In this document: positions 1 through 64,000 of the stretch, one piece after another
Position numbering within the stretch: position 1 is the stretch's first letter
Layout of the letters: each line of letters begins with the position of its first letter
Translations under genes and position numbers: made by a program
Assembly: GCA_050251055.1 (NCBI GenBank)
Contig: JBFWNL010000004.1
Location: 224,001-288,000, forward strand
DNA from: Bacteriovoracia bacterium
Lineage (GTDB): Bacteria; Bdellovibrionota; UBA1018; JBFWNL01
Length of the DNA: 64,000 nucleotides
Direction: 5' to 3'
Notes under the pieces: generated by a model
Told to the model about the DNA's origin: nothing
Seen by the model: only the letters and a program-made list of their open reading frames with translations
Database searches by the model: none

Positions 1-1
1 C

Positions 2-211
2 GTTCTTCATACTGGAAAACAAGATCTCGTCTTTGTTCAGGTAAGCGAAAACACGCTGAAGCCACGAGCGATCATTCTTGGCGTGAAATCAAAGGGCGAA
101 TACGAAGTTTTAGCAGGCTTAAGTAAAGAAGAAAAAATCGCCACTGGGCCTAATTTTCTTCTCGATTCCGAAGCGCAAATTCGGGGTCTCGCCGAAGGCG
201 AGCGAAAGTGA
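2..211 (+). CDS. cusB: 3' end of CusB-like RND periplasmic adaptor (partial)
   Basis: Frame 2 reads VLHTGKQDLVFV...GEYEVLAGLSKEEKIATGPNFLLDSEAQI...*, a typical CusB-type C-terminus; stop lies 6 nt before cusA. Confidence 0.85.
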   Translation, partial: VLHTGKQDLVFVQVSENTLKPRAIILGVKSKGEYEVLAGLSKEEKIATGPNFLLDSEAQIRGLAEGERK

Positions 212-217
212 TCAGCC

Positions 218-3200
218 ATGATTCAAAAAATCATTAGGTTCTCTGCAGAAAATCGGCTCCTCGTAATTATTTTTACCGCGATTGCCTGCATCGGTGGCGT
301 GCTTGCATTAAAGCATATTCCTATTGATGCGATTCCGGATCTTTCAGATACACAGGTCATTATCTATTCGAAATGGGACCGCTCACCGGATCTCGTTGAG
401 AATCAGCTTACGTATCCCATTGTTTCAGGGCTTTTAGGAGCTCCCAAGATCAAAGCTATTCGCGGATTTTCTGATTTTGGATTCTCCTACGTCTATGTGA
501 TTTTTGAGGATGGAACAGATCTCTATTGGGCCCGATCCCGAGTTTTAGAGTACCTCAATCAAATTATTCCGAAACTTCCAGAAGGAGCGGTCACCGAACT
601 CGGGCCCGACGCCACGAGTGTCGGTTGGGTTTATCAATATGCCCTGATCGACAAATCCAGAAAAAGAGATGCTTCCGATTTAAGAACTCTGCAGGACTGG
701 TCGCTTAAATTTCAACTCCAATCCGTGCCAGGTGTAGCCGAAGTGGCATCGGTCGGAGGGTTTCAAAAACAATACCAAGTTCAGGTGAATCCAACCAAAC
801 TGCGCACCTTCCATGTGACCTTTGATCAAGTGATGAAAGCGGTCCGCGACTCCAATCAGGAAAGCGGAGGTCGCGTGATCGAATTTTCCGGCACGGAAGC
901 AATGGTCCGAAGTCGGGGACTCATTTCCACGGTGGAAGATATTGAAAACACCGTTGTCGCTTACAATCCTCAAACGCGCGCTTCTGTTCTCGTCAAACAG
1001 GTCGCGCATGTTGCTCTTGGTCCTGAGATGCGACGAGGTGTAACCGATCTTAACGGCGAGGGTGACGCGGTGGGTGGTATCATTGTCATGCGCCACGGCG
1101 AAGACACGGTTTCGGTGATCGACCGCGTGAAACAAAAAATAGAAGAATTGAAACCGGGGTTACCCCACGGGGTGGAGGTCGTAACGGTGTATGATCGCTC
1201 GGATCTCATTCATCGTGCGATTAATACTCTCAAACATAGCCTCATTGAAGAACTGATTATTGTGAGCTTAGTCATTCTCTTTTTCCTCTGGCATTTTCCT
1301 TCGGCTTCCATTCCCATCATCACGATTCCGGTTTCCATTTTGCTCGCCTTCATTCCACTTTATTTCATGGGTATGACGGCCAACATCATGTCGTTAGCGG
1401 GTATTGCGATTTCGATTGGAGTGCTTGTCGATGGAGCAATTGTAGAAGTCGAAAATGCCTACAAGAAAATTCAGCACTGGGATCAAACGGGGAGAAAAGA
1501 AAGTTTTCATAAAGTCCGACTCGAAGCTTTATTGGAAGTCGGTCCTTCGGTTTTCTTTTCCCTGCTCGTCATCGCGGTGGCATTCCTCCCAATTTTTACC
1601 CTCGTCGATCAAGAGGGAAGGCTTTTTCGACCTCTCGCGTGGTCAAAGAATCTTACGATGGCCGTAGCCGCAATTCTTGCTATTACCTTAGATCCCGCAC
1701 TTCGTATGCTCTTTGCGCGCTTCGAACCTTTTCAGACGCGCTTTCGCTGGCTGAACCCTTTCCTGAACACCACACTCATTGGAAAATATTATGCCGAAGA
1801 AAAGCATCCGATCAGTCGAAGGCTGCATCGCCTCTATGAACCCGTTGTGCATTGGGTGCTTGCACGTCGAGGTTTGACTTTGGGTCTCGCAGCTCTGCTG
1901 ACGTTAACGACCGTTCCAGTCTATTTTCAATTGGGCCGAGAATTCATGCCGACCCTGCATGAAGGAAGTCTTCTTTATATGCCAACGGCTTTGCCTGGAA
2001 TGTCGATTCCAGAAGCAGCGCGTGTACTTCAAAAGCAAGATGAAATTTTAAAATCATTTCCTGAAGTGGAAACCGTTTTTGGGAAAGCCGGACGCGCCGA
2101 CACTTCGACCGATACAGCACCGGTCTCGATGGTCGAAACCACCATCATTCTTAAGCCAAAATCGGAATGGCGAAAAGTTGATCGCTGGTACTCCCGTCTT
2201 CCAGATATTCTTGAATTTCCATTCCGCCCCTTTTGGCCGGATCGCCTTGATGAGGAAATGCTCATTTCTGAAATGAATGAAAAACTTCAGTTTCCTGGGA
2301 TGCCCAATATCTGGACGATGCCTATTAAAAATCGCATCGATATGCTCTCTACCGGCATTCGAAGTGCTTTAGGTATTAAAATTTTTGGTCCTGATCTGAA
2401 GATAATTGAAACGATCGGGAAGAATATCGAAGAGGCGTTGAAAAATTCGTCTGGCGCACGGTCCGTGGTGGCTGAACGAGCTGCCAGTGGCTTTTTCTTG
2501 GATGTCGATTTCAACAGAACGGCTCTGTCAGCTTATGGTTTAAATCTTAAAGACGCGCAAGACCAGGCGATGGCTGCTATTGGAGGAGAGAATGTCTCGG
2601 TTTCACTTTCAGGACGCGAACGTTATCCGATCCAGGTACGCCTGGCGCGGGATTATCGAAATGACATTGAAACGATTAAAGCACTTTTCATTTCAACACC
2701 TTCCGGTGGAAGCATTCCCCTTTCAACGATTGCTGACATTCAAGTGAGACAAGGTCCGAGCATGGTACGAAATGAAAATGCCATGCCGGTTGGCTACGTT
2801 TTTGTTGATGTGGATCCCGCCAAAACGGACATCGGTAGTTTCGTCAAACGCGCCAAAGAAATTGTTCAAACGAAGGTTGAGCTGCCAGACGGCTACTTTC
2901 TTTCTTGGAGTGGACAATATGAAAATATGACACGGGTCAAAGACAGGTTGATGATCATTGTCCCACTCACTCTTTTGGTGATTGCTTTTCTCCTTTTTTT
3001 AAACACGCAGTCCTGGATCAAAGTGGGAATTGTGCTCCTGGCTGTTCCCTTTTCTTTGATTGGAGCGGTTTGGCTGCTCTGGCTTCTTGACTACAATCTT
3101 TCTATCGCGACGTGGGTCGGCATGATCGCGCTTATGGGTCTTGATGCCGAAACGGGTGTGTTTATGCTCCTCTACTTAGACCTGGCGTTTAATCGCCGAA

Positions 3201-3484
3201 AACAAGAAGGAAAGATGGCCACAAAACAGGATTTAACCGACTCCATTATTGAGGGAGCGGTCCATCGTCTTCGACCCAAGTTGATGACAGTGGCGGCAGC
3301 ATTTCTCGGTCTCTTTCCCATCATGTGGTCCACGGGAGCGGGCGCGGATGTGATGAAGCGAATTGCCGCCCCGATGATTGGGGGTCTGTCCACATCATTT
3401 CTACTCGAACTTCTGATCTATCCCGTCATTTTTTATATCTGGAAAATAAAACAAGAGCCAAAACTAAAAGTCGTTCGCCAATAA
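218..3484 (+). CDS. cusA: CusA/SilA-type heavy-metal RND efflux pump
   Basis: 1088 aa; DAIPDLSDTQVII, GPDATSVGWVYQY, HRLRPKLMT, MKRIAAPMIGG motifs. Confidence 0.95.
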   Translation: MIQKIIRFSAENRLLVIIFTAIACIGGVLALKHIPIDAIPDLSDTQVIIYSKWDRSPDLVENQLTYPIVSGLLGAPKIKAIRGFSDFGFSYVYVIFEDGTDLYWARSRVLEYLNQIIPKLPEGAVTELGPDATSVGWVYQYALIDKSRKRDASDLRTLQDWSLKFQLQSVPGVAEVASVGGFQKQYQVQVNPTKLRTFHVTFDQVMKAVRDSNQESGGRVIEFSGTEAMVRSRGLISTVEDIENTVVAYNPQTRASVLVKQVAHVALGPEMRRGVTDLNGEGDAVGGIIVMRHGEDTVSVIDRVKQKIEELKPGLPHGVEVVTVYDRSDLIHRAINTLKHSLIEELIIVSLVILFFLWHFPSASIPIITIPVSILLAFIPLYFMGMTANIMSLAGIAISIGVLVDGAIVEVENAYKKIQHWDQTGRKESFHKVRLEALLEVGPSVFFSLLVIAVAFLPIFTLVDQEGRLFRPLAWSKNLTMAVAAILAITLDPALRMLFARFEPFQTRFRWLNPFLNTTLIGKYYAEEKHPISRRLHRLYEPVVHWVLARRGLTLGLAALLTLTTVPVYFQLGREFMPTLHEGSLLYMPTALPGMSIPEAARVLQKQDEILKSFPEVETVFGKAGRADTSTDTAPVSMVETTIILKPKSEWRKVDRWYSRLPDILEFPFRPFWPDRLDEEMLISEMNEKLQFPGMPNIWTMPIKNRIDMLSTGIRSALGIKIFGPDLKIIETIGKNIEEALKNSSGARSVVAERAASGFFLDVDFNRTALSAYGLNLKDAQDQAMAAIGGENVSVSLSGRERYPIQVRLARDYRNDIETIKALFISTPSGGSIPLSTIADIQVRQGPSMVRNENAMPVGYVFVDVDPAKTDIGSFVKRAKEIVQTKVELPDGYFLSWSGQYENMTRVKDRLMIIVPLTLLVIAFLLFLNTQSWIKVGIVLLAVPFSLIGAVWLLWLLDYNLSIATWVGMIALMGLDAETGVFMLLYLDLAFNRRKQEGKMATKQDLTDSIIEGAVHRLRPKLMTVAAAFLGLFPIMWSTGAGADVMKRIAAPMIGGLSTSFLLELLIYPVIFYIWKIKQEPKLKVVRQ

Positions 3485-3495
3485 GAAAAAAAAGT

Positions 3496-3621
3496 ATGAA
3501 AATATTAATTCAAAATCTGATTGTTCTCTCCACACTCGCCCTTGGTCGCTTAGAGAAAGGCGAAACCCGATTGGATTGCGGCATGAATATGATGCAGGGC
3601 GGCCAGATCTTAATGCAATGA
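3496..3621 (+). pseudogene. Possible remnant of a secreted heavy-metal-binding protein
   Basis: 41 aa; signal-like N-terminus joined to KGETRLDCGMNM, resembling the end of a CPxCGMxL metal-binding repeat. Confidence 0.3.
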
Positions 3622-3724
3622 CGCTAACTGAATTCTCATGGACGTAGCACATCATTTGGAAAAAATGGTCGCCGAGTTCTTCACAACGTATCATGTAGTC
3701 TGAAAAGTATGAAGGGGGAGGACC

Positions 3725-4492
3725 ATGGAAGGGAAACCGCTAACGGAGAACTGCAAACGTGTTTACGATTCGAAAGAGCATGTCTGTTTTGGCATCAGTC
3801 CCTTTAATAGCTATTTTTCCGAACGGCGTCTTCGCGACCTGGCGCATTGGGGACGCTCCCATTTCCAGTCGATGCATTTTTTTGTGCCAGATGTACCCGC
3901 CGCTTACACGCTTGAAGCTTTAGGCTACACGCCTGAGCGTGCCGCCTGGAAAGCTCGCCGCCAGGCAAATTGGCTAAGAAACAAAATTATCCGTTCCCTC
4001 ATCAGCCTCAGTTTCACTCACCACGAATCAGAAAAAATGGTCTTGGATTGGGAAAAACTAGTCAGCATTTCCCGGTTTCAAGAAATTTATAGGGAGATTC
4101 AAGGTCTTTTTCGTAAAGATTCCGCCTTTCGAGGTGCGTGTATCGAAGCTTCGCATTGGATTTTAGAAAAGCGAGTTGCGGATACTTTAGCTCTTACTGA
4201 TGAAGCTCTTTTACGAGCTGTTGAGTATTTTCTTGCCGAGATCCCCCTCTTCCTTGATGCAGCAAGCATTTTAAATCAAAAAGCATCGGTCTTCGCTTAC
4301 CACCAGAGTATTCCATTTCTCGAAAATCTTTATCGAAACCAGTTCTTCTGCCAGGTCCCATCCGAGCGACAGGGCTATGTCATTCTTGCGGCAAAAAAAG
4401 AAAATGAAATAAGGGACGCAAATTCACTTCACTTGCAGCCGCCTATCTCTGAATCAGGGAATTATGAAGTGTCTCTTCCATCTGAAGATTAG
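3725..4492 (+). CDS. tRNA-dependent cyclodipeptide synthase (CDPS), NYH subfamily
   Basis: HVCFGISPFNSYFS (HxxxGxS, catalytic Ser), YFLAEIPLF (YxxxExP), FAYH; RBS GGGGAGG. Confidence 0.92.
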   Translation: MEGKPLTENCKRVYDSKEHVCFGISPFNSYFSERRLRDLAHWGRSHFQSMHFFVPDVPAAYTLEALGYTPERAAWKARRQANWLRNKIIRSLISLSFTHHESEKMVLDWEKLVSISRFQEIYREIQGLFRKDSAFRGACIEASHWILEKRVADTLALTDEALLRAVEYFLAEIPLFLDAASILNQKASVFAYHQSIPFLENLYRNQFFCQVPSERQGYVILAAKKENEIRDANSLHLQPPISESGNYEVSLPSED

Positions 4493-4499
4493 ATCTTCG

Positions 4500-4655
4500 T
4501 TATGTTTTTTGGTTTCGATGAGTCCCGACACTTCGGCGAATCAAAAAAACTGTTAATGAGATGAGAGTCGCTATCAAAACAAGACCGATTAAAACCATGA
4601 CCCACATCATGATTCCACCCTAGAGGCCCTGACACATTGGGCACATTCCAATCAT
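4500..4655 (-). pseudogene. Small Met/Cys-rich membrane protein interrupted by an in-frame TAG
   Basis: MIGMCPMCQGL*GGIMMWVMVLIGLVLIATLISLTVFLIRRSVGTHRNQKT; TAG at 4620-4622. Confidence 0.55.
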
Positions 4656-4727
4656 TCCATCCCTACCGATCTCTTGCGCAATATTTAGTAATGGAAAAAG
4701 AACGAGATAGCATGGAAACACGTTCTA

Positions 4728-5081
4728 TCAAGCGGCGCGCCGCGTTTCCATCCGGCGGCAAGACTCTGCACATTTGCGACAGATATCGGCACAGCGCTGC
4801 ATTTCTTTGTCATCGGTGAATTTTGCGCAATCTTCAGCGCATGCATCACATAAACGCGTGCAAGTCCGGCAGGCATCCGCATAGAAATTTGAGTTGCGAA
4901 GCATAAAGTTCGCACTTGTTTGGCAAATCTCGGCACAATCCAATAAAAGACTAATGTGTTTCGTTTCAGCGTGACGTCCACCCTTATCGAGACAGTGCGG
5001 CAAAATTTCGTTACAAACCGCGTGGCAGCCAAGACAATTATCGATACATTCTTGAAAATCTTTTTGTGACATATGAGGCAT
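4728..5081 (-). CDS. Four-helix-bundle copper storage protein (Csp3/DUF326-like)
   Basis: Repeated CxxxCxxC motifs, LLLDCAEICQTSANFMLRNS, no signal peptide. Confidence 0.9.
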   Translation of the reverse strand: MPHMSQKDFQECIDNCLGCHAVCNEILPHCLDKGGRHAETKHISLLLDCAEICQTSANFMLRNSNFYADACRTCTRLCDACAEDCAKFTDDKEMQRCADICRKCAESCRRMETRRAA

Positions 5082-5159
5082 GGTTGATTCTCCTTTGATG
5101 GTTTCAAATAAATTTCAATTTTTTAGTGGGCCACGTATGGACCAGATCTCGCTGAGTGC

Positions 5160-5176
5160 TGCAATTTCAATACCAA
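5160..5176 (-). promoter_or_regulatory. Putative sigma54 -24/-12 promoter for the copper storage gene
   Basis: Minus strand TTGGTATTGAAATTGCA, GG-N10-GC, about 80 nt upstream of the start. Confidence 0.55.
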
Positions 5177-5350
5177 TGTACTTCGTTGCCAACCAAATTT
5201 AATATTTTAAACTGACAATAAGAGCTAGATACCGACTTTGGTTAGTAAAGTTAGAGAAAATTAACCCAAAGCTTTTCTGAACGAAAACCTCAAATCAAAC
5301 AGCTCGGTGATGAGGACCCCACTCAAAAGTCCTTCTCCGATCCCATATTT

Positions 5351-7543
5351 TCAAAGTAAAGCGACTTTCTGTTTTTGCGCTTGTTCAACACTTCCTTGCG
5401 ATTCGAAGCATGCGATCACTTGATTGAGATCCTTCCGAACAATTCTTTCGATCCAGTACATTCCTTCGGGATACTGTTCTTTAAAATGCTGTTTTTCATA
5501 TCCCGTGTTTAAAACGATTCGTTTGAATCCATAATTGTCGTAAAGATCGCGCGCATGCTCTTCGCCCTTCTCACCAAACCGTAGACGAGAATCAACTACG
5601 ATGACTTTATTTTTATCGAGTAGATGAAGATGTTCTCGCATTTCAGCAAAACTTCGATAGAAAAGAAGATTCTTTTTCTTTTCGCGGGCTAATTTTCTGA
5701 GATGGATTACATGAAGGTCGTCGTCGTCAATTACAACTCCATCAAAAGGTTGCGAAACCTCTAAGCGATTCACCGAGAAATCTATTTTTTCAAGCAGGAT
5801 TTTCGGCAAAAGCTTGATTCCTTTTCGATCACATTCATCCAAGAGACGTGAATTACCATAATTATGAGTCAGAAGAATTGATCGCTTTTCTAAACCGAAG
5901 CGTTCAATCGTATCTGTTCCTGTAATTTTTGCATCGCCGAGATCATAGTCCATGAAGACAAAATCCGATTGAGGAAAATTTGTCTCTTTAGCCCATGATT
6001 GAAAGCCCTCAAGGTCATGGAAAACAGTAGTTTCTATTTTGGGCGCCTGTCTTTTAATAAGATCATCGACCTTCTTTGCGAACTCTCTATCGTTTTCGAC
6101 AATAATTACCCGATGAAATCCATTCAAGCTCGTCGTTCCAACAAAAGAGCGTCGTGGCGCGTATTCCAAAAAAGCCAGGCGAATGGTTGTTCCTAGCCCT
6201 TCTTTAGATTCAATAGAAAGCTCGCCATCATCTTTTCGGACAATTTCAATCGCTTTGCTAAGACCTTTGCCTCGTCCTGCTCCACCTTTCGTTGAAAATC
6301 CGTACTGCTTTACGTCCTCTAAGAGTCCTTCGGGAATTCCGCAACCGGTATCTTCAATGAATATAGCGGCCAAATCGTTCGTTCTTTTCGTTGAGAGAGT
6401 GACACTTCCAGTTTCTTGGATGGATTCAACTGCATTATTCACAAGATTGGAAATAGCGGTTCCAAGTTCAACGGGATCTACCTTCACAAAAAGCCCAAGA
6501 TCGCTGGCTAAAAAATCAAAATGAATTTGCAGCCGATCCTGATGGCTGTACTCAATAGCTTTCAGTTCAACAAGATGGGCGATAAAAGCATCGAGTTGCA
6601 AAACGAAACTGCGTTCGACTTCATCAAGGCTCTCGGCTCCTACTTTCTGGAGCTGCTGCATTTTGACAGAAATATCGCTCGCCGCTTTCTGAAGGATGAG
6701 AAGATCATCTTCACCGATTTTTGAGCGAAGATTTTGGATCGAATGGAGCAAAATGCTCGTGTAAGATTTCAAATCATGAGCCAGTTGAGCCGCAAGCTTT
6801 CCGCGTTCCTCTTCGACCGACTGATTTAAAAGAGCTGATTGCTGCCGTTCAATACGATCCTGAAGTAAATCGAATTTATCTTTAATACTTTTTGTTTCGA
6901 CGAGCCTTTCTGATTCATAAGCGATCTTACTGTTCGAGTCGTTTCGGTCGAAATGCTCAATATAGTCACGCAGGTTTTCCAGAGGTTGGCTGATTCTTCT
7001 AAGTACAGCTTTCAAACGAAGGAGGAGAATCAAAAATAGGGCGATTGAGATAATGAGAGTCGTAAAAAACGTGTACCTAATGACTTGTTCCCGGATTGAA
7101 TTTGGAAAAGCCACTTTCACCGTAAAGTTTTCGGGACGATCTGGATACACAGAGAAAACTGACTGTTGAACGACGTAAGGAGATAAAAGAACATCGAGAT
7201 AACCCGTTTCCTTTAAATCTCGAATATCTCCACTTGCAAGTTCGGAAACAACCAACGGTCGAATCGCGTCGCCCGTGATGGCAATAGAGAGAACATCAGA
7301 GGTTTCGAGCGTTTTCGAAAGAATACCTCGAATCTCAATTTCATCGCCGATTTGAATTTTGGGCTTAATGATGGCTACCAATTGTTGCGTAAGAAGCCTG
7401 ATTTTACTGTGCTCACTATTTGAAAAGGCAACCGTAAGCACGCATGCGATCAAAGGCACTACTAGAAGAATCGAATAAACGAGAATGCCAAAAGAGGAAG
7501 AGCGAAATAAAAGTTGAAGAGTTTGGTGTTTATCTTTTCTCAT
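5351..7543 (-). CDS. Membrane hybrid histidine kinase with two C-terminal receiver domains
   Basis: Two TM segments around a periplasmic domain; H-box AHDLKS, N-box NLVNNA, DTGCG, GRGKGL; receivers IIVEND..MDYDL and VIDDD..VVDSRL. Confidence 0.9.
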   Translation of the reverse strand: MRKDKHQTLQLLFRSSSFGILVYSILLVVPLIACVLTVAFSNSEHSKIRLLTQQLVAIIKPKIQIGDEIEIRGILSKTLETSDVLSIAITGDAIRPLVVSELASGDIRDLKETGYLDVLLSPYVVQQSVFSVYPDRPENFTVKVAFPNSIREQVIRYTFFTTLIISIALFLILLLRLKAVLRRISQPLENLRDYIEHFDRNDSNSKIAYESERLVETKSIKDKFDLLQDRIERQQSALLNQSVEEERGKLAAQLAHDLKSYTSILLHSIQNLRSKIGEDDLLILQKAASDISVKMQQLQKVGAESLDEVERSFVLQLDAFIAHLVELKAIEYSHQDRLQIHFDFLASDLGLFVKVDPVELGTAISNLVNNAVESIQETGSVTLSTKRTNDLAAIFIEDTGCGIPEGLLEDVKQYGFSTKGGAGRGKGLSKAIEIVRKDDGELSIESKEGLGTTIRLAFLEYAPRRSFVGTTSLNGFHRVIIVENDREFAKKVDDLIKRQAPKIETTVFHDLEGFQSWAKETNFPQSDFVFMDYDLGDAKITGTDTIERFGLEKRSILLTHNYGNSRLLDECDRKGIKLLPKILLEKIDFSVNRLEVSQPFDGVVIDDDDLHVIHLRKLAREKKKNLLFYRSFAEMREHLHLLDKNKVIVVDSRLRFGEKGEEHARDLYDNYGFKRIVLNTGYEKQHFKEQYPEGMYWIERIVRKDLNQVIACFESQGSVEQAQKQKVALL

Positions 7544-8838
7544 TTTATTTCCTTTGCCATAGCCAAAGGACGTTCCAGCGAAATCGTTACGAATGAAAAC
7601 AGAAGGGACAGTATAACAACGGATACAAATGCTTCTTTTATAGATGGAGCTCCGTTTCTAAGCGTACTGATATAAAGACTGTATAATCCGACCCAGAGAT
7701 AACCGGGAATATTTTGAAAACTTAAGGCAGTCGCATAGTCTTGTCGTTTTACTTCTCCCATCAATTGATTCATCGACATATTTTGAATTGCGGACGTAGC
7801 AGTATGAAACAATGCGCCAAAAACAAAAATATAAGTGATCTGCACAAATACCGGAGTGTTCCCATAAAGGGCCAAGTACCCAAGGCTCATAACAAGAGTG
7901 AGCCCATAAAAAATGAGAAGATACTGTCTTGGAGTTACACACCGAATGAGCACTGGCAATAAATGTCCTTTTAAAATCCATCCGAACGCCGAGTAGCCGA
8001 GCATAAATGCCGCCATGAACGACCACTGAATGAGTTCAGCGCTTTGGTTATGCTCTCGACCTAACGATAGGGGGAGATAGCCAGCAATTATGACAGTCAT
8101 CATCCAGAACGAAAGATTGTAGATCGTCGCAATTTTTGCGCGAGGTGCTAAAAAGGTCACTTTAAAAATGTCTTTAAGAGGCGACACATGGAGCTGTTTG
8201 TCGCGATCTCCGAGTTGAAGATAATCCCGCCACAACGTCACAATACACGAAGCGTAGAGAGCGATGCCTATGAGAAATGTATGAGGAAGCCACTGCTTCT
8301 GTTCGAACACCCATGCCAAAGCGAAAGCCGCGATAACAGCAATCGTCGTAAAATATTTTCCGTAGTTTTGACTCGTAGTCAAACTCGTTGCAGCTACCTT
8401 CTCGTGATCATCATTCAAGCAACGCACCTTTATCGCATCCTGGTAAAAGGCTTCAATGGAACCAGAGCTAAGGGGCTTTGCTATTCCAATGAGAATTCCA
8501 TGAGCAATGAAAAGAATTCGCGCCATCGCACCATCGAAAACAAGCGCTACATACACACAGGCGAGCCCACTCATCACGAGTAACAAACTCAAAATGATAG
8601 AAGGAATTCGTCCAATGCGATCAGATATATAACCGCAAGGAACCTCTAGTAAGCCATTCAGTGTGAATTCAATAAGAGTAACGAGAGCTACGGTGTCTGC
8701 GGGAACCCCAAAGGAAAGCGCGAGGACACCAACAATTACTCGAAACAAAACGGAGTTGAATTGTACCGCCGCTGCATAGAGCGCGCGAAAGACTCCGAGG
8801 CGAATCAAAATGTCATGCACTGACATTTCTTGTTTCAT
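7540..8838 (-). CDS. MFS transporter (putative exporter)
   Basis: LEVPCGYISDRIGR (MFS motif A), SGSIEAFYQD, about 12 hydrophobic segments. Confidence 0.88.
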   Translation of the reverse strand: MKQEMSVHDILIRLGVFRALYAAAVQFNSVLFRVIVGVLALSFGVPADTVALVTLIEFTLNGLLEVPCGYISDRIGRIPSIILSLLLVMSGLACVYVALVFDGAMARILFIAHGILIGIAKPLSSGSIEAFYQDAIKVRCLNDDHEKVAATSLTTSQNYGKYFTTIAVIAAFALAWVFEQKQWLPHTFLIGIALYASCIVTLWRDYLQLGDRDKQLHVSPLKDIFKVTFLAPRAKIATIYNLSFWMMTVIIAGYLPLSLGREHNQSAELIQWSFMAAFMLGYSAFGWILKGHLLPVLIRCVTPRQYLLIFYGLTLVMSLGYLALYGNTPVFVQITYIFVFGALFHTATSAIQNMSMNQLMGEVKRQDYATALSFQNIPGYLWVGLYSLYISTLRNGAPSIKEAFVSVVILSLLFSFVTISLERPLAMAKEIK

Positions 8839-9689
8839 CGTGCGCTCACCCTCGACGAAGGAGATTTCGAGTCTAACAACTCGTCTCGAATGATATGAAT
8901 AATGTCTGTGATATGCTCATCAAACCTGAGAAGGCCGCGCCCGCAAATAGTTTCGTAATCTTTTTGGAAAGTCGACGTGAATCTTTCAAGAATTCGATAA
9001 GCGCCTTGGTCATACTTTCGATCAATCTTCTTACTTCTTAAAATTCGAAGAGCTAAGCCAAGCATACACGCTTGAGCAAAGGCACCATGATAAATGCCAA
9101 TCAGGGGTCGATCAATATCCCGAATCGCAGAGTATCTTGTTTCATCCCAAGGCTGGTCAAAGATTTCTTGCTCGTCGTGCGTGGTAATTACGATGTTTAA
9201 ATAATGATGTCCAAGCTCATGGACTAAAATTTCAGCCCACTTTACGGGGCAATCACTATCCATCCGATAGAGAATTTGGCCAAACGTTTGTGGATCTGAA
9301 GCAGATTCGAAGGGATCATCTATTGTGGTCTGCGCCAAACGAGGCTGAATGGCTTTAACAATTTTAAAGTATTCAGGCCACGTAGACGCGATCAGACTGA
9401 TTGCTTCCTGATAGATTTTTTCTTTTTCCGAGTAGATTTCACTTTCATGAGATCGGAAAATATCATTTCCAGTGACTAGCTTCCTGCGCTTTTGATCACG
9501 CAAGAATAGCTCACCCCACTGTTTAGATCTATTGAGATCTTCAGCCGAAAAATAACACGAGGACACAATCGGTAGACTTAATTTCGAAAGGTCTATTTTT
9601 GAAATTTCTGGCCGGGAAGAGAGAATCGCACGAACTCCCTCTTCCCGCAGAAACTCGACATAGGAACTGATCATTCCCAAGTCAAACAT
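8835..9689 (-). CDS. HEXXH-motif protein, aKG-HExxH peptide-modifying family
   Basis: ILVHELGHHYL plus YSAIRDIDRPLIGIYHGAF (variant of SPWRxDxRPxxGxxH); probable start ATG 9689 (MFDLG), not 9815. Confidence 0.8.
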   Translation of the reverse strand: MFDLGMISSYVEFLREEGVRAILSSRPEISKIDLSKLSLPIVSSCYFSAEDLNRSKQWGELFLRDQKRRKLVTGNDIFRSHESEIYSEKEKIYQEAISLIASTWPEYFKIVKAIQPRLAQTTIDDPFESASDPQTFGQILYRMDSDCPVKWAEILVHELGHHYLNIVITTHDEQEIFDQPWDETRYSAIRDIDRPLIGIYHGAFAQACMLGLALRILRSKKIDRKYDQGAYRILERFTSTFQKDYETICGRGLLRFDEHITDIIHIIRDELLDSKSPSSRVSAR

Positions 9690-9700
9690 CTTCGAAACTC

Positions 9701-9778
9701 TTAGTAACTTGCGCGAGCTTCGCCGATTAGTTTGTTCCTGAGAATCGCGAGATTGAACGAGCGCTTTCTGTTTTTCAT
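9701..9778 (-). CDS. Hidden 25-aa peptide MKNRKRSFNLAILRNKLIGEARASY, putative RiPP/pheromone precursor
   Basis: AAAGGAGG RBS (9787-9794) 8 nt before ATG; fits between the SBP stop and the HExxH start. Confidence 0.75.
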   Translation of the reverse strand: MKNRKRSFNLAILRNKLIGEARASY

Positions 9779-9811
9779 GGCTTTTGCCTCCTTTCATTTG
9801 ATTGACGTTTT

Positions 9812-11308
9812 TCATTTACGCACCAGATTCGCAATTTGAACGTCCTGGTACGAAAAGTCCCAAAACTTCACACTCATATTTTCCGAGTTCTTCACGGATA
9901 GCCCTCGGCGGTACCAGGTGGTGAACACGGGATAGAACAAAGGAATCGCAGGAATATCTGCAAAGAAAGTATCTTCCATTTGGTGTAGCACTCTGAGCTG
10001 GTGATCTTTCGCCGTTTGGTTCTCATAATCAATGAGCAAACGATTGAGCGTAGGACTGTAATAGCCAGAAAACTTTTCAATTATTCTTCCGAGGTAGCCA
10101 TCAAAGGTCGTAGATGGGTCAAAATTAATCGGAGAATCACCTTTCAGGATCATATGGAGATGACCCTCGCGAAATCCGCGAAGTACATCGTTAAATGGTA
10201 GAAACTGAACCTGGAGGTTTAGGCCGATGTCTTTGAACCGACCAACAAGGTATTTTTCAACCGCCATGTTCCCTTTAAATTTTTCTCGCGCGCCTAAAAC
10301 GACATTGCGTTCTTGAAGCGTCGTATTTTTTTCGATTAAAGCTCTCGCCATTTCAAGATCGATAAGATGACGTTTCTCGCGATGGCCCACATATCCACGC
10401 GGAATCATGCCGCCAGCGGGAATATCTTCTCCTCCTGCATATTCATGGAAAGCAATCGGATCGATGACGCTTGCGACAGCAAGCCGATTTTCCTTTTTCC
10501 GAAATATGCCGTGTTTGAAAGAAAAGACTAGAGCGTAAGTTCCAGCAATTTTCTGACTGTAAGAAAGTCCTTTCGGTAAAACCGATCGATTAACCTGTGA
10601 TTCAACGTCCGTAATCGTATCGAGCTCTTCCTTCAAGAACTTATTGATGGCTGTTTCAGAGTCTAATTTTTGGTAAATGATCTTTTGGAACTTCGCTCGC
10701 GCATCAAATCGTTCAGCGATGATTTGATCATCTCCAATTCGCACGATCTTGTAAGGACCGGTTCCCAAATAGTTCCCGTCCATCTTTTTAACGATGCAGC
10801 CCTTAGCGCTTGCCAATTTTTTCATTAGCAAAGGATAGTTCTTATTTTGAATCCGAATAACAAATCGAGAGTCATCGAGTGTTTGAAATCCATCACATGA
10901 TGTGCGTTGTATGCAGCCCCCAAGAGCCTTGAATTGTGAAAGGATTTCGTTTTTGTTTTTGAAAGCTTCAAGAATTGAATTTAGGACGTCTTGCGATCGA
11001 ACTGGAGAACCGTCATGAAACCGCTTGTTTCTATCAATCTCGAATTCAATCTCATTCGTCTCACGGCGAATTGTCCAACGAGAAGCAACCTCGGGGATGG
11101 GCGAAAGACTTTCATCCACGCCAACCAGGTGCTCAAATACATTATCAATCACCTTATTCGCATTGATTTCGTTCCCGCGCTTAAGCTCAAGATCGGGAAT
11201 CGCCGTAATCGGCACTCTAAGTACCGTGTTCGATGACACGGAATCGTTTTCCTGCGTACAGGCAGAAAATATTCCTATTGCTAAAGAAAAAAACAGAAGT
11301 AAGCGCAT
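9812..11308 (-). CDS. Orphan family-5 (Opp/Dpp-like) solute-binding lipoprotein
   Basis: Lipobox FSAC; FHDGSPVRSQDV, GTGPYKI, PAIPLFY; no permease or ATPase genes nearby. Confidence 0.88.
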   Translation of the reverse strand: MRLLLFFSLAIGIFSACTQENDSVSSNTVLRVPITAIPDLELKRGNEINANKVIDNVFEHLVGVDESLSPIPEVASRWTIRRETNEIEFEIDRNKRFHDGSPVRSQDVLNSILEAFKNKNEILSQFKALGGCIQRTSCDGFQTLDDSRFVIRIQNKNYPLLMKKLASAKGCIVKKMDGNYLGTGPYKIVRIGDDQIIAERFDARAKFQKIIYQKLDSETAINKFLKEELDTITDVESQVNRSVLPKGLSYSQKIAGTYALVFSFKHGIFRKKENRLAVASVIDPIAFHEYAGGEDIPAGGMIPRGYVGHREKRHLIDLEMARALIEKNTTLQERNVVLGAREKFKGNMAVEKYLVGRFKDIGLNLQVQFLPFNDVLRGFREGHLHMILKGDSPINFDPSTTFDGYLGRIIEKFSGYYSPTLNRLLIDYENQTAKDHQLRVLHQMEDTFFADIPAIPLFYPVFTTWYRRGLSVKNSENMSVKFWDFSYQDVQIANLVRK

Positions 11309-11311
11309 AAG

Positions 11312-11530
11312 TTATTCGCCCACCTCTTTGAAATTACATTTGAGTTGACCCCACTTTTCCAAAAGCTGATCGCCTCGACGGCAGGCGAGATTGAGTACAG
11401 TTTCACAATACTCAGGATCGTTGGTTAAGTTGGCACGAACCTGCTCAATCGTTGAAATAATGGAATGAAGATCAGCTTGAAAATCATGAATCATGTCTTC
11501 TGCTGAGAGTTTATTTTTCGCCATCATCAC
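11312..11530 (-). CDS. 72-aa stand-alone HisKA/DHp-like protein, putative phosphotransfer or connector
   Basis: EDMIHDFQADLHSIISTIE resembles an H-box helix; translationally coupled to the regulator. Confidence 0.55.
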   Translation of the reverse strand: MMMAKNKLSAEDMIHDFQADLHSIISTIEQVRANLTNDPEYCETVLNLACRRGDQLLEKWGQLKCNFKEVGE

Positions 11531-12897
11531 AACTCGGCCTCCTTCAATTCATCGAGAAGACTGGTAACCTTCTTTTGTGAATAACCTAAGTGCCGCATGA
11601 GAGGACGAATGGGACGATCCTTCCCAAGCTTTCTCCGGAAATGATCTGCAACTTCTTTCTCCAGTTCAGCGAGAAACGCTTTAAGACCAACCTCTTCGAC
11701 GTACTTGATCTGTCGTTCGGTCAGGAGATTGTAAGCATGCTTGCCCGGATATGAGTTTGTTGCAATTTTATGAGGAAGATCTTCAACAGAAAATACAGGC
11801 TTTTTTGTTTTCGCTTTGGACTTCCAAAATTCAAAAAATTCTCTCTCGTTACCCGGCCAATCGTATTCGAGCAGCGCTTTCTTAGCACTTGGTCGGATCG
11901 CCATTCCACGGCCTTCTCCAAAATTCTTCTGCACATGATTAAGGAGAAGTTCAATATCCTGGCGACGTTCTTTGAGCGGTTTGAACTTTACCGTGACCCC
12001 CGAGATGCGATTAAAGAAATCTTCACGAAATTGTTTAGCAGAAATTTTTTCGTGTAATTCTTCGCATGTCGCCGTGATGAGCTTGAAATCAGAATAAAGT
12101 CGCTCGTTTGATCCAACAGGTGAGAAATGTCCGTTTGCCAATGGAACAAGAAGAGTGTGTTGCATACGAGTGCCAATCGTTCCGATTTCGTCAATAAAGA
12201 GCGTTCCTTGATCAGCCTGCGCAATTTTTCCGATTCGCTTTTTATGTGCTCCCGTGAAAGCGCCGTCGACATGCCCAAGCAATTCGGATTGCAGCAATGT
12301 ATCGGACAAACTATTCGCGTTGATTTCGACAAAGCGATCCTTATGACCGTGCCATCCTTCATGCAATATTTCGGCTAAAACGCTTTTGCCTACGCCGGAA
12401 GGACCCGTGATGAGAATAGGTAACTTTTTAATTCCCATGCTCTCGACAAGAATATCAAACTGCTGAAGATGATCGGGGTCTTGGGTAATCATCTTTTGAG
12501 CAATGAGTTTACGAAGTCTCGTCTTCTGTGATGAACCACGATAGTTCAAAAGAATTTCATCAACGGCTGTGGCCTTAAAAGGTTTCGTTAAATAGTCATC
12601 GCATTCTTTTCCGTATCCTTCTTCCACATAAGCTTCTTCGCGATGGCCCGAAAGAATAACGCTGTAAACGCCCTTCTTCTTGAGAAGCGGAATCAGATCG
12701 AAACCGGCTCTTCGTTCATCGAGATCAAGATCAACGAACGAAAGATCGAACTGTCCGTTTGAAATTTTGTCGAGAGCCTGAGCCTTGGAGGCAGCCTGTT
12801 GAATTTCGTGACCTTGATTAGAAAGCTGCTTCGCAAGATTGTGTCGATGCAGATCATCATCTTCGACAACTAAAATTTTTAACGACGATTGTTTCAC
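11527..12897 (-). CDS. NtrC-family sigma54-dependent response regulator
   Basis: Receiver (VVEDD, FVDLDL, KPF), Walker A GPSGVGKS, intact GAFTGA, FIDEIG, WPGNERE. Confidence 0.93.
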   Translation of the reverse strand: MKQSSLKILVVEDDDLHRHNLAKQLSNQGHEIQQAASKAQALDKISNGQFDLSFVDLDLDERRAGFDLIPLLKKKGVYSVILSGHREEAYVEEGYGKECDDYLTKPFKATAVDEILLNYRGSSQKTRLRKLIAQKMITQDPDHLQQFDILVESMGIKKLPILITGPSGVGKSVLAEILHEGWHGHKDRFVEINANSLSDTLLQSELLGHVDGAFTGAHKKRIGKIAQADQGTLFIDEIGTIGTRMQHTLLVPLANGHFSPVGSNERLYSDFKLITATCEELHEKISAKQFREDFFNRISGVTVKFKPLKERRQDIELLLNHVQKNFGEGRGMAIRPSAKKALLEYDWPGNEREFFEFWKSKAKTKKPVFSVEDLPHKIATNSYPGKHAYNLLTERQIKYVEEVGLKAFLAELEKEVADHFRRKLGKDRPIRPLMRHLGYSQKKVTSLLDELKEAEL

Positions 12898-12958
12898 TAC
12901 TCAGACACTCCAAACTTTCGATTACGCGTAGCACAAAATTTTTAGTCTCCAAAATAAA

Positions 12959-12992
12959 TTCGTATCACTACACGTATTACTAGTGATACGAA
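12959..12992. promoter_or_regulatory. Palindromic operator / enhancer candidate
   Basis: TTCGTATCACTA-N10-TAGTGATACGAA perfect 12-bp inverted repeat with a third CGTATTACTA half-site inside. Confidence 0.7.
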
Positions 12993-13098
12993 ATCGAGCA
13001 TCCGCAAACCCGCATTCTATCTGACTCAGAGAAGACAAGATCATGAATCTACAGACTTTTTAAGAAGTTGTGGCTTCGACCAGCATCACTTTTCTTGC

Positions 13099-13115
13099 TC
13101 GGCATAAAAAATGCG
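13099..13115 (+). promoter_or_regulatory. Putative sigma54 -24/-12 promoter for the regulator/transfer genes
   Basis: TCGGCATAAAAAATGCG, GG-N10-GC, about 110 bp downstream of the palindrome. Confidence 0.6.
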
Positions 13116-13159
13116 ATTGACTCCCTTTGTGTCGAAAAAAATCAAAAGGAGTAAGAGCA

Positions 13160-13369
13160 ATGGAACTTCAATACGGACAAACCAAAAATCAGAACCAGAT
13201 CAAGAAACCCTCGGACATTTTCAAACACTGTCCTCACTGCAAAAGTCGCGACCAATTTCGATTTGATGGCGAAGTCTTTTGCAATTCGTGCGGATGGAAC
13301 AGTGTCCTTGTGAGTGCGGAGTGTTCCTACGGTGTCGCTTCTCGAATGAGAAAGCCACTTCCATCATAA
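13160..13369 (+). CDS. Small zinc-ribbon protein
   Basis: CPHC...CNSC; RBS AAAGGAG before ATG 13160. Confidence 0.65.
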   Translation: MELQYGQTKNQNQIKKPSDIFKHCPHCKSRDQFRFDGEVFCNSCGWNSVLVSAECSYGVASRMRKPLPS

Positions 13370-13390
13370 GCCGCACGCACTTCACCTTTC

Positions 13391-13424
13391 ACTAAATAGG
13401 GAAAACAACAGTCAGTACAGACAG
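13391..13424 (-). repeat. Left copy of a 34-bp inverted repeat flanking the sigma-4 gene
   Basis: 26/34 identical (16/17 in the core) to the reverse complement of 14021-14054. Confidence 0.7.
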
Positions 13425-13451
13425 TGGTCATCAGACCTAAGGAGCTAATGC

Positions 13452-13988
13452 GTGAAAAATAATGATCAATTTCATAACTCGAAAATAAACCAAACAGACA
13501 TTCCATGGAAAGACGCGAACGGAAATCTAAAACCAGATAAAGAAATTAAAAAAATGGCAGCCCAGTGGAAAGCGTCTACTTGGGAGGCTTTTTTGGCAGA
13601 CACTGGAATGTCAGAAAACATTGGAAGTGATACTGAAAACGAAGTTTTGATAGCAGATACTGCGGGCTACGAAAGATTTTCTGCGGATGAATCCCTTAGC
13701 AGTCTTTTATCCGACATCGAATCTTTCCCAAGAGTCGCGAAAAGCTTAAAGAAAGCAATCTCGAAACTTTCTCCTCGGCAAAAGGAACTCGTCGGGCTGT
13801 ATTATTGGGAAGGTCTCTCACAGATGCAAATTGCTGCCACTCTTGGGATCACCCAGCAGACAGTAAGCATCCAACTCGTCCGAGCCATTCAGAGACTGCG
13901 CATCGAGATATTTCTCGGAATCAAATCTGACTCGCCGGCGCCTGAAAAATCTCAATCCGAGCATTCTGTCTGTATGCAAATTGGATAA
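13452..13988 (+). CDS. Sigma-70 region 4-like HTH protein
   Basis: LSPRQKELVGLYYWEGLSQMQIAATLGITQQTVSIQLVRAIQRLR; RBS AAGGAG. Confidence 0.85.
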   Translation: MKNNDQFHNSKINQTDIPWKDANGNLKPDKEIKKMAAQWKASTWEAFLADTGMSENIGSDTENEVLIADTAGYERFSADESLSSLLSDIESFPRVAKSLKKAISKLSPRQKELVGLYYWEGLSQMQIAATLGITQQTVSIQLVRAIQRLRIEIFLGIKSDSPAPEKSQSEHSVCMQIG

Positions 13989-14020
13989 GAGAAATAATTC
14001 CAACGAGTTGGGTGGTGGGC

Positions 14021-14054
14021 CTGTCTGTACAGACTGTGCATTCCCCCTATTAGT
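14021..14054 (+). repeat. Right copy of the 34-bp inverted repeat, possible promoter for a sigma-like factor
   Basis: CTGTCTGTACAGACTGTGCATTCCCCCTATTAGT, enclosed by a stem (about 14006-14022 with 14057-14074). Confidence 0.7.
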
Positions 14055-14093
14055 AGAGGCCCATCACTTCAACTTCAAATCAGAGGAGACTCA

Positions 14094-14264
14094 ATGTCAC
14101 CAAAACAAAAATTGAAGGCGCAAATTCAAGCGTGGATGAGAAAGCTTAAACGCAGTCTTGCAAATGAACAAAAAGCTCATATCTATGCTCACGTACAAGA
14201 CTTTCGAACTTACAAGGATGAGTTAATCAGCAAATACTACCACCTTCTTCCGAGAAATTTTTAA
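14094..14264 (+). CDS. 56-aa basic hypothetical protein (below ORF-track cutoff)
   Basis: GAGGAG RBS; MSPKQKLKAQIQAWMRKL...; stop abuts the next GTG. Confidence 0.6.
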   Translation: MSPKQKLKAQIQAWMRKLKRSLANEQKAHIYAHVQDFRTYKDELISKYYHLLPRNF

Positions 14265-14648
14265 GTGCGGATGTCTTTACCCTGGGCGGAGGAGATCGCA
14301 ACAGACCCCAGAAAAATCCAAGAGCTGATCGAAAATAAAGCTTTGGAAGATTGGTATTCAGAACATTCAGGAGAGTCAAAAGTGCGGAAAGTCGACGATT
14401 CTACATTCAGTTTCCTTTCGAATGAAAAACGCAGAATTCGAAAATTCATTTCCAAGCTTTCGGATGTGGAGCAAGTCATCGTGTATTTACGCTATTGGGA
14501 AAATCTCATGACGATCGAAATCGCATCCGTTGTAGGACTTTCTGAAAATAAAATTCATGACCTTTTAGAGCGTGCCATAAAGAAACTTAGAATTTTTTAC
14601 ATTCAGGAATTGAGCAGAGTGCAAGCCACAGCGCTTGCCTGCGTATGA
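14265..14648 (+). CDS. Second sigma-70 region 4-like HTH protein
   Basis: LSDVEQVIVYLRYWENLMTIEIASVVGLSENKIHDLLERAIKKLR. Confidence 0.8.
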   Translation: MRMSLPWAEEIATDPRKIQELIENKALEDWYSEHSGESKVRKVDDSTFSFLSNEKRRIRKFISKLSDVEQVIVYLRYWENLMTIEIASVVGLSENKIHDLLERAIKKLRIFYIQELSRVQATALACV

Positions 14649-14703
14649 AGGACACTTACATTTTTATTCATCAACAGAATTTTAATTCAAAGGATTTTAA
14701 TTA

Positions 14704-15072
14704 ATGGAAAATACCGAACAACGAAATGATCGTGGACATGAACTTTTTTGGATGAACCCCGTGACGGGAAAACGCCTTCATGCAGGCAAAGCTTTTTATG
14801 ATGAGAAGTTTTGCGAATATCGACTCAAAATCGATGAAGCCTCTGAAGAGAAACAATATTATTTGAAACCCATCGGCCTCATCAACGACGAGCTTCGCTA
14901 TCGCTTAGAACAGGTCATCAAAAAGGGCGGAAAGTTTCATCACCGCGAAGAAAAGGGAGATGGGAAAAGTAGCGATGCCACCGGAGGCGAAGTCTATATC
15001 GATTTTGGCTCCAGCATGAAAGTGCTCGTGCTCAGTTTCAATCCCCATTCCAAGAGAAAGGACGTTGCTTAA
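14704..15072 (+). CDS. Hypothetical ICE protein
   Basis: 122-aa ORF with RBS at the head of the transfer genes. Confidence 0.6.
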   Translation: MENTEQRNDRGHELFWMNPVTGKRLHAGKAFYDEKFCEYRLKIDEASEEKQYYLKPIGLINDELRYRLEQVIKKGGKFHHREEKGDGKSSDATGGEVYIDFGSSMKVLVLSFNPHSKRKDVA

Positions 15073-15077
15073 AAAAC

Positions 15078-15380
15078 ATGACCAAGTCCACATACGGTTG
15101 GGTTTTTATGATCGGATTTATCGGAATGCTTTCACTGATGCTCTTAAGTGAGCCTGCGATGGCGTTTGGCTTTGAAAGTAAAATGCAAAATCTCACAGGC
15201 CAGCTCATCAATACGGTGCTGCCTTTAATGTCGATTCTAGGTCTTGTGTACGCAGCGATTCTCGCGCTTTCGGGCGATGCCGCTGCCAAAGCAAAAATCA
15301 TTACGGTGATCGCTGTCTCTGTGGTCGGGTTTCTCGCTCCCGCCATCATTCAGTGGTTACAACGCGCGACGGGTAACTAA
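15078..15380 (+). CDS. VirB2/TrbC-like pilin
   Basis: Signal peptide ending PAMA, then two hydrophobic helices; lies before VirB3/VirB4-like genes. Confidence 0.75.
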   Translation: MTKSTYGWVFMIGFIGMLSLMLLSEPAMAFGFESKMQNLTGQLINTVLPLMSILGLVYAAILALSGDAAAKAKIITVIAVSVVGFLAPAIIQWLQRATGN

Positions 15381-15698
15381 ATGGAAGAACTTCGTAGTTC
15401 GACAATTCATCGAAATCTCGATTCCAAAATCAAGATCGTGGGCATGGAGGTCCACGATCTCCTTTTGGTTTTGATTTTAGCAGCGACCATGAATCTTCTT
15501 TTTGGAAGAACGAGTTTCGCTTTTATTTTTGTGATCGTTCTTCCAGGAATTTTGGGACTCACACTTTATTTTGTGAAACGAAATAAGCCCGAAGGCTTTT
15601 TATCAGACTACGTTCGCTATCATCTTTCGCCCGGTTGGTTTTCGGCAGGAATGAATGTCAAAGATTTCGAAACTAGACCAAGGAAAATTTATTCATGA
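15381..15698 (+). CDS. VirB3-like membrane protein
   Basis: Two TMs, KRNKPEGFL; between pilin and VirB4. Confidence 0.65.
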   Translation: MEELRSSTIHRNLDSKIKIVGMEVHDLLLVLILAATMNLLFGRTSFAFIFVIVLPGILGLTLYFVKRNKPEGFLSDYVRYHLSPGWFSAGMNVKDFETRPRKIYS

Positions 15699-15868
15699 AC
15701 GAAATGATTCCAACGAAATTTAAGTTCGATGGTTTGAAAACAAAGTGCTTCGAGATCCTTTCCTTTGTGCCCATCGTGCTTTGTTTTCTAGGTTGGCTCG
15801 CTCTCGTCATCGGCTTCTTTATGGAGGCCTCGAAATTCGTAGAACTTCAGCAGGGACTTCCGCGATGA
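15695..15868 (+). CDS. 57-aa single-TM protein (below ORF-track cutoff)
   Basis: MNEMIPTKF...ILSFVPIVLCFLGWLALVIGFF...; ATGA overlaps at both ends. Confidence 0.55.
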   Translation: MNEMIPTKFKFDGLKTKCFEILSFVPIVLCFLGWLALVIGFFMEASKFVELQQGLPR

Positions 15869-18297
15869 ATTTTACATCACGCGCCTTAGCGGACCGGATT
15901 CCGCTTTGGCATTTTGAAGGGAATTCCGCTGTATTTTCGGACGGCTCACTCGGAGCAGGCTTCAAACTCAAAGGTTTTGATGCCAGTGTTTCCGGCGTTG
16001 AAAGTTTTAATCAATTTGCTTTTGCGCTTGAAAACCTCATTCATACGGCTAGGGAAGGTTTGACGTTACAGCTTTATTACAAGGTGGGTCATGATGTCTC
16101 ACTTCTTCTCCATAAACACGAGGAGCTAACAGGATCAAAAGAAGGGGCCTATCAAGAAGTGGCGTACGCTCGTTTTGAAGATCTTCAAGCGAGAGCCAAG
16201 CAAGGAAAATTCTTTCAGGCGGATATTTATCTTTTTATTCGCAGTGAGGGCCAAAAATATCAGAAGAAGAAATTTTGGGAGGCTGAAAAGAAGTTTATTG
16301 CGCTGACTCAAAAGCAATTTTTAGAACAAAAAGAAAAATTTGAGCGCGATCTAAAACAAATGGAATCGTCTCTGACTCAGGCTGGCTTAGAACCGATCGC
16401 TCTGAATGCGCGAACATGGGTCCGTCTTTTGTTTGATTCGCTGAATCCGGGCCGCGCGGATAAAATTGGATATCCTCAGTTCAACTTCGAGGATGAAGTT
16501 TTTCCTCAACCCATTTCGCAGCAAATTCTTTTGTCGGATGTGATCGTCAACGAAGAAAGCGTTCAGATTAACGAAGAGCATTTAAAGTGCTTGAGTCTCA
16601 AAACTCTTCCCGAGGCGAAGTCTACGATTGGCATGGTGCTTCCACTTCTGGAATTGCCCTTTGCGTATGAAATCTCCCAAACCATCAAAATTTGCGATCA
16701 GAAGAGAGAAATCGATAAACTCCACGTTCAAAGGCGTGTCACGCATTCCTTTGCGAGTGGTTCCGGAAAAATGAGTGATTTGGAGTCCGAATCAAAACTC
16801 GGACACATCGAGGAACTTATTCGTGAGCTGTTAGAAGGCTCCGAAAAAATTGTGGCTTCGAGTGTCAATGTTCTCATCAAAACCAAAGATCGAAATGAGC
16901 TTCAGGAGCGATCCGATGAAGTCTTGAAAGCCTTTCGGTCTGTGAATCAAAGCGAAGGAATCGCAGAAACCCTTGGAACCTTCGATGGTGTTTTAGCATC
17001 GCTTCCAGGCTTGGGGCTCACATTCAGAGATAAGAAAATGAAATCAAGTAACGCGACACACTTGATGTCGCTCTACACCTCATGGGGCGGCAATGCGCGT
17101 CCCATCTGCCTGCTTCCAAATCGCGACGGCGAACTGGTGCGCATCGACCCCTTTGCTTCGAGTCTCCCGAACTGGAATGGCCTTATCTTTGGAGGAAGTG
17201 GTGCGGGAAAAAGTTTTACGATTCTGCATCTCATGCTCATGTTCTATGGGCAAAGGCCAACGCCAAAAATTGTTTGGATTGATAATGGAGCGTCTTCTCA
17301 AAAGCTTCTCGAAGTTTTGGACGGAGAATTCGTTGATCTCAATATTAAATCATCCATCCGAATTAACCCATTTGATTTGGAGCCAGGGCTCGATGCACCA
17401 ACTCCTTCTAAAATCAAACTGATCTTAGCAGTCCTCGAAAGTATTCTGAAAGAAGGTCCGAATACGGGACTTCCCAAGCGGAACAAAGCGCTTTTAGAAG
17501 AAGCTATTTTTCAAATCTATGAAATGAAAAGAGGAGACGTACCGACACTTTCAGATTTGAAAGTCTTTCTGAAGGCTCATTCCAATCTTGAAATGAAAGC
17601 CTATGCGGATACCCTCTTTTCTTGGACGGGAGAAACCGCCTACGGACAAATGCTCGATGGAAAAACGAATATTGCTCTTCAAAAGGATCTGATCACAGTT
17701 GAAACGAAAGGGCTCGATGATTATCCCGATTTGCAAAATGTTTTTCTTTTGCTTTTTACGGATTATATCAAATCAGAAGCATCCCGAGATAAAAGTAGGC
17801 CCTATCTTCTCATTCTCGATGAGGCCTGGAAAATGTTTCAAACGCCAAGTGGACTTCAATTTACGATTGAAGCTTACCGGACGTTTCGAAAATTCTTTGG
17901 AGGAATTTGGTGCATTAGCCAAAATTACAAAGACTTTCTTTTCAATCAGGAAATTAGAAATGCCATTTTTCCGAATACGACGAGCACCTTTGTTTTAAAA
18001 CAGAGAGCGATTGACTGGAAAGATTTTGCGGAAACGCTTCAACTCAATGAAGCAGAGATTGAGGCGATTAAAAGTATCCAGGTAAAAAAAGGGGAATATT
18101 CGGAAATCTTCTTTATGCAAGATACCGGACGATCGATTCTCAGAATCGTTCCTGATCCCTTGGGCTACTATATTTGCACGAGTGATCCCGTCGATAAGAG
18201 TCTTATCGAAGAGCAAAGACAGAAAAATCCAGAGCTTTCACAGCTTGAAGTCTTAAAGCTTCTTGCCAACAAACGAAGGGAACATCTTTATCAATAA
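15865..18297 (+). CDS. virB4: VirB4/TraC-family conjugative ATPase
   Basis: Walker A GGSGAGKS, Walker B LILDEAW, RTFRKF, ISQ; probable start ATG 15865. Confidence 0.92.
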   Translation: MNFTSRALADRIPLWHFEGNSAVFSDGSLGAGFKLKGFDASVSGVESFNQFAFALENLIHTAREGLTLQLYYKVGHDVSLLLHKHEELTGSKEGAYQEVAYARFEDLQARAKQGKFFQADIYLFIRSEGQKYQKKKFWEAEKKFIALTQKQFLEQKEKFERDLKQMESSLTQAGLEPIALNARTWVRLLFDSLNPGRADKIGYPQFNFEDEVFPQPISQQILLSDVIVNEESVQINEEHLKCLSLKTLPEAKSTIGMVLPLLELPFAYEISQTIKICDQKREIDKLHVQRRVTHSFASGSGKMSDLESESKLGHIEELIRELLEGSEKIVASSVNVLIKTKDRNELQERSDEVLKAFRSVNQSEGIAETLGTFDGVLASLPGLGLTFRDKKMKSSNATHLMSLYTSWGGNARPICLLPNRDGELVRIDPFASSLPNWNGLIFGGSGAGKSFTILHLMLMFYGQRPTPKIVWIDNGASSQKLLEVLDGEFVDLNIKSSIRINPFDLEPGLDAPTPSKIKLILAVLESILKEGPNTGLPKRNKALLEEAIFQIYEMKRGDVPTLSDLKVFLKAHSNLEMKAYADTLFSWTGETAYGQMLDGKTNIALQKDLITVETKGLDDYPDLQNVFLLLFTDYIKSEASRDKSRPYLLILDEAWKMFQTPSGLQFTIEAYRTFRKFFGGIWCISQNYKDFLFNQEIRNAIFPNTTSTFVLKQRAIDWKDFAETLQLNEAEIEAIKSIQVKKGEYSEIFFMQDTGRSILRIVPDPLGYYICTSDPVDKSLIEEQRQKNPELSQLEVLKLLANKRREHLYQ

Positions 18298-18979
18298 AAA
18301 ATTTATGGTGGGAGTGGTGACGGTACTTTCTTTAAGTATTGTCAGCCGCCCTGTTCGCGCCGATCTCTTTGGTGGCGACGTGGCGGTGCTGACACAAATC
18401 TTGGCGCAGAATATTAAACATTATTACCAGTTTCAGCAGATGATTTCGGAAGCACGCGGACAGCGCGACTTTTGGAGGTTACTGAATGCCGGGATCGATA
18501 ATCTCTCAGGCTTAATGATGGTCATGCCCATTAAGGATCAAAAACTTCTCGAAGAACTCACGACGTTTAAGTCCGCCATGAAAAGAGTGGAAGTGCTCTA
18601 TGGAACCATTCCTGTGAGCGCGGAAGCGCCTCTTCAACTTCTTCATGATCAAACAGTTGCGGAAAGCATCAAACTTACAAATGATTCGAAGGACTATGCG
18701 GATAAGCAAGAACAAAATGCGGTGCGCATTATTGCAGAAACGCGAGGGGCGAGCCCCAAAGGGGCTGCTCGAATTTCGGCCCAAGCGAATGCGGAGATTT
18801 TACATACACTCAATCAACTTTTGAAACTGAATGGTCAAATGCTGAAGCTCCAAAGTGAGCAGCTCGCGGTCAGAAACAAAGAAGAGAAGGATTCGGTTCG
18901 CCACTTTAAACGTGTGCAAGCCGATGTCGGCCATTCTGCATCCACCTACCGAGCGGATCTTGGTTTTCCTAAGTTTTAA
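18263..18979 (+). CDS. VirB5/TrbJ-like secreted helical protein
   Basis: Signal peptide then ADLFGGDVAVLTQIL; Q-rich helices; follows VirB4; exact start uncertain. Confidence 0.6.
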   Translation: MPTNEGNIFINKKFMVGVVTVLSLSIVSRPVRADLFGGDVAVLTQILAQNIKHYYQFQQMISEARGQRDFWRLLNAGIDNLSGLMMVMPIKDQKLLEELTTFKSAMKRVEVLYGTIPVSAEAPLQLLHDQTVAESIKLTNDSKDYADKQEQNAVRIIAETRGASPKGAARISAQANAEILHTLNQLLKLNGQMLKLQSEQLAVRNKEEKDSVRHFKRVQADVGHSASTYRADLGFPKF

Positions 18980-18981
18980 AT

Positions 18982-19842
18982 ATGTACGACTGGTTACCCC
19001 AGGTCTGTCGCGAGATTCGCGCGGAAATGATTCAAATTTATTGGATTCTCATTATCCCTTTCATGATTGTCTGCGCTCTTTTTATTTTAGCCAAAGGGGG
19101 CGAAGAGGCGGGTGCTGGAGCGAAGCTTCTGAAAAGGACTTTTCTCTCGATCCTTCTTCTTTTGGTCTTTGATGATTGTATGAACTTGATTGCGCAAGTC
19201 GCCGATGGAGTGTCTGAAAAAATTAATGGATTGGCGCAACTCAAAGCCGTTTTGGAAGAGACGGGAAAGGTCATTGAAAATCAAAAGACCGGTTGGCTTG
19301 AGTTTCGGCAGTGGATGATTTTTTTCATCAATTTCTTTGCGTATTGCGTAGCGTATTTAGGATTTTTCTTGGCGGAAGCCATTATTCATTTTGTGTGGGC
19401 GATCCTATATATCGCCTCTCCCTTAATGATTTTGATGTACGTCTCGGAAAAAACGGCTTTCGTCACAGGAAATTTATTTAAGGGACTTATCAATGTGGCG
19501 ACTTGGAAAGTGCTCTGGTCGATTTTGGCCGTCTTGTTACTGAAACTGATGACAACACCTCAGGTGGGTGGTGCCGATAATTTCCTATCGTCCGCCATTA
19601 TGAATCTTTGTGTGGGTATCAGTATGCTTTTTGTGCCTTTCGCCGCGAAATCTCTTATTGGAGACGGAATGTCCGGCATGGCGAATCTTGCCGGGGGGTT
19701 CTCTGCCGGTCTGATTGCGAAACTTACGTATGGCAAAGTGATGGAACTTGGAAAGAAAGGAATTAAGGCGCCGCTTAATTTGCTCACTCCTAAAAAGGGG
19801 GGTCGAGCGAATTACACGAAACCAAAAGGAAATCCTCGATAA
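18982..19842 (+). CDS. VirB6/TrbL-like polytopic membrane protein
   Basis: Multiple TMs, Gly-rich tail, operon position. Confidence 0.65.
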   Translation: MYDWLPQVCREIRAEMIQIYWILIIPFMIVCALFILAKGGEEAGAGAKLLKRTFLSILLLLVFDDCMNLIAQVADGVSEKINGLAQLKAVLEETGKVIENQKTGWLEFRQWMIFFINFFAYCVAYLGFFLAEAIIHFVWAILYIASPLMILMYVSEKTAFVTGNLFKGLINVATWKVLWSILAVLLLKLMTTPQVGGADNFLSSAIMNLCVGISMLFVPFAAKSLIGDGMSGMANLAGGFSAGLIAKLTYGKVMELGKKGIKAPLNLLTPKKGGRANYTKPKGNPR

Positions 19843-19861
19843 CTTATTATTAGGAGAAATT

Positions 19862-20452
19862 TTGATCACAAATCCTCTGAAAACGGAAAATCAATGGAAG
19901 GAACTCAATCGAACCTTAAACTTTTATAAACTACTCGCCCTTATTTCAGGAAGTGCGGCTCTTCTTTGTCTCATCATGACCATAGGCGGCGCATTTTCAA
20001 ACCCCATCGTCGTGATGAAGAATGAAACAGAGCATTGTTTCGTAAAAGCCAACAAGGAGGCGATTGATATTACGGACAATGATGTCACGGAGTTTGTACG
20101 CGACTGGGTCGTCACTCGCTATGAATGGGAAACACTTAATGAAGAAAAACTCATTCGAAGTTTGTCTCCCTTTACGAGTGAGGGTCTTCTTCAGAAAATT
20201 CGCGAGCAATTTAGGAGTGGCGCTGAGAAAGAGTTTAAAGAAAAACAAGTTTCTCAATATGTTTCTAAAAGCATCCGCGTGAAACTTGCGGACAAACAGG
20301 TGCTCGTGAACTTCGATCGAATTTTACGAGTGAATAATATTCCTCTGATTGATCCCGCCCAAATGAGTTTTACTTTAGTGCGCGGAACGAAATCTAAAGT
20401 GAATCCTCAAGGGATTTATGTGAATGGAATCACCGAACATAAATCAAACTGA
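19862..20452 (+). CDS. VirB8-like protein
   Basis: Single TM, FVRDWVVTRYEW; TTG start after AGGAG. Confidence 0.6.
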   Translation: MITNPLKTENQWKELNRTLNFYKLLALISGSAALLCLIMTIGGAFSNPIVVMKNETEHCFVKANKEAIDITDNDVTEFVRDWVVTRYEWETLNEEKLIRSLSPFTSEGLLQKIREQFRSGAEKEFKEKQVSQYVSKSIRVKLADKQVLVNFDRILRVNNIPLIDPAQMSFTLVRGTKSKVNPQGIYVNGITEHKSN

Positions 20453-21153
20453 TGAAATATCTTATTGTGGTGTGGATAGCGGTATTTTTTCTTTTTGCTT
20501 CTCAAGCAAGAGCTGCTGTGCGAACAGTGGATGCAAGCGAGCGGTCGATGACGCCCATTTTTTTAAGTCTTGGGCGCTCGACCGTGTTGAGGTTTCCCGA
20601 GAAGCCTCGAAAAGTCGTTCTTGGAAATAAAAACTATTTCAATATTGAATTTATTGAAAACGATGTGGCGATCCAACCGCTTGGTGTGGTGACGACAAAC
20701 CTCTTTGTGTACGGCGAAGCGCATAGCTTTGGCTTTATACTTCATTCGGGCGGAGGCGCCGACGATTTGGTCCATGTGCGATGGGCTTTGCCAACTGAAC
20801 TTAAGACCCATCTTCAATCTCAAGTCGTTCAAATCAGAAAAATCGGAAAGCAGTTCTCCATTGGAAAAAAACTTCAGCTTCGCTTAGAGCGACTCGCTCA
20901 ACTGCGATCGAAAAATCTTTTTTGGGTAGAAGCTTTGCTTCTTTCGCATGAGGAAAAAACAATCTCCGTGAAAGAAGTTTCGGTGAATCTTTTTGAGGGG
21001 AGCCGAGAAGTGAAAGCCAAATGGGTTTGCCAGAAGGATGCCTTGGAACCTCTTCAGGGAAATCCTTGTCGTTTGTTCTTACCGAATTCCAAAACAGGGG
21101 GCTATACACTCAAAGTCAAATATCACGGCACGAATGTGCAAGTGAGTTTTTAA
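20452..21153 (+). CDS. VirB9/TrbG-like core protein
   Basis: Signal peptide; IFLSLGRSTVLRFPEKPRKVVLG, TTNLFVY. Confidence 0.65.
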   Translation: MKYLIVVWIAVFFLFASQARAAVRTVDASERSMTPIFLSLGRSTVLRFPEKPRKVVLGNKNYFNIEFIENDVAIQPLGVVTTNLFVYGEAHSFGFILHSGGGADDLVHVRWALPTELKTHLQSQVVQIRKIGKQFSIGKKLQLRLERLAQLRSKNLFWVEALLLSHEEKTISVKEVSVNLFEGSREVKAKWVCQKDALEPLQGNPCRLFLPNSKTGGYTLKVKYHGTNVQVSF

Positions 21154-21156
21154 TTT

Positions 21157-22107
21157 ATGAAATCTTTAAAATGGAAAGTGTCAGATCTGACGGATGGGGT
21201 GAGAGCGAAATTAAAAAAACTGAAAGAGAACCTTTACATTCAAGACGGACAAAAACGCCGCCTGAATGGTTGGTTCATTGCTCTTATGGGCATTCCTCTA
21301 TTGATCACGGGCGCACTCGTGAATACCTTTTGGGAACGCAAGGATACAAGCTACCTCGCTCAAAGTTCGGACGTTCCTAAAATATCGGAGACGGAGCCAG
21401 AAAAAACTATTGGCCCCGGGAATCAGAACTCCCATTCGTCCGTAGTTCTACGGGAAGAAAGCGCCATGTCGTCACGCACAGTCTCTACAGGAATGAAGCT
21501 TCGGTATTCAGCGAAACAAGTGATTGATCGTTTTTCTGGAATGCCTGCTGGAACAAATTTTATCGGGAAACTCATTACAGGCATCGACACGCGAGACCCA
21601 AGTCAGATGGTCAAAGTCGCGCTGCCCTATGGAGTGGTCTACCAAGGCTCGAGAAATATCGAACGCGGTGCAGCGCTTATGGGCTCAGCTCAATATACAG
21701 GCAACGGCGACAAGGTGTTTATTAGATTCAATCGTCTGATCAACACCGATGGCACCGAATATCCTGTTCAAGCCCAGGCCCTTAACAGTCGCGATTTCAC
21801 TGCCGGGATCAGCGGGGATCTCAACACCAATATGGATTCTCGCATGATGGCTGCGATGGGGCTTAAAATGATCGCCGCAGGTTCGGATGTGCTTGTTGAA
21901 AAAGAATCATTAGGCAACAGCTTTCAACCAACTCCAAAGTCCTCTCTTAAAAATGCAGCGATCGCAGGCGTTTCAGAGGCAACTGAGATGGAAGCGGAAC
22001 GAAGGCTCTCTCAAGCAGGCTCCCAAGAGGACTACGTGATCGTGGAACCTGGTGTCGAAATGATCATCAGTCTCATGGAACCCTTTCGTGGAGAAGCTCG
22101 ACCTTGA
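21157..22107 (+). CDS. VirB10/TrbI-like core protein
   Basis: TM, linker, MPAGTNFIGKLITGIDT, VFIRFNRLI..DG, AGISG, VIVEPG. Confidence 0.8.
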   Translation: MKSLKWKVSDLTDGVRAKLKKLKENLYIQDGQKRRLNGWFIALMGIPLLITGALVNTFWERKDTSYLAQSSDVPKISETEPEKTIGPGNQNSHSSVVLREESAMSSRTVSTGMKLRYSAKQVIDRFSGMPAGTNFIGKLITGIDTRDPSQMVKVALPYGVVYQGSRNIERGAALMGSAQYTGNGDKVFIRFNRLINTDGTEYPVQAQALNSRDFTAGISGDLNTNMDSRMMAAMGLKMIAAGSDVLVEKESLGNSFQPTPKSSLKNAAIAGVSEATEMEAERRLSQAGSQEDYVIVEPGVEMIISLMEPFRGEARP

Positions 22108-23567
22108 AGGAAGCTCCTTTAAGGAAGGGACTTTTTCAGCTCAGAAAGATTATTAGCGCTGGACTGTCTCAGAATGGAAAAGGCTATCGATTCTATTTAA
22201 TAGCGGTAGCCTTTGCTGCCGGTGCTCTTATCTTTGCTCAGCGCCACGGGATGGAAGTGAAGTGGCTTTATTGCCATTCACATTACACAGGTCTTGTAAA
22301 AAATCTGTGTCAGACTCAAGGATGGCTTTTTCCACTCCTCCTAGGAAGTGTTGTCACCATTATGGCTTTGATTCTTTCGTCGTTTAGTGCCGGTCTCTTT
22401 CATCTGAAAAAGATCTGGAAACTTATTCGTTATCAAAAGGCATTTGAGACGATTGGACTTAAAAATGCCCAAGGAGAATACCCATTAGCAATTGATCTTC
22501 ATGAAAAGAAAGATCGCACCGAGTGTCTAACGGTAAAGTCCAAAGGAATTGGGATTGATCGCTATAAAGAAAAGATTCGAGATCTTGAAGCAGCGCTTGG
22601 ATTGGGAATCGACACTTTTGAAACTGGGATGAACCCAAGTATCGTGCGAATCTCTCTTTTTGGATCTGTTCTGCCCCGCCTCTGTGATTTCGAAAAACTG
22701 AAAGACGAACTTAGCGTTTCGTACAGTTTTTTGGTGGGAAGGAGTTCACGGGAAACCCTTGTTCAGAGCATTCTTTCTCTTCCACATATGATCATTGCGG
22801 GAATGACGGGTGGAGGGAAATCGGTCTTCTTTAAACAAGTATTACTCGGCCTTCTTTTCTCATCGCCACGCATTCAAATGTACCTGTTCGATTTGAAAGG
22901 AGGTGTGGAGATGAATGTCTTTTCACTCCTTCCGAATATACGGGTTTATAAGAGTGCGGATGAAGCGGTTCTCGCTCTTCAAAAAATCAATAAGGAAATG
23001 GATCGACGGCTCAAATATCTCGCCGAAAAAGGGTTTTCCAAAGTCGATTTCGACCGAGATAAATTCGATATCATCATCGTCGGAGTGGACGAAGCCTCTG
23101 AACTCTACGGGAAAAGCTCAAATAAATCCGAGCAAGAAACAGTTGAAAAAGCGCGGGAGCTCACGGATCGAATCACAAAATTGGCTCGCGCTACTGGCAT
23201 TCATGTGATTCTCGCAACTCAAAAAGTGTTAAAGGAAACGATTGATACAAAAATTCAAGAAAATATTGGAGGTCGAATGGTCTTTCGAATGAATACACTT
23301 CAAGGCTCCTTGAGTGTGCTTGGAAATAAAATGGCTCTCGATCTTCCAGACACTGCCGGTCGAGCTATCTGGACATCCGGCAGTCGATTTACTGAAGTGC
23401 AAGCTCCTTATTTATCGGAGGAAAACTTGAAAAAATATTTAAAGCAAATGGCATCAGATTTTGAGGAAGGCGAAAGGAAGAACTACGGAACGATGCTGGA
23501 AGTGATGACCACTCCCAACTCGATTTATGAAACTCCAACAAACCTCGAAGACATTAGTAAACGATGA
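22104..23567 (+). CDS. FtsK/SpoIIIE-family ATPase (TcpA-like coupling protein)
   Basis: N-terminal TMs; PHMIIAGMTGGGKS, DLKGGVE, VDEASEL, LARATGIHVILATQ. Confidence 0.88.
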   Translation: MKEAPLRKGLFQLRKIISAGLSQNGKGYRFYLIAVAFAAGALIFAQRHGMEVKWLYCHSHYTGLVKNLCQTQGWLFPLLLGSVVTIMALILSSFSAGLFHLKKIWKLIRYQKAFETIGLKNAQGEYPLAIDLHEKKDRTECLTVKSKGIGIDRYKEKIRDLEAALGLGIDTFETGMNPSIVRISLFGSVLPRLCDFEKLKDELSVSYSFLVGRSSRETLVQSILSLPHMIIAGMTGGGKSVFFKQVLLGLLFSSPRIQMYLFDLKGGVEMNVFSLLPNIRVYKSADEAVLALQKINKEMDRRLKYLAEKGFSKVDFDRDKFDIIIVGVDEASELYGKSSNKSEQETVEKARELTDRITKLARATGIHVILATQKVLKETIDTKIQENIGGRMVFRMNTLQGSLSVLGNKMALDLPDTAGRAIWTSGSRFTEVQAPYLSEENLKKYLKQMASDFEEGERKNYGTMLEVMTTPNSIYETPTNLEDISKR

Positions 23568-24316
23568 ATATTCGGGTTCCAAATGTTGTTCATACGGAGC
23601 GCGATCAGTCCCTTCTGCATTATTTATTTTTAAATAAGGTAGCGACCTTTCAGCAGATCCATCGCGATCTTTTTAAAGCGGTGAGAAGTTCTGTGCCATC
23701 TAGACATATTGCCAAGCTTCTAAGGCGAGAACTCATCACGAAAGTGCTCGTCAAAATCAATGGGCGATACAGAATCGTTTATGGGCTGGATGATGAAGCC
23801 AAAGAGTTCATTTCATATTTTGATTCTGAACTCCTGGCTGTAAATCAATTGAAAAGTGGAACGATTGGACATGATGTGCAACTTGTCGATGTAAGAGAAC
23901 GATTGCAAAGATTTCCAATGGTGAGATCTATCTATCCGGAAAATGCCCTGCAGTGCCTTCCAGACTTGAGGCAAGATCCGATTTTTATACCTTTCGTGAA
24001 ACTGAGATCGGATTCGGTGCTCGAATTGAGTACGGGCGGTAATCCGGTCTTTGTGGCTCTTGAGCTCGAACTCTCGAAAAAGACTCCGAAGCGTTATGAA
24101 CAAAAAATTTCGGATTACTACAAATGGAAAGCAATTTCGGGTGTTCTGTTCGTGTCCGGCAACCGCGAAATTCAAAGATCTGTTCAGCAGATTGAACAAT
24201 CCGAAAATAGCAATGAGAAGCTAAAGATATTCTATGCCCTTCTTGAAGATGTGCTGAAAGATGGAAATGAAATTACATTTTCAAACTCTTTGGATGGCCA
24301 ATTTGTTCTCGGATAA
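23564..24316 (+). CDS. Replication-relaxation family (MOB_L-like) relaxase
   Basis: N-terminal wHTH TERDQSLL..ATFQQI, HDVQL, RSDSV..VALELELSKKTPKRYEQKISDY. Confidence 0.75.
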   Translation: MNIRVPNVVHTERDQSLLHYLFLNKVATFQQIHRDLFKAVRSSVPSRHIAKLLRRELITKVLVKINGRYRIVYGLDDEAKEFISYFDSELLAVNQLKSGTIGHDVQLVDVRERLQRFPMVRSIYPENALQCLPDLRQDPIFIPFVKLRSDSVLELSTGGNPVFVALELELSKKTPKRYEQKISDYYKWKAISGVLFVSGNREIQRSVQQIEQSENSNEKLKIFYALLEDVLKDGNEITFSNSLDGQFVLG

Positions 24317-24342
24317 CTGTTATCAGCTTGAATTTCGAGCTG

Positions 24343-24402
24343 TGTAGGAAGTGTGTAGTTAAGCTGTAGGTAGCCTGTAGAGCTGCCTACAGACTTTCTA
24401 CA
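24343..24402. repeat. Six TGTAG/CTACA pentamers at exact 11-bp spacing; candidate oriT protein-binding array
   Basis: TGTAG at 24343, 24354, 24365, 24376; CTACA at 24387, 24398. Confidence 0.8.
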
Positions 24403-24512
24403 GATTCATTTTTTTAACATATTGAAATCAGGTCAGATTTTTAGATGGATTTTTTATAAAATCAGACCCGGTCACGGGTTTTGAGATTTTTTCAATTTTT
24501 TAGGAGGTATTC

Positions 24513-24896
24513 ATGAAAATACGAAAAGTCGTAGCGGGTGTTTTGGTCGGAACAAATCTTTGTGGCTGTGCCACGATGAGTAAATCATTGCTCGTTGGAG
24601 CAGGTACTGGGGCTGCTGTGGGAACGGCTGCGGGTGTAGGATTTTCTTCGCATGACCGAAGCGGTGGCGCTTGGAAAGGAGCACTGATAGGTGGAGCGGT
24701 CGGTCTTGTCAGTTCTTATTTTATTCATAATGGAATGGAAGAGCGCGATGCCGATGTCCGACGTGAAACCCTATTAAACCTAGAGCGCTTTGGAGTTGAA
24801 GGAATTCCTTCTTCGTCTCAGATGTATCCTGAGTTTTATGGGTTCAGCGGAACCGATACATCGCCAACGACCAATAAGAAAAAGGTTCGTCAGTGA
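24513..24896 (+). CDS. Glycine-zipper lipoprotein
   Basis: Lipobox LCGC; GAGTGAAVG, GALIGGAVG; RBS AGGAGG. Confidence 0.75.
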   Translation: MKIRKVVAGVLVGTNLCGCATMSKSLLVGAGTGAAVGTAAGVGFSSHDRSGGAWKGALIGGAVGLVSSYFIHNGMEERDADVRRETLLNLERFGVEGIPSSSQMYPEFYGFSGTDTSPTTNKKKVRQ

Positions 24897-25294
24897 GGGG
24901 AACTTTTAAGGGTCGGCTCAATCTTTCGACAAAAGCGTCTGAAGCATTGACCTTCATGGTGCAACAATTGAAAGAAGAGAATCCTCATGTTCAGATTAAT
25001 CCCTCGAAACTCTGTTCGTGGATTATGGAGAATTACGTCCGCGATCATTTTTTAAAAGAAAGCTCTAGGATCGCGCAGGAGCACTTCAATCCAAAGCGCT
25101 ACCTACTCGATCAACTTAAGGAGGCTCAAACGGGTGAGGACATTAAAAGTCTGTTTCAGATAGCCCTTAATAAGATGGATAGCGGTCCGTTAAGTCCTGG
25201 GACTAGGAAAAAGGCAATTAAACCCAAAGTAATAACTAAGAAAGAAGAGCCCACATCTCCAAACCCCCTGCCGAGCTCGAATCAACCCTCTTGA
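24893..25294 (+). CDS. Hypothetical protein, possibly RHH-like relaxosome accessory
   Basis: Coupled ORF; N-terminal strand-helix-helix pattern RLNLSTKASEAL..PSKLCSWIM. Confidence 0.45.
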   Translation: MRGTFKGRLNLSTKASEALTFMVQQLKEENPHVQINPSKLCSWIMENYVRDHFLKESSRIAQEHFNPKRYLLDQLKEAQTGEDIKSLFQIALNKMDSGPLSPGTRKKAIKPKVITKKEEPTSPNPLPSSNQPS

Positions 25295-25328
25295 CATTGT
25301 ATCTAAATGGATATATCTATAATGGATA
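25291..25328 (+). promoter_or_regulatory. -35 box plus tandem quasi-palindromic operators upstream of the XRE gene
   Basis: TTGACA 25291-25296; TATCTAAATGGATA then TATCTATAATGGATA; canonical TATAAT is 21 nt from the -35 box. Confidence 0.5.
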
Positions 25329-25342
25329 ATTATAGTGGAGTT

Positions 25343-25585
25343 ATGGCCAAGCGAATTGATTTAGAAAATATCGAAGATATTAAAGAGCTTTTGAGGAAAG
25401 AGATCGTGGTTTTTATGAAAGCACACAGTATGAGTCAGTATGGGGTCAGCAAGGACTTGGGTTTGCCTGCGGCCTATATTAATCAAGTCTTGGGCGGCAA
25501 ACAAAAGGCCGTCAGCTTTGCCAAGCTCTGCGAGATCGCGAATAAGATTGGGATGAAGCTCACCCTCATCATTGGAAAGAAATAG
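25343..25585 (+). CDS. XRE-family HTH regulator
   Basis: MSQYGVSKDLGLPAAYINQVLGGK..VSFAKLCEIANKIG; GGAG before ATG 25343. Confidence 0.8.
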   Translation: MAKRIDLENIEDIKELLRKEIVVFMKAHSMSQYGVSKDLGLPAAYINQVLGGKQKAVSFAKLCEIANKIGMKLTLIIGKK

Positions 25586-25707
25586 GAGATCCTTTTGAGA
25601 TTTTTAATGGAGCTATTCAATCGAAAAAATTCAAGTGGGAACGGTCCGAGTTGGACAACGAGAGATTCCCGTCTATGTAGGCGTTTTCAAATTATCGGAG
25701 AAGGAAA

Positions 25708-27546
25708 ATGACGAACGACTTACGAGACTCGCAAAAAAAATCATCCGCCTCATGGAGGAACCAAGAGGTGGGACGCGACGGTCTGGAGCAACGGGTGAAG
25801 AGGGAGGGTTCAACTTCGAAGAAGAACTCAACCTCTCAGGCAAAATATAAATTAGCGGCCTATGTCCGCCTGTCGCCATCGAGTGAAGTTCGGGAAGAAG
25901 GATCTTTGGTATCTCACCCCCAGCGTATCGAGCAGTATGTCGAGATGCGCAATACTCAAATGGGTGGGAACTGGGGTGAGATCGTCGAATGGTATGTAGA
26001 TAAAGAACTTTCGGGTGGAACTCTGAATCGGCCATCCTTCCAACGGATGTGCCGAGATCTAAAGGAAGGAAAAATCAATGCAGTCATTTGCACAGAGATT
26101 TCGCGCCTCAGTAGAAGTGTAAAAGATTTCAGTAATTTTTGGGCTTTTGTCGAATCGTGCAATGGCACGTTCTTTAGCTTAAGAGAAAATTTTGACACGA
26201 CGACTCCAGCGGGAAGAGCGATGGTCTATACCTGCATGAGTTTCGCTCAGTTTGAGCGTGAAAATACAGTGGAGCGTATTCGACTTGGAGCTAAAGCCCG
26301 AGCTGAGCGGGGGTTGTCGAATGGCAATCAAAGAATCATTGGTTATGACCCTGATCCCATCAAGCGCTGCCACCTCGTCGTGAATGAACCTGAGAGACCA
26401 ATAGCCCAACTCATCTTTTCCAAATTTCTTGAACTTGGAAATCTGAGAAAATTAGGCACTTATCTCAATGCTGAAGGCTATAAAACCAAGGAGTACATAA
26501 CAAAGGACGGAAAGAAGCGAGGAGGGCATCGTTGGACGCTTTCAAGTCTGTTCCGAGCATTGACGAATCGTGTGTATATCGGTCAGAGGGAATTCAATAA
26601 GGAAAATCGCGGTAAAGATCAGACAAAGTTAAAAGAAATGGACCGCTATTTCTTCGTCAAAGCTCAGTGGCCCGCCATCATTGAGGAATCTCTTTTCAAC
26701 GCTGTGCAGGATCGTCTTGAGATCAACAGAAAACGTCGTCATCTCCATACGCATACGTTTCGGTTGACGGGTTTGTTGAGTTGCGGGCATTGCGGTGAGG
26801 CTTTGGTTGGAAAGTCGGGCACCAGTCATAACTCTTCGAAATATTATTACTATGGGCACAAAAGAAAAATGCTCATCGAAGGTAATCGACACCTTGAGCG
26901 ATGTGTCCAAGAAAGCATTCCAGCTTTAGGATTGGAAGAAGTGGTTATTTCGCAGCTTCGAACATTGGCGCATGACAAATCTTTTTTAAAGAAGATCATT
27001 GAAAACTCTTCCATCACTCGAAAGCAAGCATCGGGAGATTTAAAATCTCTTTTTGCATCGCGAGAGAATTATAGAAGAGAAGTTCACTCAAAAATTCATG
27101 CGCTTACGGAAGCACTCGCGGAAGCCGCGCAATCGGGAGCAAGGAAAATCGTTCTTGATAAAATCGAGGAATTGAAGGTGCTCGAAGAAAAAGTGGGATT
27201 GGAAGTCGAAGATCTGAAAAATGAGCTTTCTACACAGAAAGCGGAGATCATCGATATTGGCGAGGCTGTGAGATTTTTATCCACTTTTAAGGAGAGGTTT
27301 GAAACCTATTCGGTCCATAAACAGGCCGAAATTTTACAGGAATTCATCTCAAAAATTACCGTCTTTTCGGATCGCGTAGATATGGAAGTCTACGGGTCCG
27401 AAAGACGGATCTACTTTGCTGATATTGAATCGGAGAAAATTAGGAATGCCCTTGGACGAACCTGCCCGCCAGTTCGTCCGTTGTTTCAAGTGGCGGAGAG
27501 AGAGAGATTCGAACTCTCGAGACTCTTTTGGAGTCTGCTCCCTTAG
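25708..27546 (+). CDS. Large serine recombinase (ICE integrase)
   Basis: AAYVRLS catalytic Ser, DKELSGGTLNRP, ISRLSRS, recombinase domain, CGHCG zinc ribbon, coiled coil. Confidence 0.93.
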   Translation: MTNDLRDSQKKSSASWRNQEVGRDGLEQRVKREGSTSKKNSTSQAKYKLAAYVRLSPSSEVREEGSLVSHPQRIEQYVEMRNTQMGGNWGEIVEWYVDKELSGGTLNRPSFQRMCRDLKEGKINAVICTEISRLSRSVKDFSNFWAFVESCNGTFFSLRENFDTTTPAGRAMVYTCMSFAQFERENTVERIRLGAKARAERGLSNGNQRIIGYDPDPIKRCHLVVNEPERPIAQLIFSKFLELGNLRKLGTYLNAEGYKTKEYITKDGKKRGGHRWTLSSLFRALTNRVYIGQREFNKENRGKDQTKLKEMDRYFFVKAQWPAIIEESLFNAVQDRLEINRKRRHLHTHTFRLTGLLSCGHCGEALVGKSGTSHNSSKYYYYGHKRKMLIEGNRHLERCVQESIPALGLEEVVISQLRTLAHDKSFLKKIIENSSITRKQASGDLKSLFASRENYRREVHSKIHALTEALAEAAQSGARKIVLDKIEELKVLEEKVGLEVEDLKNELSTQKAEIIDIGEAVRFLSTFKERFETYSVHKQAEILQEFISKITVFSDRVDMEVYGSERRIYFADIESEKIRNALGRTCPPVRPLFQVAERERFELSRLFWSLLP

Positions 27547-27581
27547 CAAGGGAGTGCCTTCGACCACTCGGCCATCTCTCC
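27491..27581 (-). tRNA. tRNA-Ser(GCT)
   Basis: GGAGAGATGGCCGAGTGG..CTCCC TTGCTAA GGGAG, long variable arm, GTTCGAATC, encoded CCA. Confidence 0.97.
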
Positions 27582-27651
27582 ACCAATAGGAAGACTTATC
27601 TATAACAGCCCGGATGGGCCTCAGCAATCAAGGATTAACGGACTAAATGGC

Positions 27652-28740
27652 TCACTTAGTCAGGTCAGGTAGGCCATCTGGGTTGGTTTCCCCCGCGGGT
27701 GGGTTGATCCAAATCCAGTTCAGCGCGTCGCTCATTTCCTGGGGCCGGCTCACGCCGTTTAACCGCAGTTCCACGCGACGATTCTTCAAATGATCCTGCT
27801 CGGTATCGCCGCCGGCGACCGGCAGCTGGGAGCCAAAGCCTTTGGCCACCACGCGCTCGGAGGGCAGGCCCTGATTCACGAGGGTACGGCCTACGGCCGT
27901 GGCACGGTCAAAAGATAGCTTCACGTTGGTCTCGGCTTTGCCGCGCTTGTCGGTGTGGCCGCGCACTTCCACGCTTTGCCACGAACCGGGGTGGGTCTTC
28001 AGATACTCGGACAGGCGGTGCAACACACCCTCGGAACCTTTTTCGAGTTCGTCGCTCGCGGTTTTAAAGTGAAAGAAGCGGTCATCCAGGGTGACTTGTA
28101 CCCCTTGGTCATCCAAAATTTGAATATGCTCGGACTTCAGGCCGGCGCCGCGCTGGGCGTACTCGTCCGGTCCCTTGCGATCGATGAAGCCCAGGGAAAA
28201 ATCCACCTGCGCCCAGTAGATTTGGCGATTGGCGATCGTGAAATCCGTCATGAACTGGGTGCCCACGCGCATCGGATTCGCGGTTTCGGTCGCGAACTCT
28301 TTCTGCAGGCGTAAACCGCCAATCAAAGCCACGCTGTAGGTATTGACGGCGGACTGGGAAAAGCTGACGTCCGACCCCGCAAGCAGGGAAAACGTCGGGC
28401 CGAGATGCCATTCGTTTTCAAAACGATAGAGCGGACTCACCTGTACGTACCCAGCGGAAGTTTTCACATCGACCGAAGTTCCGGTTCCGCCCTTTAAGCG
28501 GTTGTACATCCAGCCCACGCTGCTATCGAGCACCCAGCGATGCAAGGGGACCGACAGCGTTAACTTCAGGTCCAGCTGGTATCCATTCTTGGATGGCTCG
28601 GTGGAAATCGATGACTGGCTCGAGACGTAACCCGCGCCCAAGCCCCCGTACACCGTGAACTTTCGTTCTTCGGCGTGGCTGCTCAACACGCAAATCAAGA
28701 TACCCAGTACGACCAAGAAAGATGCGAATCGGTTGCTCAT
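27652..28740 (-). CDS. OmpA-family protein (beta-barrel plus peptidoglycan-binding domain)
   Basis: Signal peptide; VRGHTDKRG..NVKLSFDRA..GFG..KNRRVEL. Confidence 0.9.
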   Translation of the reverse strand: MSNRFASFLVVLGILICVLSSHAEERKFTVYGGLGAGYVSSQSSISTEPSKNGYQLDLKLTLSVPLHRWVLDSSVGWMYNRLKGGTGTSVDVKTSAGYVQVSPLYRFENEWHLGPTFSLLAGSDVSFSQSAVNTYSVALIGGLRLQKEFATETANPMRVGTQFMTDFTIANRQIYWAQVDFSLGFIDRKGPDEYAQRGAGLKSEHIQILDDQGVQVTLDDRFFHFKTASDELEKGSEGVLHRLSEYLKTHPGSWQSVEVRGHTDKRGKAETNVKLSFDRATAVGRTLVNQGLPSERVVAKGFGSQLPVAGGDTEQDHLKNRRVELRLNGVSRPQEMSDALNWIWINPPAGETNPDGLPDLTK

Positions 28741-28760
28741 GATGTGATCCTTGCTGCTGA

Positions 28761-29858
28761 TTAACGGCTAAAGCAGTAGTGCTTGATCTTTTCGATGTAC
28801 TGGTCGACTCGACCGCTCGCCACGAGCTCATCGTATTCCAAGCCGTAAGTATCGTCGTCGATCTCGACGTTAGCGGTCAGCTCTTCCAGGAACCACTGCG
28901 GGCAGTGATAAGCCCAGCCACGACGGGGCCAGCGGTATCCGCCGGCGGCCCAGTGGGCGGCACCCTTCACACGGACGTTCTTGCCCCCGCTGACGGACGA
29001 GTACTTGCCGGCCACGAGGTTGTTGTGACCACCGGTGATCGTGTTGTATGAACCCGTAACCGTGTTATGGGCGCCGGAGGCAATGCCCCCGTATCCCAGG
29101 TAGTCGTTCCAGCTTCCGGTCACGACATAGTGGGAACCCGTGCGGTGACGGGCGGCGGTATCGGCTGCGTGGTCTTCGCGCATTTCGTTGTAGCCCACGA
29201 TGAGGTTACCTACGCCGTTTTCCGTCCAAGTCTTGCCCATGCCGTTACGCACGACCAGGTTAACTTTGTCGAAAACCACGGCGGGTTTTCCTTCGATCGT
29301 ATCGACCGTCTGGAATTGCGTGCGCTTTTCGAGATCGCCGATGCGGGCGTCAAACTTCTCTAAGCTCCAGTTGAGGAAATATTTTTCGTGCTTTTCCACG
29401 AGGTGGGTGAGCTTCTCCAGCCAGTGATCATGCTTGGCGATCAGGTTTTTATGCTGCTCTAAGATACCGTCGTGCTGGGCGGACTTTTCCGCCAAATAGG
29501 CTATCTTCGCGTCCTGATGCTGAACGGTGGCGGCCAGACCATCAAGGTTACCCCGGAGTTCGGCGATCAACGCCTTGAACTCCTCGTCGCGGGCATTGAG
29601 GCGATCGAGCATTTCTTTATGCTGCGTGAGGATGGCGCCGTATTCGTCGGCCACCTTCACGAGTTTCTCAATGCGCGTATTCTGGTTAGTGATCGTCGTT
29701 TCGAGCACGGTCAAACGATCCAGGACCGATTGGGGAATCTCTGTGGGCGATTGCGCCTGGAATTGCGTGCCGCCGTCCTCGTCGGTGAATTCCACCGCCT
29801 TGCTACAACCCGTGATGATGATGAAAATAGATGCTAATGCCGAAAGCTTGTTGCCCAT
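28761..29858 (-). CDS. Coiled-coil lipoprotein with a Gly-rich beta-repeat (adhesin/fibre-like) domain
   Basis: Lipobox ITGC, long heptad region, GxxN-type repeats SGAHNTVTGSYNTITGGHNN. Confidence 0.6.
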   Translation of the reverse strand: MGNKLSALASIFIIITGCSKAVEFTDEDGGTQFQAQSPTEIPQSVLDRLTVLETTITNQNTRIEKLVKVADEYGAILTQHKEMLDRLNARDEEFKALIAELRGNLDGLAATVQHQDAKIAYLAEKSAQHDGILEQHKNLIAKHDHWLEKLTHLVEKHEKYFLNWSLEKFDARIGDLEKRTQFQTVDTIEGKPAVVFDKVNLVVRNGMGKTWTENGVGNLIVGYNEMREDHAADTAARHRTGSHYVVTGSWNDYLGYGGIASGAHNTVTGSYNTITGGHNNLVAGKYSSVSGGKNVRVKGAAHWAAGGYRWPRRGWAYHCPQWFLEELTANVEIDDDTYGLEYDELVASGRVDQYIEKIKHYCFSR

Positions 29859-29901
29859 GCCATACTCCTCTTGCCGAATCTCTTCTCTTGTCGACAATAA
29901 G

Positions 29902-29918
29902 AGCAGGGTCCGTGCCAA
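29902..29918 (-). promoter_or_regulatory. sigma54 -24/-12 promoter
   Basis: TTGGCACGGACCCTGCT, near-consensus. Confidence 0.8.
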
Positions 29919-29980
29919 GGCGGAAAACGGGCGAGTTCCGGATAAAAGCCGGAATTACCGGGATTTAAGCCGTCGGAAGT

Positions 29981-29995
29981 GTCTAAACTTTAGAC
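29981..29995. promoter_or_regulatory. Palindromic enhancer candidate
   Basis: GTCTAAA-C-TTTAGAC about 65 bp upstream of the sigma54 site. Confidence 0.65.
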
Positions 29996-30014
29996 GGGTA
30001 TCTAAAGTATTTGG

Positions 30015-30716
30015 TCAGTACCAATAGCCGAATTCATCCGAATCGAACCCCGGCGGGTTGCGCGGCGGGATCCACATCTGCGCCCACATGAACTCCATGT
30101 GTTTCTCGAGCGACCGGTACATGAGCGGTTCGATGTGGTAGGCATCCATATAACTTGTCCGGAGCTGCTCGAGCGACGCCGGCTTGGAAAAGTCCCCATG
30201 ATCAGTGTCGGCGGCATAGTGGGAGAGCTCATGAAAGATCGTCGATGCCTGTGAAGTAGGGGAGTTATTAAAGAAGAGCGGGCAGACGTAGATGCGAGGC
30301 AGCCGATGACCCGCGATGTAATACACGTAAGCCATCGTATCGCCATCGGAGCATTGCCGATCGGAATTGGTCACGCATCTCAACTCGTAACCCGCTTCCG
30401 CGTCGCGATTCATCGCCGAGAGCACGCGCTGCATGCCCGCCAGGTAATCGGTGTAGGCGCGTTCCGTACGAGATGGATCGCCGGCAAACCAACGCGGCAC
30501 CCGGCCCTTGGCCTCGATGTAATTTTTCTGCACGTACTCCATCGAGTATTTCGAGATATCCGCCGCGGGCGGTACCAGCGTGCGCGACTTCTCCAAAACG
30601 GTTTTGGCCGCTACGCGCAGCTGCCCCGCTTGCGTGGTCGAGCACTGGACGATCCGAGTCTCCCCAGCCGCCGCCGAAACCGTGAAAAATAAAAATAAGA
30701 AAGTGAATCCCCGCAT
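30015..30716 (-). CDS. Secreted M35-like (aspzincin) metallopeptidase
   Basis: Signal peptide; AYV, IYVCPLFF, STIFHELSHYAADTDH. Confidence 0.8.
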   Translation of the reverse strand: MRGFTFLFLFFTVSAAAGETRIVQCSTTQAGQLRVAAKTVLEKSRTLVPPAADISKYSMEYVQKNYIEAKGRVPRWFAGDPSRTERAYTDYLAGMQRVLSAMNRDAEAGYELRCVTNSDRQCSDGDTMAYVYYIAGHRLPRIYVCPLFFNNSPTSQASTIFHELSHYAADTDHGDFSKPASLEQLRTSYMDAYHIEPLMYRSLEKHMEFMWAQMWIPPRNPPGFDSDEFGYWY

Positions 30717-30852
30717 AATCCCCCCGGAAAGCGTCGTTCAAACCCAGGAGCGGTATAGACGATTCTTGGCTAAATGCAAAATTTTATTATGCTTCGCTTC
30801 ACACCCAGAAAGTCTTGAAACTACTCTGAATTATTTGTTGACTGTTTTTATT

Positions 30853-31692
30853 CTACTTCCCCATAAAGCAAGCCAGAACGGCCTTTTGGAGCTCCGTATA
30901 GTAGGGCTGCTCAAAATAATGGAGGCAAATCGGGTTTTCCACCCTCAGCTTCGGGTTCAGTACCCGCAACCCCCGTTCACCTTCCACCAGGTGGGCGGGC
31001 ACAACCGCCCGCCCCAACCCCAAACGAACCCCGTCGATCAGTCCGTAAACGTCGTCGACATAACGGCGACGATACCCGCGATAGCGTTCCGACTGCCGTG
31101 TCGTCCGAAGAAAATCGCTCGTGGCGCGGTCTTCCACGTCGTGGTCGAGGATAATATTCGCGCCCGCGTAACCGCGCTTTTCGATGAGCACGCTTTGCTC
31201 ATGACCTACGCGTTCCGATCTCACGCCCTCCCGCTGCCAGACGTAATCAAGCACCAGGTAATCAACGGCCCCATTGAGGAGGAGCGTCGGAAGCTCGCGT
31301 AACTCGCGCGTTTGAATTTCCAGCTGCAGCTCGGGGTGCTTTGCCACGAGTTCGCTGATCGCCGGTAAGATCCGAGAACGCATGACGGAAGAGTAACCGC
31401 CAATACGGATCACCCCCGTGAGCGCGGCGACATCTTTTCCTCCGCCGCGATACTCATCCTCCAATGCCTGTTTCTGCCGGCAATAGACCAGGAGCCGCTG
31501 TCCGGCTTCCGTGAGCTGCGCCCCCGTGCGATCACGCACGAAAAGGGAGGTTTCCAACTCTTCTTCCAGATTTTTGACCCGTTGGGAAAGGGCCGACTGG
31601 GTCAGACCGAGCTGCTTGGCGGTCCGCGTGAAGTTTCCTTCGCGCGCCAGCGCGTAAAAAGCATCTAAACCGAGGGAATTCAGGCTACTCAT
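30853..31692 (-). CDS. LysR-family regulator
   Basis: GNFTRTAKQLGLTQSALSQRVKNLEEEL. Confidence 0.93.
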   Translation of the reverse strand: MSSLNSLGLDAFYALAREGNFTRTAKQLGLTQSALSQRVKNLEEELETSLFVRDRTGAQLTEAGQRLLVYCRQKQALEDEYRGGGKDVAALTGVIRIGGYSSVMRSRILPAISELVAKHPELQLEIQTRELRELPTLLLNGAVDYLVLDYVWQREGVRSERVGHEQSVLIEKRGYAGANIILDHDVEDRATSDFLRTTRQSERYRGYRRRYVDDVYGLIDGVRLGLGRAVVPAHLVEGERGLRVLNPKLRVENPICLHYFEQPYYTELQKAVLACFMGK

Positions 31693-31788
31693 TTGTCATT
31701 AGTTAAATCGATTATTGCATTAAAACAATCTGTTTTTCTAATTCATTAATCCGCCGTACTAACGACCGGAGAAAGAGGAGAAAGACTT

Positions 31789-32184
31789 ATGAAAGTAGCG
31801 ATTTTGACGGTTTTAGCGATGTTGGGAACGGTGACTTCGGCGCAAGCCGCCGTGGTGAACTGCGTGGAGACGGAAAACAAGTACATCCCGACGCAGATCA
31901 AGTTCAACTTGTTCTCCGACGAGGAGCCAGAAGTTCACGTCTTTACGCGGACAGATCCAGACGGGCTGGTGCTTCACTATACCCAGATCAACAAGGTCGT
32001 AGGGTCCGACGGTGGGTTTACCGACCAGGTCATCTACGACTTTAAGCTCAGCCATCCCGACTATAAGCTCCAATTCACGAAGACCACGGTTTTCAACCGC
32101 GCTGGAACCACGAAGAAGTACGCAGCCAAACTCGACCACGGCGACGACACCGTCTACTTTAAATGCCATGTGGAAGAAAAATAA
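31789..32184 (+). CDS. Secreted hypothetical protein
   Basis: Signal peptide ending AQA, GAGGAG RBS, Cys near each terminus. Confidence 0.7.
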   Translation: MKVAILTVLAMLGTVTSAQAAVVNCVETENKYIPTQIKFNLFSDEEPEVHVFTRTDPDGLVLHYTQINKVVGSDGGFTDQVIYDFKLSHPDYKLQFTKTTVFNRAGTTKKYAAKLDHGDDTVYFKCHVEEK

Positions 32185-32884
32185 ACTCGTCCTAAGCTCG
32201 ATCCTCCTGGGACTCCTGGTCTCGGGAGGATTTTTTTTGCTCGCGGCCGATCCCACCTCCGTATCTTTTCGTTCCTGGGAGTCCCAAACGACCGGTGGGC
32301 ATCCGGTCTACAACGAGATCCGCTATTTTTTGGGATCCCGCCAAGATGTTTGGATGATGCGGCAAAGCCGCGCGGGCCTGAACCCACCCAAGTCCAGGTG
32401 GGACCGCCTGGCCATCGTCGTCGATAAAACCACCCAACCCCCTACCGCGGAGTTTCGCCAGCTCCCTCCAGGGGAGTTAGCTTGGGATCCTTCCGTGAAA
32501 GCGATCACGCCCCGGGTGAGCTGCCTCGTCTGCCATGTGAATGGTCCGCGGGCGATACGTCCCGACGCAAACGAGCTCCCGCTTTCCGTTTGGGATCAGG
32601 GGCGGGTCCTGATCTGGAATCTACGAATCAAGGCGTACGGTCGGGTGCGGACCAAGACGGACGTCGCTCTCGACGCGCCCCTCGCCGGTCTCTCCACGCG
32701 GAAGCTCGGCGTGAAAACCTGCAGGTACTGTCACCGGGAATCGCCCTGGGGAAGGGGAGAACTCACCGCGCGAAACCGGGGTACGATTGAGTTCATGGTG
32801 AAAAATGGCCAAATGCCACCCTTGGGATTCTGGCTGGGGAGGGCGGACCAGCGGGAGCTAGACAAATTTCTCGCCGGCTTTTAG
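32168..32884 (+). CDS. Putative diheme c-type cytochrome
   Basis: N-terminal TM/signal; CLVCH and CRYCH; GQMPP. Confidence 0.7.
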   Translation: MWKKNKLVLSSILLGLLVSGGFFLLAADPTSVSFRSWESQTTGGHPVYNEIRYFLGSRQDVWMMRQSRAGLNPPKSRWDRLAIVVDKTTQPPTAEFRQLPPGELAWDPSVKAITPRVSCLVCHVNGPRAIRPDANELPLSVWDQGRVLIWNLRIKAYGRVRTKTDVALDAPLAGLSTRKLGVKTCRYCHRESPWGRGELTARNRGTIEFMVKNGQMPPLGFWLGRADQRELDKFLAGF

Positions 32885-33645
32885 AACCGGCGTGTGGCCT
32901 TGCCCTGAGCGACCCGTGGTTTCCTTGCCGCCCTAAAAAACGGGTAGTAAAGATCACTTTCGAGTGGAATCGTGAGTTCGGTACGAAAAAGTGGATCATC
33001 CTCCCTTAAAAAGACAAGATCCTCCATTTCAATACAAGCTAGGGGTCGGCTCTCGTTGGATTCGCCCATTCGGAGCGTGGCCGCCGCCGCCAAGGCATCG
33101 GCAACATTCACCGTGGTCATCTCCATCTTTCGCCCGAATAGATCAGGCTGACCTATGAAATCCCGCAGGCCCCGGAACCCCCAGTGCGCGAGGGAAACTC
33201 CGGTGACGCCTCGGCGCAAGGGCGTGGTGTGAGAGTCCGTGACCAAGATGCCAAGCTTCTCAAGACCCCACGCCCGCCTCAACCCTTTGCCCAATCTTTC
33301 CGCGCTGCGGAAAGGGTCTCGCGGATAGAGTATATAGTGACCGTGTTCGGAATTAGATTCATCGATGCCCGCCGTGGGAATAAAGAGACCGTGCTTGATC
33401 GTGAGGTAGCATCCATATCCCACCTCCCCGAAGTTATGATCCGCCTCTTGGTCCACCAGATCAGCTTTGTCGATGGAGGCCTTCGCGACCAAACGATTCT
33501 CCGCCAAGCTCATGATTTTTGAAGTCACGGCTAGCACCATTCCTTCGCGAATGAGTGGCTTGGGGACCTCGTCCAGAACGAACCGCGTGAGATCTTCCCC
33601 GGCCCGAAACACGCGCGTCTGAATCGGTTGAACATTCATAACCAT
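32881..33645 (-). CDS. CofE-like gamma-glutamyl ligase (CT611-type)
   Basis: VTSKIMS, AGIDESN, TDSHTTPLRRGVTG, DLFGRKM, MGESNE. Confidence 0.88.
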   Translation of the reverse strand: MVMNVQPIQTRVFRAGEDLTRFVLDEVPKPLIREGMVLAVTSKIMSLAENRLVAKASIDKADLVDQEADHNFGEVGYGCYLTIKHGLFIPTAGIDESNSEHGHYILYPRDPFRSAERLGKGLRRAWGLEKLGILVTDSHTTPLRRGVTGVSLAHWGFRGLRDFIGQPDLFGRKMEMTTVNVADALAAAATLRMGESNESRPLACIEMEDLVFLREDDPLFRTELTIPLESDLYYPFFRAARKPRVAQGKATRRF

Positions 33646-34889
33646 TCTCCTTGATAGCGACGAAAGTCGTGCACTCGTATGATGTCTACGCCGGTTCGGG
33701 CAAGCCGCCGAGACCAGCGGAAAGTCGCTTCATCTAGCGCAGGAATCGACATAACCTCGCCCTCGCGTAGGCACGACTTACGGGAATGCCCGACAAGTAG
33801 CCGAATTGGTAAATCGGATAGTTCTTCGAATCTTTGCAGGATCTCGAGCGACTGCGCCTGGGTTTTTCCAAATCCGATTCCGGGATCAAAAATCACCCGA
33901 TCCGCATCTATCCCGGCAGTCACTAAAAGCTCCATCTTCCGAAAAAACCATGACTTCAGCTCCGCGATGGGATCGACCTGACTTTGCCAGGTCAATTTTG
34001 GATCGGCCGGGACCGTAAGACTGTGCATGAGGATATACTGGGCGTGACACCCGGCCAGCACTTCGATCATGCGCGGGTCGGAAAGGCCCCCCACATCGTT
34101 GACGATGTCCGCGCCCATAGCCAAGGCCCGGTCAGCCGTGGATGCGTGGCGGGTATCCACGCTAATCCATGGGCGAATCGTTTGGCTTCGATAGAATTCC
34201 CGTAAATACGTGAGTACGGGTTCTAGCCGCGCCCACTCTTCTTCTATTTCAACTCGGAAAGCTCCCGGCCGGGTCGATTCCGCGCCCAGATCTAAGATCT
34301 GCACTCCCGCCGCATCTGCGGCCTGGACTCGCGCGACCCATTCGGCTTTCGTCGATAGCGCGCCACCATCCGAAAAAGAATCTGGTGTTAAATTGAATAT
34401 CGCCATCGTCAAAGGTCGATGGCCGGGTAAGGCCCTCGCGTGATTCACCACGGGCCAAGCGCAACCCGGGACGGTTAACCCGGGCGCGAGGTCTTTTAGG
34501 GGATCCAATACAAATGACCGCTCATGGATTCGGGCGTGCGGCACCTGTAATGTTTCGTCATGTATACGCTCCTGACCCAAGAGTAAGAGATCAAGATCGA
34601 TTTTTCGCGGAGACCAGCGCTCGGTTGAATCACGACCTAGCTCGCATTCGATGTGCTTTAAGCGATGCAGTAACAATTCCGCGGTCCCACTCCAATCCAA
34701 CTCGCATACTGCGTTCAAATAAGGCCGGTTCCAGTCGAATGGGGCCCCCGGCGGCAAGAGAGCAGGCGTTTCATAAACCGGAGACATCCGGATCGTTCCC
34801 GAAGAGATTTCGTGGAGTTTACGGACCGCAAGATCTAGATGCGCCCGACGATCCCCGAGGTTCGATCCCAAAGCGATGAAACACTTCAC
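33636..34889 (-). CDS. folKP: Fused HPPK-dihydropteroate synthase
   Basis: IALGSNLGDR, PRKIDLDLL, NLTPDSFSDGG, GAESTRPG, DPGIGFGK, GHSRKS. Confidence 0.93.
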   Translation of the reverse strand: MKCFIALGSNLGDRRAHLDLAVRKLHEISSGTIRMSPVYETPALLPPGAPFDWNRPYLNAVCELDWSGTAELLLHRLKHIECELGRDSTERWSPRKIDLDLLLLGQERIHDETLQVPHARIHERSFVLDPLKDLAPGLTVPGCAWPVVNHARALPGHRPLTMAIFNLTPDSFSDGGALSTKAEWVARVQAADAAGVQILDLGAESTRPGAFRVEIEEEWARLEPVLTYLREFYRSQTIRPWISVDTRHASTADRALAMGADIVNDVGGLSDPRMIEVLAGCHAQYILMHSLTVPADPKLTWQSQVDPIAELKSWFFRKMELLVTAGIDADRVIFDPGIGFGKTQAQSLEILQRFEELSDLPIRLLVGHSRKSCLREGEVMSIPALDEATFRWSRRLARTGVDIIRVHDFRRYQGEWL

Positions 34890-35260
34890 GGAAAATCTCC
34901 GGCCCGGTAAACCACCCCGCCTAGTAAGCCCGGCACTGGAGGATGAACCTTGTGAATCTCCACCACGACCTCGGCTCGTTCTTCGACGAATCTTCGAGTG
35001 GCGGCGAGAATATCCGTGCCTAGCCTTTCCACCAGCTGGTACTCCCGTTCCTGCGCCACCTGAGTGACGAGCTCACTTAATCGCGCGTAGCAAAGCGTAT
35101 CCGAGAGCCGATCGGTAACCGAACCCCGAGGAGCCCGCGGAAACCGAATTTCGATGCTCACCCGCACGGATTGGGGATGGGCGCGCTCTTCGGCCTGGCA
35201 ACCCAGGCGCACGGCAACCTCGAGTTCGCTTAAACGAAGCGAAGTGAAATCCGCCTCCAC
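34886..35260 (-). CDS. folB: Dihydroneopterin aldolase
   Basis: LGCQAEERAHPQ, DTLCY, LVE, KVHPP; probable GTG start at the CADD stop. Confidence 0.85.
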   Translation of the reverse strand: MEADFTSLRLSELEVAVRLGCQAEERAHPQSVRVSIEIRFPRAPRGSVTDRLSDTLCYARLSELVTQVAQEREYQLVERLGTDILAATRRFVEERAEVVVEIHKVHPPVPGLLGGVVYRAGDFP

Positions 35261-35907
35261 TATGCGGACCTTTGCCCCGGTGGTTCGTGGGCATCGGTCA
35301 AGAAGTCCCAAAGCGCTTGGCCCGCTTCATCGGCCGCTTCCTGCGCCTCACGGCGCTCATCCGCCGAGAAACCCTCGAGAATTTCCCCGAGCGCCTGCCG
35401 ATGGGCTACATCCGCGTGGCGGTGTACTTCAAAAAATGAAAGGGAACGTTCGTCGAGCAAACGAAAATGCCGCCGTAGCCCTTCGATCTTGGATGCCGCG
35501 ACCTCGGGCACCTGCGCCTCATATGCATAAATTGCCCCCAGGGCTTTAGGCAGCGACCCCTGCGTCAGCCGATAAAACGTCGAAACGACGTTTTGAATCG
35601 CATTGCGTTTACGGGCGCACATTACGACCTCCCGCGAACATCCCAAGCCTTCGGCGAAGCGCAACCAAAGCTCAGGATGCGCCACCCCATAGGTCGTACC
35701 GTTTTCTTCGGCTAAGTTCTCCTCCAATATCGCCCGTGTGTGGACATGCGGGCAGAGTTGAATGGCGCTTTTCAGGTACGACGGGAACGCTTCCACGTGG
35801 GCATAATACTGCTCGGCGTAATTTCGCAGCGTCTCCCACTTAAGCTTTCCTTCCATCCAATCTCGGTAAAACGGGTGCTGCAGCAACGGCTTTTCGATTC
35901 GTAGCAT
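35260..35907 (-). CDS. CADD-family (PqqC-like) pABA synthase
   Basis: LLQHPFY, ENLAEE, HPELWLRFAEGLG, YAYEAQVPEVAASKIEGL, FFEVHRHADVAH. Confidence 0.9.
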   Translation of the reverse strand: MLRIEKPLLQHPFYRDWMEGKLKWETLRNYAEQYYAHVEAFPSYLKSAIQLCPHVHTRAILEENLAEENGTTYGVAHPELWLRFAEGLGCSREVVMCARKRNAIQNVVSTFYRLTQGSLPKALGAIYAYEAQVPEVAASKIEGLRRHFRLLDERSLSFFEVHRHADVAHRQALGEILEGFSADERREAQEAADEAGQALWDFLTDAHEPPGQRSA

Positions 35908-35982
35908 CAGGAATCCTCCTGACGCCGACTTTCCCGGATTTGCATTGATAAGAAAATCTCAATTCGCTAATCAGTTGGTTAA

Positions 35983-36876
35983 GTGAATCTAAACAACCTG
36001 GATTTCAATAAACTTGCCGTGTTCGCTCAAGTCGTGGAAGCAGGGAATTACCAACGGGCTTCCGAAACCTTGCATGTGACGCCATCCGCGATTAGCCAAA
36101 CGATCACCGCGCTCGAGCACTCTCTAGGAATCCCCCTTTTTTACCGCCTCGGGAAACGCCTGGTTCCCACCGAGCTCGGGCTTAAAATCCAGCGCGAATT
36201 TCAATCTCATCACACGGCCTTCACCCAGACCCTGACGCAAATCGCGGGCAAACAACTACGAGTGACGGGCAGAATCCAAGTCGGCGCCTATTTGGAATTC
36301 GCCAAGTTTCAACTCGCGCCGCTGCTGACGGATTTTCAGGGTAAACACTCCGACGTACAGATAAAGCTCACCTTCGATACGCCCAGCCGGCTGCATCGTT
36401 TGCTTGCTGCCGGGAAGCTCGACGTTTGCTTTTCGATTTACCCGGAACGCGACAGCCCCCTGATCCAATCTCAGGCGGTCTGCCACGAAGAGCTAGTGCT
36501 GGTGGCGCCGACGGGGATGCTAAAAGAAAAACCCACGTTTGATGCGGTGATGGCAGCCCCCATGATTGAGTACTACTTGAATCACCAGCCGATCCGTCGT
36601 TGGATCGCGCTTCATTACCGGAAGAAACCGCGGCACCTGCCGATCCGAACCTTCGCCGCCACGGCGGAAATGGTGCTAAGCCTAGTTCGCTCGGGAATGG
36701 GGATCGGAATCGTACCCGGATACCTTCTTACCGAAACGGCCGGCGTTTCCGTCATTCGGCCCAGCCATCGCAGATTAATGGATCACATTTGGATGCTTCA
36801 GCTGAAATCCCAGCCCCGCTCCCTGGCGGTCGACCTGTTTACAAGGGAAGCCCACCGGAGACTGAATGGAAATTAG
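35983..36876 (+). CDS. LysR-family regulator divergent from the folate cluster
   Basis: ASETLHVTPSAISQTITALE HTH. Confidence 0.92.
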   Translation: MNLNNLDFNKLAVFAQVVEAGNYQRASETLHVTPSAISQTITALEHSLGIPLFYRLGKRLVPTELGLKIQREFQSHHTAFTQTLTQIAGKQLRVTGRIQVGAYLEFAKFQLAPLLTDFQGKHSDVQIKLTFDTPSRLHRLLAAGKLDVCFSIYPERDSPLIQSQAVCHEELVLVAPTGMLKEKPTFDAVMAAPMIEYYLNHQPIRRWIALHYRKKPRHLPIRTFAATAEMVLSLVRSGMGIGIVPGYLLTETAGVSVIRPSHRRLMDHIWMLQLKSQPRSLAVDLFTREAHRRLNGN

Positions 36877-37294
36877 AGTGATGTCCACCTCCTCCGAGCT
36901 GGATCAAGCCTATGGGCTTCTGAAGGATCTCCGACCGCAGCTGACCTTAGAAAATTTTCATTCGCTTTATCGGTCGGCAAAATCCAAGGATGACTACACG
37001 CTGGTGGGAGCATATCTCGAAGGCCAGTGGGCGGCGGTCATGGGATACCGAATCTTGTTCGACTTCGCGCATGGCAAGCATGTTTATGTAGATGATCTCA
37101 TCGTTGGCCCTGCTTTTCGCTCCCGGGGTGTCGGCGCTCGGCTACTCAAGTACGCGGAAAAGGTAGCGGGTGATTTCGGATGCCAAGGGCTTAGGCTCTG
37201 CGCCGGGGTCGAGAACACGGCCGGGCAGCGGTTTTATGCGCGTGAAGGCTGGAAAGGTCGGGCGATCGCTTTTAAGAAGACGTGTCAGCCCTGA
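36866..37294 (+). CDS. GNAT acetyltransferase
   Basis: YVDDLIV..FRSRGVGARLL, NTAGQRFY. Confidence 0.88.
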   Translation: MEIRVMSTSSELDQAYGLLKDLRPQLTLENFHSLYRSAKSKDDYTLVGAYLEGQWAAVMGYRILFDFAHGKHVYVDDLIVGPAFRSRGVGARLLKYAEKVAGDFGCQGLRLCAGVENTAGQRFYAREGWKGRAIAFKKTCQP

Positions 37295-37440
37295 CACACC
37301 CAAAACCACCTTCCAGCACACGCCAGCACACATGAACACCGCCCTTTTTTCGATCCAAATGTAACCCCGACGAACGTTCGTGTAACTTCGTTCTTGTAGC
37401 AGGGGATTTTCAACTCAAACAAACCAAAAGAGGGCATAAC

Positions 37441-37713
37441 ATGAAGACCGTATCTAAATTTGTATTCGCCGTTGCCGTGATCCTGGCCGCTAACACCAAC
37501 TTCGCCAATGCCGCAAATAGCGGCGTAAGCACCACGCAAGCACTGGAATGCCTCAACCGTCTCATCGGTCGCCTCCAAGTCTGCGCCAACATTCCGCCCC
37601 AGGTGGATTACTTTAAAGAGTGCCCTCGCAACGCACAGGCTGATTACGATCGCTGCATGAAAGGCGAAGATAAGCTACCTGTCTTTTCTCAAGACGCGAT
37701 CTTCGTCGACTAA
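37441..37713 (+). CDS. Small secreted Cys-containing protein
   Basis: Signal peptide ending ANA; four Cys. Confidence 0.65.
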   Translation: MKTVSKFVFAVAVILAANTNFANAANSGVSTTQALECLNRLIGRLQVCANIPPQVDYFKECPRNAQADYDRCMKGEDKLPVFSQDAIFVD

Positions 37714-37732
37714 ATCGAAATTCAAGTCAGTG

Positions 37733-37764
37733 AAAGGGCCTCACTTCGTGGGGCCCTTTTTTTT
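37733..37764 (+). terminator. Rho-independent terminator
   Basis: AAAGGGCCTCAC-TTC-GTGGGGCCCTTT followed by a T run. Confidence 0.85.
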
Positions 37765-37784
37765 AACAAACCACAGGGGCAAAA

Positions 37785-38129
37785 ATGAAAAAACTATACC
37801 AATCGGTAATCGTAGGGGTGTTTCTTGCGTCGGCGACACTGCCGACGGCCAGCGCGAAAACCAATTCCGAACTCATCAACCTGATCAACCGCCAGGTTGT
37901 GGAGTTAGTGACTTCGAATCCGGAAAACTTCGCGGCTTATGCGCAACTGTCTCCCGAGCATCGGTTTGCGCTAGGTGCCGCCATCGGCAAGCGCCTGGCG
38001 AAATGCTATTCCGTTCGTCATCGCCTTTGCACGATCCAAGAGGCCGTGCAGATTCCAGAAATTACTTCGGACATGAAGCCATTCTTAAAAGAATTCGAGC
38101 GACTCACCCGTAAGGTCGTGGGTAACTAA
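37785..38129 (+). CDS. Secreted hypothetical protein
   Basis: Signal peptide ending ASA. Confidence 0.6.
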   Translation: MKKLYQSVIVGVFLASATLPTASAKTNSELINLINRQVVELVTSNPENFAAYAQLSPEHRFALGAAIGKRLAKCYSVRHRLCTIQEAVQIPEITSDMKPFLKEFERLTRKVVGN

Positions 38130-38139
38130 GGAGAAGACT

Positions 38140-38670
38140 ATGAAGACGACTTTAAAGAAACTAACGCGTTTCGCATTGATCATCACGTTGCCACTTTATC
38201 TGGCCCAAACTCCGACCAGTCAGGCGGTTACCTCGATTCCTGGGCTGGCCGGAGCGATCGGCATTCGATTCGGAATCAATACCGTCGGCTTGAGTGAAGC
38301 CCAGTATCTGATGTGGCTCATGGCGGGGTCTCCCGGTCTCTATGTCACGCTTCACGGCGTCGCGGTCACCGAAATCGCGGCGCTCGGTGGAGGTGCGGTA
38401 GCTATCGCGGCGGCCGAAATTGCCGCGGCAGCGGCCATCGGATTCGCGGCCGGAGCCGGGATCTACATGCTCGCCACCGGCGACGATCTGGACACCACGC
38501 TTCACAATATGGCGGAAGGCCTGGACGTGATCGGCGACAGCATCGTCTCGGCGGCACAAACGGTGGGCGGATGGATCAGTGGGCTTTTTGGGTACTGGCG
38601 TCCCGCGCGTCCAGGACTTGCCCAACTACTTGCCGGCGAAGTGAACTATCGCTTTCCGGTTGTGACTTAA
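38140..38670 (+). CDS. Secreted Ala/Gly-rich hydrophobic protein
   Basis: Signal peptide; AALGGGAVAIAAAEIAAAAAIGFAAGAGIY. Confidence 0.6.
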   Translation: MKTTLKKLTRFALIITLPLYLAQTPTSQAVTSIPGLAGAIGIRFGINTVGLSEAQYLMWLMAGSPGLYVTLHGVAVTEIAALGGGAVAIAAAEIAAAAAIGFAAGAGIYMLATGDDLDTTLHNMAEGLDVIGDSIVSAAQTVGGWISGLFGYWRPARPGLAQLLAGEVNYRFPVVT

Positions 38671-38682
38671 GGGGATTCGAAA

Positions 38683-39618
38683 ATGAAAACTCTAAAGCCA
38701 CTTTTATTTATTGCGGCTTTGCTGACGGTCGTCGCGCCCCAGGGCTTCACCTGGGCCGCGACGGCCCAAGGCGATGGTTGTAGCAAAACCGACAAGGAGC
38801 TCTGGGATCAGTTTTTGACTGATTTTGACGGGACCAACTCGGTGGGATTCGATAACTTCACCGATCACGGTGTGTGCTGGGGGATGGCGAAGTTCCAACT
38901 TTTAGCGAGTACCTTGGCTCGTTTCGACCCGAACTCACCCGTTCCGACGGACCCGAAGGAAGTGAAAAAACTGGTTCACGATATGACGTTGGGCCAGTAC
39001 GTCTACAATGGCTATATCTCGAGCCAAGTCACCACGTTTCCCGGCGTTTCCAACGTGGAGGAACTGACCAATAGCCCAGTCTACGGGCCAGTGATCCACG
39101 ATGTTATTGAAGCGATGTGGCAAGGCGCATTCATCAATCCACGCAATCTAGGCCAGGTCGGCGTAAATAGCCCCTCCGGGAATTTGTCGGTCATAGAAGA
39201 GATGGAAGGCTATCTCTCCCAGGGAATCAAACCCTTGCTTCAACTGCAGTTCAGCGTGGGGAATCAACACATCGTTATCGCCACCGAAGTGAAGCGAAAC
39301 CCGGACGGAAGCATTATCGTCGTAACCAAGGACAACAACTACAACACCTCCGGTAATCCGCCGAACTCCACGAAATCGGAATTCAAGTACGATTCGACCG
39401 GAAAACCGATCTACGATGGCGACCCGTCGGATCCAAATAATATCAACGGCAACAGCAGCTATTGTTCGAGTAAAAGTAAGTGCGGTCTGCGTAACCCATC
39501 CTTGAGTGACACCTTCTACCGTACGATCACGAAGGCGTTGCGCAAAGAATGCGCGGAAAAAGAACGCGAAGCCAAGGAACAAAAGAAAAACGCGGCCCCC
39601 GCCACGGCTCAAAACTAA
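38683..39618 (+). CDS. Secreted papain-fold cysteine hydrolase candidate
   Basis: GVCWGMA...QHIVI...KDNNY fits a Cys-His-Asp/Asn triad pattern. Confidence 0.55.
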   Translation: MKTLKPLLFIAALLTVVAPQGFTWAATAQGDGCSKTDKELWDQFLTDFDGTNSVGFDNFTDHGVCWGMAKFQLLASTLARFDPNSPVPTDPKEVKKLVHDMTLGQYVYNGYISSQVTTFPGVSNVEELTNSPVYGPVIHDVIEAMWQGAFINPRNLGQVGVNSPSGNLSVIEEMEGYLSQGIKPLLQLQFSVGNQHIVIATEVKRNPDGSIIVVTKDNNYNTSGNPPNSTKSEFKYDSTGKPIYDGDPSDPNNINGNSSYCSSKSKCGLRNPSLSDTFYRTITKALRKECAEKEREAKEQKKNAAPATAQN

Positions 39619-39633
39619 AAAAGGGAACGAACC

Positions 39634-40176
39634 ATGAAAAAACGACTATTCAGCTTCGCAGTCTTAGCCGCGATGGCGACTACGGCCATGGCCACCGCTC
39701 AAGCAAAAGAAGAAGGCATGTTCGAAGGAAACCCGTATGCTCCGGCCCTCCGGCATGTGGTCGACGAAGACTATCCTGCCGCCCTCAGCGTATTGGATCA
39801 AATTCAACAGGCGTCACCCGACATCGCGGGCGCTGACCTTCTCCGGGGGATGATCCTCGCGCGCATGGGGAAAGAGCAAGCCGAACCCGCGCTGGAAGCC
39901 CTCCGCAATGTACCCTCGAAGCAAGTGACTCCAGTCGTGATTGCCGCGCGCGCGCGTCAAGGCCGGGAGCTGGAGCGGATGCAGCCCGACCCAGTACTAA
40001 GGCAAGAAATCACGTCCGACTACCTTTCCCTCACCAAACAGTCGGAAGCACCTTCCAGGGATTTGCTCACCAGCAGCGTGGAATGGGCAAACCGGGTTTC
40101 CGAACCTACGCTTAGACAAAGTGCCTGCGCCCGGGCAGCGAAGCTGCGGTACGTGATTTCAGGTTGTGGTCGTTAA
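39634..40176 (+). CDS. Secreted TPR-like protein
   Basis: Signal peptide; DYPAALSVL..SPDIAGADLLRGMILARMG. Confidence 0.55.
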   Translation: MKKRLFSFAVLAAMATTAMATAQAKEEGMFEGNPYAPALRHVVDEDYPAALSVLDQIQQASPDIAGADLLRGMILARMGKEQAEPALEALRNVPSKQVTPVVIAARARQGRELERMQPDPVLRQEITSDYLSLTKQSEAPSRDLLTSSVEWANRVSEPTLRQSACARAAKLRYVISGCGR

Positions 40177-40181
40177 GAAGT

Positions 40182-40216
40182 AAAAGCGGTCCTGGCAAAA
40201 AGCCGGGGCCGCTTTT
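40182..40216. terminator. Bidirectional terminator
   Basis: AAAAGCGGTCCTGGC..GCCGGGGCCGCTTTT between convergent genes. Confidence 0.8.
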
Positions 40217-40222
40217 GCGGGC

Positions 40223-40789
40223 CTAGCTCAAGATCATATCCCCGATCAAGATTCCGACTCCAAACAAGATAAACAACGCACTCGCTATCCTGCGAACCAT
40301 CTTCATCGACACCTTCTCGGTGAATTTACTTCCGAATAGAACCGCTAGCCCATCGGCGGCAAGCATTCCCAAGGTGGTACCCGCCGTAACGGCGAGCGGT
40401 GAAGTGTATTTCGCCCCGAGCGCCACGGTGGCCAGCTGGGTTTTGTCGCCCATTTCCGCAAAGAAAAACACGACGGCGGTCGTTACGAAAGGACCCCATG
40501 CATAGTGCTTTTCACCTTCGGCCGGCGCGTCCGGGACGAGGATCCAAACGCCAAAACCGATGAAAATCGCCGCAAGCGCCCACCGCAAAACATCCGGGGC
40601 CACATAGTCAGTGACAAAGGCGCCGGCATAACTAGCCAGGCCGTGGTTGAACACGGTCGCGACCAAGATGCCGGCTAAGACGGGAAGGGGTCGCTTAAAG
40701 CGGGCGGCAAGCACGAGCGCGAGGAGCTGGGTTTTATCCCCCATCTCACTCGCGAAGACCAGTAGTGCCGAATTCCAAAACACACCCAA
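40223..40789 (-). CDS. TMEM165/GDT1 (UPF0016) Mn/Ca transporter
   Basis: Two EMGDKTQL motifs. Confidence 0.93.
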   Translation of the reverse strand: MGVFWNSALLVFASEMGDKTQLLALVLAARFKRPLPVLAGILVATVFNHGLASYAGAFVTDYVAPDVLRWALAAIFIGFGVWILVPDAPAEGEKHYAWGPFVTTAVVFFFAEMGDKTQLATVALGAKYTSPLAVTAGTTLGMLAADGLAVLFGSKFTEKVSMKMVRRIASALFILFGVGILIGDMILS

Positions 40790-40812
40790 GCCCCGTTAAT
40801 CACTACAGCGGT

Positions 40813-41160
40813 TCAGAGATTTTTCCCGTCATAACTCTGGATAGTAAGCGCCGACAAATCCACTCCGTCCAAGCAGCGAACGTTAATCGCGGCCATTTTG
40901 GTCCCGTCCGGCATCGCCCCCCGGCTGAAGGAGGTTACGCCGCAGCTCTTGCAGAACAAGTGGTGAACGACGTGCTTATTGAATTGATAGTCTTGTAGAT
41001 TATCCTCTCCCGAAAGCAATCTAAAGTTCGACGCCGGAACGAAATCCAACAGCGTCCCTTTCTTCATGCACATCGAGCAATTGCAGCTGATCGCTTTCTG
41101 CACGTTCATATCAACTTCGTACTTTACCTTGCCGCAGTGGCAACCACCGGTGTGTTTCAT
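40813..41160 (-). CDS. GFA/CENP-V family protein
   Basis: GGCHCG, CNCSMC, FCKSCG, INVRCLD. Confidence 0.92.
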   Translation of the reverse strand: MKHTGGCHCGKVKYEVDMNVQKAISCNCSMCMKKGTLLDFVPASNFRLLSGEDNLQDYQFNKHVVHHLFCKSCGVTSFSRGAMPDGTKMAAINVRCLDGVDLSALTIQSYDGKNL

Positions 41161-41375
41161 CTGGATATCCTACTATTCAATAAATCTGGTTTCAGCTTGA
41201 ATCCCATTCGTGAGACATTCAAAGAGAGACAAGACGCCTACCCACTTCAAAATCAATTAACCCAAACACAACCCAGTTTGCCCCAGGGTTCTTCTTCGCA
41301 CAATACTACTCGCGCGCGGTCGTTCGATTTTGCTCCGGGCTTCCAGCCCTCCGCAACATCTCTAGGGAAGTCGCG

Positions 41376-41524
41376 CCGCCATGTATTCTTTTTTCGCGTC
41401 TTTTAAAAACAAAAAGCTAAGAGGGGGCGTGTACCCGGGCCAGGATGGCGCTGAGGGGACGAGCCCATGGATGGGCGTCCCCCTCTTGGCTTTTTGTTTT
41501 TAAAAGACGCGAAAAAAGAATACA

Positions 41525-41530
<6 letters not shown>
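41376..41530. repeat. Long inverted repeat (52-bp arms, one mismatch) overlapping the tRNA 3' end
   Basis: 41376-41427 is the reverse complement of 41479-41530; 51-bp spacer. Confidence 0.92.
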
Positions 41531-42959
<1,429 letters not shown>

Positions 42960-42968
42960 CTACCCTTA

Positions 42969-45900
42969 TCATTGATACTGTTCAAAGTCAGCGCGATCCT
43001 CCGCGTCAGGCGCTAATTCCAGATACTTTCGGAAATTTTCGGCCGCGTTCAGCGGGTCGCCCACCGAACGGAAGGCCAGCCCCAGGCGCTTATAAATAAC
43101 CGGGTTTCCCGGGTCAATGCGAATGGCCGCGGTATAGAGCGCGATCGCGCCCCGGGGGTTGTTGAGCAGGAAGTTCGCGAAGCCGGCCTGGTGCTTGGCT
43201 TCGGCGTTTCGGGGATCCACCGCCATGGCTTTGGTGAAATACTCCAACCCTTTACGGTAGTCCCCCAGATTCACCATTTCCTTGCCCATGGCGATGAGAC
43301 CCACGGTGTTATTAGGATGGTTCGCGAGCTCGCGCTTGAACTCTTCCACGGCCAGATCCGGGCGCTTGGCCAACGAATAGAGGTTGCCCTTGTAGTAGTG
43401 CAGATTGGGGTACCTCGGATACAGTCCATAAATCTTGTCGAGCTCCTCCAAAGCCTCCTTGAACTTCTTCTGCTTGATGAAGATCTCGTGCCGTTTCAAG
43501 TACCCGGAGGGATCGGAAGGATTGCGGTCGGAATAGGATTTGTAAGCCTGCGCCGCTTCTTCCAGTGCCTGTTTATTGCGTTCTTCCTGGGAAAGGAAAA
43601 TCTCCGCCTGCACCTTCCAAGGTAGCGCGTAATCCGGGCTCAAGGCCATGGCCTGCTTCACGTTGTTCTGGGCCTCGTCGTATTGCCCTTTCTTTACTTG
43701 GAACTCAGCGATCGCGGTTAGCAACTCGGGCTTCAGGCCTTCCGACCGATCGACCTCTTCCTGCAACATGATGATCGCCTGCTCGATGGACTCTTTCTCG
43801 GCGATACAGGTGGCGGTGCCCAGGATGGCCTCGACGTTCAAGGGATCAAAGCGGCGGGCGAGGGCGAAGAAGAAGGGCGCGTCGTCATACGCCTTGCCCG
43901 TCATCAACGCCCGGGCGTAGGAAACGTAGACGTCCGAATCGATGCTGTCGCGATCCATCGCTCGTTTATAGAAGGTAAGCGCCTGCACCAGCTGGCCTTG
44001 ATGAAAGAAAACGTCGCCCCTTAGCTTGTCGACCGAGCTTTTCGCATGGGGGTATTTCTTCAGCCGGTTGATTTGTTTTTCCGCGTTTTCCCACTCGTAG
44101 CTCAAAATCAGGGACTTGATGTACTTCGCGAGGACGCGGGTATCATCCGCGGAAATCTTCGCGGCCTTGCCGTAGTTGATTTTTGCGTTCGGGATGTCGT
44201 TGAGCTTCATGAACGTGTCGCCGATTTTGGAGTAGGGCAGGGCCGAGTCCCGGTAGGCGTGGGATGCGTCCATAAAGGCGATCAGCGCGTCCTGGTGCTT
44301 GCCTTCCTGGTAAAGCTTTTCGCCTTCACCCAGGAAGTAATACATGCGCGCTTTCTTTCGAATGGAATCCACCTTGTCCCCGGCGCGATAACGCAAGGTG
44401 AATAGCTCCAACATGTAATCGTGATTGTTCGGGTCGAGTTTCACCGCTACTTCGATATCTCCCAAGGCCTGCTGCACGTTTTTCTTCAGGTCGTTCACCA
44501 GGCTGCTGAGGTAATAGGAGCGGGCCAGATCTTCCGGCGAGAGCAGATGCGGATTCGTTTTTAGGAAGTTGAGATGGGATTCCGCCTTCAACAGTTCCGA
44601 CTGTCGACGGTAGATATCCGCCAAGGTCAAGCGGCTTTTCGCGTGGTTTCGATACACCTTGAGCGCCTTCAGGTACTGCTGGCGGGCCTCTTCCAAGGTG
44701 CCGAGTTTTTCCGCGATCTGCCCCCGTAGGTAGTAGATGCGGGGGATCTGGATTTTTTCCTCGGGAATTTGGGCCACGAACTTGGCCGCGTCGCGGTAGT
44801 TGCCGCGCTTATAGAACACGTAGGCGAGGTAGTAGAACATCTCTACGCCGTAGGTGGTGTGGGTGCTCGTGAAGTCCACGATACGCTTTTGGGCGGCGGC
44901 CCCGCGGCCCACCGTCAGATAAAACTCCACGTCGGCGATCACGGTTTCCTGCAAATCAATGGACTTCGCCCGGGAGCGCTCGATCACGCTCGAGATCACC
45001 TGGAAATACTTGTCGTCTTTATTGGAAGAATCGATCAAATTCAAATAGCACGAGGCCAGCAGCGCCATGGCCTTCACGTTGTTGTTGTCGAGGCTTGCCG
45101 CCCGCAAAAGGTTTTTTGCCGCATTTTTGTAGCCCGACACCGTGTCCTGAACGTAATACTTCAGGGAGGCCTTAAACAAGAGCTCGCTCTGCGCGGCATC
45201 GACGGACTCGGAAGAGAACGCCGGCAGGGCCGGCTTGAACGGCGGCACCCGCCAGGTGATCTCTTCCTCTTTTTCTGGAATCAGCACCTCCAAGGCCAAC
45301 GCGATGAAGATGGCGATAATCGCGCCCCGCTTGAGTTTACTGGATTTGCGGGGAACCAGGTCATTGAGACTCGGGGCGCGACCCCGGCCTTGGAAAATCA
45401 CGGTTTCCTCGTTCGTTACGTCCCGCATGGGCGCATGCGTGGATAGCTGCGCGGAAGACGTGAGCCCGTGCTGGGTGGGATCCTCGAAGTCCATTTTCCC
45501 CTGGGTGGCGAGCTTAAATGAAGGATTCGATGCCAAAACCGTCTTCTCGCCGTCGTCATCGAGATCGCCCTCGCCTTTTGACGCATCGTCGTCGTCAACC
45601 AGCTTCACGTGGGCGGGTTTCAGCTCGGCCTTGGCGTCGGCCTGCAGATCTTCGTCTTCCGGCAAGTCCTTGGCCTTACGTTCGTCCAGGATCGCCTTTT
45701 CCTGTTCCGTGAGAAATCCGCTATCGAGGGATACGTCGGACAGCTCGGAGATGGCCTGACCCGAAGTAACGGCTTCCATGCCGGGCAAGGGCTTTCCGGT
45801 TTCGTCGAGTTTCACGGTGACGCCGCCCGGGTCCACCGCCGTCTTCGTGGCATCGCCACGGATCAAAGTCGATTTTGATTTTCCTTCGAGCTTGGCGATG

Positions 45901-46076
45901 ATCAGATCCGCCAGGTCGGTATACTGATTGATATCTTTCCACTCGCCACGCGGGTGCTCGCGCGCTTCTTCAGTGCCCAGGATCTGGTCTCGTTTAATGA
46001 GGAGGGCGATTCGATCCAGGTCCAGGGGACCCACGATGCGGCCGGAAGCGAGCTTGATCTTGTATTTTTTCGCCAA
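42969..46076 (-). CDS. Membrane-anchored multi-TPR protein with N-terminal GYF-like domain
   Basis: GRIVGPLDL..W N-terminus, acidic linker, single TM, many TPRs. Confidence 0.8.
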   Translation of the reverse strand: MAKKYKIKLASGRIVGPLDLDRIALLIKRDQILGTEEAREHPRGEWKDINQYTDLADLIIAKLEGKSKSTLIRGDATKTAVDPGGVTVKLDETGKPLPGMEAVTSGQAISELSDVSLDSGFLTEQEKAILDERKAKDLPEDEDLQADAKAELKPAHVKLVDDDDASKGEGDLDDDGEKTVLASNPSFKLATQGKMDFEDPTQHGLTSSAQLSTHAPMRDVTNEETVIFQGRGRAPSLNDLVPRKSSKLKRGAIIAIFIALALEVLIPEKEEEITWRVPPFKPALPAFSSESVDAAQSELLFKASLKYYVQDTVSGYKNAAKNLLRAASLDNNNVKAMALLASCYLNLIDSSNKDDKYFQVISSVIERSRAKSIDLQETVIADVEFYLTVGRGAAAQKRIVDFTSTHTTYGVEMFYYLAYVFYKRGNYRDAAKFVAQIPEEKIQIPRIYYLRGQIAEKLGTLEEARQQYLKALKVYRNHAKSRLTLADIYRRQSELLKAESHLNFLKTNPHLLSPEDLARSYYLSSLVNDLKKNVQQALGDIEVAVKLDPNNHDYMLELFTLRYRAGDKVDSIRKKARMYYFLGEGEKLYQEGKHQDALIAFMDASHAYRDSALPYSKIGDTFMKLNDIPNAKINYGKAAKISADDTRVLAKYIKSLILSYEWENAEKQINRLKKYPHAKSSVDKLRGDVFFHQGQLVQALTFYKRAMDRDSIDSDVYVSYARALMTGKAYDDAPFFFALARRFDPLNVEAILGTATCIAEKESIEQAIIMLQEEVDRSEGLKPELLTAIAEFQVKKGQYDEAQNNVKQAMALSPDYALPWKVQAEIFLSQEERNKQALEEAAQAYKSYSDRNPSDPSGYLKRHEIFIKQKKFKEALEELDKIYGLYPRYPNLHYYKGNLYSLAKRPDLAVEEFKRELANHPNNTVGLIAMGKEMVNLGDYRKGLEYFTKAMAVDPRNAEAKHQAGFANFLLNNPRGAIALYTAAIRIDPGNPVIYKRLGLAFRSVGDPLNAAENFRKYLELAPDAEDRADFEQYQ

Positions 46077-46078
46077 TA

Positions 46079-47575
46079 CTAGAGGCTCCCCACCACCTTC
46101 TTGGCCAGATCAACCAAAGCGGAAGGCAGTATCCCTACCTGGAGGGTCACGAGGGCCATGACCGCGACCGTGGCCGCGGAAAAGAAGGAAATGCGGGGAT
46201 GCGCGTTCTCCGTGGCGGGCTTCATATACATAAACACCAGCACGCGCAGGTAGTAGTAAGCCGAGATCGCGCTGCAAAGCACGCTAAGCACGACCAGCCA
46301 TATTTCGCCGGCTTGTACCGCCGAATAAAAGAGCAGGTACTTCGTAACGAAACCCGCCGTGGGGGGGACACCCGCCATGGAAAAGAGAAACACCGCCATC
46401 GCGAAAGCGAGCCACGGATGACGCTTGGCCAGGCCCGACATATCTTGGAGCTGCAAGCCCTCGTCGCCCTTGCCCGAGATAATGCTCAGAATCGCGAAGG
46501 CGCCCATGTTCATGACCGCGTACGAAACCAGGTAGAGCACCAACGCGGAATATCCAATTTCGCTGCTCGAGCCCGAAAGCAGACCCACCATCAGATAGCC
46601 CGTATGGGCGATCGACGAATAGGCGAGCATGCGTTTCAAATTCGTCTGCTGGAGCGCGATCACGTTGCCGAAAAGCATCGTCAACACGGCCGAGATCCAA
46701 ATCAGGTCGTGTAGATGCATCTGCACGCCCGCGACCAGGCTCTTGCCGTAGCCAAAAGAAATAAACACGCGCAGAAACACGGCGAAGGAAGCCGCCTTGA
46801 TTCCCGTGGTCATCAGTCCGGTCACCGGGGTCGGCGCGCCTTCGTAAACATCCGGCATCCACATATGGAACGGGACCGAGGCGACCTTGAACAAGAACCC
46901 GACCAGGACTAGCCACGCTCCGACCGAGAAGAGCACCGGAAGCGCGCCGGCATTTTGGCCGACGTAGGCGAGGATGTCGCGAATGTTGGTCGAACCCGAA
47001 AGTCCGTAAAGCAGCGCCGTACCGTAAAGCAGGATCGCGGAGGCCGCTCCGCCCAAGATGAAATACTTCATGGAAGCTTCGTTCGCGCGGCGGTCCGCCC
47101 GGCGGAATCCCACGAGCGAGTAGGCCGTGAGCGACATGAGCTCAAGCGCGATAAAGATCACGATCATGTCCAGGCTGCACGCCAGAAACATCATGCCGAG
47201 CGCGCAAAACAACACCAGGATGTTGTACTCGGGGAACTGGAGCGACTCCTTGTCGAGATACCGGAAGGAGCTCAAAACCGTGAATAGCGCCGAACCGAGG
47301 AAAATCAGATTGAAGAAGTTGGAATAGTCGTCGCCCACCATCATGTTATTGAAGAGGGTAACCGAAGGCGTGCCAATACCCGTGAAGCTAGCCCAGAGGC
47401 CAGCCGCGACGGTCAGCACCGATACCACGAACACGGACCACTTCGGATTGAGGGACTTCACGACCGAAAGCAGGATGGCAAGCGTCGCGCCGCCCATCAC
47501 GATCAGATAAGGCATTAGCGCGGAGATCTGCTCCGCGGTAACTTCGAGATGCTTGGGATCGATAATCAGATTCAT
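46079..47575 (-). CDS. nuoN: NADH-quinone oxidoreductase subunit N
   Basis: ALELMSL, FKVASVPFHMWMPDVYEGAP, KRMLAYSSIAH. Confidence 0.95.
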   Translation of the reverse strand: MNLIIDPKHLEVTAEQISALMPYLIVMGGATLAILLSVVKSLNPKWSVFVVSVLTVAAGLWASFTGIGTPSVTLFNNMMVGDDYSNFFNLIFLGSALFTVLSSFRYLDKESLQFPEYNILVLFCALGMMFLACSLDMIVIFIALELMSLTAYSLVGFRRADRRANEASMKYFILGGAASAILLYGTALLYGLSGSTNIRDILAYVGQNAGALPVLFSVGAWLVLVGFLFKVASVPFHMWMPDVYEGAPTPVTGLMTTGIKAASFAVFLRVFISFGYGKSLVAGVQMHLHDLIWISAVLTMLFGNVIALQQTNLKRMLAYSSIAHTGYLMVGLLSGSSSEIGYSALVLYLVSYAVMNMGAFAILSIISGKGDEGLQLQDMSGLAKRHPWLAFAMAVFLFSMAGVPPTAGFVTKYLLFYSAVQAGEIWLVVLSVLCSAISAYYYLRVLVFMYMKPATENAHPRISFFSAATVAVMALVTLQVGILPSALVDLAKKVVGSL

Positions 47576-49155
47576 TTACGCACCTCTTTCGCAATCACGG
47601 CCGCACCTGACGACGCACGCGCGGTAGCGGGCGTCGTAACCGCCGCCTGGCTCGAGCGAGCCAGGAAGTTTTCCACTGATTTCTCCATCTTCGCGAAGAA
47701 GAAGTTGGGCGCCACGCCCATCACGAACACCGCGATCACCAAGGGGGCTAGGACGACGCCTTCGCGCAGGTTCAAATCGCTCAGTTCTTTATTTTCTGGG
47801 TTTTCGAGCTTACCGAACATCACGCGCTGGAACATCCAAAGCATATAGACGGCGCCGAAGATGACGCCCAAGCCCGCCACGCCAGCCACCCAAGGATTCG
47901 TCTTGAAGGTGCCGAGCAGGATCAGGAATTCACCGATGAAGCCGTTTGTACCCGGCAGGGCGACCGACGACAGGGTGATGATCAAAAACACGATCGTGAA
48001 AAGGGGCATTACCTTGGCGATACCGCCGAAATCCTTGATTTCCCGGGTGTGACGACGCTCGTAGATCATGCCGACGAGCAGGAACAGCGCGCCCGTGGAG
48101 ATCCCGTGATTGAGCATCTGATAGACCGAACCCATGGCGCCCAGCGAATTCATGGCAAACAAGCCAATTACCACGTAGCCCATGTGGCTGACCGACGAGT
48201 AAGCGACGAGCTTCTTGATGTCCGGCTGGACCATCGCGACCCAGGCGCCGTAGACGATGGCCACGCCCCCCAGGGCGAGGAAAAACCCTTGGTAAGTCGC
48301 CACCGCTTCCGGAAACATCGGGAAGGCGAAGCGGATAAAGCCGTAACCGCCCATTTTCAACAGCACGCCGGCCAGGATGACGCTGCCCGCGGTAGGCGCC
48401 TGCACGTGCGCGTCCGGCAGCCAGGTGTGAAGCGGAAAGAGCGGAACCTTGATGGCGAACGCAAGCGCGAACGCCAGGAACAATATCTGCTGGGTGCCGA
48501 ACCAGCCGCCGCCTTCGAGCTTGAGTTTATAAAGGTCGGTGACGAGCGTGGAGTAGGTGCCGAACTGGACCTTATGCTGGTGGGCGAGATAAAAAATGGC
48601 GACCAACATCAAGAGCGAGCCCACGAGCGTGAACAGGAAGAATTTCATGGCCGCGTATGTACGATCCTTGCCGCCCCAGATGCCAATCAAGAAGTACATC
48701 GGAATGAGCATGGCTTCCCAGAAGACGTAGAACAGGAAAACGTCGAGCGCCACGAAAGCTCCCAACATCCCGGTTTCGAGCGCCAAGAGCAGAAAGTAGT
48801 ATTCCTTGAGGCGGTCTTCGACCGCCGTGAACGAGCCCAGGATCACGATCGGCGTGAGGAACGTCGTGAGCAAAATCAGCCATAGGCTGATCCCGTCCAT
48901 CCCGAGCGCGTACTGCACGCCTAGGTAGGGAATCCACGACGCCGTTTCCGTAAGCTGGAATTCGGCGCCGGTGGCCTGGAAGCGTTGATAGAGCAGGAGG
49001 GATAGACCGAAGACGACGAGGCTCGCGACCAAGGAAAAGACCTTGATCATCTGTTTTCCGCCATGGGTGTTCCCCGGCATGAAAAGCACGAGGCCCGCCA
49101 GGACCAGCGGCGCGAAAACGATCGTCGTTAAGATATGTTCATCAAACCATGCCAT
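47572..49155 (-). CDS. nuoM: NADH-quinone oxidoreductase subunit M
   Basis: FWEAMLIP, AIKVPLFPLHTWLPDAH, LLKMGGYG, GFIGEF. Confidence 0.95.
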   Translation of the reverse strand: MAWFDEHILTTIVFAPLVLAGLVLFMPGNTHGGKQMIKVFSLVASLVVFGLSLLLYQRFQATGAEFQLTETASWIPYLGVQYALGMDGISLWLILLTTFLTPIVILGSFTAVEDRLKEYYFLLLALETGMLGAFVALDVFLFYVFWEAMLIPMYFLIGIWGGKDRTYAAMKFFLFTLVGSLLMLVAIFYLAHQHKVQFGTYSTLVTDLYKLKLEGGGWFGTQQILFLAFALAFAIKVPLFPLHTWLPDAHVQAPTAGSVILAGVLLKMGGYGFIRFAFPMFPEAVATYQGFFLALGGVAIVYGAWVAMVQPDIKKLVAYSSVSHMGYVVIGLFAMNSLGAMGSVYQMLNHGISTGALFLLVGMIYERRHTREIKDFGGIAKVMPLFTIVFLIITLSSVALPGTNGFIGEFLILLGTFKTNPWVAGVAGLGVIFGAVYMLWMFQRVMFGKLENPENKELSDLNLREGVVLAPLVIAVFVMGVAPNFFFAKMEKSVENFLARSSQAAVTTPATARASSGAAVIAKEVRK

Positions 49156-51130
49156 AGATCATGTATCCCAGAGATAAGAACAAACCCAAAAGCAATACAA
49201 ACGCGTAAACCTGGAGCGAGCCCGTTTGAACCACCCGCGACTGCTGGCCGGTCCAGGCCGAGATGCGGCCGAAGCCAAGCACGATGCGGTCGATCACGCC
49301 CACATCGAACAAGGTCCAAAGCTTTTTGGAGAACGCGATGAGGGGCTGCACGATGATGGCGTTGTAGATTTCGTCCACGTACCACTTGTTCTCGAGCAGC
49401 TTGTGGAGCGAGGCCCACTTCTGCTTCATGCGTTCCACGGCCTTTAGATCCGAATAAAGTTTCAAGCCCAGGAAAATCCCGATACCGGCGCCGGTTAAGC
49501 TCAAACCCATGAGCACCCATTCCATCGCGGGCATGGGGCCGTGGGCATGGGCCGGAATTACCTGCGCGAGCCAATGCTCGAGCCAGCTAGCGTGCGGAAT
49601 ACCCATGAAGCCGCCGATCGCGCTCAGGAGCGCCAGCACCATGAGCGGAATCACCATGACGTTCGGGCTTTCGTGCACTTCATGATGGCCATGATCCCCA
49701 TGATCATGGGCGCCGTGCTTGGCGTGCCCATGTCCATGGTCGCCGTGGTCGTGCGCCCCGCGGTGCTGCCCCAAAAACGTGAGCGAGAACAGGCGAGTCA
49801 TGTAAAACGCCGTCATGACGGCGGTGAGCGCCCCGATCATCCATAGGAAAATCGAGCCGTGCTCCGAGCTATAGGCAAGCCAGAGAATCTCGTCTTTCGA
49901 GAAAAAGCCGGAGAAAGGCACGACCCCGCAGATGGCGAGCCAGCCGATCATGAAGACGAGATAAGTACGCGGCATTTTCGACTTCAGTCCGCCCATCTTC
50001 AAGATGTTCTGCTCGTGATGCATGCCGTAGATCACGCTGCCCGCACCCAAGAACAGAAGCGCCTTGAAGAACGCGTGGGTGATCACGTGGAACACGCCCG
50101 CGGTATAACCCGCCACGCCGCAGGCCAGGAACATGTAGCCCAGCTGCGATACCGTCGAATATGCCAAAACTTTTTTAATGTCGGTCTGGGCGATCGCCAT
50201 AGTGGCGGCGAAAAGCGCGGTGAGCGCGCCCACCCAAGCCACGACCATGAGCGCGACGTCGGACATCGAGTAAAGGAAGTTCAAGCGTGCCAGCAGGTAA
50301 ATCCCCGAGGTCACCATGGTCGCCGCGTGGATGAGCGCGGAAACCGGCGTGGGGCCGGCCATCGCGTCGGGCAGCCAAACATAGAGCGGAATCTGCGCGG
50401 ACTTACCCGTGCAGCCGATGAACAAAAATAGGCAGATCAAGGTGATCGTCAGCCCCATCCCGTCGGGCAGGCCCGCACTGAACTTGGACGCCACGGCTTG
50501 CTGGATTTCGTGGAACTCCAAAGAGCCAAAAGTAGTGAAGATCAGGAACATCCCGAGCAAAAAGCCCAAATCCCCGATACGGTTGACGATGAACGCCTTC
50601 TTCCCGGCGCTCGCCTTTTCGTCGTCTTCGTACCAGTAGCCAATCAGGAGGTAGCTGCAAAGGCCCACGCCTTCCCAGCCTAGGAACATCACGGGCAGGG
50701 ACGAGCCCAGCACCAGGATCAACATCGCGAAGCAAAAGAGATTCAGGTAGCTGAAGTACTTCGCCGGGGTCGCGTCGTCGTGCATGTAGCCGATCGAATA
50801 AACATGGATCAGGAAACCCACGCCCGTGATCACGAGGCAGAAGAGGGAAGAGAGTGGGTCCATCACGAGCGAGAAGTTCAAATTAAACGACCCGATCGTC
50901 ATCCACGGAAAGAGCGTCTGCTCGATCACGCGTTGGCCTTCGGGCATGCCCGAGAGGGTCAAGAACCCGTTTAGCGCGACGAGAAAGGAAACCAGGAGCG
51001 CGCCCGAGGCGATGATGCCGGGGACGGTGGCGCCTACCGGCTTCTGGTTCTTTCCGGTCTGGAAGAAAGCGTACCAGCTTCCATTAATAAGGAATCCGAT
51101 CAGGGGAACTAACGGTATCAGTGCTAACAT
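49142..51130 (-). CDS. nuoL: NADH-quinone oxidoreductase subunit L
   Basis: GWEGVG, GKSAQIPLYVWLPDAMAGPTPVSALIHAATMV. Confidence 0.95.
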   Translation of the reverse strand: MLALIPLVPLIGFLINGSWYAFFQTGKNQKPVGATVPGIIASGALLVSFLVALNGFLTLSGMPEGQRVIEQTLFPWMTIGSFNLNFSLVMDPLSSLFCLVITGVGFLIHVYSIGYMHDDATPAKYFSYLNLFCFAMLILVLGSSLPVMFLGWEGVGLCSYLLIGYWYEDDEKASAGKKAFIVNRIGDLGFLLGMFLIFTTFGSLEFHEIQQAVASKFSAGLPDGMGLTITLICLFLFIGCTGKSAQIPLYVWLPDAMAGPTPVSALIHAATMVTSGIYLLARLNFLYSMSDVALMVVAWVGALTALFAATMAIAQTDIKKVLAYSTVSQLGYMFLACGVAGYTAGVFHVITHAFFKALLFLGAGSVIYGMHHEQNILKMGGLKSKMPRTYLVFMIGWLAICGVVPFSGFFSKDEILWLAYSSEHGSIFLWMIGALTAVMTAFYMTRLFSLTFLGQHRGAHDHGDHGHGHAKHGAHDHGDHGHHEVHESPNVMVIPLMVLALLSAIGGFMGIPHASWLEHWLAQVIPAHAHGPMPAMEWVLMGLSLTGAGIGIFLGLKLYSDLKAVERMKQKWASLHKLLENKWYVDEIYNAIIVQPLIAFSKKLWTLFDVGVIDRIVLGFGRISAWTGQQSRVVQTGSLQVYAFVLLLGLFLSLGYMIYGMV

Positions 51131-51131
51131 T

Positions 51132-51443
51132 CTATTCCCTCAGCAGCCGGATATCGTCGGTATCCACGCTGCGCAAAGTTCTGAACATGGCGATCACCAA
51201 ACCCAAACCCACGGCGGATTCCGCCGCGGCCACGGTAATGATGAAAAAGGCCGACATCTGGCCGCCCATGTGATCCAAGGTCTTCGAAAAAACGATAAAA
51301 GTGAGATTCACAGCGTTGAGCATGAGCTCGATGCACATGAGTACGATCAGGATATTCCGCCGGATCATCAGGCCCACGAGGCCGATGCAGAAGATCGCCG
51401 CCGCGAACGAAAGCACGATCCAAGGTTCTACCGTATTCATCAT
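51132..51443 (-). CDS. nuoK: NADH-quinone oxidoreductase subunit K
   Basis: IELMLNAVN, VAAAESAVGL. Confidence 0.93.
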   Translation of the reverse strand: MMNTVEPWIVLSFAAAIFCIGLVGLMIRRNILIVLMCIELMLNAVNLTFIVFSKTLDHMGGQMSAFFIITVAAAESAVGLGLVIAMFRTLRSVDTDDIRLLRE

Positions 51444-51447
51444 TTCG

Positions 51448-52008
51448 CTACCCATGGGCCTTCTCCCCACTCCCTTGGCCTTTGCCGTGACTCTTGCGCA
51501 TGGCGATGGCCACTACCGCGACGATCGCGCCCAGGAGCAGGGCCGAGGTCAGCTCGAACGGCAAGACGTATTCCGAGAACATCAGCTGCGAGATCACCTT
51601 CGTGTTGCCGCCGCCGTTTTTCACGACCTCTGCCGTATGCTTTCCTAAAGATTTGAATTCGCCCGAATTCTTAAACGCCCAAACCAGCAGGCAGAAAAAC
51701 CCGATGCCCGCGGCACCGATCATGGCTTGCAAGCCCTTGTGCGGACGCAGAAAATCGAAAGACGGGACATCCGCGGCGAGCAGCATGATGACGAACACGA
51801 AGAGCACCATCACCGCCCCCGCGTAAACCAGGACCTGCAAACCGGCGAGTAGGTGCGCGTCCATCATGGCGTAAATGCCGGCGAAGGCGAAAAAGACGAA
51901 GACCAAATTGAACGCGCTCGAAACGGGATTCTTCTTAAAAACCACGAGCAGGGCACAGGCGATCGCCAGGATCGCGAAGGCGTAGAAGAAAATCGGGTGG
52001 ATGGCCAT
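51448..52008 (-). CDS. nuoJ: NADH-quinone oxidoreductase subunit J
   Basis: QVLVYAGAVMVLFVFVIML, YVLPFE. Confidence 0.93.
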   Translation of the reverse strand: MAIHPIFFYAFAILAIACALLVVFKKNPVSSAFNLVFVFFAFAGIYAMMDAHLLAGLQVLVYAGAVMVLFVFVIMLLAADVPSFDFLRPHKGLQAMIGAAGIGFFCLLVWAFKNSGEFKSLGKHTAEVVKNGGGNTKVISQLMFSEYVLPFELTSALLLGAIVAVVAIAMRKSHGKGQGSGEKAHG

Positions 52009-52019
52009 GCTTGCGTTCC

Positions 52020-52472
52020 TTACTTGTTCCCGCGCTGTTCCATCAAAAACTCCTTATCGTAGACCACGCGCGATTGGGTCTGCGACATTTCGTAAATATT
52101 GCTGAGCTTGATGGCGTCCTTCGGGCAGGCTTCCTCGCACATGCCGCAGAAGCAGCAGCGCAGGACGTCGATCTCGAATTTCACCGGGTACTTCTCCTTG
52201 TCGGAACGCTCGCCCGCCTCGATGTGAATGCATTCCGCCGGACAAACGGTCGGGCAAAGCATGCAGGCCGTGCAGTTTTCCACGCCGTTGACGGCCTTGA
52301 TGTAATGCTGGCCGCGGAACCGGTCGGAGTAGTTGCGACGCTCCTCGGGATACTGGATCGTGACTTTCTTTTCGAAGAGCATGTTCCGCATCGTGATGAG
52401 CAATCCCTTCACGATATCCGGGAAGAATATATGGTGGAGGACCCCTAGTTTTTTCTTCTGTTCAAGCATCAA
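52020..52472 (-). CDS. nuoI: NADH-quinone oxidoreductase subunit I
   Basis: TIQYPEE, CTACMLCPTVCP, CCFCGMCEEACP. Confidence 0.93.
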   Translation of the reverse strand: MMLEQKKKLGVLHHIFFPDIVKGLLITMRNMLFEKKVTIQYPEERRNYSDRFRGQHYIKAVNGVENCTACMLCPTVCPAECIHIEAGERSDKEKYPVKFEIDVLRCCFCGMCEEACPKDAIKLSNIYEMSQTQSRVVYDKEFLMEQRGNK

Positions 52473-52478
52473 TCCTCC

Positions 52479-53567
52479 TTACCGCAGCCAATAAATGACG
52501 ACGGCGGTAACAAACACGTTCGCCAACGCCAGCGGCAACATTACTTTCCAACCCAGGTTCATCAGCTGATCGTAGCGGAAACGCGGCAACGTCCAACGCA
52601 CCCAAACGAAGAGCCACATGAAAAAGGCCACCTTGGTCACGAACGAGGTGACCTCGAGGCCGATGCGCAGCCACTCGAACGCCATGCCCGTCAAGCCGCT
52701 GTTCTCCAGGATCCAGGTGAACGGCCAGAAGAGCTGCCACCCCCCGAAAAAGAGCGAGACCAGGAGTCCGGACGCGGTCGTCATATTCATGTATTCGGCC
52801 ATCATGAAGACGGCGAACTTCATGGGCCCGTACTCCAGGTGATAGCCCGCGACGATCTCGCTTTCCCCTTCGGGCAAGTCAAACGGCAGGCGATTCGTTT
52901 CGGCGAAGGCCGCGGTCATGAAGATCAGGAAGGCCAAAGGCTGGGTGAAAACGCCCCAGGCCGGTAGCGGCAGCGCGGTGCCGGCGATCGTCAACGCCTG
53001 CCCCTGGGCGCGCACGATTTCATTCAGGTCGATGCTCGAGAACATGAGCACGACCCCGATGATGGAGAGGCCCATGGAAAGCTCGTAGCTGATCATCTGC
53101 GAAGAGCTGCGCAGGCTGCCGAAAAGCGCGTACTTGCTGTTCGATGCCCAACCACCCATGATGATGCCGTAAACCCCGAGCGAGGACACGGCCAGGATAT
53201 AGAGCAGACCGATGTTCAGGTTGGCCACCTGGAAACTGACGACTGTACCGTCTCCCAAGGTGATTTGGCTGGCGAACGGGATCACGGCGAAGGTGATGAA
53301 GGCCGGAACGACCGAGATCATCGGCGCCATCATATAAAAGACTTTATTGACGTGGCCGGGAGCGCGCTCTTCCTTCCAGATGAACTTCACGGCGTCGGCC
53401 AGGGCCTGGATCAAGCCGAAAGGTCCCACGCGGTTGGGGCCCAGGCGCTTCTGCATCCAGGCCGACCCGCGGCGTTCGACCCACATCATGATCGGCGCCA
53501 CCTGCAGCAGCGCGATCACGATCAACAGCGACTTACCCACCATCAGGGCGGTTTCTAGCATGCTCAT
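52479..53567 (-). CDS. nuoH: NADH-quinone oxidoreductase subunit H
   Basis: GPNRVGPFG, AETNRLPFDLPEGESE, PRFRYDQLM. Confidence 0.95.
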   Translation of the reverse strand: MSMLETALMVGKSLLIVIALLQVAPIMMWVERRGSAWMQKRLGPNRVGPFGLIQALADAVKFIWKEERAPGHVNKVFYMMAPMISVVPAFITFAVIPFASQITLGDGTVVSFQVANLNIGLLYILAVSSLGVYGIIMGGWASNSKYALFGSLRSSSQMISYELSMGLSIIGVVLMFSSIDLNEIVRAQGQALTIAGTALPLPAWGVFTQPLAFLIFMTAAFAETNRLPFDLPEGESEIVAGYHLEYGPMKFAVFMMAEYMNMTTASGLLVSLFFGGWQLFWPFTWILENSGLTGMAFEWLRIGLEVTSFVTKVAFFMWLFVWVRWTLPRFRYDQLMNLGWKVMLPLALANVFVTAVVIYWLR

Positions 53568-54964
53568 GCGTTCTTCCAAACCATCAGGATTTCCGAGAGC
53601 GCCTTGCAGGAACGCGGCGGCAGGATCGCCCGCTTGAGCTTCTGCTCGCGATTCTCGAAGTTAAAGATCGTCCCGTCTTTTTCGGCGAAGGTCGCGCCCG
53701 GCAGCACGCTCGCAAACGAGGCCGCCTCATCCTTCATGAACACGCCCACGCCCACGGTCGGGACGTTGCCGAGTTTCGGGAGCTCGGCGCGGCCACCGCG
53801 CACCAGGAACACGCCCGTCGTGCCGGCCGGTAACTGCGTGAAGGGCTTAAGGCCCAGTTTTTCGGCGCCATTCAGGTTCGAGGTCTTGCTTTTGCGCTTG
53901 AGGATTTTGTCGGCCGGCGCGTCGTCCTGGGTCGTCGCGACGCCCGCGGTGCCGAAGTGGAAAACCTCCGCGCCGCCTAGATTCGACTGCGCGAAAGCCT
54001 GCAACATCTGCAGCTCTTCCTGGGTGAGGTCGGATCCAGCCAACACGGCTACTTTCTTGCCCTTAAGCGCCGTCTTGGCCGAAGTCAGCGCCGCGTCCCA
54101 ATCCGTCATGCTGAGTGCGCCCGAACCCGCCACCGCAGGTTCGATCACGCGATCCTGATCGTGCACGTAGTTGTAGTTGAAGCGGCCTTCGTCGCACATC
54201 CAGTACTTGTTCACTTCCATGTTCGTGCGCGGGACGCAGCGATACATGACGTTGGCGTCCTGCTGGATCTCCATATTGCAGCCGCGCGAACAGCCTTCGC
54301 AGACCGTCGGCGTCTTCTTGAGCATCCACGCGCGTTTATGGAAGCGGAAGTCTTTCAGGGTGAGCGATCCGGTCGGGCAGATGTCGGAATAATTTCCGGC
54401 GTAATCTGTTTCAAGCGGACGGCCATCGAGCGTCGTGATCTCGGTGTTGTTCCCGCGTTGGAGGGCGACCATCTCGCGCACGCCGGCTACCTCATCGCCA
54501 AAGCGAATACAACGCGTGCAATGAATGCAGCGATTCATGTTCTTCTTGATCACCGGACCCATGTCGAGGTCAAGGTACGTGCGGCGCTCTTCGGTGTAGC
54601 GCATGTACGCGTTACCATGACTGTAGGAGCTGTCTTGCAGGTCACACTCGCCCGATTTGTCGCAGATCGGGCAATCCAGCGGGTGGTTGATGAGCAGGAA
54701 TTCCATCACCGAGGCGCGGTTCTTCTTCACCTTCTCGCTCTGGGTGTGCACGATCATGCCTTCGGTGGCGGCCGTGGAGCAGGCCGTCTGGAGCTTGGCC
54801 ATCTTCTCGACTTCCACCGTGCACATGCGGCACTGGGCGACGACCGACAGTCCCGGATGATAACAAAAGATCGGGATCTCTATTCCTACGCGCTTGGCGA
54901 TATCGACCAGGTTTTCCCCGGGCTTGAACTCCGCTTCTTTGCCGTCAATTAAGCATTTGGGCAT
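53564..54964 (-). CDS. nuoG: NADH-quinone oxidoreductase subunit G (short form)
   Basis: FCYHP, HPLDCPICDKSGEC, CIHCTRC, CEGCSRGC. Confidence 0.92.
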   Translation of the reverse strand: MPKCLIDGKEAEFKPGENLVDIAKRVGIEIPIFCYHPGLSVVAQCRMCTVEVEKMAKLQTACSTAATEGMIVHTQSEKVKKNRASVMEFLLINHPLDCPICDKSGECDLQDSSYSHGNAYMRYTEERRTYLDLDMGPVIKKNMNRCIHCTRCIRFGDEVAGVREMVALQRGNNTEITTLDGRPLETDYAGNYSDICPTGSLTLKDFRFHKRAWMLKKTPTVCEGCSRGCNMEIQQDANVMYRCVPRTNMEVNKYWMCDEGRFNYNYVHDQDRVIEPAVAGSGALSMTDWDAALTSAKTALKGKKVAVLAGSDLTQEELQMLQAFAQSNLGGAEVFHFGTAGVATTQDDAPADKILKRKSKTSNLNGAEKLGLKPFTQLPAGTTGVFLVRGGRAELPKLGNVPTVGVGVFMKDEAASFASVLPGATFAEKDGTIFNFENREQKLKRAILPPRSCKALSEILMVWKNA

Positions 54965-56235
54965 TTGCGACCTCGGATGTGGGCTTCAAAATCGGATTTG
55001 AACTTCTTCACGAAGCTCGAGACGGGACCGGCGGCCGCGTCGCCGAGCGCGCAGAGGGTCTTACCGTTAATGTTGTCGGCGATATCGAGCAGCATCGGCA
55101 GATCGGTATCCCGGCCTTCGCCGTGCTCGATGCGCTCGATGATCTTCTCCATCCACAGGCAACCTTCGCGGCAAGGCGTACACTGCCCGCAGGACTCGTG
55201 GGCATAAAACTTGGTGATCCGCGCGAGCAGCTTCACGACGCAGTAATCTTCGCTGACGACCATGATGCCCGCCGAACCCAGCATGGACCCGATTTTCATC
55301 AGGGGTTCGATGTCGACCACGACGTCGATCTCGTCCGGCGTGAGCACCGGCGCGGAAGACCCGCCCGGAATGACGGCCTTGAGCTTCTTGTCGTCCAAGA
55401 TGCCGCCGCAGTAATCATAGATCAGCTCGCGCATGGTCACGCTGCCCGCCGGCAGTTCGTAAAGACCGGGCTTTTTCACATGGCCCGACACGCAGAATAG
55501 CCGCGTGCCTCCGGACTTCTCGAGCTTGCCCATTTTTGCGAACCACTCGCCGCCCTTATTCACGATGAACGGAATGGAAGCGAGCGTCTCCACGTTATTG
55601 ACGATGGTCGGACCCGCGAACGCGCCCTGGATCGCCGGAAACGGCGGCTTCACGCGCGGCTCGCCGCGCTTGCCTTCCAGGGAATTCAGGAGACCGGTCT
55701 CTTCGCCGCAGATGTAAGCGCCGGCGCCCCGGTGCACGGTAATGTCGAAGTTATGTCCGCTCCCGTAGATATTCTTACCGAGGTGGCCGGCCTTATAGGC
55801 CTCCTCGATCGCTTCGTTCAAAAGCTTCGCTTCGGCGACGTACTCACCGCGGATATAGATGTAGCCAATCTGGGAACCGATGGCGTGGCCCGCGATCACC
55901 ATGCCTTCGAGCAGCACGTGCGGGGTGTAGCGCATGATATCCCGATCCTTGAAGGTGCCCGGCTCGGATTCGTCGGCGTTACAGACGACGTACTTCGGCT
56001 TTTTTGCTTCCTTCGGGATGAAGCTCCACTTCATGCCCGTGGGGAACCCCGCGCCGCCGCGACCACGCAGGTTGGACTTTTTCACCTCGTCGGTGATTTG
56101 GTCGGGCTTCATCGCCAGCGCCTTCTTGGCTGCCGTGTAGCCTTCCATTTGCCGCAAGTAATAATTCAAACCCCGCGCTTCTTCGTTGCCGAAGTGCTGA
56201 ATGAAAAGAGTTTCGTTTTCCATTTCCTCGTTCAT
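54949..56235 (-). CDS. nuoF: NADH-quinone oxidoreductase subunit F
   Basis: GRGGAGFPTG, GAGAYICGEET, ESCGQCTPCREG. Confidence 0.96.
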   Translation of the reverse strand: MNEEMENETLFIQHFGNEEARGLNYYLRQMEGYTAAKKALAMKPDQITDEVKKSNLRGRGGAGFPTGMKWSFIPKEAKKPKYVVCNADESEPGTFKDRDIMRYTPHVLLEGMVIAGHAIGSQIGYIYIRGEYVAEAKLLNEAIEEAYKAGHLGKNIYGSGHNFDITVHRGAGAYICGEETGLLNSLEGKRGEPRVKPPFPAIQGAFAGPTIVNNVETLASIPFIVNKGGEWFAKMGKLEKSGGTRLFCVSGHVKKPGLYELPAGSVTMRELIYDYCGGILDDKKLKAVIPGGSSAPVLTPDEIDVVVDIEPLMKIGSMLGSAGIMVVSEDYCVVKLLARITKFYAHESCGQCTPCREGCLWMEKIIERIEHGEGRDTDLPMLLDIADNINGKTLCALGDAAAGPVSSFVKKFKSDFEAHIRGRKCPNA

Positions 56236-56248
56236 GACTGATCTCCGC

Positions 56249-56740
56249 TCACTTCCCGCTCATCCGATCTAGGATCTGGTCCATCTTTTTTACGTCGAGG
56301 TTTTCGTGATAACCCTCGCCGGTCATCATCGCCGGGGCGGTTCCGCAGGCCCCCAGGCATTCTTCCTCGTTCAAGGTGAACTTCATGTCCGGCGTGGTCT
56401 CGCCGCAGCGGATCCCCAGGCGCTTCTCGCAATGTTCGACGAGCTTTTCCGCCCCGCGCAGGGCACAGGCGACGTTCGTGCAGATGCGCAGGTGATTTTT
56501 CCCCACCGGCTTGAGGTTGTACATGGTGTAAAAGCTCGCCACCTCGCGGACCTGGGCCGGGTGGATACCGATGTACTGGGCAATCTCGTCCATCACTTCG
56601 CCGGGGAGCCAGCCATATTCGTCTTGGGCGGCATGCAAAGCCGGCAAGAGGAGCGCCACCTTGGTCGGGTAGCGCGGCTCTAATTTTTTCATTTCGCCGT
56701 AGAATTTTTCGGACAGATTTTTCATATTTCCCTGGGCCAT
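56249..56740 (-). CDS. nuoE: NADH-quinone oxidoreductase subunit E
   Basis: CTNVAC, ECLGACGTAP. Confidence 0.94.
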   Translation of the reverse strand: MAQGNMKNLSEKFYGEMKKLEPRYPTKVALLLPALHAAQDEYGWLPGEVMDEIAQYIGIHPAQVREVASFYTMYNLKPVGKNHLRICTNVACALRGAEKLVEHCEKRLGIRCGETTPDMKFTLNEEECLGACGTAPAMMTGEGYHENLDVKKMDQILDRMSGK

Positions 56741-56753
56741 ACTTGCCGCCTTA

Positions 56754-58037
56754 TTACCGATCCAACTCGCCCGCGATGATGTTGATACTTCCCAAAGACG
56801 CCACCAAATCCCCGATGAATTCGCCTTCGCACATGGGATCCAGTCCCTGGAAATGCCAGAACGATGGGCTACGGATGCGCATGCGGTGCGCGCGCGGGGC
56901 GTTTTTGCTGACGATATAAAAACCCAGCTCGCCGTTGGCAGCCTCGAACGGCGTGTAAGCCTCGCCGTCCGGGACGTCGAAACCCGTCATGAAGAACTTG
57001 AAGTGGTGGATGAGGCCTTCCATGGTGTTGAAGACCACTTCCTTATCCGGAATGCGCACACGCTTGTCTTCCGACCAAATCGGGCCCGGCTTAATTTTGT
57101 CCGCGCACTGGATGATGATGTTGAGCGACTGCTGGATTTCTCGCAGGCGCACCAAGAAGCGGTCGTACACGTCGGCGTTCTGGAAAACCGGGACGTCGAA
57201 ATCGACGTCTTTATAGAACATCGGCGAATAGTCGCGACGGATGTCTTGATCGATGCCCGCCGCGCGCGCGATGGGGCCCGTCCAGCTGTACTGCAGGCAC
57301 TGCTCCTTGGTGAACGTGCCCACGCCCACCGTGCGCATCAGCCAAATCTTGTTGGTATTAAGCAGGCGATCCATCTCCGCGATCACCTCGCGGGTGCGCA
57401 TCGCCCATTGCTTCGCGTCCTTCTCCCAGCCTTCCGGCGCGTCGGCCATGAGGCCGCCGATCCGCGTGTAGGACGTGGTGAGGCGCGCGCCGCAGAGCTT
57501 TTCAATGAGCGTGTACCCTTCCTCGCGTTGGTGGAAGCCATAAAGAAAGTAGGAAAACGCGCCCATGTCGACGGCGCCGATACCAATGCAGACCAGGTGG
57601 TCGATGATGCGGGCAATCTCGCTCGCCATCATCCGGATCCAAACCGCGCGCGGCGGGACCTCGACGCCCATGAGCTTCTCGACGGCCATCGAGTAAGTCA
57701 CGTTGTTAATGAGCGCCGAGCAATAGTTCAGGCGGTCGGTGTACACAACGAACTGGTGATAGGTGCGGTTCTCGCCGAGCTTTTCCTTCGCGCGGTGGGT
57801 GTAGCCGAACTCGCAGTAGGATTTCTCGATGATCTCGCCATTCACCTTCGCCATCATCCGGAGCGCGCCGTGCATCGCCGGGTGCGTCGGGCCGATGTTG
57901 ACGAGCATCCGCGATTCGTCCCAGAGGTCGTCCGGGTCGTGCTTAGCCGACTGGGTGATGTCGACGCTCATGTTTCGAGGCATCCCGAAACGTTGGATAT
58001 CTTTGGGGAGCTTCTTATTCGTGGATTCTTCGCGCAT
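56754..58037 (-). CDS. nuoD: NADH-quinone oxidoreductase subunit D
   Basis: NIGPTHPAMHG, DRLNY, GELDR. Confidence 0.95.
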   Translation of the reverse strand: MREESTNKKLPKDIQRFGMPRNMSVDITQSAKHDPDDLWDESRMLVNIGPTHPAMHGALRMMAKVNGEIIEKSYCEFGYTHRAKEKLGENRTYHQFVVYTDRLNYCSALINNVTYSMAVEKLMGVEVPPRAVWIRMMASEIARIIDHLVCIGIGAVDMGAFSYFLYGFHQREEGYTLIEKLCGARLTTSYTRIGGLMADAPEGWEKDAKQWAMRTREVIAEMDRLLNTNKIWLMRTVGVGTFTKEQCLQYSWTGPIARAAGIDQDIRRDYSPMFYKDVDFDVPVFQNADVYDRFLVRLREIQQSLNIIIQCADKIKPGPIWSEDKRVRIPDKEVVFNTMEGLIHHFKFFMTGFDVPDGEAYTPFEAANGELGFYIVSKNAPRAHRMRIRSPSFWHFQGLDPMCEGEFIGDLVASLGSINIIAGELDR

Positions 58038-58049
58038 CGCTTTATCCGC

Positions 58050-58619
58050 CTATTTCAACAGTTCTGGATCCAGAGGTTCCGCGGTCGGGAAGATCTGGTA
58101 GCCACGCAGCGGGTAATCCTTCCGCAACGGGTGGCCTTCCCAGCGCATGTCCATCAGGATTCGCCGCAGATCTGGGTGGCCCGCGAACTTGATCCCGAAC
58201 ATGTCCCACACTTCGCGCTCGGCCCAGTTCGCGCCTTGCCAAAGTGAAATCAGGGTCGGCACGGTATCGTTCTCGGCCACGGGGGCCTTCACCCGGAGGC
58301 GCCAAAATTTTCCGGGCGCCGCGAGGTTATACACGACGTCGAATCGCGGTTCGCGTGGGGACTCATCGGTCGCCGTCAAATCGGCAAGGAAGCCGTACTC
58401 GAAGCCCGGCTCGTTCTTCAAAAAGGTCATGATCTCGACGATCGACTGCTTGTCGACGGTGATAATCGGCACGTCCGTGCGGCTTTCCCCCGGCATCTGG
58501 ACGCCGAGGATTTTCGCGCCGAATTTGGCCTTTAGCTGCGTGACTTGCGTCTTCCACGTTTCGCCAAAGCGCGTGGGCCAGTCGCCGTAAATCGTGGGAA
58601 CGGGGGTCCGGACGTCCAT
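58050..58619 (-). CDS. nuoC: NADH-quinone oxidoreductase subunit C
   Basis: EREVWDMFGI, GHPLRKDYP. Confidence 0.94.
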   Translation of the reverse strand: MDVRTPVPTIYGDWPTRFGETWKTQVTQLKAKFGAKILGVQMPGESRTDVPIITVDKQSIVEIMTFLKNEPGFEYGFLADLTATDESPREPRFDVVYNLAAPGKFWRLRVKAPVAENDTVPTLISLWQGANWAEREVWDMFGIKFAGHPDLRRILMDMRWEGHPLRKDYPLRGYQIFPTAEPLDPELLK

Positions 58620-58626
58620 GTCGGTT

Positions 58627-59133
58627 TTACTCCTTCACCGTCTTGAAAATTCCGTGCTCTTTGCGCTGCGCCTGGGTCGCGCCCTTCGCGATGAGGTCCT
58701 GCAGCCGCATCAGCCCGTGCAATACGCCTTCCGGCGCGGGCGGGCAGCCCGGTACGTAGACGTCCACCGGAATGATGGTGTCGATCCCTTGGGTGACGCT
58801 GTACACGTTGAAGATCCCGCCCGAGGAAGCGCACGCGCCGAAGGACATGACCCACTTCGGGTCGGACATCTGGTCGTAAACATTGCGCAACACGGGCGCC
58901 ATCTTGGCGTTGATGATCCCGGCCACGATCATCAGGTCGCTCTGGCGGGGCGAAAAGCGAATCACTTCCGCGCCGAAGCGGGCCATGTCGTAGTCCGCGC
59001 TCAGCGTGGCCATCATTTCGATCCCGCAACAGCTGGTGCCGAAGGGCAGGGGCCAGAGCGAGTTCTTGCGCGCCCAATTGATGACGACGTCGAGTCGCGT
59101 AGTGAGATACTCTGAAGAACCGTCTTTACTCAT
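58627..59133 (-). CDS. nuoB: NADH-quinone oxidoreductase subunit B
   Basis: [20 protein letters not shown]. Confidence 0.95.
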
Positions 59134-59154
59134 GGCTGACTCCTGGCTTTCCCA

Positions 59155-59517
59155 TCAATCCCATTCCAGCGCACCCTTGCGCAGGATGTAGACGTAACCC
59201 ACGAGCAGAATCACCGCGAAGGTGCCCATCTCGAGGAGAATGAACGAGTTAATTTCGAGAAACTTTTTGTAAACGATCGCCCACGGAAAAAAGAAGACCG
59301 CTTCCACGTCGAACAGCAGGAAGAGGATGGCGACCAGATAGAACCGAACCGACACGCGTTGCTGGGCGTTACCATGCGCTGGCACGCCGCACTCAAATGG
59401 GGATTCTTTCTGTGGATTCTTGGATTTAGGACCGAAGAGTTGCGACAGAATAAGCGCGCCGCCGCCAATGACTGCACCAGCCCCCATCATGATCAAAATC
59501 GGAATGTAATCCATCAC
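59155..59517 (-). CDS. nuoA: NADH-quinone oxidoreductase subunit A
   Basis: PFECG, FLLFDVE, GALEWD. Confidence 0.95.
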   Translation of the reverse strand: MMDYIPILIMMGAGAVIGGGALILSQLFGPKSKNPQKESPFECGVPAHGNAQQRVSVRFYLVAILFLLFDVEAVFFFPWAIVYKKFLEINSFILLEMGTFAVILLVGYVYILRKGALEWD

Positions 59518-59546
59518 CTATTTATAAACGTCTAAATGGGTGAGGG

Positions 59547-61028
59547 CTACCCTAAAATCAGCTCGAGAGAGCGGCCCGTCCAATACAAAATCGGTTCGGC
59601 GAAGATGCTGAGCAAGCCGACGGGTACAAGCAAAAGAATCAAGAACGCGCGCTGTCGCGGAACAAATGCGAGGGGTGGGTTCGTATTTCCCACGTACTCC
59701 CGATACTGTCCCATGAGCTGGAAACAGAGCCGGCCGAAGACCGCGACCGACACCAAACTCGAACCCACCGCGAGCGCCGCGAGACCAAACCACTCCCGTT
59801 CGACGATGGCGTCGACGAGCGCGAAGCGACCGATGAATCCCGGCAATGGCGGGAAACCCACAAAGCTCGCCAGAAAGAACACTAAACACAAGCATTCTGG
59901 TAAGGATTTGGCGAGCATTCCTCGAAAATCAGAAAGTCGATCAGATCCTAACCGATCGAAAAAGAAGGAAAATACCCCAAAAATTCCAGCCAGAGAAAAA
60001 AGATCAACCAAAAGACAGTAGAGCAGTGCGGCAACTCCACTGTGATTCAATACTAAGAGGCCCATCATTAAGAAACCCATGTGCGCCACGAGCAGGGCAC
60101 TCACCAGGCGCTTCGCGCCTTGTTGCCGAAGCGCCAGTAACGACCCAACCACCATCGTCGTCCCCGACACGAGCGCCACGATCTGCGGCCACTCCGTCAA
60201 AAGCTGACCGCCGGATGCCGCCACATCGGCGGCGCCCGGCCCGCCGAACACGACGAGAAAGAAACGAATCGCAACGGCGATCCCCACGGTCGGAATTCCC
60301 AAACCCAGATAAATCCCCGAAGGCGTGGGCGCGCCTTCAATCACGTCCGGTACCCAGAGGTACATCGGAAAAACCCCGGCGAAGAAACTCAGCGCGAGAA
60401 AAATCAGCACGAAGACCAGCAAGCCCGTCTCGCGCGGGATAGGATTCGCGGCCAGTGCGGCGTGAATCTCGTAAATATTTAACGTATGCGTGAGCGTAAA
60501 GAGGATGGCGATGCCGAACAGGAAGAAAACCGAAGCCACGGCGCCGAAGACCAGGAACTTAATGGCCGCCTCCGTCGAGCGCACCTCCTCCTTCGCGTAC
60601 CCGGCGGCGAAATAGCCGATCACGCACATGAGCTGGCACCCCAGGAAAATCAGGAGCAGATCGACCGAACAAACGACCAGGCACATCGCGAGCGCGGCCG
60701 CGACGAGGAACACGAAGTACTCCGTGCGCCGGCTTTGCCGGATTTCGGCGGAAAAATAAACCGTAATGGCCGCGAGCACCGCCAGCACGAGCAAGAAGAG
60801 CTTGAAGAAGATGGAAATACCGTCGATGACGATCGAACCGCCGAAAAGTTTCGTCCCCAAGCTTTTATAAGTAAAGAGCACCTGGATAAAAGCGGTACCG
60901 AGCCCCAGCAAGGTGGTGCCCACCACGACCCGGGTGCGTTCGCCCCGATAAGCGATTTCGGCGAAGACTAGCCCCGCCAAGGTCAGCAGCAGGTAGGCCT
61001 CGGGCATGAAAAGCAGAAATTCCTGCAA
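59547..61028 (-). CDS. Divergent NuoN paralog lacking channel Glu/Lys residues
   Basis: STEAAIKF, WVPDVIEGAPTP retained; key charges substituted. Confidence 0.85.
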   Translation of the reverse strand: MQEFLLFMPEAYLLLTLAGLVFAEIAYRGERTRVVVGTTLLGLGTAFIQVLFTYKSLGTKLFGGSIVIDGISIFFKLFLLVLAVLAAITVYFSAEIRQSRRTEYFVFLVAAALAMCLVVCSVDLLLIFLGCQLMCVIGYFAAGYAKEEVRSTEAAIKFLVFGAVASVFFLFGIAILFTLTHTLNIYEIHAALAANPIPRETGLLVFVLIFLALSFFAGVFPMYLWVPDVIEGAPTPSGIYLGLGIPTVGIAVAIRFFLVVFGGPGAADVAASGGQLLTEWPQIVALVSGTTMVVGSLLALRQQGAKRLVSALLVAHMGFLMMGLLVLNHSGVAALLYCLLVDLFSLAGIFGVFSFFFDRLGSDRLSDFRGMLAKSLPECLCLVFFLASFVGFPPLPGFIGRFALVDAIVEREWFGLAALAVGSSLVSVAVFGRLCFQLMGQYREYVGNTNPPLAFVPRQRAFLILLLVPVGLLSIFAEPILYWTGRSLELILG

Positions 61029-61057
61029 GAAACTCCCCTTCTATTTACTTCCGGCCC

Positions 61058-62581
61058 TTAGGCCGACAACGCCGCCAAAAGCTGGGCGACCGACGGGCGA
61101 ATCACGTCCAACAACGGTTTGGGATAGACCCCGAATACGATCAACAATCCTACGATCGGCGTGAAGCAAAGTTTTTCCCGCCAGGTCAGGTCAAAGACCC
61201 GTTTGGATTCACCCCGCTCGTGCCCCAGGAATATCTTCATGAACACCTGGAACAAGCCGTACACGAGCACCACGAAAGATGCTCCAATCACCAAGACGGA
61301 AAACACCGAAACTCCGAAACCGCCGATCAAGATCAGCGACTGTCCGACGAAACCGCCCAGCCCCGGCACGCACAGCAAAGCGCCCAGAATTAAGCTCACG
61401 GTTAAGGTGAGCACGGGTGAGTGGCGAACGACGCCCCCGAAATGCGGTTGGCCATCGTCGCCCAGGAAGCTCGTCTTCTCCGTGCGTTCGCGCAGCAAAC
61501 CAAAGAAAAGACCGAAGCCCGAAAGCGCGAGGCCAAACGCGAACTCGTGGTAGAGCGATCCCACGACGCCGGCGGAGCCGCCCGAAGCGATGCCCACCAG
61601 GGAAAGACCGATCTGGTTCATACAAAGATACGCGAAGACCATGCGCAGCTCGCGCTGGGCCACGCATAGGATGGCCGAAAAAATAAATCCCACTTCGCCA
61701 ATGGCCAAAATCCAAGGCTGGAAATGCGACATTTCCATCGGAAAAATGAGGTATCCCAGCTTTGTAAAAAGATAGAGCGCCACGGGGACGAACACGCCGC
61801 CGAATGCGATCGCCACCGAGGCCGGCGCCTGCGTCATCGCGTAGGTGAACCATCCGTGGATCGGCCAGATCGGAATGCGCAGCATGAACGAAAGCGCGAA
61901 AAGCAGAAAGGCCAGACGCGAGACCGGCATATCCAGGCCGAGCATCGACACCTCGCCCTTCCAGAACTTGCCCCCGAAAAGCTCCTTGATCGAAAAACTA
62001 TTGGGATCCACCGAGTAATAGATCAGGATCAGGACCACAAAAAACAGCGCGCTGCCCGCCGAGGCGGTGACGAAAAACCGGAAGCCGGCTTTTTCCCGGG
62101 CTTCATCGCCCCAGATGATGAATAGGAAGTAAAACGGCAAGGCGCTGAGCAGCCAGAAGAAGCAAACCAGGAATAGATTTTGGGCGGTCACCACCCCGAT
62201 CAGCGTCGCTTGCAGCAATAGAAAAAGGGCCTGCATGCCCATGCGCCCGCTCGGCTGCTTCCACTCCGCGCCGATCAGGATCGGGAAGATCACGGCGATC
62301 AGAAGCACGAGCGGGGCGTTCAACCCGTCCAGGCCGACCGCGTAAGCAATGGAATACGAGTCCACCCAGGAAAGCGATTCCAACCCCTGAAACAGCGTCG
62401 CGCCCTTATTAAACTGGGCCAACAGCGCGAAGGCGCACAGACTGGACAGGATGCTCGACACGAGCCCGATCCACTTGATCCACGGCACGGATTTGGAGTT
62501 GGAAAAGAGCGGCGAAAGCCCCAGCCCGAGCACGCCCAACAACGGAAACAAGATAGTGAGACTGCAAAGGTAGTTCAACAA
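61058..62581 (-). CDS. Divergent NuoM paralog lacking channel Glu/Lys residues
   Basis: GLDGL, RIPIWPIHGW, QAPA, PGLGGFVGQ. Confidence 0.85.
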   Translation of the reverse strand: MLNYLCSLTILFPLLGVLGLGLSPLFSNSKSVPWIKWIGLVSSILSSLCAFALLAQFNKGATLFQGLESLSWVDSYSIAYAVGLDGLNAPLVLLIAVIFPILIGAEWKQPSGRMGMQALFLLLQATLIGVVTAQNLFLVCFFWLLSALPFYFLFIIWGDEAREKAGFRFFVTASAGSALFFVVLILIYYSVDPNSFSIKELFGGKFWKGEVSMLGLDMPVSRLAFLLFALSFMLRIPIWPIHGWFTYAMTQAPASVAIAFGGVFVPVALYLFTKLGYLIFPMEMSHFQPWILAIGEVGFIFSAILCVAQRELRMVFAYLCMNQIGLSLVGIASGGSAGVVGSLYHEFAFGLALSGFGLFFGLLRERTEKTSFLGDDGQPHFGGVVRHSPVLTLTVSLILGALLCVPGLGGFVGQSLILIGGFGVSVFSVLVIGASFVVLVYGLFQVFMKIFLGHERGESKRVFDLTWREKLCFTPIVGLLIVFGVYPKPLLDVIRPSVAQLLAALSA

Positions 62582-62584
62582 AGC

Positions 62585-64000
62585 TTATGTCCCCAAATAG
62601 AAGTGCCCGAGCAAAGCGACGACAAAAAACAAGACCAGCAACAAATACCATTGCAGATCACCGTTTTGTACCACCTGCACGACTTTGGCTGGCACTATCA
62701 TACTCTGCTTGAGTACCCAATCAATCGATTTTGCCGAGACCCGGTCTATTTTCGCGAATCCGCGCGCGGTATGCTCCAGGCTTTTCCCGGCGAAATCCGC
62801 CATTTTTTTCTGCCACAATCGCCGGGCAAACACGGCATCGAGCGCGATCGAAGCGCGCGCGATCGAGTTCCACGCTTTCCCCACCCCTTCATCGACGAAG
62901 AAGCCTTGCGCCACAAAGCGATAAAAGGGGGGACGCTTCTTCTCCCACTTAGCGAAGACGTTACGCATCCAGTAAGCGATCAACAGGCCCGCGAGAACCG
63001 CGGCGAGCTGCGTGGGAACGATGCGCTGGACCGAATCCAACGTCAGGTGCCGGGCATCGATCAGCTCCTTCGGATACTCCAGCAAGCTAAACTGAAAGAG
63101 ACGGTCACTCCCGTCGCGAAGCAGATCGCCCGTCAGGGTGCCCGACCAAGTCAAAGTCAGCACCGAAACCAACGCCAGCCAAACGAAAACATTCAGACTC
63201 CAATGCATCAGCGGCGTCGAGAGTCGACGCCACGACGCCAGGAGGATGCGAAAGAACGAAAAGCCCAAGGCAAGGTAGAGAATCACGGCCGTCGCGAGCG
63301 CGGGCGGATTCTCCCAAAGCGCGCCCAACAACGGCACGGCGCCCAGGGTACCGACCCAGCCCGGCAGGCCCAAAGCGGCCCCCACGGCAAAAACGGCGGC
63401 GACCTTGTTCATCACCGAACCCGATGCCGCTTTCGTTTCCTTCGGCTTGCCGCGCTCGTCACCAAAAAGCAGGGCAAACAGCACGAGAGCGCCCAATGTC
63501 GCGGAAACGAAAACCATGAAGCCGGCGCCGGCGCCCACGAATGCGAGCGCCGTGAGCGAGCCGCACTGAGCGGCGTTTAACCAGCAAGCCAGGCCACGCT
63601 TGGCGTTCTCTTGAAACCCCGCCACCAAAGCGGAAATCATTCCCGACGCCGCCCCGACGTAACCCAGCACGGGAAGGATACCCACTTCCCGCAGATGCGG
63701 CTCGAGTCGATAAAGCAGGCAAAATGCAGACGAAGCCAAGAACACCTGGCAAACCAGCGTTCGCGGCAGCACCAACGCTTCCGGGGTGGCGGCGATCCAG
63801 TTCAACCAGGGGAAGCCGCGCAACAAAAGATAAGCCCCTAGTACGAGCAGGGTCGCACCGAACTCCACAGAACCCAGCTGCGGCCAAGCCCCGTATACGT
63901 CGTACCGCAAGGAAGCGCCGGCATGCACCAAAACGCCCGCCCCCACCGCTACCACGAAAATACCGAGCACCGGCTCGGAGAGCTGTCGCACGGGGAAGGT
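62585..64000 (-). CDS. Highly divergent NuoL-like protein (5' end probably beyond the window)
   Basis: Polytopic; C-terminal GFFVDE...VQNGDLQWY matches the NuoL lateral-helix end (cf. VQTGSLQVY). Confidence 0.75.
   Translation of the reverse strand, partial: TFPVRQLSEPVLGIFVVAVGAGVLVHAGASLRYDVYGAWPQLGSVEFGATLLVLGAYLLLRGFPWLNWIAATPEALVLPRTLVCQVFLASSAFCLLYRLEPHLREVGILPVLGYVGAASGMISALVAGFQENAKRGLACWLNAAQCGSLTALAFVGAGAGFMVFVSATLGALVLFALLFGDERGKPKETKAASGSVMNKVAAVFAVGAALGLPGWVGTLGAVPLLGALWENPPALATAVILYLALGFSFFRILLASWRRLSTPLMHWSLNVFVWLALVSVLTLTWSGTLTGDLLRDGSDRLFQFSLLEYPKELIDARHLTLDSVQRIVPTQLAAVLAGLLIAYWMRNVFAKWEKKRPPFYRFVAQGFFVDEGVGKAWNSIARASIALDAVFARRLWQKKMADFAGKSLEHTARGFAKIDRVSAKSIDWVLKQSMIVPAKVVQVVQNGDLQWYLLLVLFFVVALLGHFYLGT

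Follow-up and report, generated by a model that had tools for sequence, protein, structure and literature searches.

A candidate peptide-signalling module beside the transfer genes of an integrative conjugative element family in Bdellovibrionota

Introduction

Could a mobile element in a bacterium with two membranes use a gene-encoded peptide to control its own transfer? The question is raised by a group of genes in a Bacteriovoracia bacterium of predatory type (genome 3.77 Mb), located in the window analysed here, a stretch of 64,000 nucleotides at contig positions 224,001–288,000. An earlier note on this DNA had listed seven minus-strand genes, for a sigma54 activator, a 72-aa protein, an orphan family-5 SBP, a 25-aa peptide, an HExxH enzyme, an MFS transporter and a hybrid kinase. 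All seven were found where it had placed them (window 5351–12897) by analysis of ORFs and Pfam and NCBIfam matches. Those checks suggested in the note that computation allowed all favoured its interpretation, which as a whole is partly supported. We consider that the module represents well-supported quorum-type control of conjugation, within which the modification of the peptide and its export, its capture by the SBP, the phosphotransfer and the direction of control are predicted. The fuller reading, a self-contained cell–cell signalling module of an integrative conjugative element (ICE) family in Bdellovibrionota that controls transfer, is given a probability of about 45%.

Results and discussion

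Genomic setting and conservation

The module lies within an island of ~59.6 kb (contig C4, ~191,900–251,550) with a GC content of 0.44 versus 0.57 for the genome. A GC step from 0.44 to 0.59 at window position ~27,550 corresponds to the right end of the island. The operon was claimed to diverge from conjugation genes and, in agreement with this, the transfer and maintenance genes run on the plus strand from 13161 to 27546 (Pfam matches and synteny with the loci L005, L006, L022 and L024). They encode a Zn-ribbon protein, two sigma70 region-4 proteins, a TrbC/VirB2 pilin, a VirB4-like ATPase, TrbI/VirB10, an FtsK-type coupling protein, a Replic_Relax-like protein and a large serine recombinase, the last of which is placed at the right end of the island. 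For the relaxase candidate, the Replic_Relax score of 20.4 bits falls short of the cut-off (25.3), which makes it a weak call. The T4SS genes, coupling ATPase, recombinase and distinct composition together identify the island as a probable ICE, and its excision and transfer are predicted.

All compared loci derive from metagenome-assembled genomes. Two features by which the earlier proposal could be checked, conservation of the genes as a unit and linkage to an ICE, were both found: five of the six long loci (the window and the Bdellovibrionota loci L005, L006, L024 and L022) carry all of the genes together with divergently oriented conjugation genes, and the sixth, L023, has a core of five (the micro-ORF and the genes for the SBP, HExxH enzyme, MFS transporter and kinase). 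The L023 core lacks the sigma54-dependent response regulator (hereafter EBP) and the 72-aa protein (p72) and lies outside any recognisable ICE. Because one ICE backbone is common to all five ICE-linked loci, their synteny does not amount to five independent observations, and the only independent context is that of L023.

The micro-ORF

The candidate precursor peptide is encoded by a micro-ORF of 25 aa (MKNRKRSFNLAILRNKLIGEARASY; 9701–9778, minus strand), with AGGAGG located 8 nt ahead of its ATG. A conserved small ORF would be expected from the earlier proposal, and in 8 of 9 distinct loci one immediately precedes the HExxH gene; in L010, no micro-ORF is present between the SBP and HExxH genes. 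The motif common to the loci, in which Leu, Glu, Arg and Ser residues are invariant, is found at a single place in the 3.77 Mb genome. The substitution pattern is of the coding type: in six pairwise comparisons over 19 codons, 7–10 differences fell on third positions, 1–3 on first and 0–2 on second positions, and codon changes were synonymous in 6–9 cases versus 2–5 non-synonymous. The sequences describe a short precursor-type gene that adjoins a modifying enzyme and is conserved as a protein, as in RiPP systems.

The precursor length is 23–32 aa in six of the eight loci, with L007 and L022 left out for their ambiguous starts. The N-terminus is basic in four loci and acidic or neutral in the other four. 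No similarity of the peptide to described aKG-HExxH precursors was found, and no conserved protease or leader-cleavage motif was detected across the module loci, a trypsin-like gene being present in L023 only and an S51 peptidase in L022 only.

The peptide carries no export signal, which would suit a different role, namely that of an intracellular regulator whose Fe/aKG/O2-dependent hydroxylation informs the relay of metabolism or oxygen supply, like the prolyl-hydroxylase switches, while the SBP and MFS transporter take up an unrelated solute. Oxygenases that depend on aKG by their nature sense O2, iron and the state of the TCA cycle. This role does not account for the fact that the peptide and enzyme are always inherited together with an exported SBP, an MFS transporter and a kinase that has a periplasmic domain, and we know of no bacterial system with such a switch; we regard it as very improbable.

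The aKG-HExxH oxygenase

The neighbouring gene (8835–9689, minus strand) encodes a predicted aKG-HExxH-type oxygenase of 284 aa from a corrected start. The mechanical ORF has 326 aa (8835–9815) and runs across the 25-aa ORF in a different reading frame. Since the homologues have 257–299 aa and start at MFDLG, M43 (9689) is taken as the real start. Residues 1–40 of the long form were modelled by AF2 at a pLDDT of 36–63.

Family membership, as the earlier note had claimed, is supported by an HMM match, motifs and the fold of the ChlBH domain. TIGR04267, which has a cut-off of 40 bits, matched residues 136–274 with 58.4 bits (59.8 bits in the genome search). His199, Glu200 and His203 are invariant in all 15 sequences compared and His204 is nearly so; the ESASDP and RPLxGxxH blocks align with ChlH, and a profile search of the PDB returned ChlH (8s5f) with an E-value of 0.0019. 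The AF2 model (pLDDT 86) gave, in Foldseek, four chains of 8s5f in the top rows (E 1.3e-6 to 6.7e-6, probability 1.00, TM 0.58–0.60), followed by SjiH (22ob, E 6.9e-4), and all remaining rows had E > 0.2. Of 1.84 billion representative clusters, only 33 reached E ≤ 1e-30. On sequence and model, the protein is placed in the aKG-HExxH peptide hydroxylase family (TIGR04267 / IPR026337) and is predicted to oxidise a peptide. Two reports describe enzymes of the family as modifying RiPP precursors (PMC12636437, PMC13060819).

The SBP and the MFS transporter

The SBP (9812–11308, minus strand) is a probable lipoprotein with an SBP_bac_5 match of 110.8 bits (Pfam). Its hydrophobic N-terminus ends at Cys17, and a Cys follows the hydrophobic stretch in four of six orthologues, from which the protein is predicted to be exported. 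The description as an orphan family-5 SBP held, as none of the six long loci has an ABC permease or ATPase beside the SBP gene. In a profile search of the PDB, its nearest relatives were proteins that bind peptides (DppE 2e-31, OppA 2e-28, MppA 5e-23), among them PrgZ, a pheromone binder (1.9e-14); NikA scored about 1e-11. The MFS transporter (7540–8838, minus strand; MFS_1, 47.4 bits, Pfam) has orthologues in all five other long loci at 34–78% identity and is a candidate exporter, presumably of the peptide.

The relatives of the SBP include murein-peptide and oligopeptide binders, and adjacency is the only tie between the SBP and the peptide. The SBP and kinase may respond to a peptide not produced by the donor, for example one derived from prey, the cell wall or a recipient. 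The relay would still control the transfer promoter, and the micro-ORF, HExxH and MFS genes would have another product, either a RiPP with antimicrobial action or an inhibitor peptide that competes with the signal, as iCF10 does in pCF10. An internal deletion in the HExxH gene of L024 takes out the HExxH region while the SBP, kinase, relay, micro-ORF and the other module parts are intact, as this explanation would allow. Against it, the five core genes occur together in all six long loci, non-ICE L023 included, the micro-ORF is flanked within a single operon by the genes for the SBP and the enzyme, and the peptide is short without a bacteriocin-type leader. We consider a foreign ligand unlikely, and a self-made peptide signal is preferred.

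The kinase, p72 and the EBP

The membrane hybrid histidine kinase (5351–7543, minus strand; HATPase_c, 57.5 bits, Pfam) has two TM segments around a periplasmic domain of ~116 aa (residues 41–156), followed by the H-box with His256, the N, G1 and G2 boxes and two REC-like domains. H256, N366, N370, D398, G400, G402, G425 and G427 are invariant in the orthologues. The assignment as a hybrid kinase in the earlier note is borne out by these boxes and by Response_reg matches in four of six orthologues (best E 5.4e-8), though the window copy is sub-threshold (22.4 bits, cut-off 30.2). The first receiver domain shows the signatures END / FMDYDL / LLTHN / LLPK, read from the alignment.

The EBP (11527–12897, minus strand) is a sigma54 activator, as claimed: it has Response_reg (64.3 bits), Sigma54_activat (158.6 bits) and AAA_lid_14 matches, a REC domain with the Asp motif FVDLDL (residue 54), an AAA+ domain that carries the Walker A and GAFTGA motifs, and an HTH-like C-terminal tail. 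Its best NCBIfam matches, NtrC (210 bits) and LuxO (149 bits), are both far under the equivalog cut-offs (800 for LuxO), and by these scores it is an equivalog of neither. The orthologues are 85% (L024), 64% (L005), 62% (L006) and 33% (L022) identical to it. GAFTGA is replaced by GSFTDG and GSFTGV in L005 and L006, respectively, and the sigma54-contact loop of L022 is degenerate (GSHSEA).

p72 (11312–11530, minus strand) is a candidate DHp-like phosphotransfer protein. Sequence searches against Pfam, NCBIfam and the PDB gave no match for it, and neither Hpt nor HisKA was matched even at E ≤ 10. Its AF2 model (pLDDT 84) is a hairpin of helices 3–34 and 39–71. His22, on helix 1, is invariant in 5/5 orthologues and His15 is conserved in four of the five. 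The structural neighbours are non-significant and include kinase DHp domains as well as many generic hairpins. As its two helices form a hairpin that bears an invariant His, p72 may work like an Hpt, but by sequence it falls outside that domain family.

Alternatively, p72 could inhibit the kinase (like Sda) or the regulator as an anti-activator (like TraM), with the kinase phosphorylating the EBP directly. Sda and TraM are small helical proteins, a TraM complex (row 2q0o_C) is among the weak fold neighbours of p72, and the missing Hpt and HisKA matches suit such a role. The invariant His22 speaks for phosphotransfer, as do the structural rows from the Atlas, 8 of 10 of which align with HisKA_3 or HisKA, all below the naming bar. 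So does the distribution of p72, which is present only where the kinase has receiver domains: all five loci whose kinase bears a receiver domain also have p72 and the EBP, and the only kinase without a receiver domain, that of L023, has neither in its locus. We give the inhibitor role roughly one chance in a handful or slightly better, and phosphotransfer is retained below.

The promoter region

The palindrome that had been claimed ahead of the conjugation genes was located at 12959–12992. Its arms (12959–12970 and 12981–12992) are 12 nt each and 100% complementary, and it contains three half-sites of the GTATYNC type, making it a candidate binding site for the EBP. This pattern of three half-sites has one match in the island and two in the whole genome.

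A sigma54-type −24/−12 promoter, CGGCATAAAAAATGCG (13100–13115, plus strand), faces the transfer genes. It keeps GG-N10-GC and has four mismatches to the 16-nt consensus TGGCACN5TTGCW, which is why it is missing from the list at ≤3 mismatches and is not significant alone. The relaxed promoter pattern has 115 matches genome-wide, of which one is in the island, and ~1.8 are expected by chance per island-sized stretch. The window promoter gains weight from orthologous strong sites in relatives, with one or two mismatches: TGGCACAAAAACTGCG in L024, TGGCACAGAAATTGCC in L006 and TGGCACGGAAATTGCC in L005. The upstream element is located 125–140 nt upstream of the promoter GG in these three loci and ~125–140 nt in the window. 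Both elements are kept in position in the four loci, and the remaining spacer has a mean column identity of 59%. The GG-N10-GC promoter of the earlier note is thus upheld in its spacing and by its strong counterparts in three relatives, while the window copy is the weakest of the four. Together with rpoN in the host genome, the −24/−12 element and upstream activator site constitute a predicted sigma54 promoter.

The weak window copy, together with the L023 core that exists without ICE genes or EBP, would also fit an ICE-cargo RiPP cluster with its own two-component regulation, whose EBP controls the cluster or other targets and whose siting by the transfer genes has no regulatory meaning; ICE synteny may be merely inherited. 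On the other hand, no sigma54-type site was found upstream of the sensor operon, conserved sigma54 promoters with the upstream element face the transfer genes at a constant distance in four loci, and L022, which has no GG-N10-GC promoter, has lost the FT loop of its EBP as well (joint loss). We consider a cargo cluster improbable, and control of the transfer genes is the reading that we follow.

Proposed mechanism

In the mechanism that we propose, the 25-aa micro-ORF would yield a precursor peptide that the Fe/alpha-ketoglutarate HExxH oxygenase modifies, most likely by hydroxylation, the candidate site being the conserved Asn/Asp in the F-N/D-L motif. The MFS transporter would release the modified peptide. 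Outside the cytoplasm, the OppA/DppA-like orphan SBP would capture the product and offer it to the hybrid kinase at the small periplasmic domain of the latter. The phosphoryl group could then pass from His256 of the kinase to the kinase receiver, to His22 of p72, acting as a minimal dimeric DHp-like phosphotransferase, and to the EBP receiver. The EBP would bind the three-half-site palindrome and, with host sigma54, open the promoter of the ICE regulator and type IV secretion operon. Weighing against this mechanism are the weak window promoter, the deleted HExxH region in L024, the missing micro-ORF in L010, the altered GAFTGA loops of L005 and L006, the failure of p72 to match a phosphotransfer family, and the lack of an export signal in the peptide and of a conserved protease or cleavage motif. 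We infer the substrate, the export step, the ligand, the phosphotransfer route and the on/off sign of transfer control.

If true, this ICE family decides by a peptide signal when to express its conjugation machinery. To our knowledge, no such peptide signalling has been described for bacteria with two membranes. The combination of a precursor, aKG-HExxH enzyme and MFS transporter with an SBP-docked hybrid kinase, a DHp-only relay through p72, a sigma54 activator and the ICE transfer decision may represent the first gene-encoded, enzyme-modified peptide autoinducer in a diderm, a claim that we make tentatively and hold with less confidence than the signalling role itself.

Comparison with known systems

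The Vibrio LuxP-LuxQ/LuxU/LuxO system likewise combines a periplasmic binding protein and membrane hybrid kinase, a small His phosphotransfer protein and a REC-AAA+ sigma54 activator, and its output is transcription from sigma54 promoters. Of this logic, invoked in the earlier note, the hybrid kinase boxes and the sigma54 activator were recovered and the Hpt was not: LuxU consists of a four-helix Hpt domain, and no match to Hpt was obtained for the 72-aa hairpin p72. LuxP belongs to another SBP class and binds AI-2 rather than a peptide, LuxO targets Qrr sRNAs in place of an ICE transfer operon, and the signal synthase of the present module would be a precursor peptide with an aKG-HExxH enzyme.

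The aKG-HExxH RiPP clusters ChlBH, BpmH, PflC/PosC and PesO resemble the module in that an HExxH Fe/aKG oxygenase, stand-alone or fused, adjoins a short precursor gene and a transporter (PMC12636437, PMC13060819). The module differs from these clusters in its short precursor, in having no radical SAM, MNIO or other maturase, and in being wired to an SBP, a kinase, an EBP relay and an ICE.

The staphylococcal Agr system (AgrD/AgrB/AgrC/AgrA) is also an operon with a precursor peptide, maturation, export and a membrane kinase sensor. In contrast to the module, its kinase senses the peptide, a thiolactone, directly without an SBP, neither a phosphorelay nor sigma54 is involved, and the host is monoderm. 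The Ti plasmid (TraI/TraR/TraM) and ICEMlSymR7A are diderm elements that encode their own signal and its sensing by the transfer genes, but the signal is an AHL and the receptor is a cytoplasmic LuxR-type protein, with no kinase, SBP or sigma54.

Parallels in function are the monoderm systems of pCF10 (cCF10/iCF10, PrgZ and PrgX) and ICEBs1 (RapI-PhrI), in which a gene-encoded peptide governs conjugative transfer. PrgZ is a family-5 SBP lipoprotein, and it is a detectable relative of the module SBP (E 1.9e-14). In both systems the peptides are imported by Opp permeases and act on cytoplasmic receptors, whereas the module has no permease and instead combines a membrane kinase and phosphorelay with an apparently modified peptide in a diderm host.

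Gene organization and conservation of the module

The seven genes of the module form one dense string running from position 12897 to 5351 on the minus strand, with junctions that overlap by 4 nt or lie a few bases apart, in agreement with the tightly coupled operon claimed in the earlier note. In order, they encode a sigma54 activator (EBP, 11527-12897), a 72-aa small His protein (p72, 11312-11530), a family-5 solute-binding protein (SBP, 9812-11308), a 25-aa candidate precursor peptide (micro-ORF, 9701-9778), an aKG-HExxH-type oxygenase (HExxH, 8835-9689), an MFS transporter (7540-8838) and a hybrid kinase (5351-7543). Just 3' of the kinase gene is a gene for a Cys-rich DUF326 protein (4728-5081, minus strand), which is not kept in the related loci.

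Alignment-based scans together with genome searches identified nine distinct loci: the window, L005 and L006 from Bacteriovoracaceae MAGs (L008 has the same sequence as L006), L022, L023 and L024 from three other Bdellovibrionota genomes, and the short contigs L007, L009 and L010. A locus scan with the HExxH protein alone returned no relative, whereas the alignment-based scans did. All sequences compared are MAGs or metagenome contigs. Synteny was assessed by blastp of the window proteins on the five other long loci and by ORF listings. The complete gene order is kept in the window, L005, L006, L024 and L022, and in all five the module diverges from orthologues of the same ICE genes (two sigma70 region-4 proteins, o122, TrbC and o105), followed by a VirB4 orthologue in those ICE-linked loci that reach far enough. 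These ICE-linked loci have shared ancestry. L023 has the SBP, micro-ORF, HExxH, MFS and a receiver-less kinase, preceded by a trypsin-like gene; the EBP, the small His protein and recognisable transfer genes are all absent from it. Since both the ICE-linked loci and the ICE-less L023 carry these five genes, the core travels together in two different contexts. The conservation as a unit that the earlier note had called for was thus found, in full order or as the core, and its expected ICE linkage in the five loci with the full order. The relay parts (kinase receiver domains, p72 and EBP) are present or absent jointly. A rival reading, of the cluster as self-regulated RiPP cargo, seems improbable.

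The HExxH subfamily is rare: a search among 5.8 billion proteins gave 17 protein clusters, and one among 1.84 billion gave 33 representatives with E <= 1e-30. Of 401 genomes sampled from the phylum, 7 carry it (the window's own among them), and there is one further, more distant match. It was found in none of 40 genomes from the order of the host, where two weak matches (E ~6e-4) are other HExxH proteins.

Candidate precursor peptide

The micro-ORF is masked by a mechanically called HExxH ORF (326 aa, from 9815) that overlies it in a different frame. The start of the enzyme was set at 9689 because the closer, full-length homologues begin at MFDLG, which corresponds to Met43 of the long ORF. 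The extra N-terminal residues are of low confidence in the structure model, and the 16 homologues among 5.8 billion proteins are all 257-299 aa long. The spacer of 122 nt upstream of this start contains the micro-ORF, with AGGAGG 8 nt ahead of its ATG. The encoded peptides are MKNRKRSFNLAILRNKLIGEARASY in the window, MKTNKKEGRKQFNLAILKNKLIGEARASY in L024, MNRNKKMRVKRRTFNLSLLKNKLIGEVRASYP in L005, MKTNKKLGIKRRSFNLALLKNKLIGEVRASYP in L006, MSTVTFNLEIHEDQILGEARASM in L009 and MDSYDFDLDIHQDEVIGELRGSELGH in L023, and, without their N-terminal parts, ...EDVIINLDIFDDEIMSEARVSA in L022 and ...GITFNLDIHRDPVLGEIRGSVDIGGGGY in L007.

In each of these eight loci the micro-ORF follows the SBP stop and precedes the HExxH start; L010, which has the most distant HExxH protein (33% identity), has none in this interval. 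Leu, Glu, Arg and Ser residues are invariant. Among the four close copies, differences number 7-10 at third codon positions versus 1-3 at first and 0-2 at second positions, and synonymous codon changes (6-9) exceed non-synonymous ones (2-5). The motif, for which these peptides were themselves the source, occurs once per locus and once in the six-frame translation of the entire 3.77 Mb genome. Judged by these sequence patterns, the micro-ORF is a genuine small gene; the conserved small ORF sought on the earlier note's suggestion is present upstream of the HExxH gene in eight of the nine loci.

HExxH enzyme

On NCBIfam TIGR04267 ("aKG-HExxH-type peptide beta-hydroxylase"), the HExxH protein scores 58.4 bits, above the cut-off of 40. 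A profile of 15 homologues matched ChlH (8s5f) in the PDB with an E value of 0.0019, aligning the SxSD, HExxH and RPxxGxxH blocks. In a Foldseek search with the AF2 model (pLDDT 86), the only strong matches were the 8s5f chains (E ~1e-6, TM 0.6), followed by SjiH; all others had E > 0.2. Members of this family have been described as Fe/aKG oxygenases acting on RiPP precursors by beta-hydroxylation of Asp, His, Phe, Gln, Asn or Pro, with additional oxidative C-terminal cleavage by PflC and PosC (PMC12636437, PMC13060819). As the family beta-hydroxylates such residues, the conserved Asn/Asp of the F-N/D-L motif in the peptide would be a reasonable target. Two other modifications were considered and rejected. 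A PqqA-like Glu...Tyr cross-link does not fit L009, L022 and L023, which lack the C-terminal Tyr, and for PflC-type oxidative cleavage at an ARMD-like site the residue following the invariant Glu (A, V, I or L) is not consistently small. That the peptide serves as an intracellular hydroxylation switch is very unlikely for a core that also keeps the MFS, SBP and kinase.

The HExxH gene of L024 (L024 9485-10012; G049/G464:C25:25342-26011) aligns to positions 4-115 and 202-281 of the profile, and the two matching stretches are just 97 nt apart, so the HExxH core is deleted and the frame broken. The micro-ORF, SBP, MFS, kinase and relay of this locus nevertheless look intact, and the broken gene could be explained by an assembly error, by decay or by the element being "listener-only".

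Putative sensor and relay proteins

The hydrophobic N-terminus of the SBP ends in Cys17; export-type N-termini were found in all six orthologues and a lipoprotein-type Cys in four of them. No ABC partner lies beside the SBP in any of the six orthologous loci. The best profile matches are peptide binders, namely DppE (2e-31), OppA (2e-28), MppA (5e-23) and PrgZ (1.9e-14), while nickel binders are much further away (~1e-11). The 730-aa kinase has two transmembrane segments, a periplasmic domain of ~116 aa, an H-box, an ATPase domain and two receiver-like domains. Its H-box His256 and its N, G1 and G2 boxes are invariant, and a receiver domain was found by Pfam in four of six orthologues. Co-folding of SBP residues 18-498 with kinase residues 41-156 (periplasmic domain) using 6-row alignments gave a score of 0.01 (mark 0.32) and speaks neither for nor against an interaction. 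A foreign ligand for the SBP and kinase would suit a peptide-binding profile as well, and we regard it as unlikely beside a micro-ORF that adjoins the SBP gene in eight loci.

The p72 protein models as a two-helix hairpin with a His22 that is invariant in five of five copies. It has no family match: Pfam at E <= 10, a PDB profile search and a search of proteins of near length gave nothing useful, and Foldseek gave no row under E 0.4. DHp domains of histidine kinases appear repeatedly among the structures nearest to it, but none of these matches is significant, and any hairpin would resemble a DHp. On account of its position, its invariant His and its co-occurrence with receiver-bearing kinases, p72 is a candidate phosphotransferase. 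A role as an inhibitor (Sda- or TraM-like) instead, otherwise compatible with the main model, is a less likely alternative. In an Atlas structural search, a close match (TM 0.81/0.86) was a cluster of 67-aa hypothetical proteins commonest in Bdellovibrionota, so that many members of the phylum may have such small hairpin proteins.

The EBP combines a receiver domain with a sigma54-interaction AAA+ domain and has a Walker A motif, FVDLDL as its acceptor motif and a GAFTGA loop that is intact. With 210 bits against the NtrC equivalog model (cut-off 559) and 149 bits against that of LuxO (cut-off 800), it is an equivalog of neither.

Control region

The spacer of 263 nt that separates the EBP start (12897) from the first gene on the plus strand (13161) contains two elements: a perfect palindrome with 12-nt arms and three GTATYNC-type half-sites (12959-12992), and a sigma54-type site, CGGCATAAAAAATGCG (13100-13115), starting about 125-140 nt downstream of the half-sites. 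The palindrome and GG-N10-GC site that the earlier note described ahead of the conjugation genes are thus both present. The window site has 4 mismatches to the consensus, is unremarkable alone and is the weakest of the orthologous copies; a relaxed pattern is expected ~1.8 times by chance in an island of this size. At the homologous position, L024 has TGGCACAAAAACTGCG, L006 TGGCACAGAAATTGCC and L005 TGGCACGGAAATTGCC, each after a three-half-site element at the same distance, while the remaining spacer has drifted. In L022, the sigma54-contact loop of the EBP is degenerate (GSHSEA), with the FT of GAFTGA lost, and no GG-N10-GC promoter was found in that locus. The host genome encodes sigma54. 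Control of the transfer operon's sigma54 promoter by the relay, a narrower claim than the full signalling chain, is probable.

In L005, the upstream element is separated from the transfer genes by an inserted 453-aa gene (5078-6467) that belongs to no Pfam family and has a perfect promoter of its own, TGGCACGAGTTTTGCA. The transfer operon retains its own half-site element and promoter beyond this gene.

No sigma54-type site was found ahead of the sensor operon. A conserved block near the EBP start (window 12929-12944), TAGCACAAAATTT(T/G)T(A), is kept in the window, L024, L005 and L006, and was rejected as a sigma54 promoter because it has AG instead of GG. Taken on the opposite strand, the L005 and L006 copies look like a putative sigma70-type TG-extended -10 with a TTTACA -35; the window copy is poorer.

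The carrier element

The module lies in a low-GC island of ~59.6 kb (contig C4, ~191,900 to 251,550, i.e. window ~27,550; GC 0.44 versus 0.57 in the flanks), whose right end is a large serine recombinase gene. Its right arm holds the transfer module and its left arm cargo. The host and the Bacteriovoracaceae MAGs belong to the same phylum, Bdellovibrionota, and to different orders; relatives in another order together with the GC contrast suggest that the element was acquired across orders. The flanking host genes were rejected as halves of a split target gene, being unrelated (OmpA family and YecM-HAD).

The island reaches ~32 kb left of the window start (G000:C4:~191,900-224,000; loci L034 and L035). 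Its left-arm cargo, which looks metal- or metalloid-related, includes a DsbH-like thioredoxin protein, a Pyr_redox_2 fused to a VTT domain, a MerR regulator, a radical SAM protein with DUF3641, a SAM methyltransferase, a PHO4 transporter and an outer-membrane efflux protein. A 157-aa ORF at the left edge (G000:C4:191959-192432; L034 5959-6432), with an HTH and a partial match to the serine-recombinase "Recombinase" domain, may be what is left of a previous insertion. In the transfer module, genes of VirB2/VirB4/VirB10 type occur with an FtsK/SpoIIIE-type coupling ATPase and a weakly matching Replic_Relax-like protein (window 22104-24316), a combination more usual in monoderm elements. The ICE regulator genes of L022 have three adjacent tyrosine recombinase genes and a resolvase inserted between them (3935-7807), and its kinase gene is followed by two GNAT genes and a gene for an S51 peptidase.

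Inside the island, beside an AcrB-type RND pump (window 218-3484), is a cyclodipeptide synthase gene (3725-4492, plus strand; Pfam CDPS, 214 bits) with no counterpart in the five related long loci. Cyclodipeptides are proposed signals themselves, and the element may carry a second small-molecule system.

Proposed mechanism and comparison with known systems

We propose, following the earlier note, that the peptide would be matured by the HExxH enzyme, exported, sensed by the SBP and kinase, and relayed to activate the ICE transfer genes. This model is preferred because it is the simplest one that uses every conserved part; we put the chain in full at somewhat under one in two (about 45%). If it is correct, p72 may exemplify a minimal phosphotransfer protein made of a DHp alone, the aKG-HExxH oxygenases, a family recognised only recently, would gain a new signal chemistry, and the module would offer a first look at transfer regulation by mobile elements of Bdellovibrionota. 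It comprises only seven genes and about 260 bp of control DNA and could therefore be rebuilt in a laboratory host, where the model could be tested directly; it might also yield a new orthogonal part for signalling.

Searches of open-access literature found no account of such a combination. Quorum-type control of conjugation is known to use acyl-homoserine lactones (AHLs) in diderms and imported peptides in monoderms, and a modified peptide sensed at the diderm envelope by an SBP and a kinase would bridge these two worlds. Its parts each have precedents, in the logic of LuxPQ-LuxU-LuxO, in the peptide pheromone control of pCF10 and ICEBs1, and in the AHL control of Ti and ICEMlSym, and for the enzyme in the aKG-HExxH oxygenases that act on RiPP precursors; from its gene content, the module would represent quorum-type control of conjugation in a new form.

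Follow-up and report, generated by a model that had tools for sequence, protein, structure and literature searches.

Does the short interval between an oligopeptide-binding-type lipoprotein gene and a HExxH-protein gene in a Bacteriovoracia bacterium encode a peptide, and if so, what is that peptide for? The window (the whole stretch analysed, 64,000 nucleotides of contig JBFWNL010000004.1) carries both genes in a compact minus-strand cassette with 4-nt overlaps between adjacent genes. The features concerned are as follows.

5351–7543, minus strand: hybrid sensor histidine kinase, 730 aa, with H-box, HATPase_c and a receiver-like C-terminal region; kept in related loci
7540–8838, minus strand: MFS transporter, 432 aa (PF07690), overlapping the HExxH gene by 4 nt; candidate exporter
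8835–9689, minus strand: aKG-HExxH-type peptide oxygenase, 284 aa (TIGR04267), HELGH at residues 157–161
9690–9815, minus strand: mis-called 42-codon N-terminal extension of the HExxH ORF, judged non-coding in that frame
9701–9778, minus strand: small gene, 25 codons plus TAA, kept 5′ of HExxH genes; putative precursor peptide of the HExxH enzyme
9787–9794, minus strand: Shine–Dalgarno site AAAGGAGG, 8 nt from the ATG of the small gene
9812–11308, minus strand: orphan SBP_bac_5 (OppA/DppA-type) lipoprotein, 498 aa (PF00496, E 1e-31), with signal peptide and lipobox FSAC; candidate receptor of the product
11312–11530, minus strand: 72-aa protein with one invariant His (alignment A3); possibly a stand-alone DHp-like phosphotransfer protein
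11527–12897, minus strand: sigma-54-dependent response regulator (REC and AAA+; PF00072, PF00158), first gene of the cassette
12973–12990: palindrome of the type CGTATY-N6-RATACG, 76–93 nt upstream of the regulator gene (alignment A6); candidate operator

A preliminary description of this DNA had placed a 25-residue precursor in another frame beneath a mis-called N-terminus of the HExxH ORF. Read directly on the minus strand, AAAGGAGG (9794–9787) is followed by an 8-nt spacer (9786–9779), an ATG (9778–9776), 25 sense codons, TAA (9703–9701), 11 nt (9700–9690) and the ATG of the HExxH gene (9689–9687), so that ribosome-binding site, ORF and the 11-nt distance are as had been described. The ORF listing gives 9701–9778(−) as 25 aa with the same translation, and it calls the long form of the HExxH ORF, 8835–9815(−), as 326 aa in a different frame.

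None of 12 homologues in alignment A1 aligns through the 42-aa extension. In four, the start coincides with ATG 9689, and four others begin 5 to 18 residues further in, while the remaining four (P0006, P0011, P0013 and P0014) have short, unrelated N-terminal extensions of ~5 to 22 residues. Near-full-length homologues measure 257–297 aa, the closest relative (L050) has a stop in the extension frame 7 codons ahead of the ATG, and the Atlas structural matches to the 326-aa form first align at residues 34–39. Judged from these alignments, the extension is a gene-calling artefact, the true start is ATG 9689 and the protein has 284 aa, as the claim of a mis-called N-terminus had anticipated.

By itself, the small ORF is not beyond chance, because the ORF listing for 12 kb runs to 196 entries of 20 aa or more; it is considered real because it is conserved across loci. 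Of 18 loci with a HExxH ORF of 258–326 aa, 14 have a motif-bearing small ORF with a ribosome-binding site directly 5′ of the HExxH gene, and the check proposed earlier at homologous loci thus turns out in its favour. The 14 loci (the window, L050, L006, L007, L009, L010, L011, L012, L020/L049, L021/L047, L022/L048, L015/L045, L016/L046 and L053) are not independent, as several are close relatives and L010–L012 are near-identical. At the other four (G007, G174, G189 and G138), no peptide of this type was found. L013, a metagenome match of 29% identity, was left out of the comparison, and an apparently split HExxH gene in G139 was rejected since what interrupts it is a stretch of N in the record. 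Purine-rich sites comparable to that of the window precede the small ORF in related loci, with a ribosome-binding site in every locus compared, and the distance from small ORF to HExxH start ranges from about 8 to about 50 nt by locus. This conservation shows the 25 codons to be a real gene, which a mis-called start codon had hidden.

The 23 motif instances (22 distinct sequences) share the consensus h-[NDS]-L-x-I-h-x-[DN]-x-h-h-[GSA]-E-x-R-[AGV]-S-x. Leu, Glu and Arg are invariant at fixed spacing (23/23 each); [DN] at −5 from the Glu is found in 22 instances and Ser at +4 in 19. The alignment from the N-L box to the E-x-R block is free of gaps, and the h-[NDS]-L-x-I box, 10–12 residues ahead of the invariant Glu, has the appearance of a conserved recognition-like element. 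The invariant Arg is preceded by A, S, V, I or L and followed by A, V or G; beyond the E-x-R block, the tail comprises 3 to 10 or more residues. Peptide types track the enzyme tree.

This comparison alters several details of the preliminary description. The basic N-terminus, seen there as a leader, is not the conserved part and is acidic in most other clades, and the supposed short C-terminal core, with the invariant E-x-R inside it, is conserved more strongly than any other part of the peptide. The terminal Tyr had been singled out too, yet residues at this position vary among the 23 instances (M 5, F 5, Y 4, G 3, A 2, E 2, V 1, N 1). Nor do close relatives display a pherotype-like variable C-terminus: a single Arg/Lys exchange separates the window from L050 over the last 18 residues, and tails differ only between distant clades. 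In those 18 codons, we count six synonymous changes and the one conservative replacement. Compared with L007, nine codons are identical, eight differ synonymously and seven by replacement, with 2, 6 and 10 differences at codon positions 1, 2 and 3, respectively; between close relatives, changes in the peptide are mostly synonymous.

As a regular expression, the motif has 23 matches when the 3.77-Mb genome is translated in six frames. A stop follows within 12 residues in four cases, one of them being the small ORF of the window. In the 21 loci that encode more distant HExxH proteins, the expression has no match. A profile built from 11 peptides, searched against 1.84 billion proteins, returned 10 further matches (P0015–P0024; E ≤ 1e-3), all 29–70 aa long, all motif-bearing and with source names either absent or 'hypothetical protein'. 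The window peptide matches no Pfam or NCBIfam family, and no curated model of either collection scores above its cut-off with P0015–P0024.

One of these matches, P0023 from L053, is a 70-aa precursor with two motif copies, encoded 48 nt 5′ of a 283-aa HExxH gene. A tblastn search of L053 found no MFS, SBP or kinase, and Pfam assigns its three flanking ORFs to B12-binding, JmjC and no family. Since the pair occurs here without the other genes, peptide and enzyme form the constant core of the system. The arrangement is that of a RiPP precursor: a small gene is co-oriented with, adjacent to and conserved with that of a peptide-modifying enzyme (14/18 loci), and its product would combine a recognition sequence and a core in a fixed-spacing motif, with the two-copy P0023 as a multi-core variant.

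The HExxH protein scores 58.7 bits with TIGR04267 (NCBIfam; cut-off 40; 59.8 bits in the genome search), which confirms the earlier HExxH-enzyme call and makes it one of the aKG-HExxH type. All 15 subfamily members match this model, and a genome-wide search finds no TIGR04267 gene other than that of the window. Residues S131, G137, H157, E158, H161, R194, P195 and H201 are all present, each being conserved in 41–44 of 44 aligned family sequences. The Atlas feature score to clusters named aKG-HExxH is 0.96, with radical-SAM-fused cyclophane maturases among the matches. Where the zincin-like fold expected of the family is concerned, the Atlas model of the enzyme (pLDDT 0.63) superimposes on aKG-HExxH clusters with a TM score of 0.68 by query and 0.73 by cluster. 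A PDB sequence search with the subfamily profile gave no chain at E ≤ 1, and Pfam gave no meaningful match at E ≤ 10. By profile match and conserved residues, the neighbour of the peptide is a member of the aKG-HExxH peptide oxygenase family (TIGR04267 / IPR026337).

Enzymes of this family have been recognised as peptide oxygenases only in 2024–2026. In the parts of the reports available to us, the characterised members all act on a ribosomal peptide from their own cluster (PMC13060819, PMC12636437). They are described there as hydroxylating His, Asp, Phe, Gln and Pro at the β-position (PMC13060819) and as cutting oxidatively ahead of a C-terminal A-R-M-D, the cleavage site having a small residue (PMC12636437); authors in the field state that reaction outcomes are not yet predictable (PMC13060819). 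Because homologous loci carry the same small ORF, the most economical reading is that the small peptide is the substrate of the HExxH enzyme, and we regard this as likely. Thus, from the original proposal of a 'substrate and signal', the substrate part stands, while a signal role of the product is a suggestion that comes entirely from the gene context.

That context is a cassette in the order sigma-54 response regulator, 72-aa His protein, SBP_bac_5 lipoprotein, peptide, HExxH enzyme, MFS transporter and hybrid kinase, which is found in the window, L050, L006, L007, L010, L012 and L047. L048 and L049 have SBP, peptide, HExxH, MFS and kinase in that order, and L045 and L046 are rearranged with SBP_bac_5 and kinase retained. 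The position of the MFS gene is conserved in related loci, and the sigma-54 regulator is conserved in L006, L007, L010, L012, L047 and L050. Additional genes are seen in L045 (an amidohydrolase) and L048 (a trypsin-like protease); the cassette of the window contains no protease or leader-removal gene.

In the kinase, two transmembrane segments flank a periplasmic loop of about 120 aa. The cassette has no permease gene for the SBP, the nearest BPD_transp_1 gene lying outside the window, and the SBP itself is the second-weakest of the 11 SBP_bac_5 matches of the genome. As canonical Opp/Dpp-type permeases are encoded elsewhere in the genome, the SBP might deliver its ligand to an importer rather than to the kinase. 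The 72-aa protein belongs to no Pfam family, with nothing meaningful at E ≤ 10; its low-confidence Atlas model aligns to HisKA or HisKA_3 hairpins of kinases in eight of 10 rows, so that a role as DHp-like phosphotransfer protein is possible and is taken as a lead only.

Upstream of the cassette, the palindrome pattern has three matches in the window against 0.17 expected, two of them being the two strands of the 12973–12990 site, and it recurs at the same position ahead of the regulator gene in L050, L006 and L007. For the sigma-54 promoter consensus with up to two mismatches, the window has 20 matches against 26 expected, none of them in or ahead of the cassette. A sigma-54 candidate at 5160–5175(−), ahead of a DUF326 gene, was rejected since neither site nor gene is conserved in L050. 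Scans for sigma-70 promoters and terminators gave no enrichment.

The explanation that fits best, and which we hold to be moderately probable, is a RiPP-type precursor modified by a HExxH oxygenase as the sole tailoring enzyme, with a product that is exported and sensed. The enzyme would recognise the strand-like h-[NDS]-L-x-I box, and its target would be in the conserved C-terminal part: E-x-R-[AGV]-S or a position beside it, or else the [DN] five residues before the Glu. By analogy with characterised members, the reaction would be β-hydroxylation and/or oxidative backbone cleavage; cleavage would set free a short piece of the C-terminus or produce a C-terminal amide. The product would presumably leave the cell through the co-transcribed MFS transporter. 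An MFS protein is unusual as exporter of a ~25-residue peptide, and the scheme therefore needs a cleavage step, which is drawn from analogy only. Neither of the positions flanking the invariant Arg uniformly fits the small-residue rule reported for PosC cleavage. In the periplasm, the orphan OppA-like lipoprotein may bind the product and modulate the hybrid kinase, from whose receiver the signal would pass, perhaps via the 72-aa His protein, to the sigma-54 activator. Whether SBP and kinase sense the product in this way we judge to be evenly balanced.

A more specific version is a pheromone circuit in a Gram-negative, predatory-type member of the Bdellovibrionota, which we consider unlikely. 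There, the HExxH enzyme would be the sole maturase of the ~25-residue precursor and make a PosC-like cut at E-x-R-[AGV]; a fragment of 3–10 residues, possibly α-keto-acylated or hydroxylated, would be exported by the MFS protein, and the SBP would capture it and dock on the kinase. A four-step phosphorelay would then run from the kinase His through the Asp of the receiver and the His of the DHp-like 72-aa protein to the Asp of the sigma-54 activator.

Two alternatives concern the small ORF itself. That its 25 codons are merely non-coding sequence between the SBP and HExxH genes is suggested by the abundance of ORFs of this size, but the motif is kept, with synonymous change, at enzyme identities down to ~30%, a ribosome-binding site occurs in every locus and the profile search returned only small proteins of this type; the chance of such an accident is negligible. 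The ORF could also be a regulatory one, whose arrest or leader peptide controls the HExxH, MFS and kinase genes while the enzyme acts elsewhere. Its stop lies 11 nt ahead of the HExxH start, and it is short with conserved residues near the C-terminus, as in some arrest peptides (TnaC and SecM are of this kind). However, the interval from E-x-R to the stop varies from 3 to 10 codons or more, the spacing to the HExxH start varies as well, and a 70-aa precursor with the entire motif twice fits a multi-core precursor rather than an arrest peptide. Since the enzyme family also acts on adjacent ribosomal peptides, we find a regulatory ORF very improbable.

Other alternatives accept the peptide and reassign the genes around it. 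The modified peptide may be a bioactive RiPP (antimicrobial, predation-related or metal-binding) instead of a cell–cell signal, with SBP, kinase and regulator there for immunity, for re-uptake or for induction in response to an external cue, in the way that lantibiotic clusters have a two-component system of their own. All evidence for the peptide–enzyme pair applies equally to this reading, the pair occurs without SBP, MFS and kinase in L053, the amidohydrolase of L045 and the protease of L048 are reminiscent of biosynthetic clusters, and the loci come from Bdellovibrionota, two records being labelled Bacteriovoracaceae. Nevertheless, of the 12 loci with enough flanking sequence (which L009 and L011 lack), 11 keep SBP_bac_5 and kinase with the pair, through rearrangements of gene order. 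There is no immunity-type ABC transporter in the cassette, and the peptide is very short, with only 3–10 residues beyond the conserved block; a bioactive product is thus unlikely. It is also conceivable that SBP and kinase sense foreign peptides from prey or environment, and that the modified peptide is an intracellular or periplasmic modulator (a competitor or anti-signal) and not an exported autoinducer. With 11 SBP_bac_5 genes and several Opp/Dpp-type operons, peptide uptake and sensing are prominent in this genome, and no autoinduction promoter was identified. Yet this would leave the tightly coupled MFS gene, with its 4-nt overlap and its conservation in related loci, unexplained, and as no evidence favours foreign-peptide sensing over the simpler loop, we assign it a low probability.

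The locus offers a minimal aKG-HExxH study system, in which one enzyme, one precursor of 23–38 residues and three invariant residues should be simple to reconstitute. The peptide family is new to Pfam and NCBIfam and carries no functional name in public protein sets; since a wrong start codon masks the gene in this genome, it would escape standard genome mining. Should the product indeed be sensed by SBP, kinase, phosphorelay and sigma-54 regulator, the cassette would be a rare case, for a Gram-negative lineage, of a signalling loop built on a ribosomal peptide, and peptide signalling between cells, or between predator and prey, would become directly testable in a phylum known for predation.

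A literature search found no paper on the cassette; the supplementary similarity network of PMC12636437, which lay outside that search, may show the subfamily as an uncharacterised cluster. Among the systems described in the available part of that report, PflA/PflC and PosA/PosC of Pseudomonas resemble the window in having a stand-alone aKG-HExxH enzyme beside a ribosomal precursor, a likeness of gene arrangement (PMC12636437). They also share transporter genes in the cluster, an N-terminal part that serves, or in the window would serve, recognition and, as far as the cluster is described there, the absence of protease genes. The PflA/PosA motif A-R-M-D stands with its Arg at the extreme C-terminus, as E-x-R-[AGV]-S-x does in the window family, where the window peptide ends in A-R-A-S-Y. 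In contrast, PflA/PosA precursors have ~90 residues, a nitrile-hydratase-like leader and a Gln run, whereas members of the window family have 23–38 residues and no Gln run; the Pfl/Pos clusters add an MNIO–nitroreductase and a GNAT protein, whereas HExxH is the sole tailoring enzyme of the window, joined by SBP, hybrid kinase and sigma-54 regulator (PMC12636437). ChlH-type radical-SAM-fused domains, BpmH (biphenomycin) and PesO (nitrilobacillin) belong to the same family, TIGR04267 / IPR026337, and in the accounts available combine a HExxH metal site with β-hydroxylation of peptide side chains; they act after or beside other maturases (rSAM, MNIO), whereas the window cassette has no other maturase (PMC12636437, PMC13060819).

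Class I lanthipeptide leaders with an FNLD box, in the portion of PMC5294574 at hand, resemble the window peptide in that an F-N-L-(D/E/A/S) box lies roughly a dozen residues before the part that is modified. Both kinds of locus encode a peptide product beside a two-component system. For lanthipeptides, NisRK of nisin-type autoinduction is the familiar example. The enzyme class is different, however, the host is Gram-negative, only 3–10 residues follow the conserved block and that part of the peptide has no Cys. With neither LanB nor LanC genes in the cassette, the peptide falls outside class I lanthipeptides; a genome-wide Lant_dehydr_N search gave no match, but its control too matched in no genome. 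The resemblance of the boxes may be convergent.

On the sensing side, SBP_bac_5 proteins are known as co-sensors: CBP is paired with the hybrid kinase ChiS, and DppA with Tap, according to the part of PMC8050422 available. CBP–ChiS of Vibrio, LuxP–LuxQ and TorT–TorS resemble the window in pairing a periplasmic SBP with a looped membrane kinase and no adjacent cognate permease, and CBP is of the same Pfam family as the window SBP; the ligands given there are sugars, AI-2 or TMAO (PMC8050422). Our literature search found no SBP_bac_5–kinase pair for a self-made ribosomal peptide. In Gram-positive pheromone systems such as PrgZ, an OppA-family lipoprotein captures a short self-made peptide signal, which is imported and acts on cytoplasmic receptors. 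The window differs from these in encoding a membrane kinase and a phosphorelay, and in its Gram-negative host of the Bdellovibrionota.

The small ORF reported upstream of the HExxH gene was confirmed on the minus strand and in the ORF listing with respect to site, ATG, 25 codons and 11-nt gap. It is overlapped by a longer HExxH call:

9794-9787, minus strand: putative ribosome-binding sequence, AAAGGAGG (read from the sequence)
9701..9778, minus strand: small ORF of 25 sense codons, ATG at 9778 and TAA at 9703-9701 (ORF listing)
8835..9815, minus strand: mechanical 326-aa ORF, the long form of the HExxH protein, overlapping the small ORF in another frame

The spacer between AAAGGAGG and ATG 9778 is 8 nt, and 11 nt separate the TAA from ATG 9689. 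Since the listing holds 196 ORFs of at least 20 aa within 12 kb, the size of a 25-aa ORF is uninformative by itself, and we built the case on a comparison of loci.

The preliminary description held that the start of the HExxH gene had been mis-called, and the homologues agree. Twelve of 13 are near-full-length (257–297 aa) and make up alignment A1, from which the thirteenth, the 166-aa partial match P0012, was left out. None of the twelve aligns through the 42-residue extension: four start exactly at the residue of ATG 9689, four start 5 to 18 residues further in, and four have short unrelated N-terminal extensions of about 5 to 22 residues. The closest relative, locus L050 (genome G139), whose cassette proteins are 65–85% identical to those of the window, has a stop in the extension frame 7 codons ahead of the ATG. 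Protein P0002, which is 67% identical to the window's HExxH protein, has the same opening residues as the HExxH gene of L050. For the Atlas model of the 326-aa form, alignments with structural neighbours begin only at residues 34–39. The starts in A1, the stop in L050 and the structural alignments together place the HExxH gene at 8835..9689 (284 aa). The public protein set carries the 326-aa form as its entry for this genome (P0001), and the small gene is thus truly masked by the long start call. The HExxH gene of L050 appeared in two pieces in the genome search; this reflects a run of N at 7579–7679 and no real break.

HExxH homologues were drawn from species-representative genomes, metagenome contigs and extended flanks. 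Fourteen loci have a small ORF, preceded by a ribosome-binding site, immediately ahead of the HExxH gene: the window, L050, L006, L007, L009, L010, L011, L012, L020/L049, L021/L047, L022/L048, L015/L045, L016/L046 and L053. L010, L011 and L012 are near-identical to one another; L015/L045, L016/L046 and L053 are much more divergent. No such ORF was found at four further loci with HExxH ORFs of 268–325 aa (genomes G007, G174, G189 and G138) or at any of the 21 loci L024–L044, which include G174, G189 and G138 and otherwise encode mostly 420–500-aa HExxH proteins; L013 stands outside these counts.

A profile of 11 peptides (A4), searched against 1.84 billion representative proteins at E ≤ 1e-3, returned 10 matches, all of them 29–70-aa proteins bearing the same motif. 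None of the ten has a functional name, and neither they nor the window peptide match a Pfam or NCBIfam model above cut-off. Four of the ten agree with HExxH homologues in the length of their longest contig and may thus share contigs with them. The motif pattern occurs 23 times in the six frames of the 3.77-Mb genome, four times with a stop within 12 residues; the small ORF is one of these four, and this control revealed no second copy of the peptide gene. Over the last 18 codons, the window and L050 differ by six synonymous changes and one Arg/Lys change. Compared with L007, nine codons are identical, eight synonymous and seven replacement, with 2, 6 and 10 differences at codon positions 1, 2 and 3, respectively. 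Selection thus acts at the protein level, and the small ORF is almost certainly a real gene.

The peptides share the motif h-[NDS]-L-x-I-h-x-[DN]-x-h-h-[GSA]-E-x-R-[AGV]-S-x, which is gapless from −12 to +4 when anchored on the invariant Glu.

Conservation within the motif (23 instances, 22 distinct sequences; invariant Glu at position 0)
−11: N, 17/23
−10: L, 23/23
−8: I, 19/23
−5: D or N, 22/23
0: E, 23/23
+2: R, 23/23
+3: A, V and G, 15, 5 and 3 of 23
+4: S, 19/23

The C-terminal end falls at +5 in 13 of the 23 instances, and the remainder run on, by about ten residues at most. Both length and charge differ at the N-terminus, which is basic in the clade of the window but acidic in most other clades. 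The preliminary description is thus supported in part: the precursor and the mis-called start stand, and the basic leader, the terminal Tyr and the pherotype-style variation were not borne out. The hydrophobic periodicity of the conserved block is strand-like, not helix-like, in 12 of 12 sequences, a weak indication that the peptide may be bound by strand addition.

In the window, the pair forms part of a tightly packed cassette with 4-nt overlaps at three junctions:

11527..12897, minus strand: gene 1, sigma-54 response regulator (Pfam)
11312..11530, minus strand: gene 2, 72-aa protein
9812..11308, minus strand: gene 3, SBP_bac_5 substrate-binding lipoprotein (Pfam)
9701..9778, then 8835..9689, minus strand: genes 4 and 5, peptide and HExxH enzyme
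7540..8838, minus strand: gene 6, MFS transporter (Pfam)
5351..7543, minus strand: gene 7, hybrid histidine kinase (Pfam)

The same gene order is found in L050, L006, L007, L010, L012 and L047. In L048 and L049, the order is SBP, peptide, HExxH, MFS and kinase; in L045 (G053), it is peptide, HExxH, MFS, amidohydrolase, SBP_bac_5 and kinase; and in L046 (G038), it is peptide, HExxH, SBP_bac_5 and a 1002-aa kinase (1193-4201, minus strand), the N-terminal part of which has a weak MFS-like tblastn match. Of the 12 loci with flanks long enough for a judgement (those of L009 and L011 are too short), 11 have SBP_bac_5 and kinase genes along with the pair despite these rearrangements, and this holds to enzyme identities as low as about 30%.

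The peptide–enzyme pair itself is the constant core. At locus L053 (G024), the full motif occurs twice in tandem within a single 70-aa precursor (7253-7465, plus strand), the gene of which precedes a 283-aa HExxH gene by 48 nt. When the window's cassette proteins served as tblastn queries, no SBP, MFS or kinase was recovered near this pair. Of three flanking ORFs examined with Pfam, one encodes a B12-binding and one a JmjC-type protein, and the third has no family; a JmjC/cupin-type oxygenase gene lies nearby at 9365-10588 (minus strand). Multi-core precursors typically contain such repeats, and a doubled motif fits poorly with an upstream ORF of purely regulatory function. Peptide types track the enzyme tree, and the HExxH enzyme probably acts on this peptide as its substrate.

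Signal peptides are present in the SBPs, which in the window's clade also carry a lipobox; in the kinases, a loop of about 120 residues is enclosed by two TM segments. There is no ABC permease in the window's cassette; canonical SBP-permease operons occur elsewhere in the genome, and the cassette SBP is the second-weakest of its 11 SBP_bac_5 matches. Co-sensing by SBP_bac_5 proteins is documented in PMC8050422, where CBP is paired with the hybrid kinase ChiS and DppA with Tap. A single His is invariant in the 72-aa protein (alignment A3), and for its low-confidence Atlas model 8 of 10 rows are alignments to DHp hairpins of kinases; taken with the receiver-like region in the kinase, these features point to a phosphorelay, as a lead only. 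That the peptide product is exported and sensed by the linked SBP and kinase has about an even chance. The specific scheme of cleavage to a short signal is unlikely. The window's cassette has no protease gene, and a role of the MFS pump in moving the product depends on this putative cleavage step. An amidohydrolase gene (PF01979; 4251-5537, minus strand) lies between the MFS and SBP genes of L045, and a trypsin-like protease gene (4106-5185, plus strand) lies upstream of the SBP gene in L048 (G165); both are possible processing enzymes.

A consensus scan of the window found no sigma-54 promoter in or ahead of the cassette, and the −24/−12 pattern is not enriched (20 matches versus 26 expected). 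A sigma-54-like element with two mismatches, TGGTAT-N5-TTGCA (5160-5175, minus strand), lies about 80 nt upstream of a gene for a 117-aa Cys-rich DUF326 protein (4728-5081, minus strand), which is not conserved downstream of the L050 cassette. A perfect palindrome, CGTATY-N6-RATACG (12973-12990), is located 76–93 nt upstream of the sigma-54 regulator gene and is conserved in that position in L050, L006 and L007, followed by a further GATAC half-site; it may serve as the cassette operator. About 860 nt past the end of the kinase gene, on the opposite strand, a tRNA-dependent cyclodipeptide synthase gene (3725-4492, plus strand; PF16715, E 3e-63; TIGR04539, 242.7 bits) represents a second small-peptide pathway adjoining the cassette. 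On the other side, two small proteins consisting of sigma-70 region 4 only (13452-13988 and 14265-14648) precede conjugation-type genes (15078-18297, plus strand) for a TrbC/VirB2 pilin (PF04956) and an 850-aa TraC/VirB4-like ATPase (PF19044, PF11130); the cassette may lie at the edge of an integrative conjugative element.

The 284-aa HExxH protein has no Pfam family, and it matches NCBIfam TIGR04267 (‘aKG-HExxH-type peptide beta-hydroxylase’) with 58.7 bits (cut-off 40), as do all 15 members of the subfamily alignment above cut-off; the genome has no other gene of this kind. The Atlas feature search gives 0.96 to clusters named aKG-HExxH, and stand-alone and radical-SAM-fused family members are among the structural neighbours. 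The protein retains all eight residues conserved in a 44-sequence family alignment that includes distant members (S131, G137, H157, E158, H161, R194, P195 and H201). Its full 284 aa align to family members, leaving no separate RRE-type domain.

Enzymes of this family are described as Fe(II)/2-oxoglutarate enzymes of zincin-like fold (PMC12636437), with beta-hydroxylation of His, Asp, Phe, Gln and Pro among their reactions (PMC13060819). PflC and PosC also cleave the backbone oxidatively just before a conserved C-terminal A-R-M-D; the cut yields an amide plus a keto-acyl fragment and requires Ala or Gly at the first position (PMC12636437). The A-R-A-S-Y end of the window peptide is similar. Across the peptide family, however, the invariant Arg is preceded by A, S, V, I or L and followed by A, V or G, so that neither position obeys a uniform PosC-type rule and several candidate sites are left. 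These are the small residue after Arg (cleavage or hydroxylation), [DN] at −5 or [NDS] at −11 (beta-hydroxylation) and the invariant Glu or Arg themselves. The F-N-L box of the peptide recalls the FNLD leader box described for class I lanthipeptides (PMC5294574), but lanthipeptide enzymes are absent from the window's cassette; a genome-wide Lant_dehydr_N search gave no match, its control likewise matching in no genome.

The enzyme belongs to a known, recently defined family, and a precursor adjoining an aKG-HExxH enzyme is an already known kind of arrangement. Our literature search found no paper on the cassette; the supplementary similarity network of PMC12636437 may include the subfamily as an uncharacterised cluster. 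New with respect to these systems are a precursor family without model or name, masked in this genome's annotation, an HExxH enzyme as probable sole maturase of a 23–38-residue peptide, and, within Bdellovibrionota, the linkage of this pair to an orphan OppA-like SBP together with an MFS pump, a hybrid kinase and a sigma-54 regulator.
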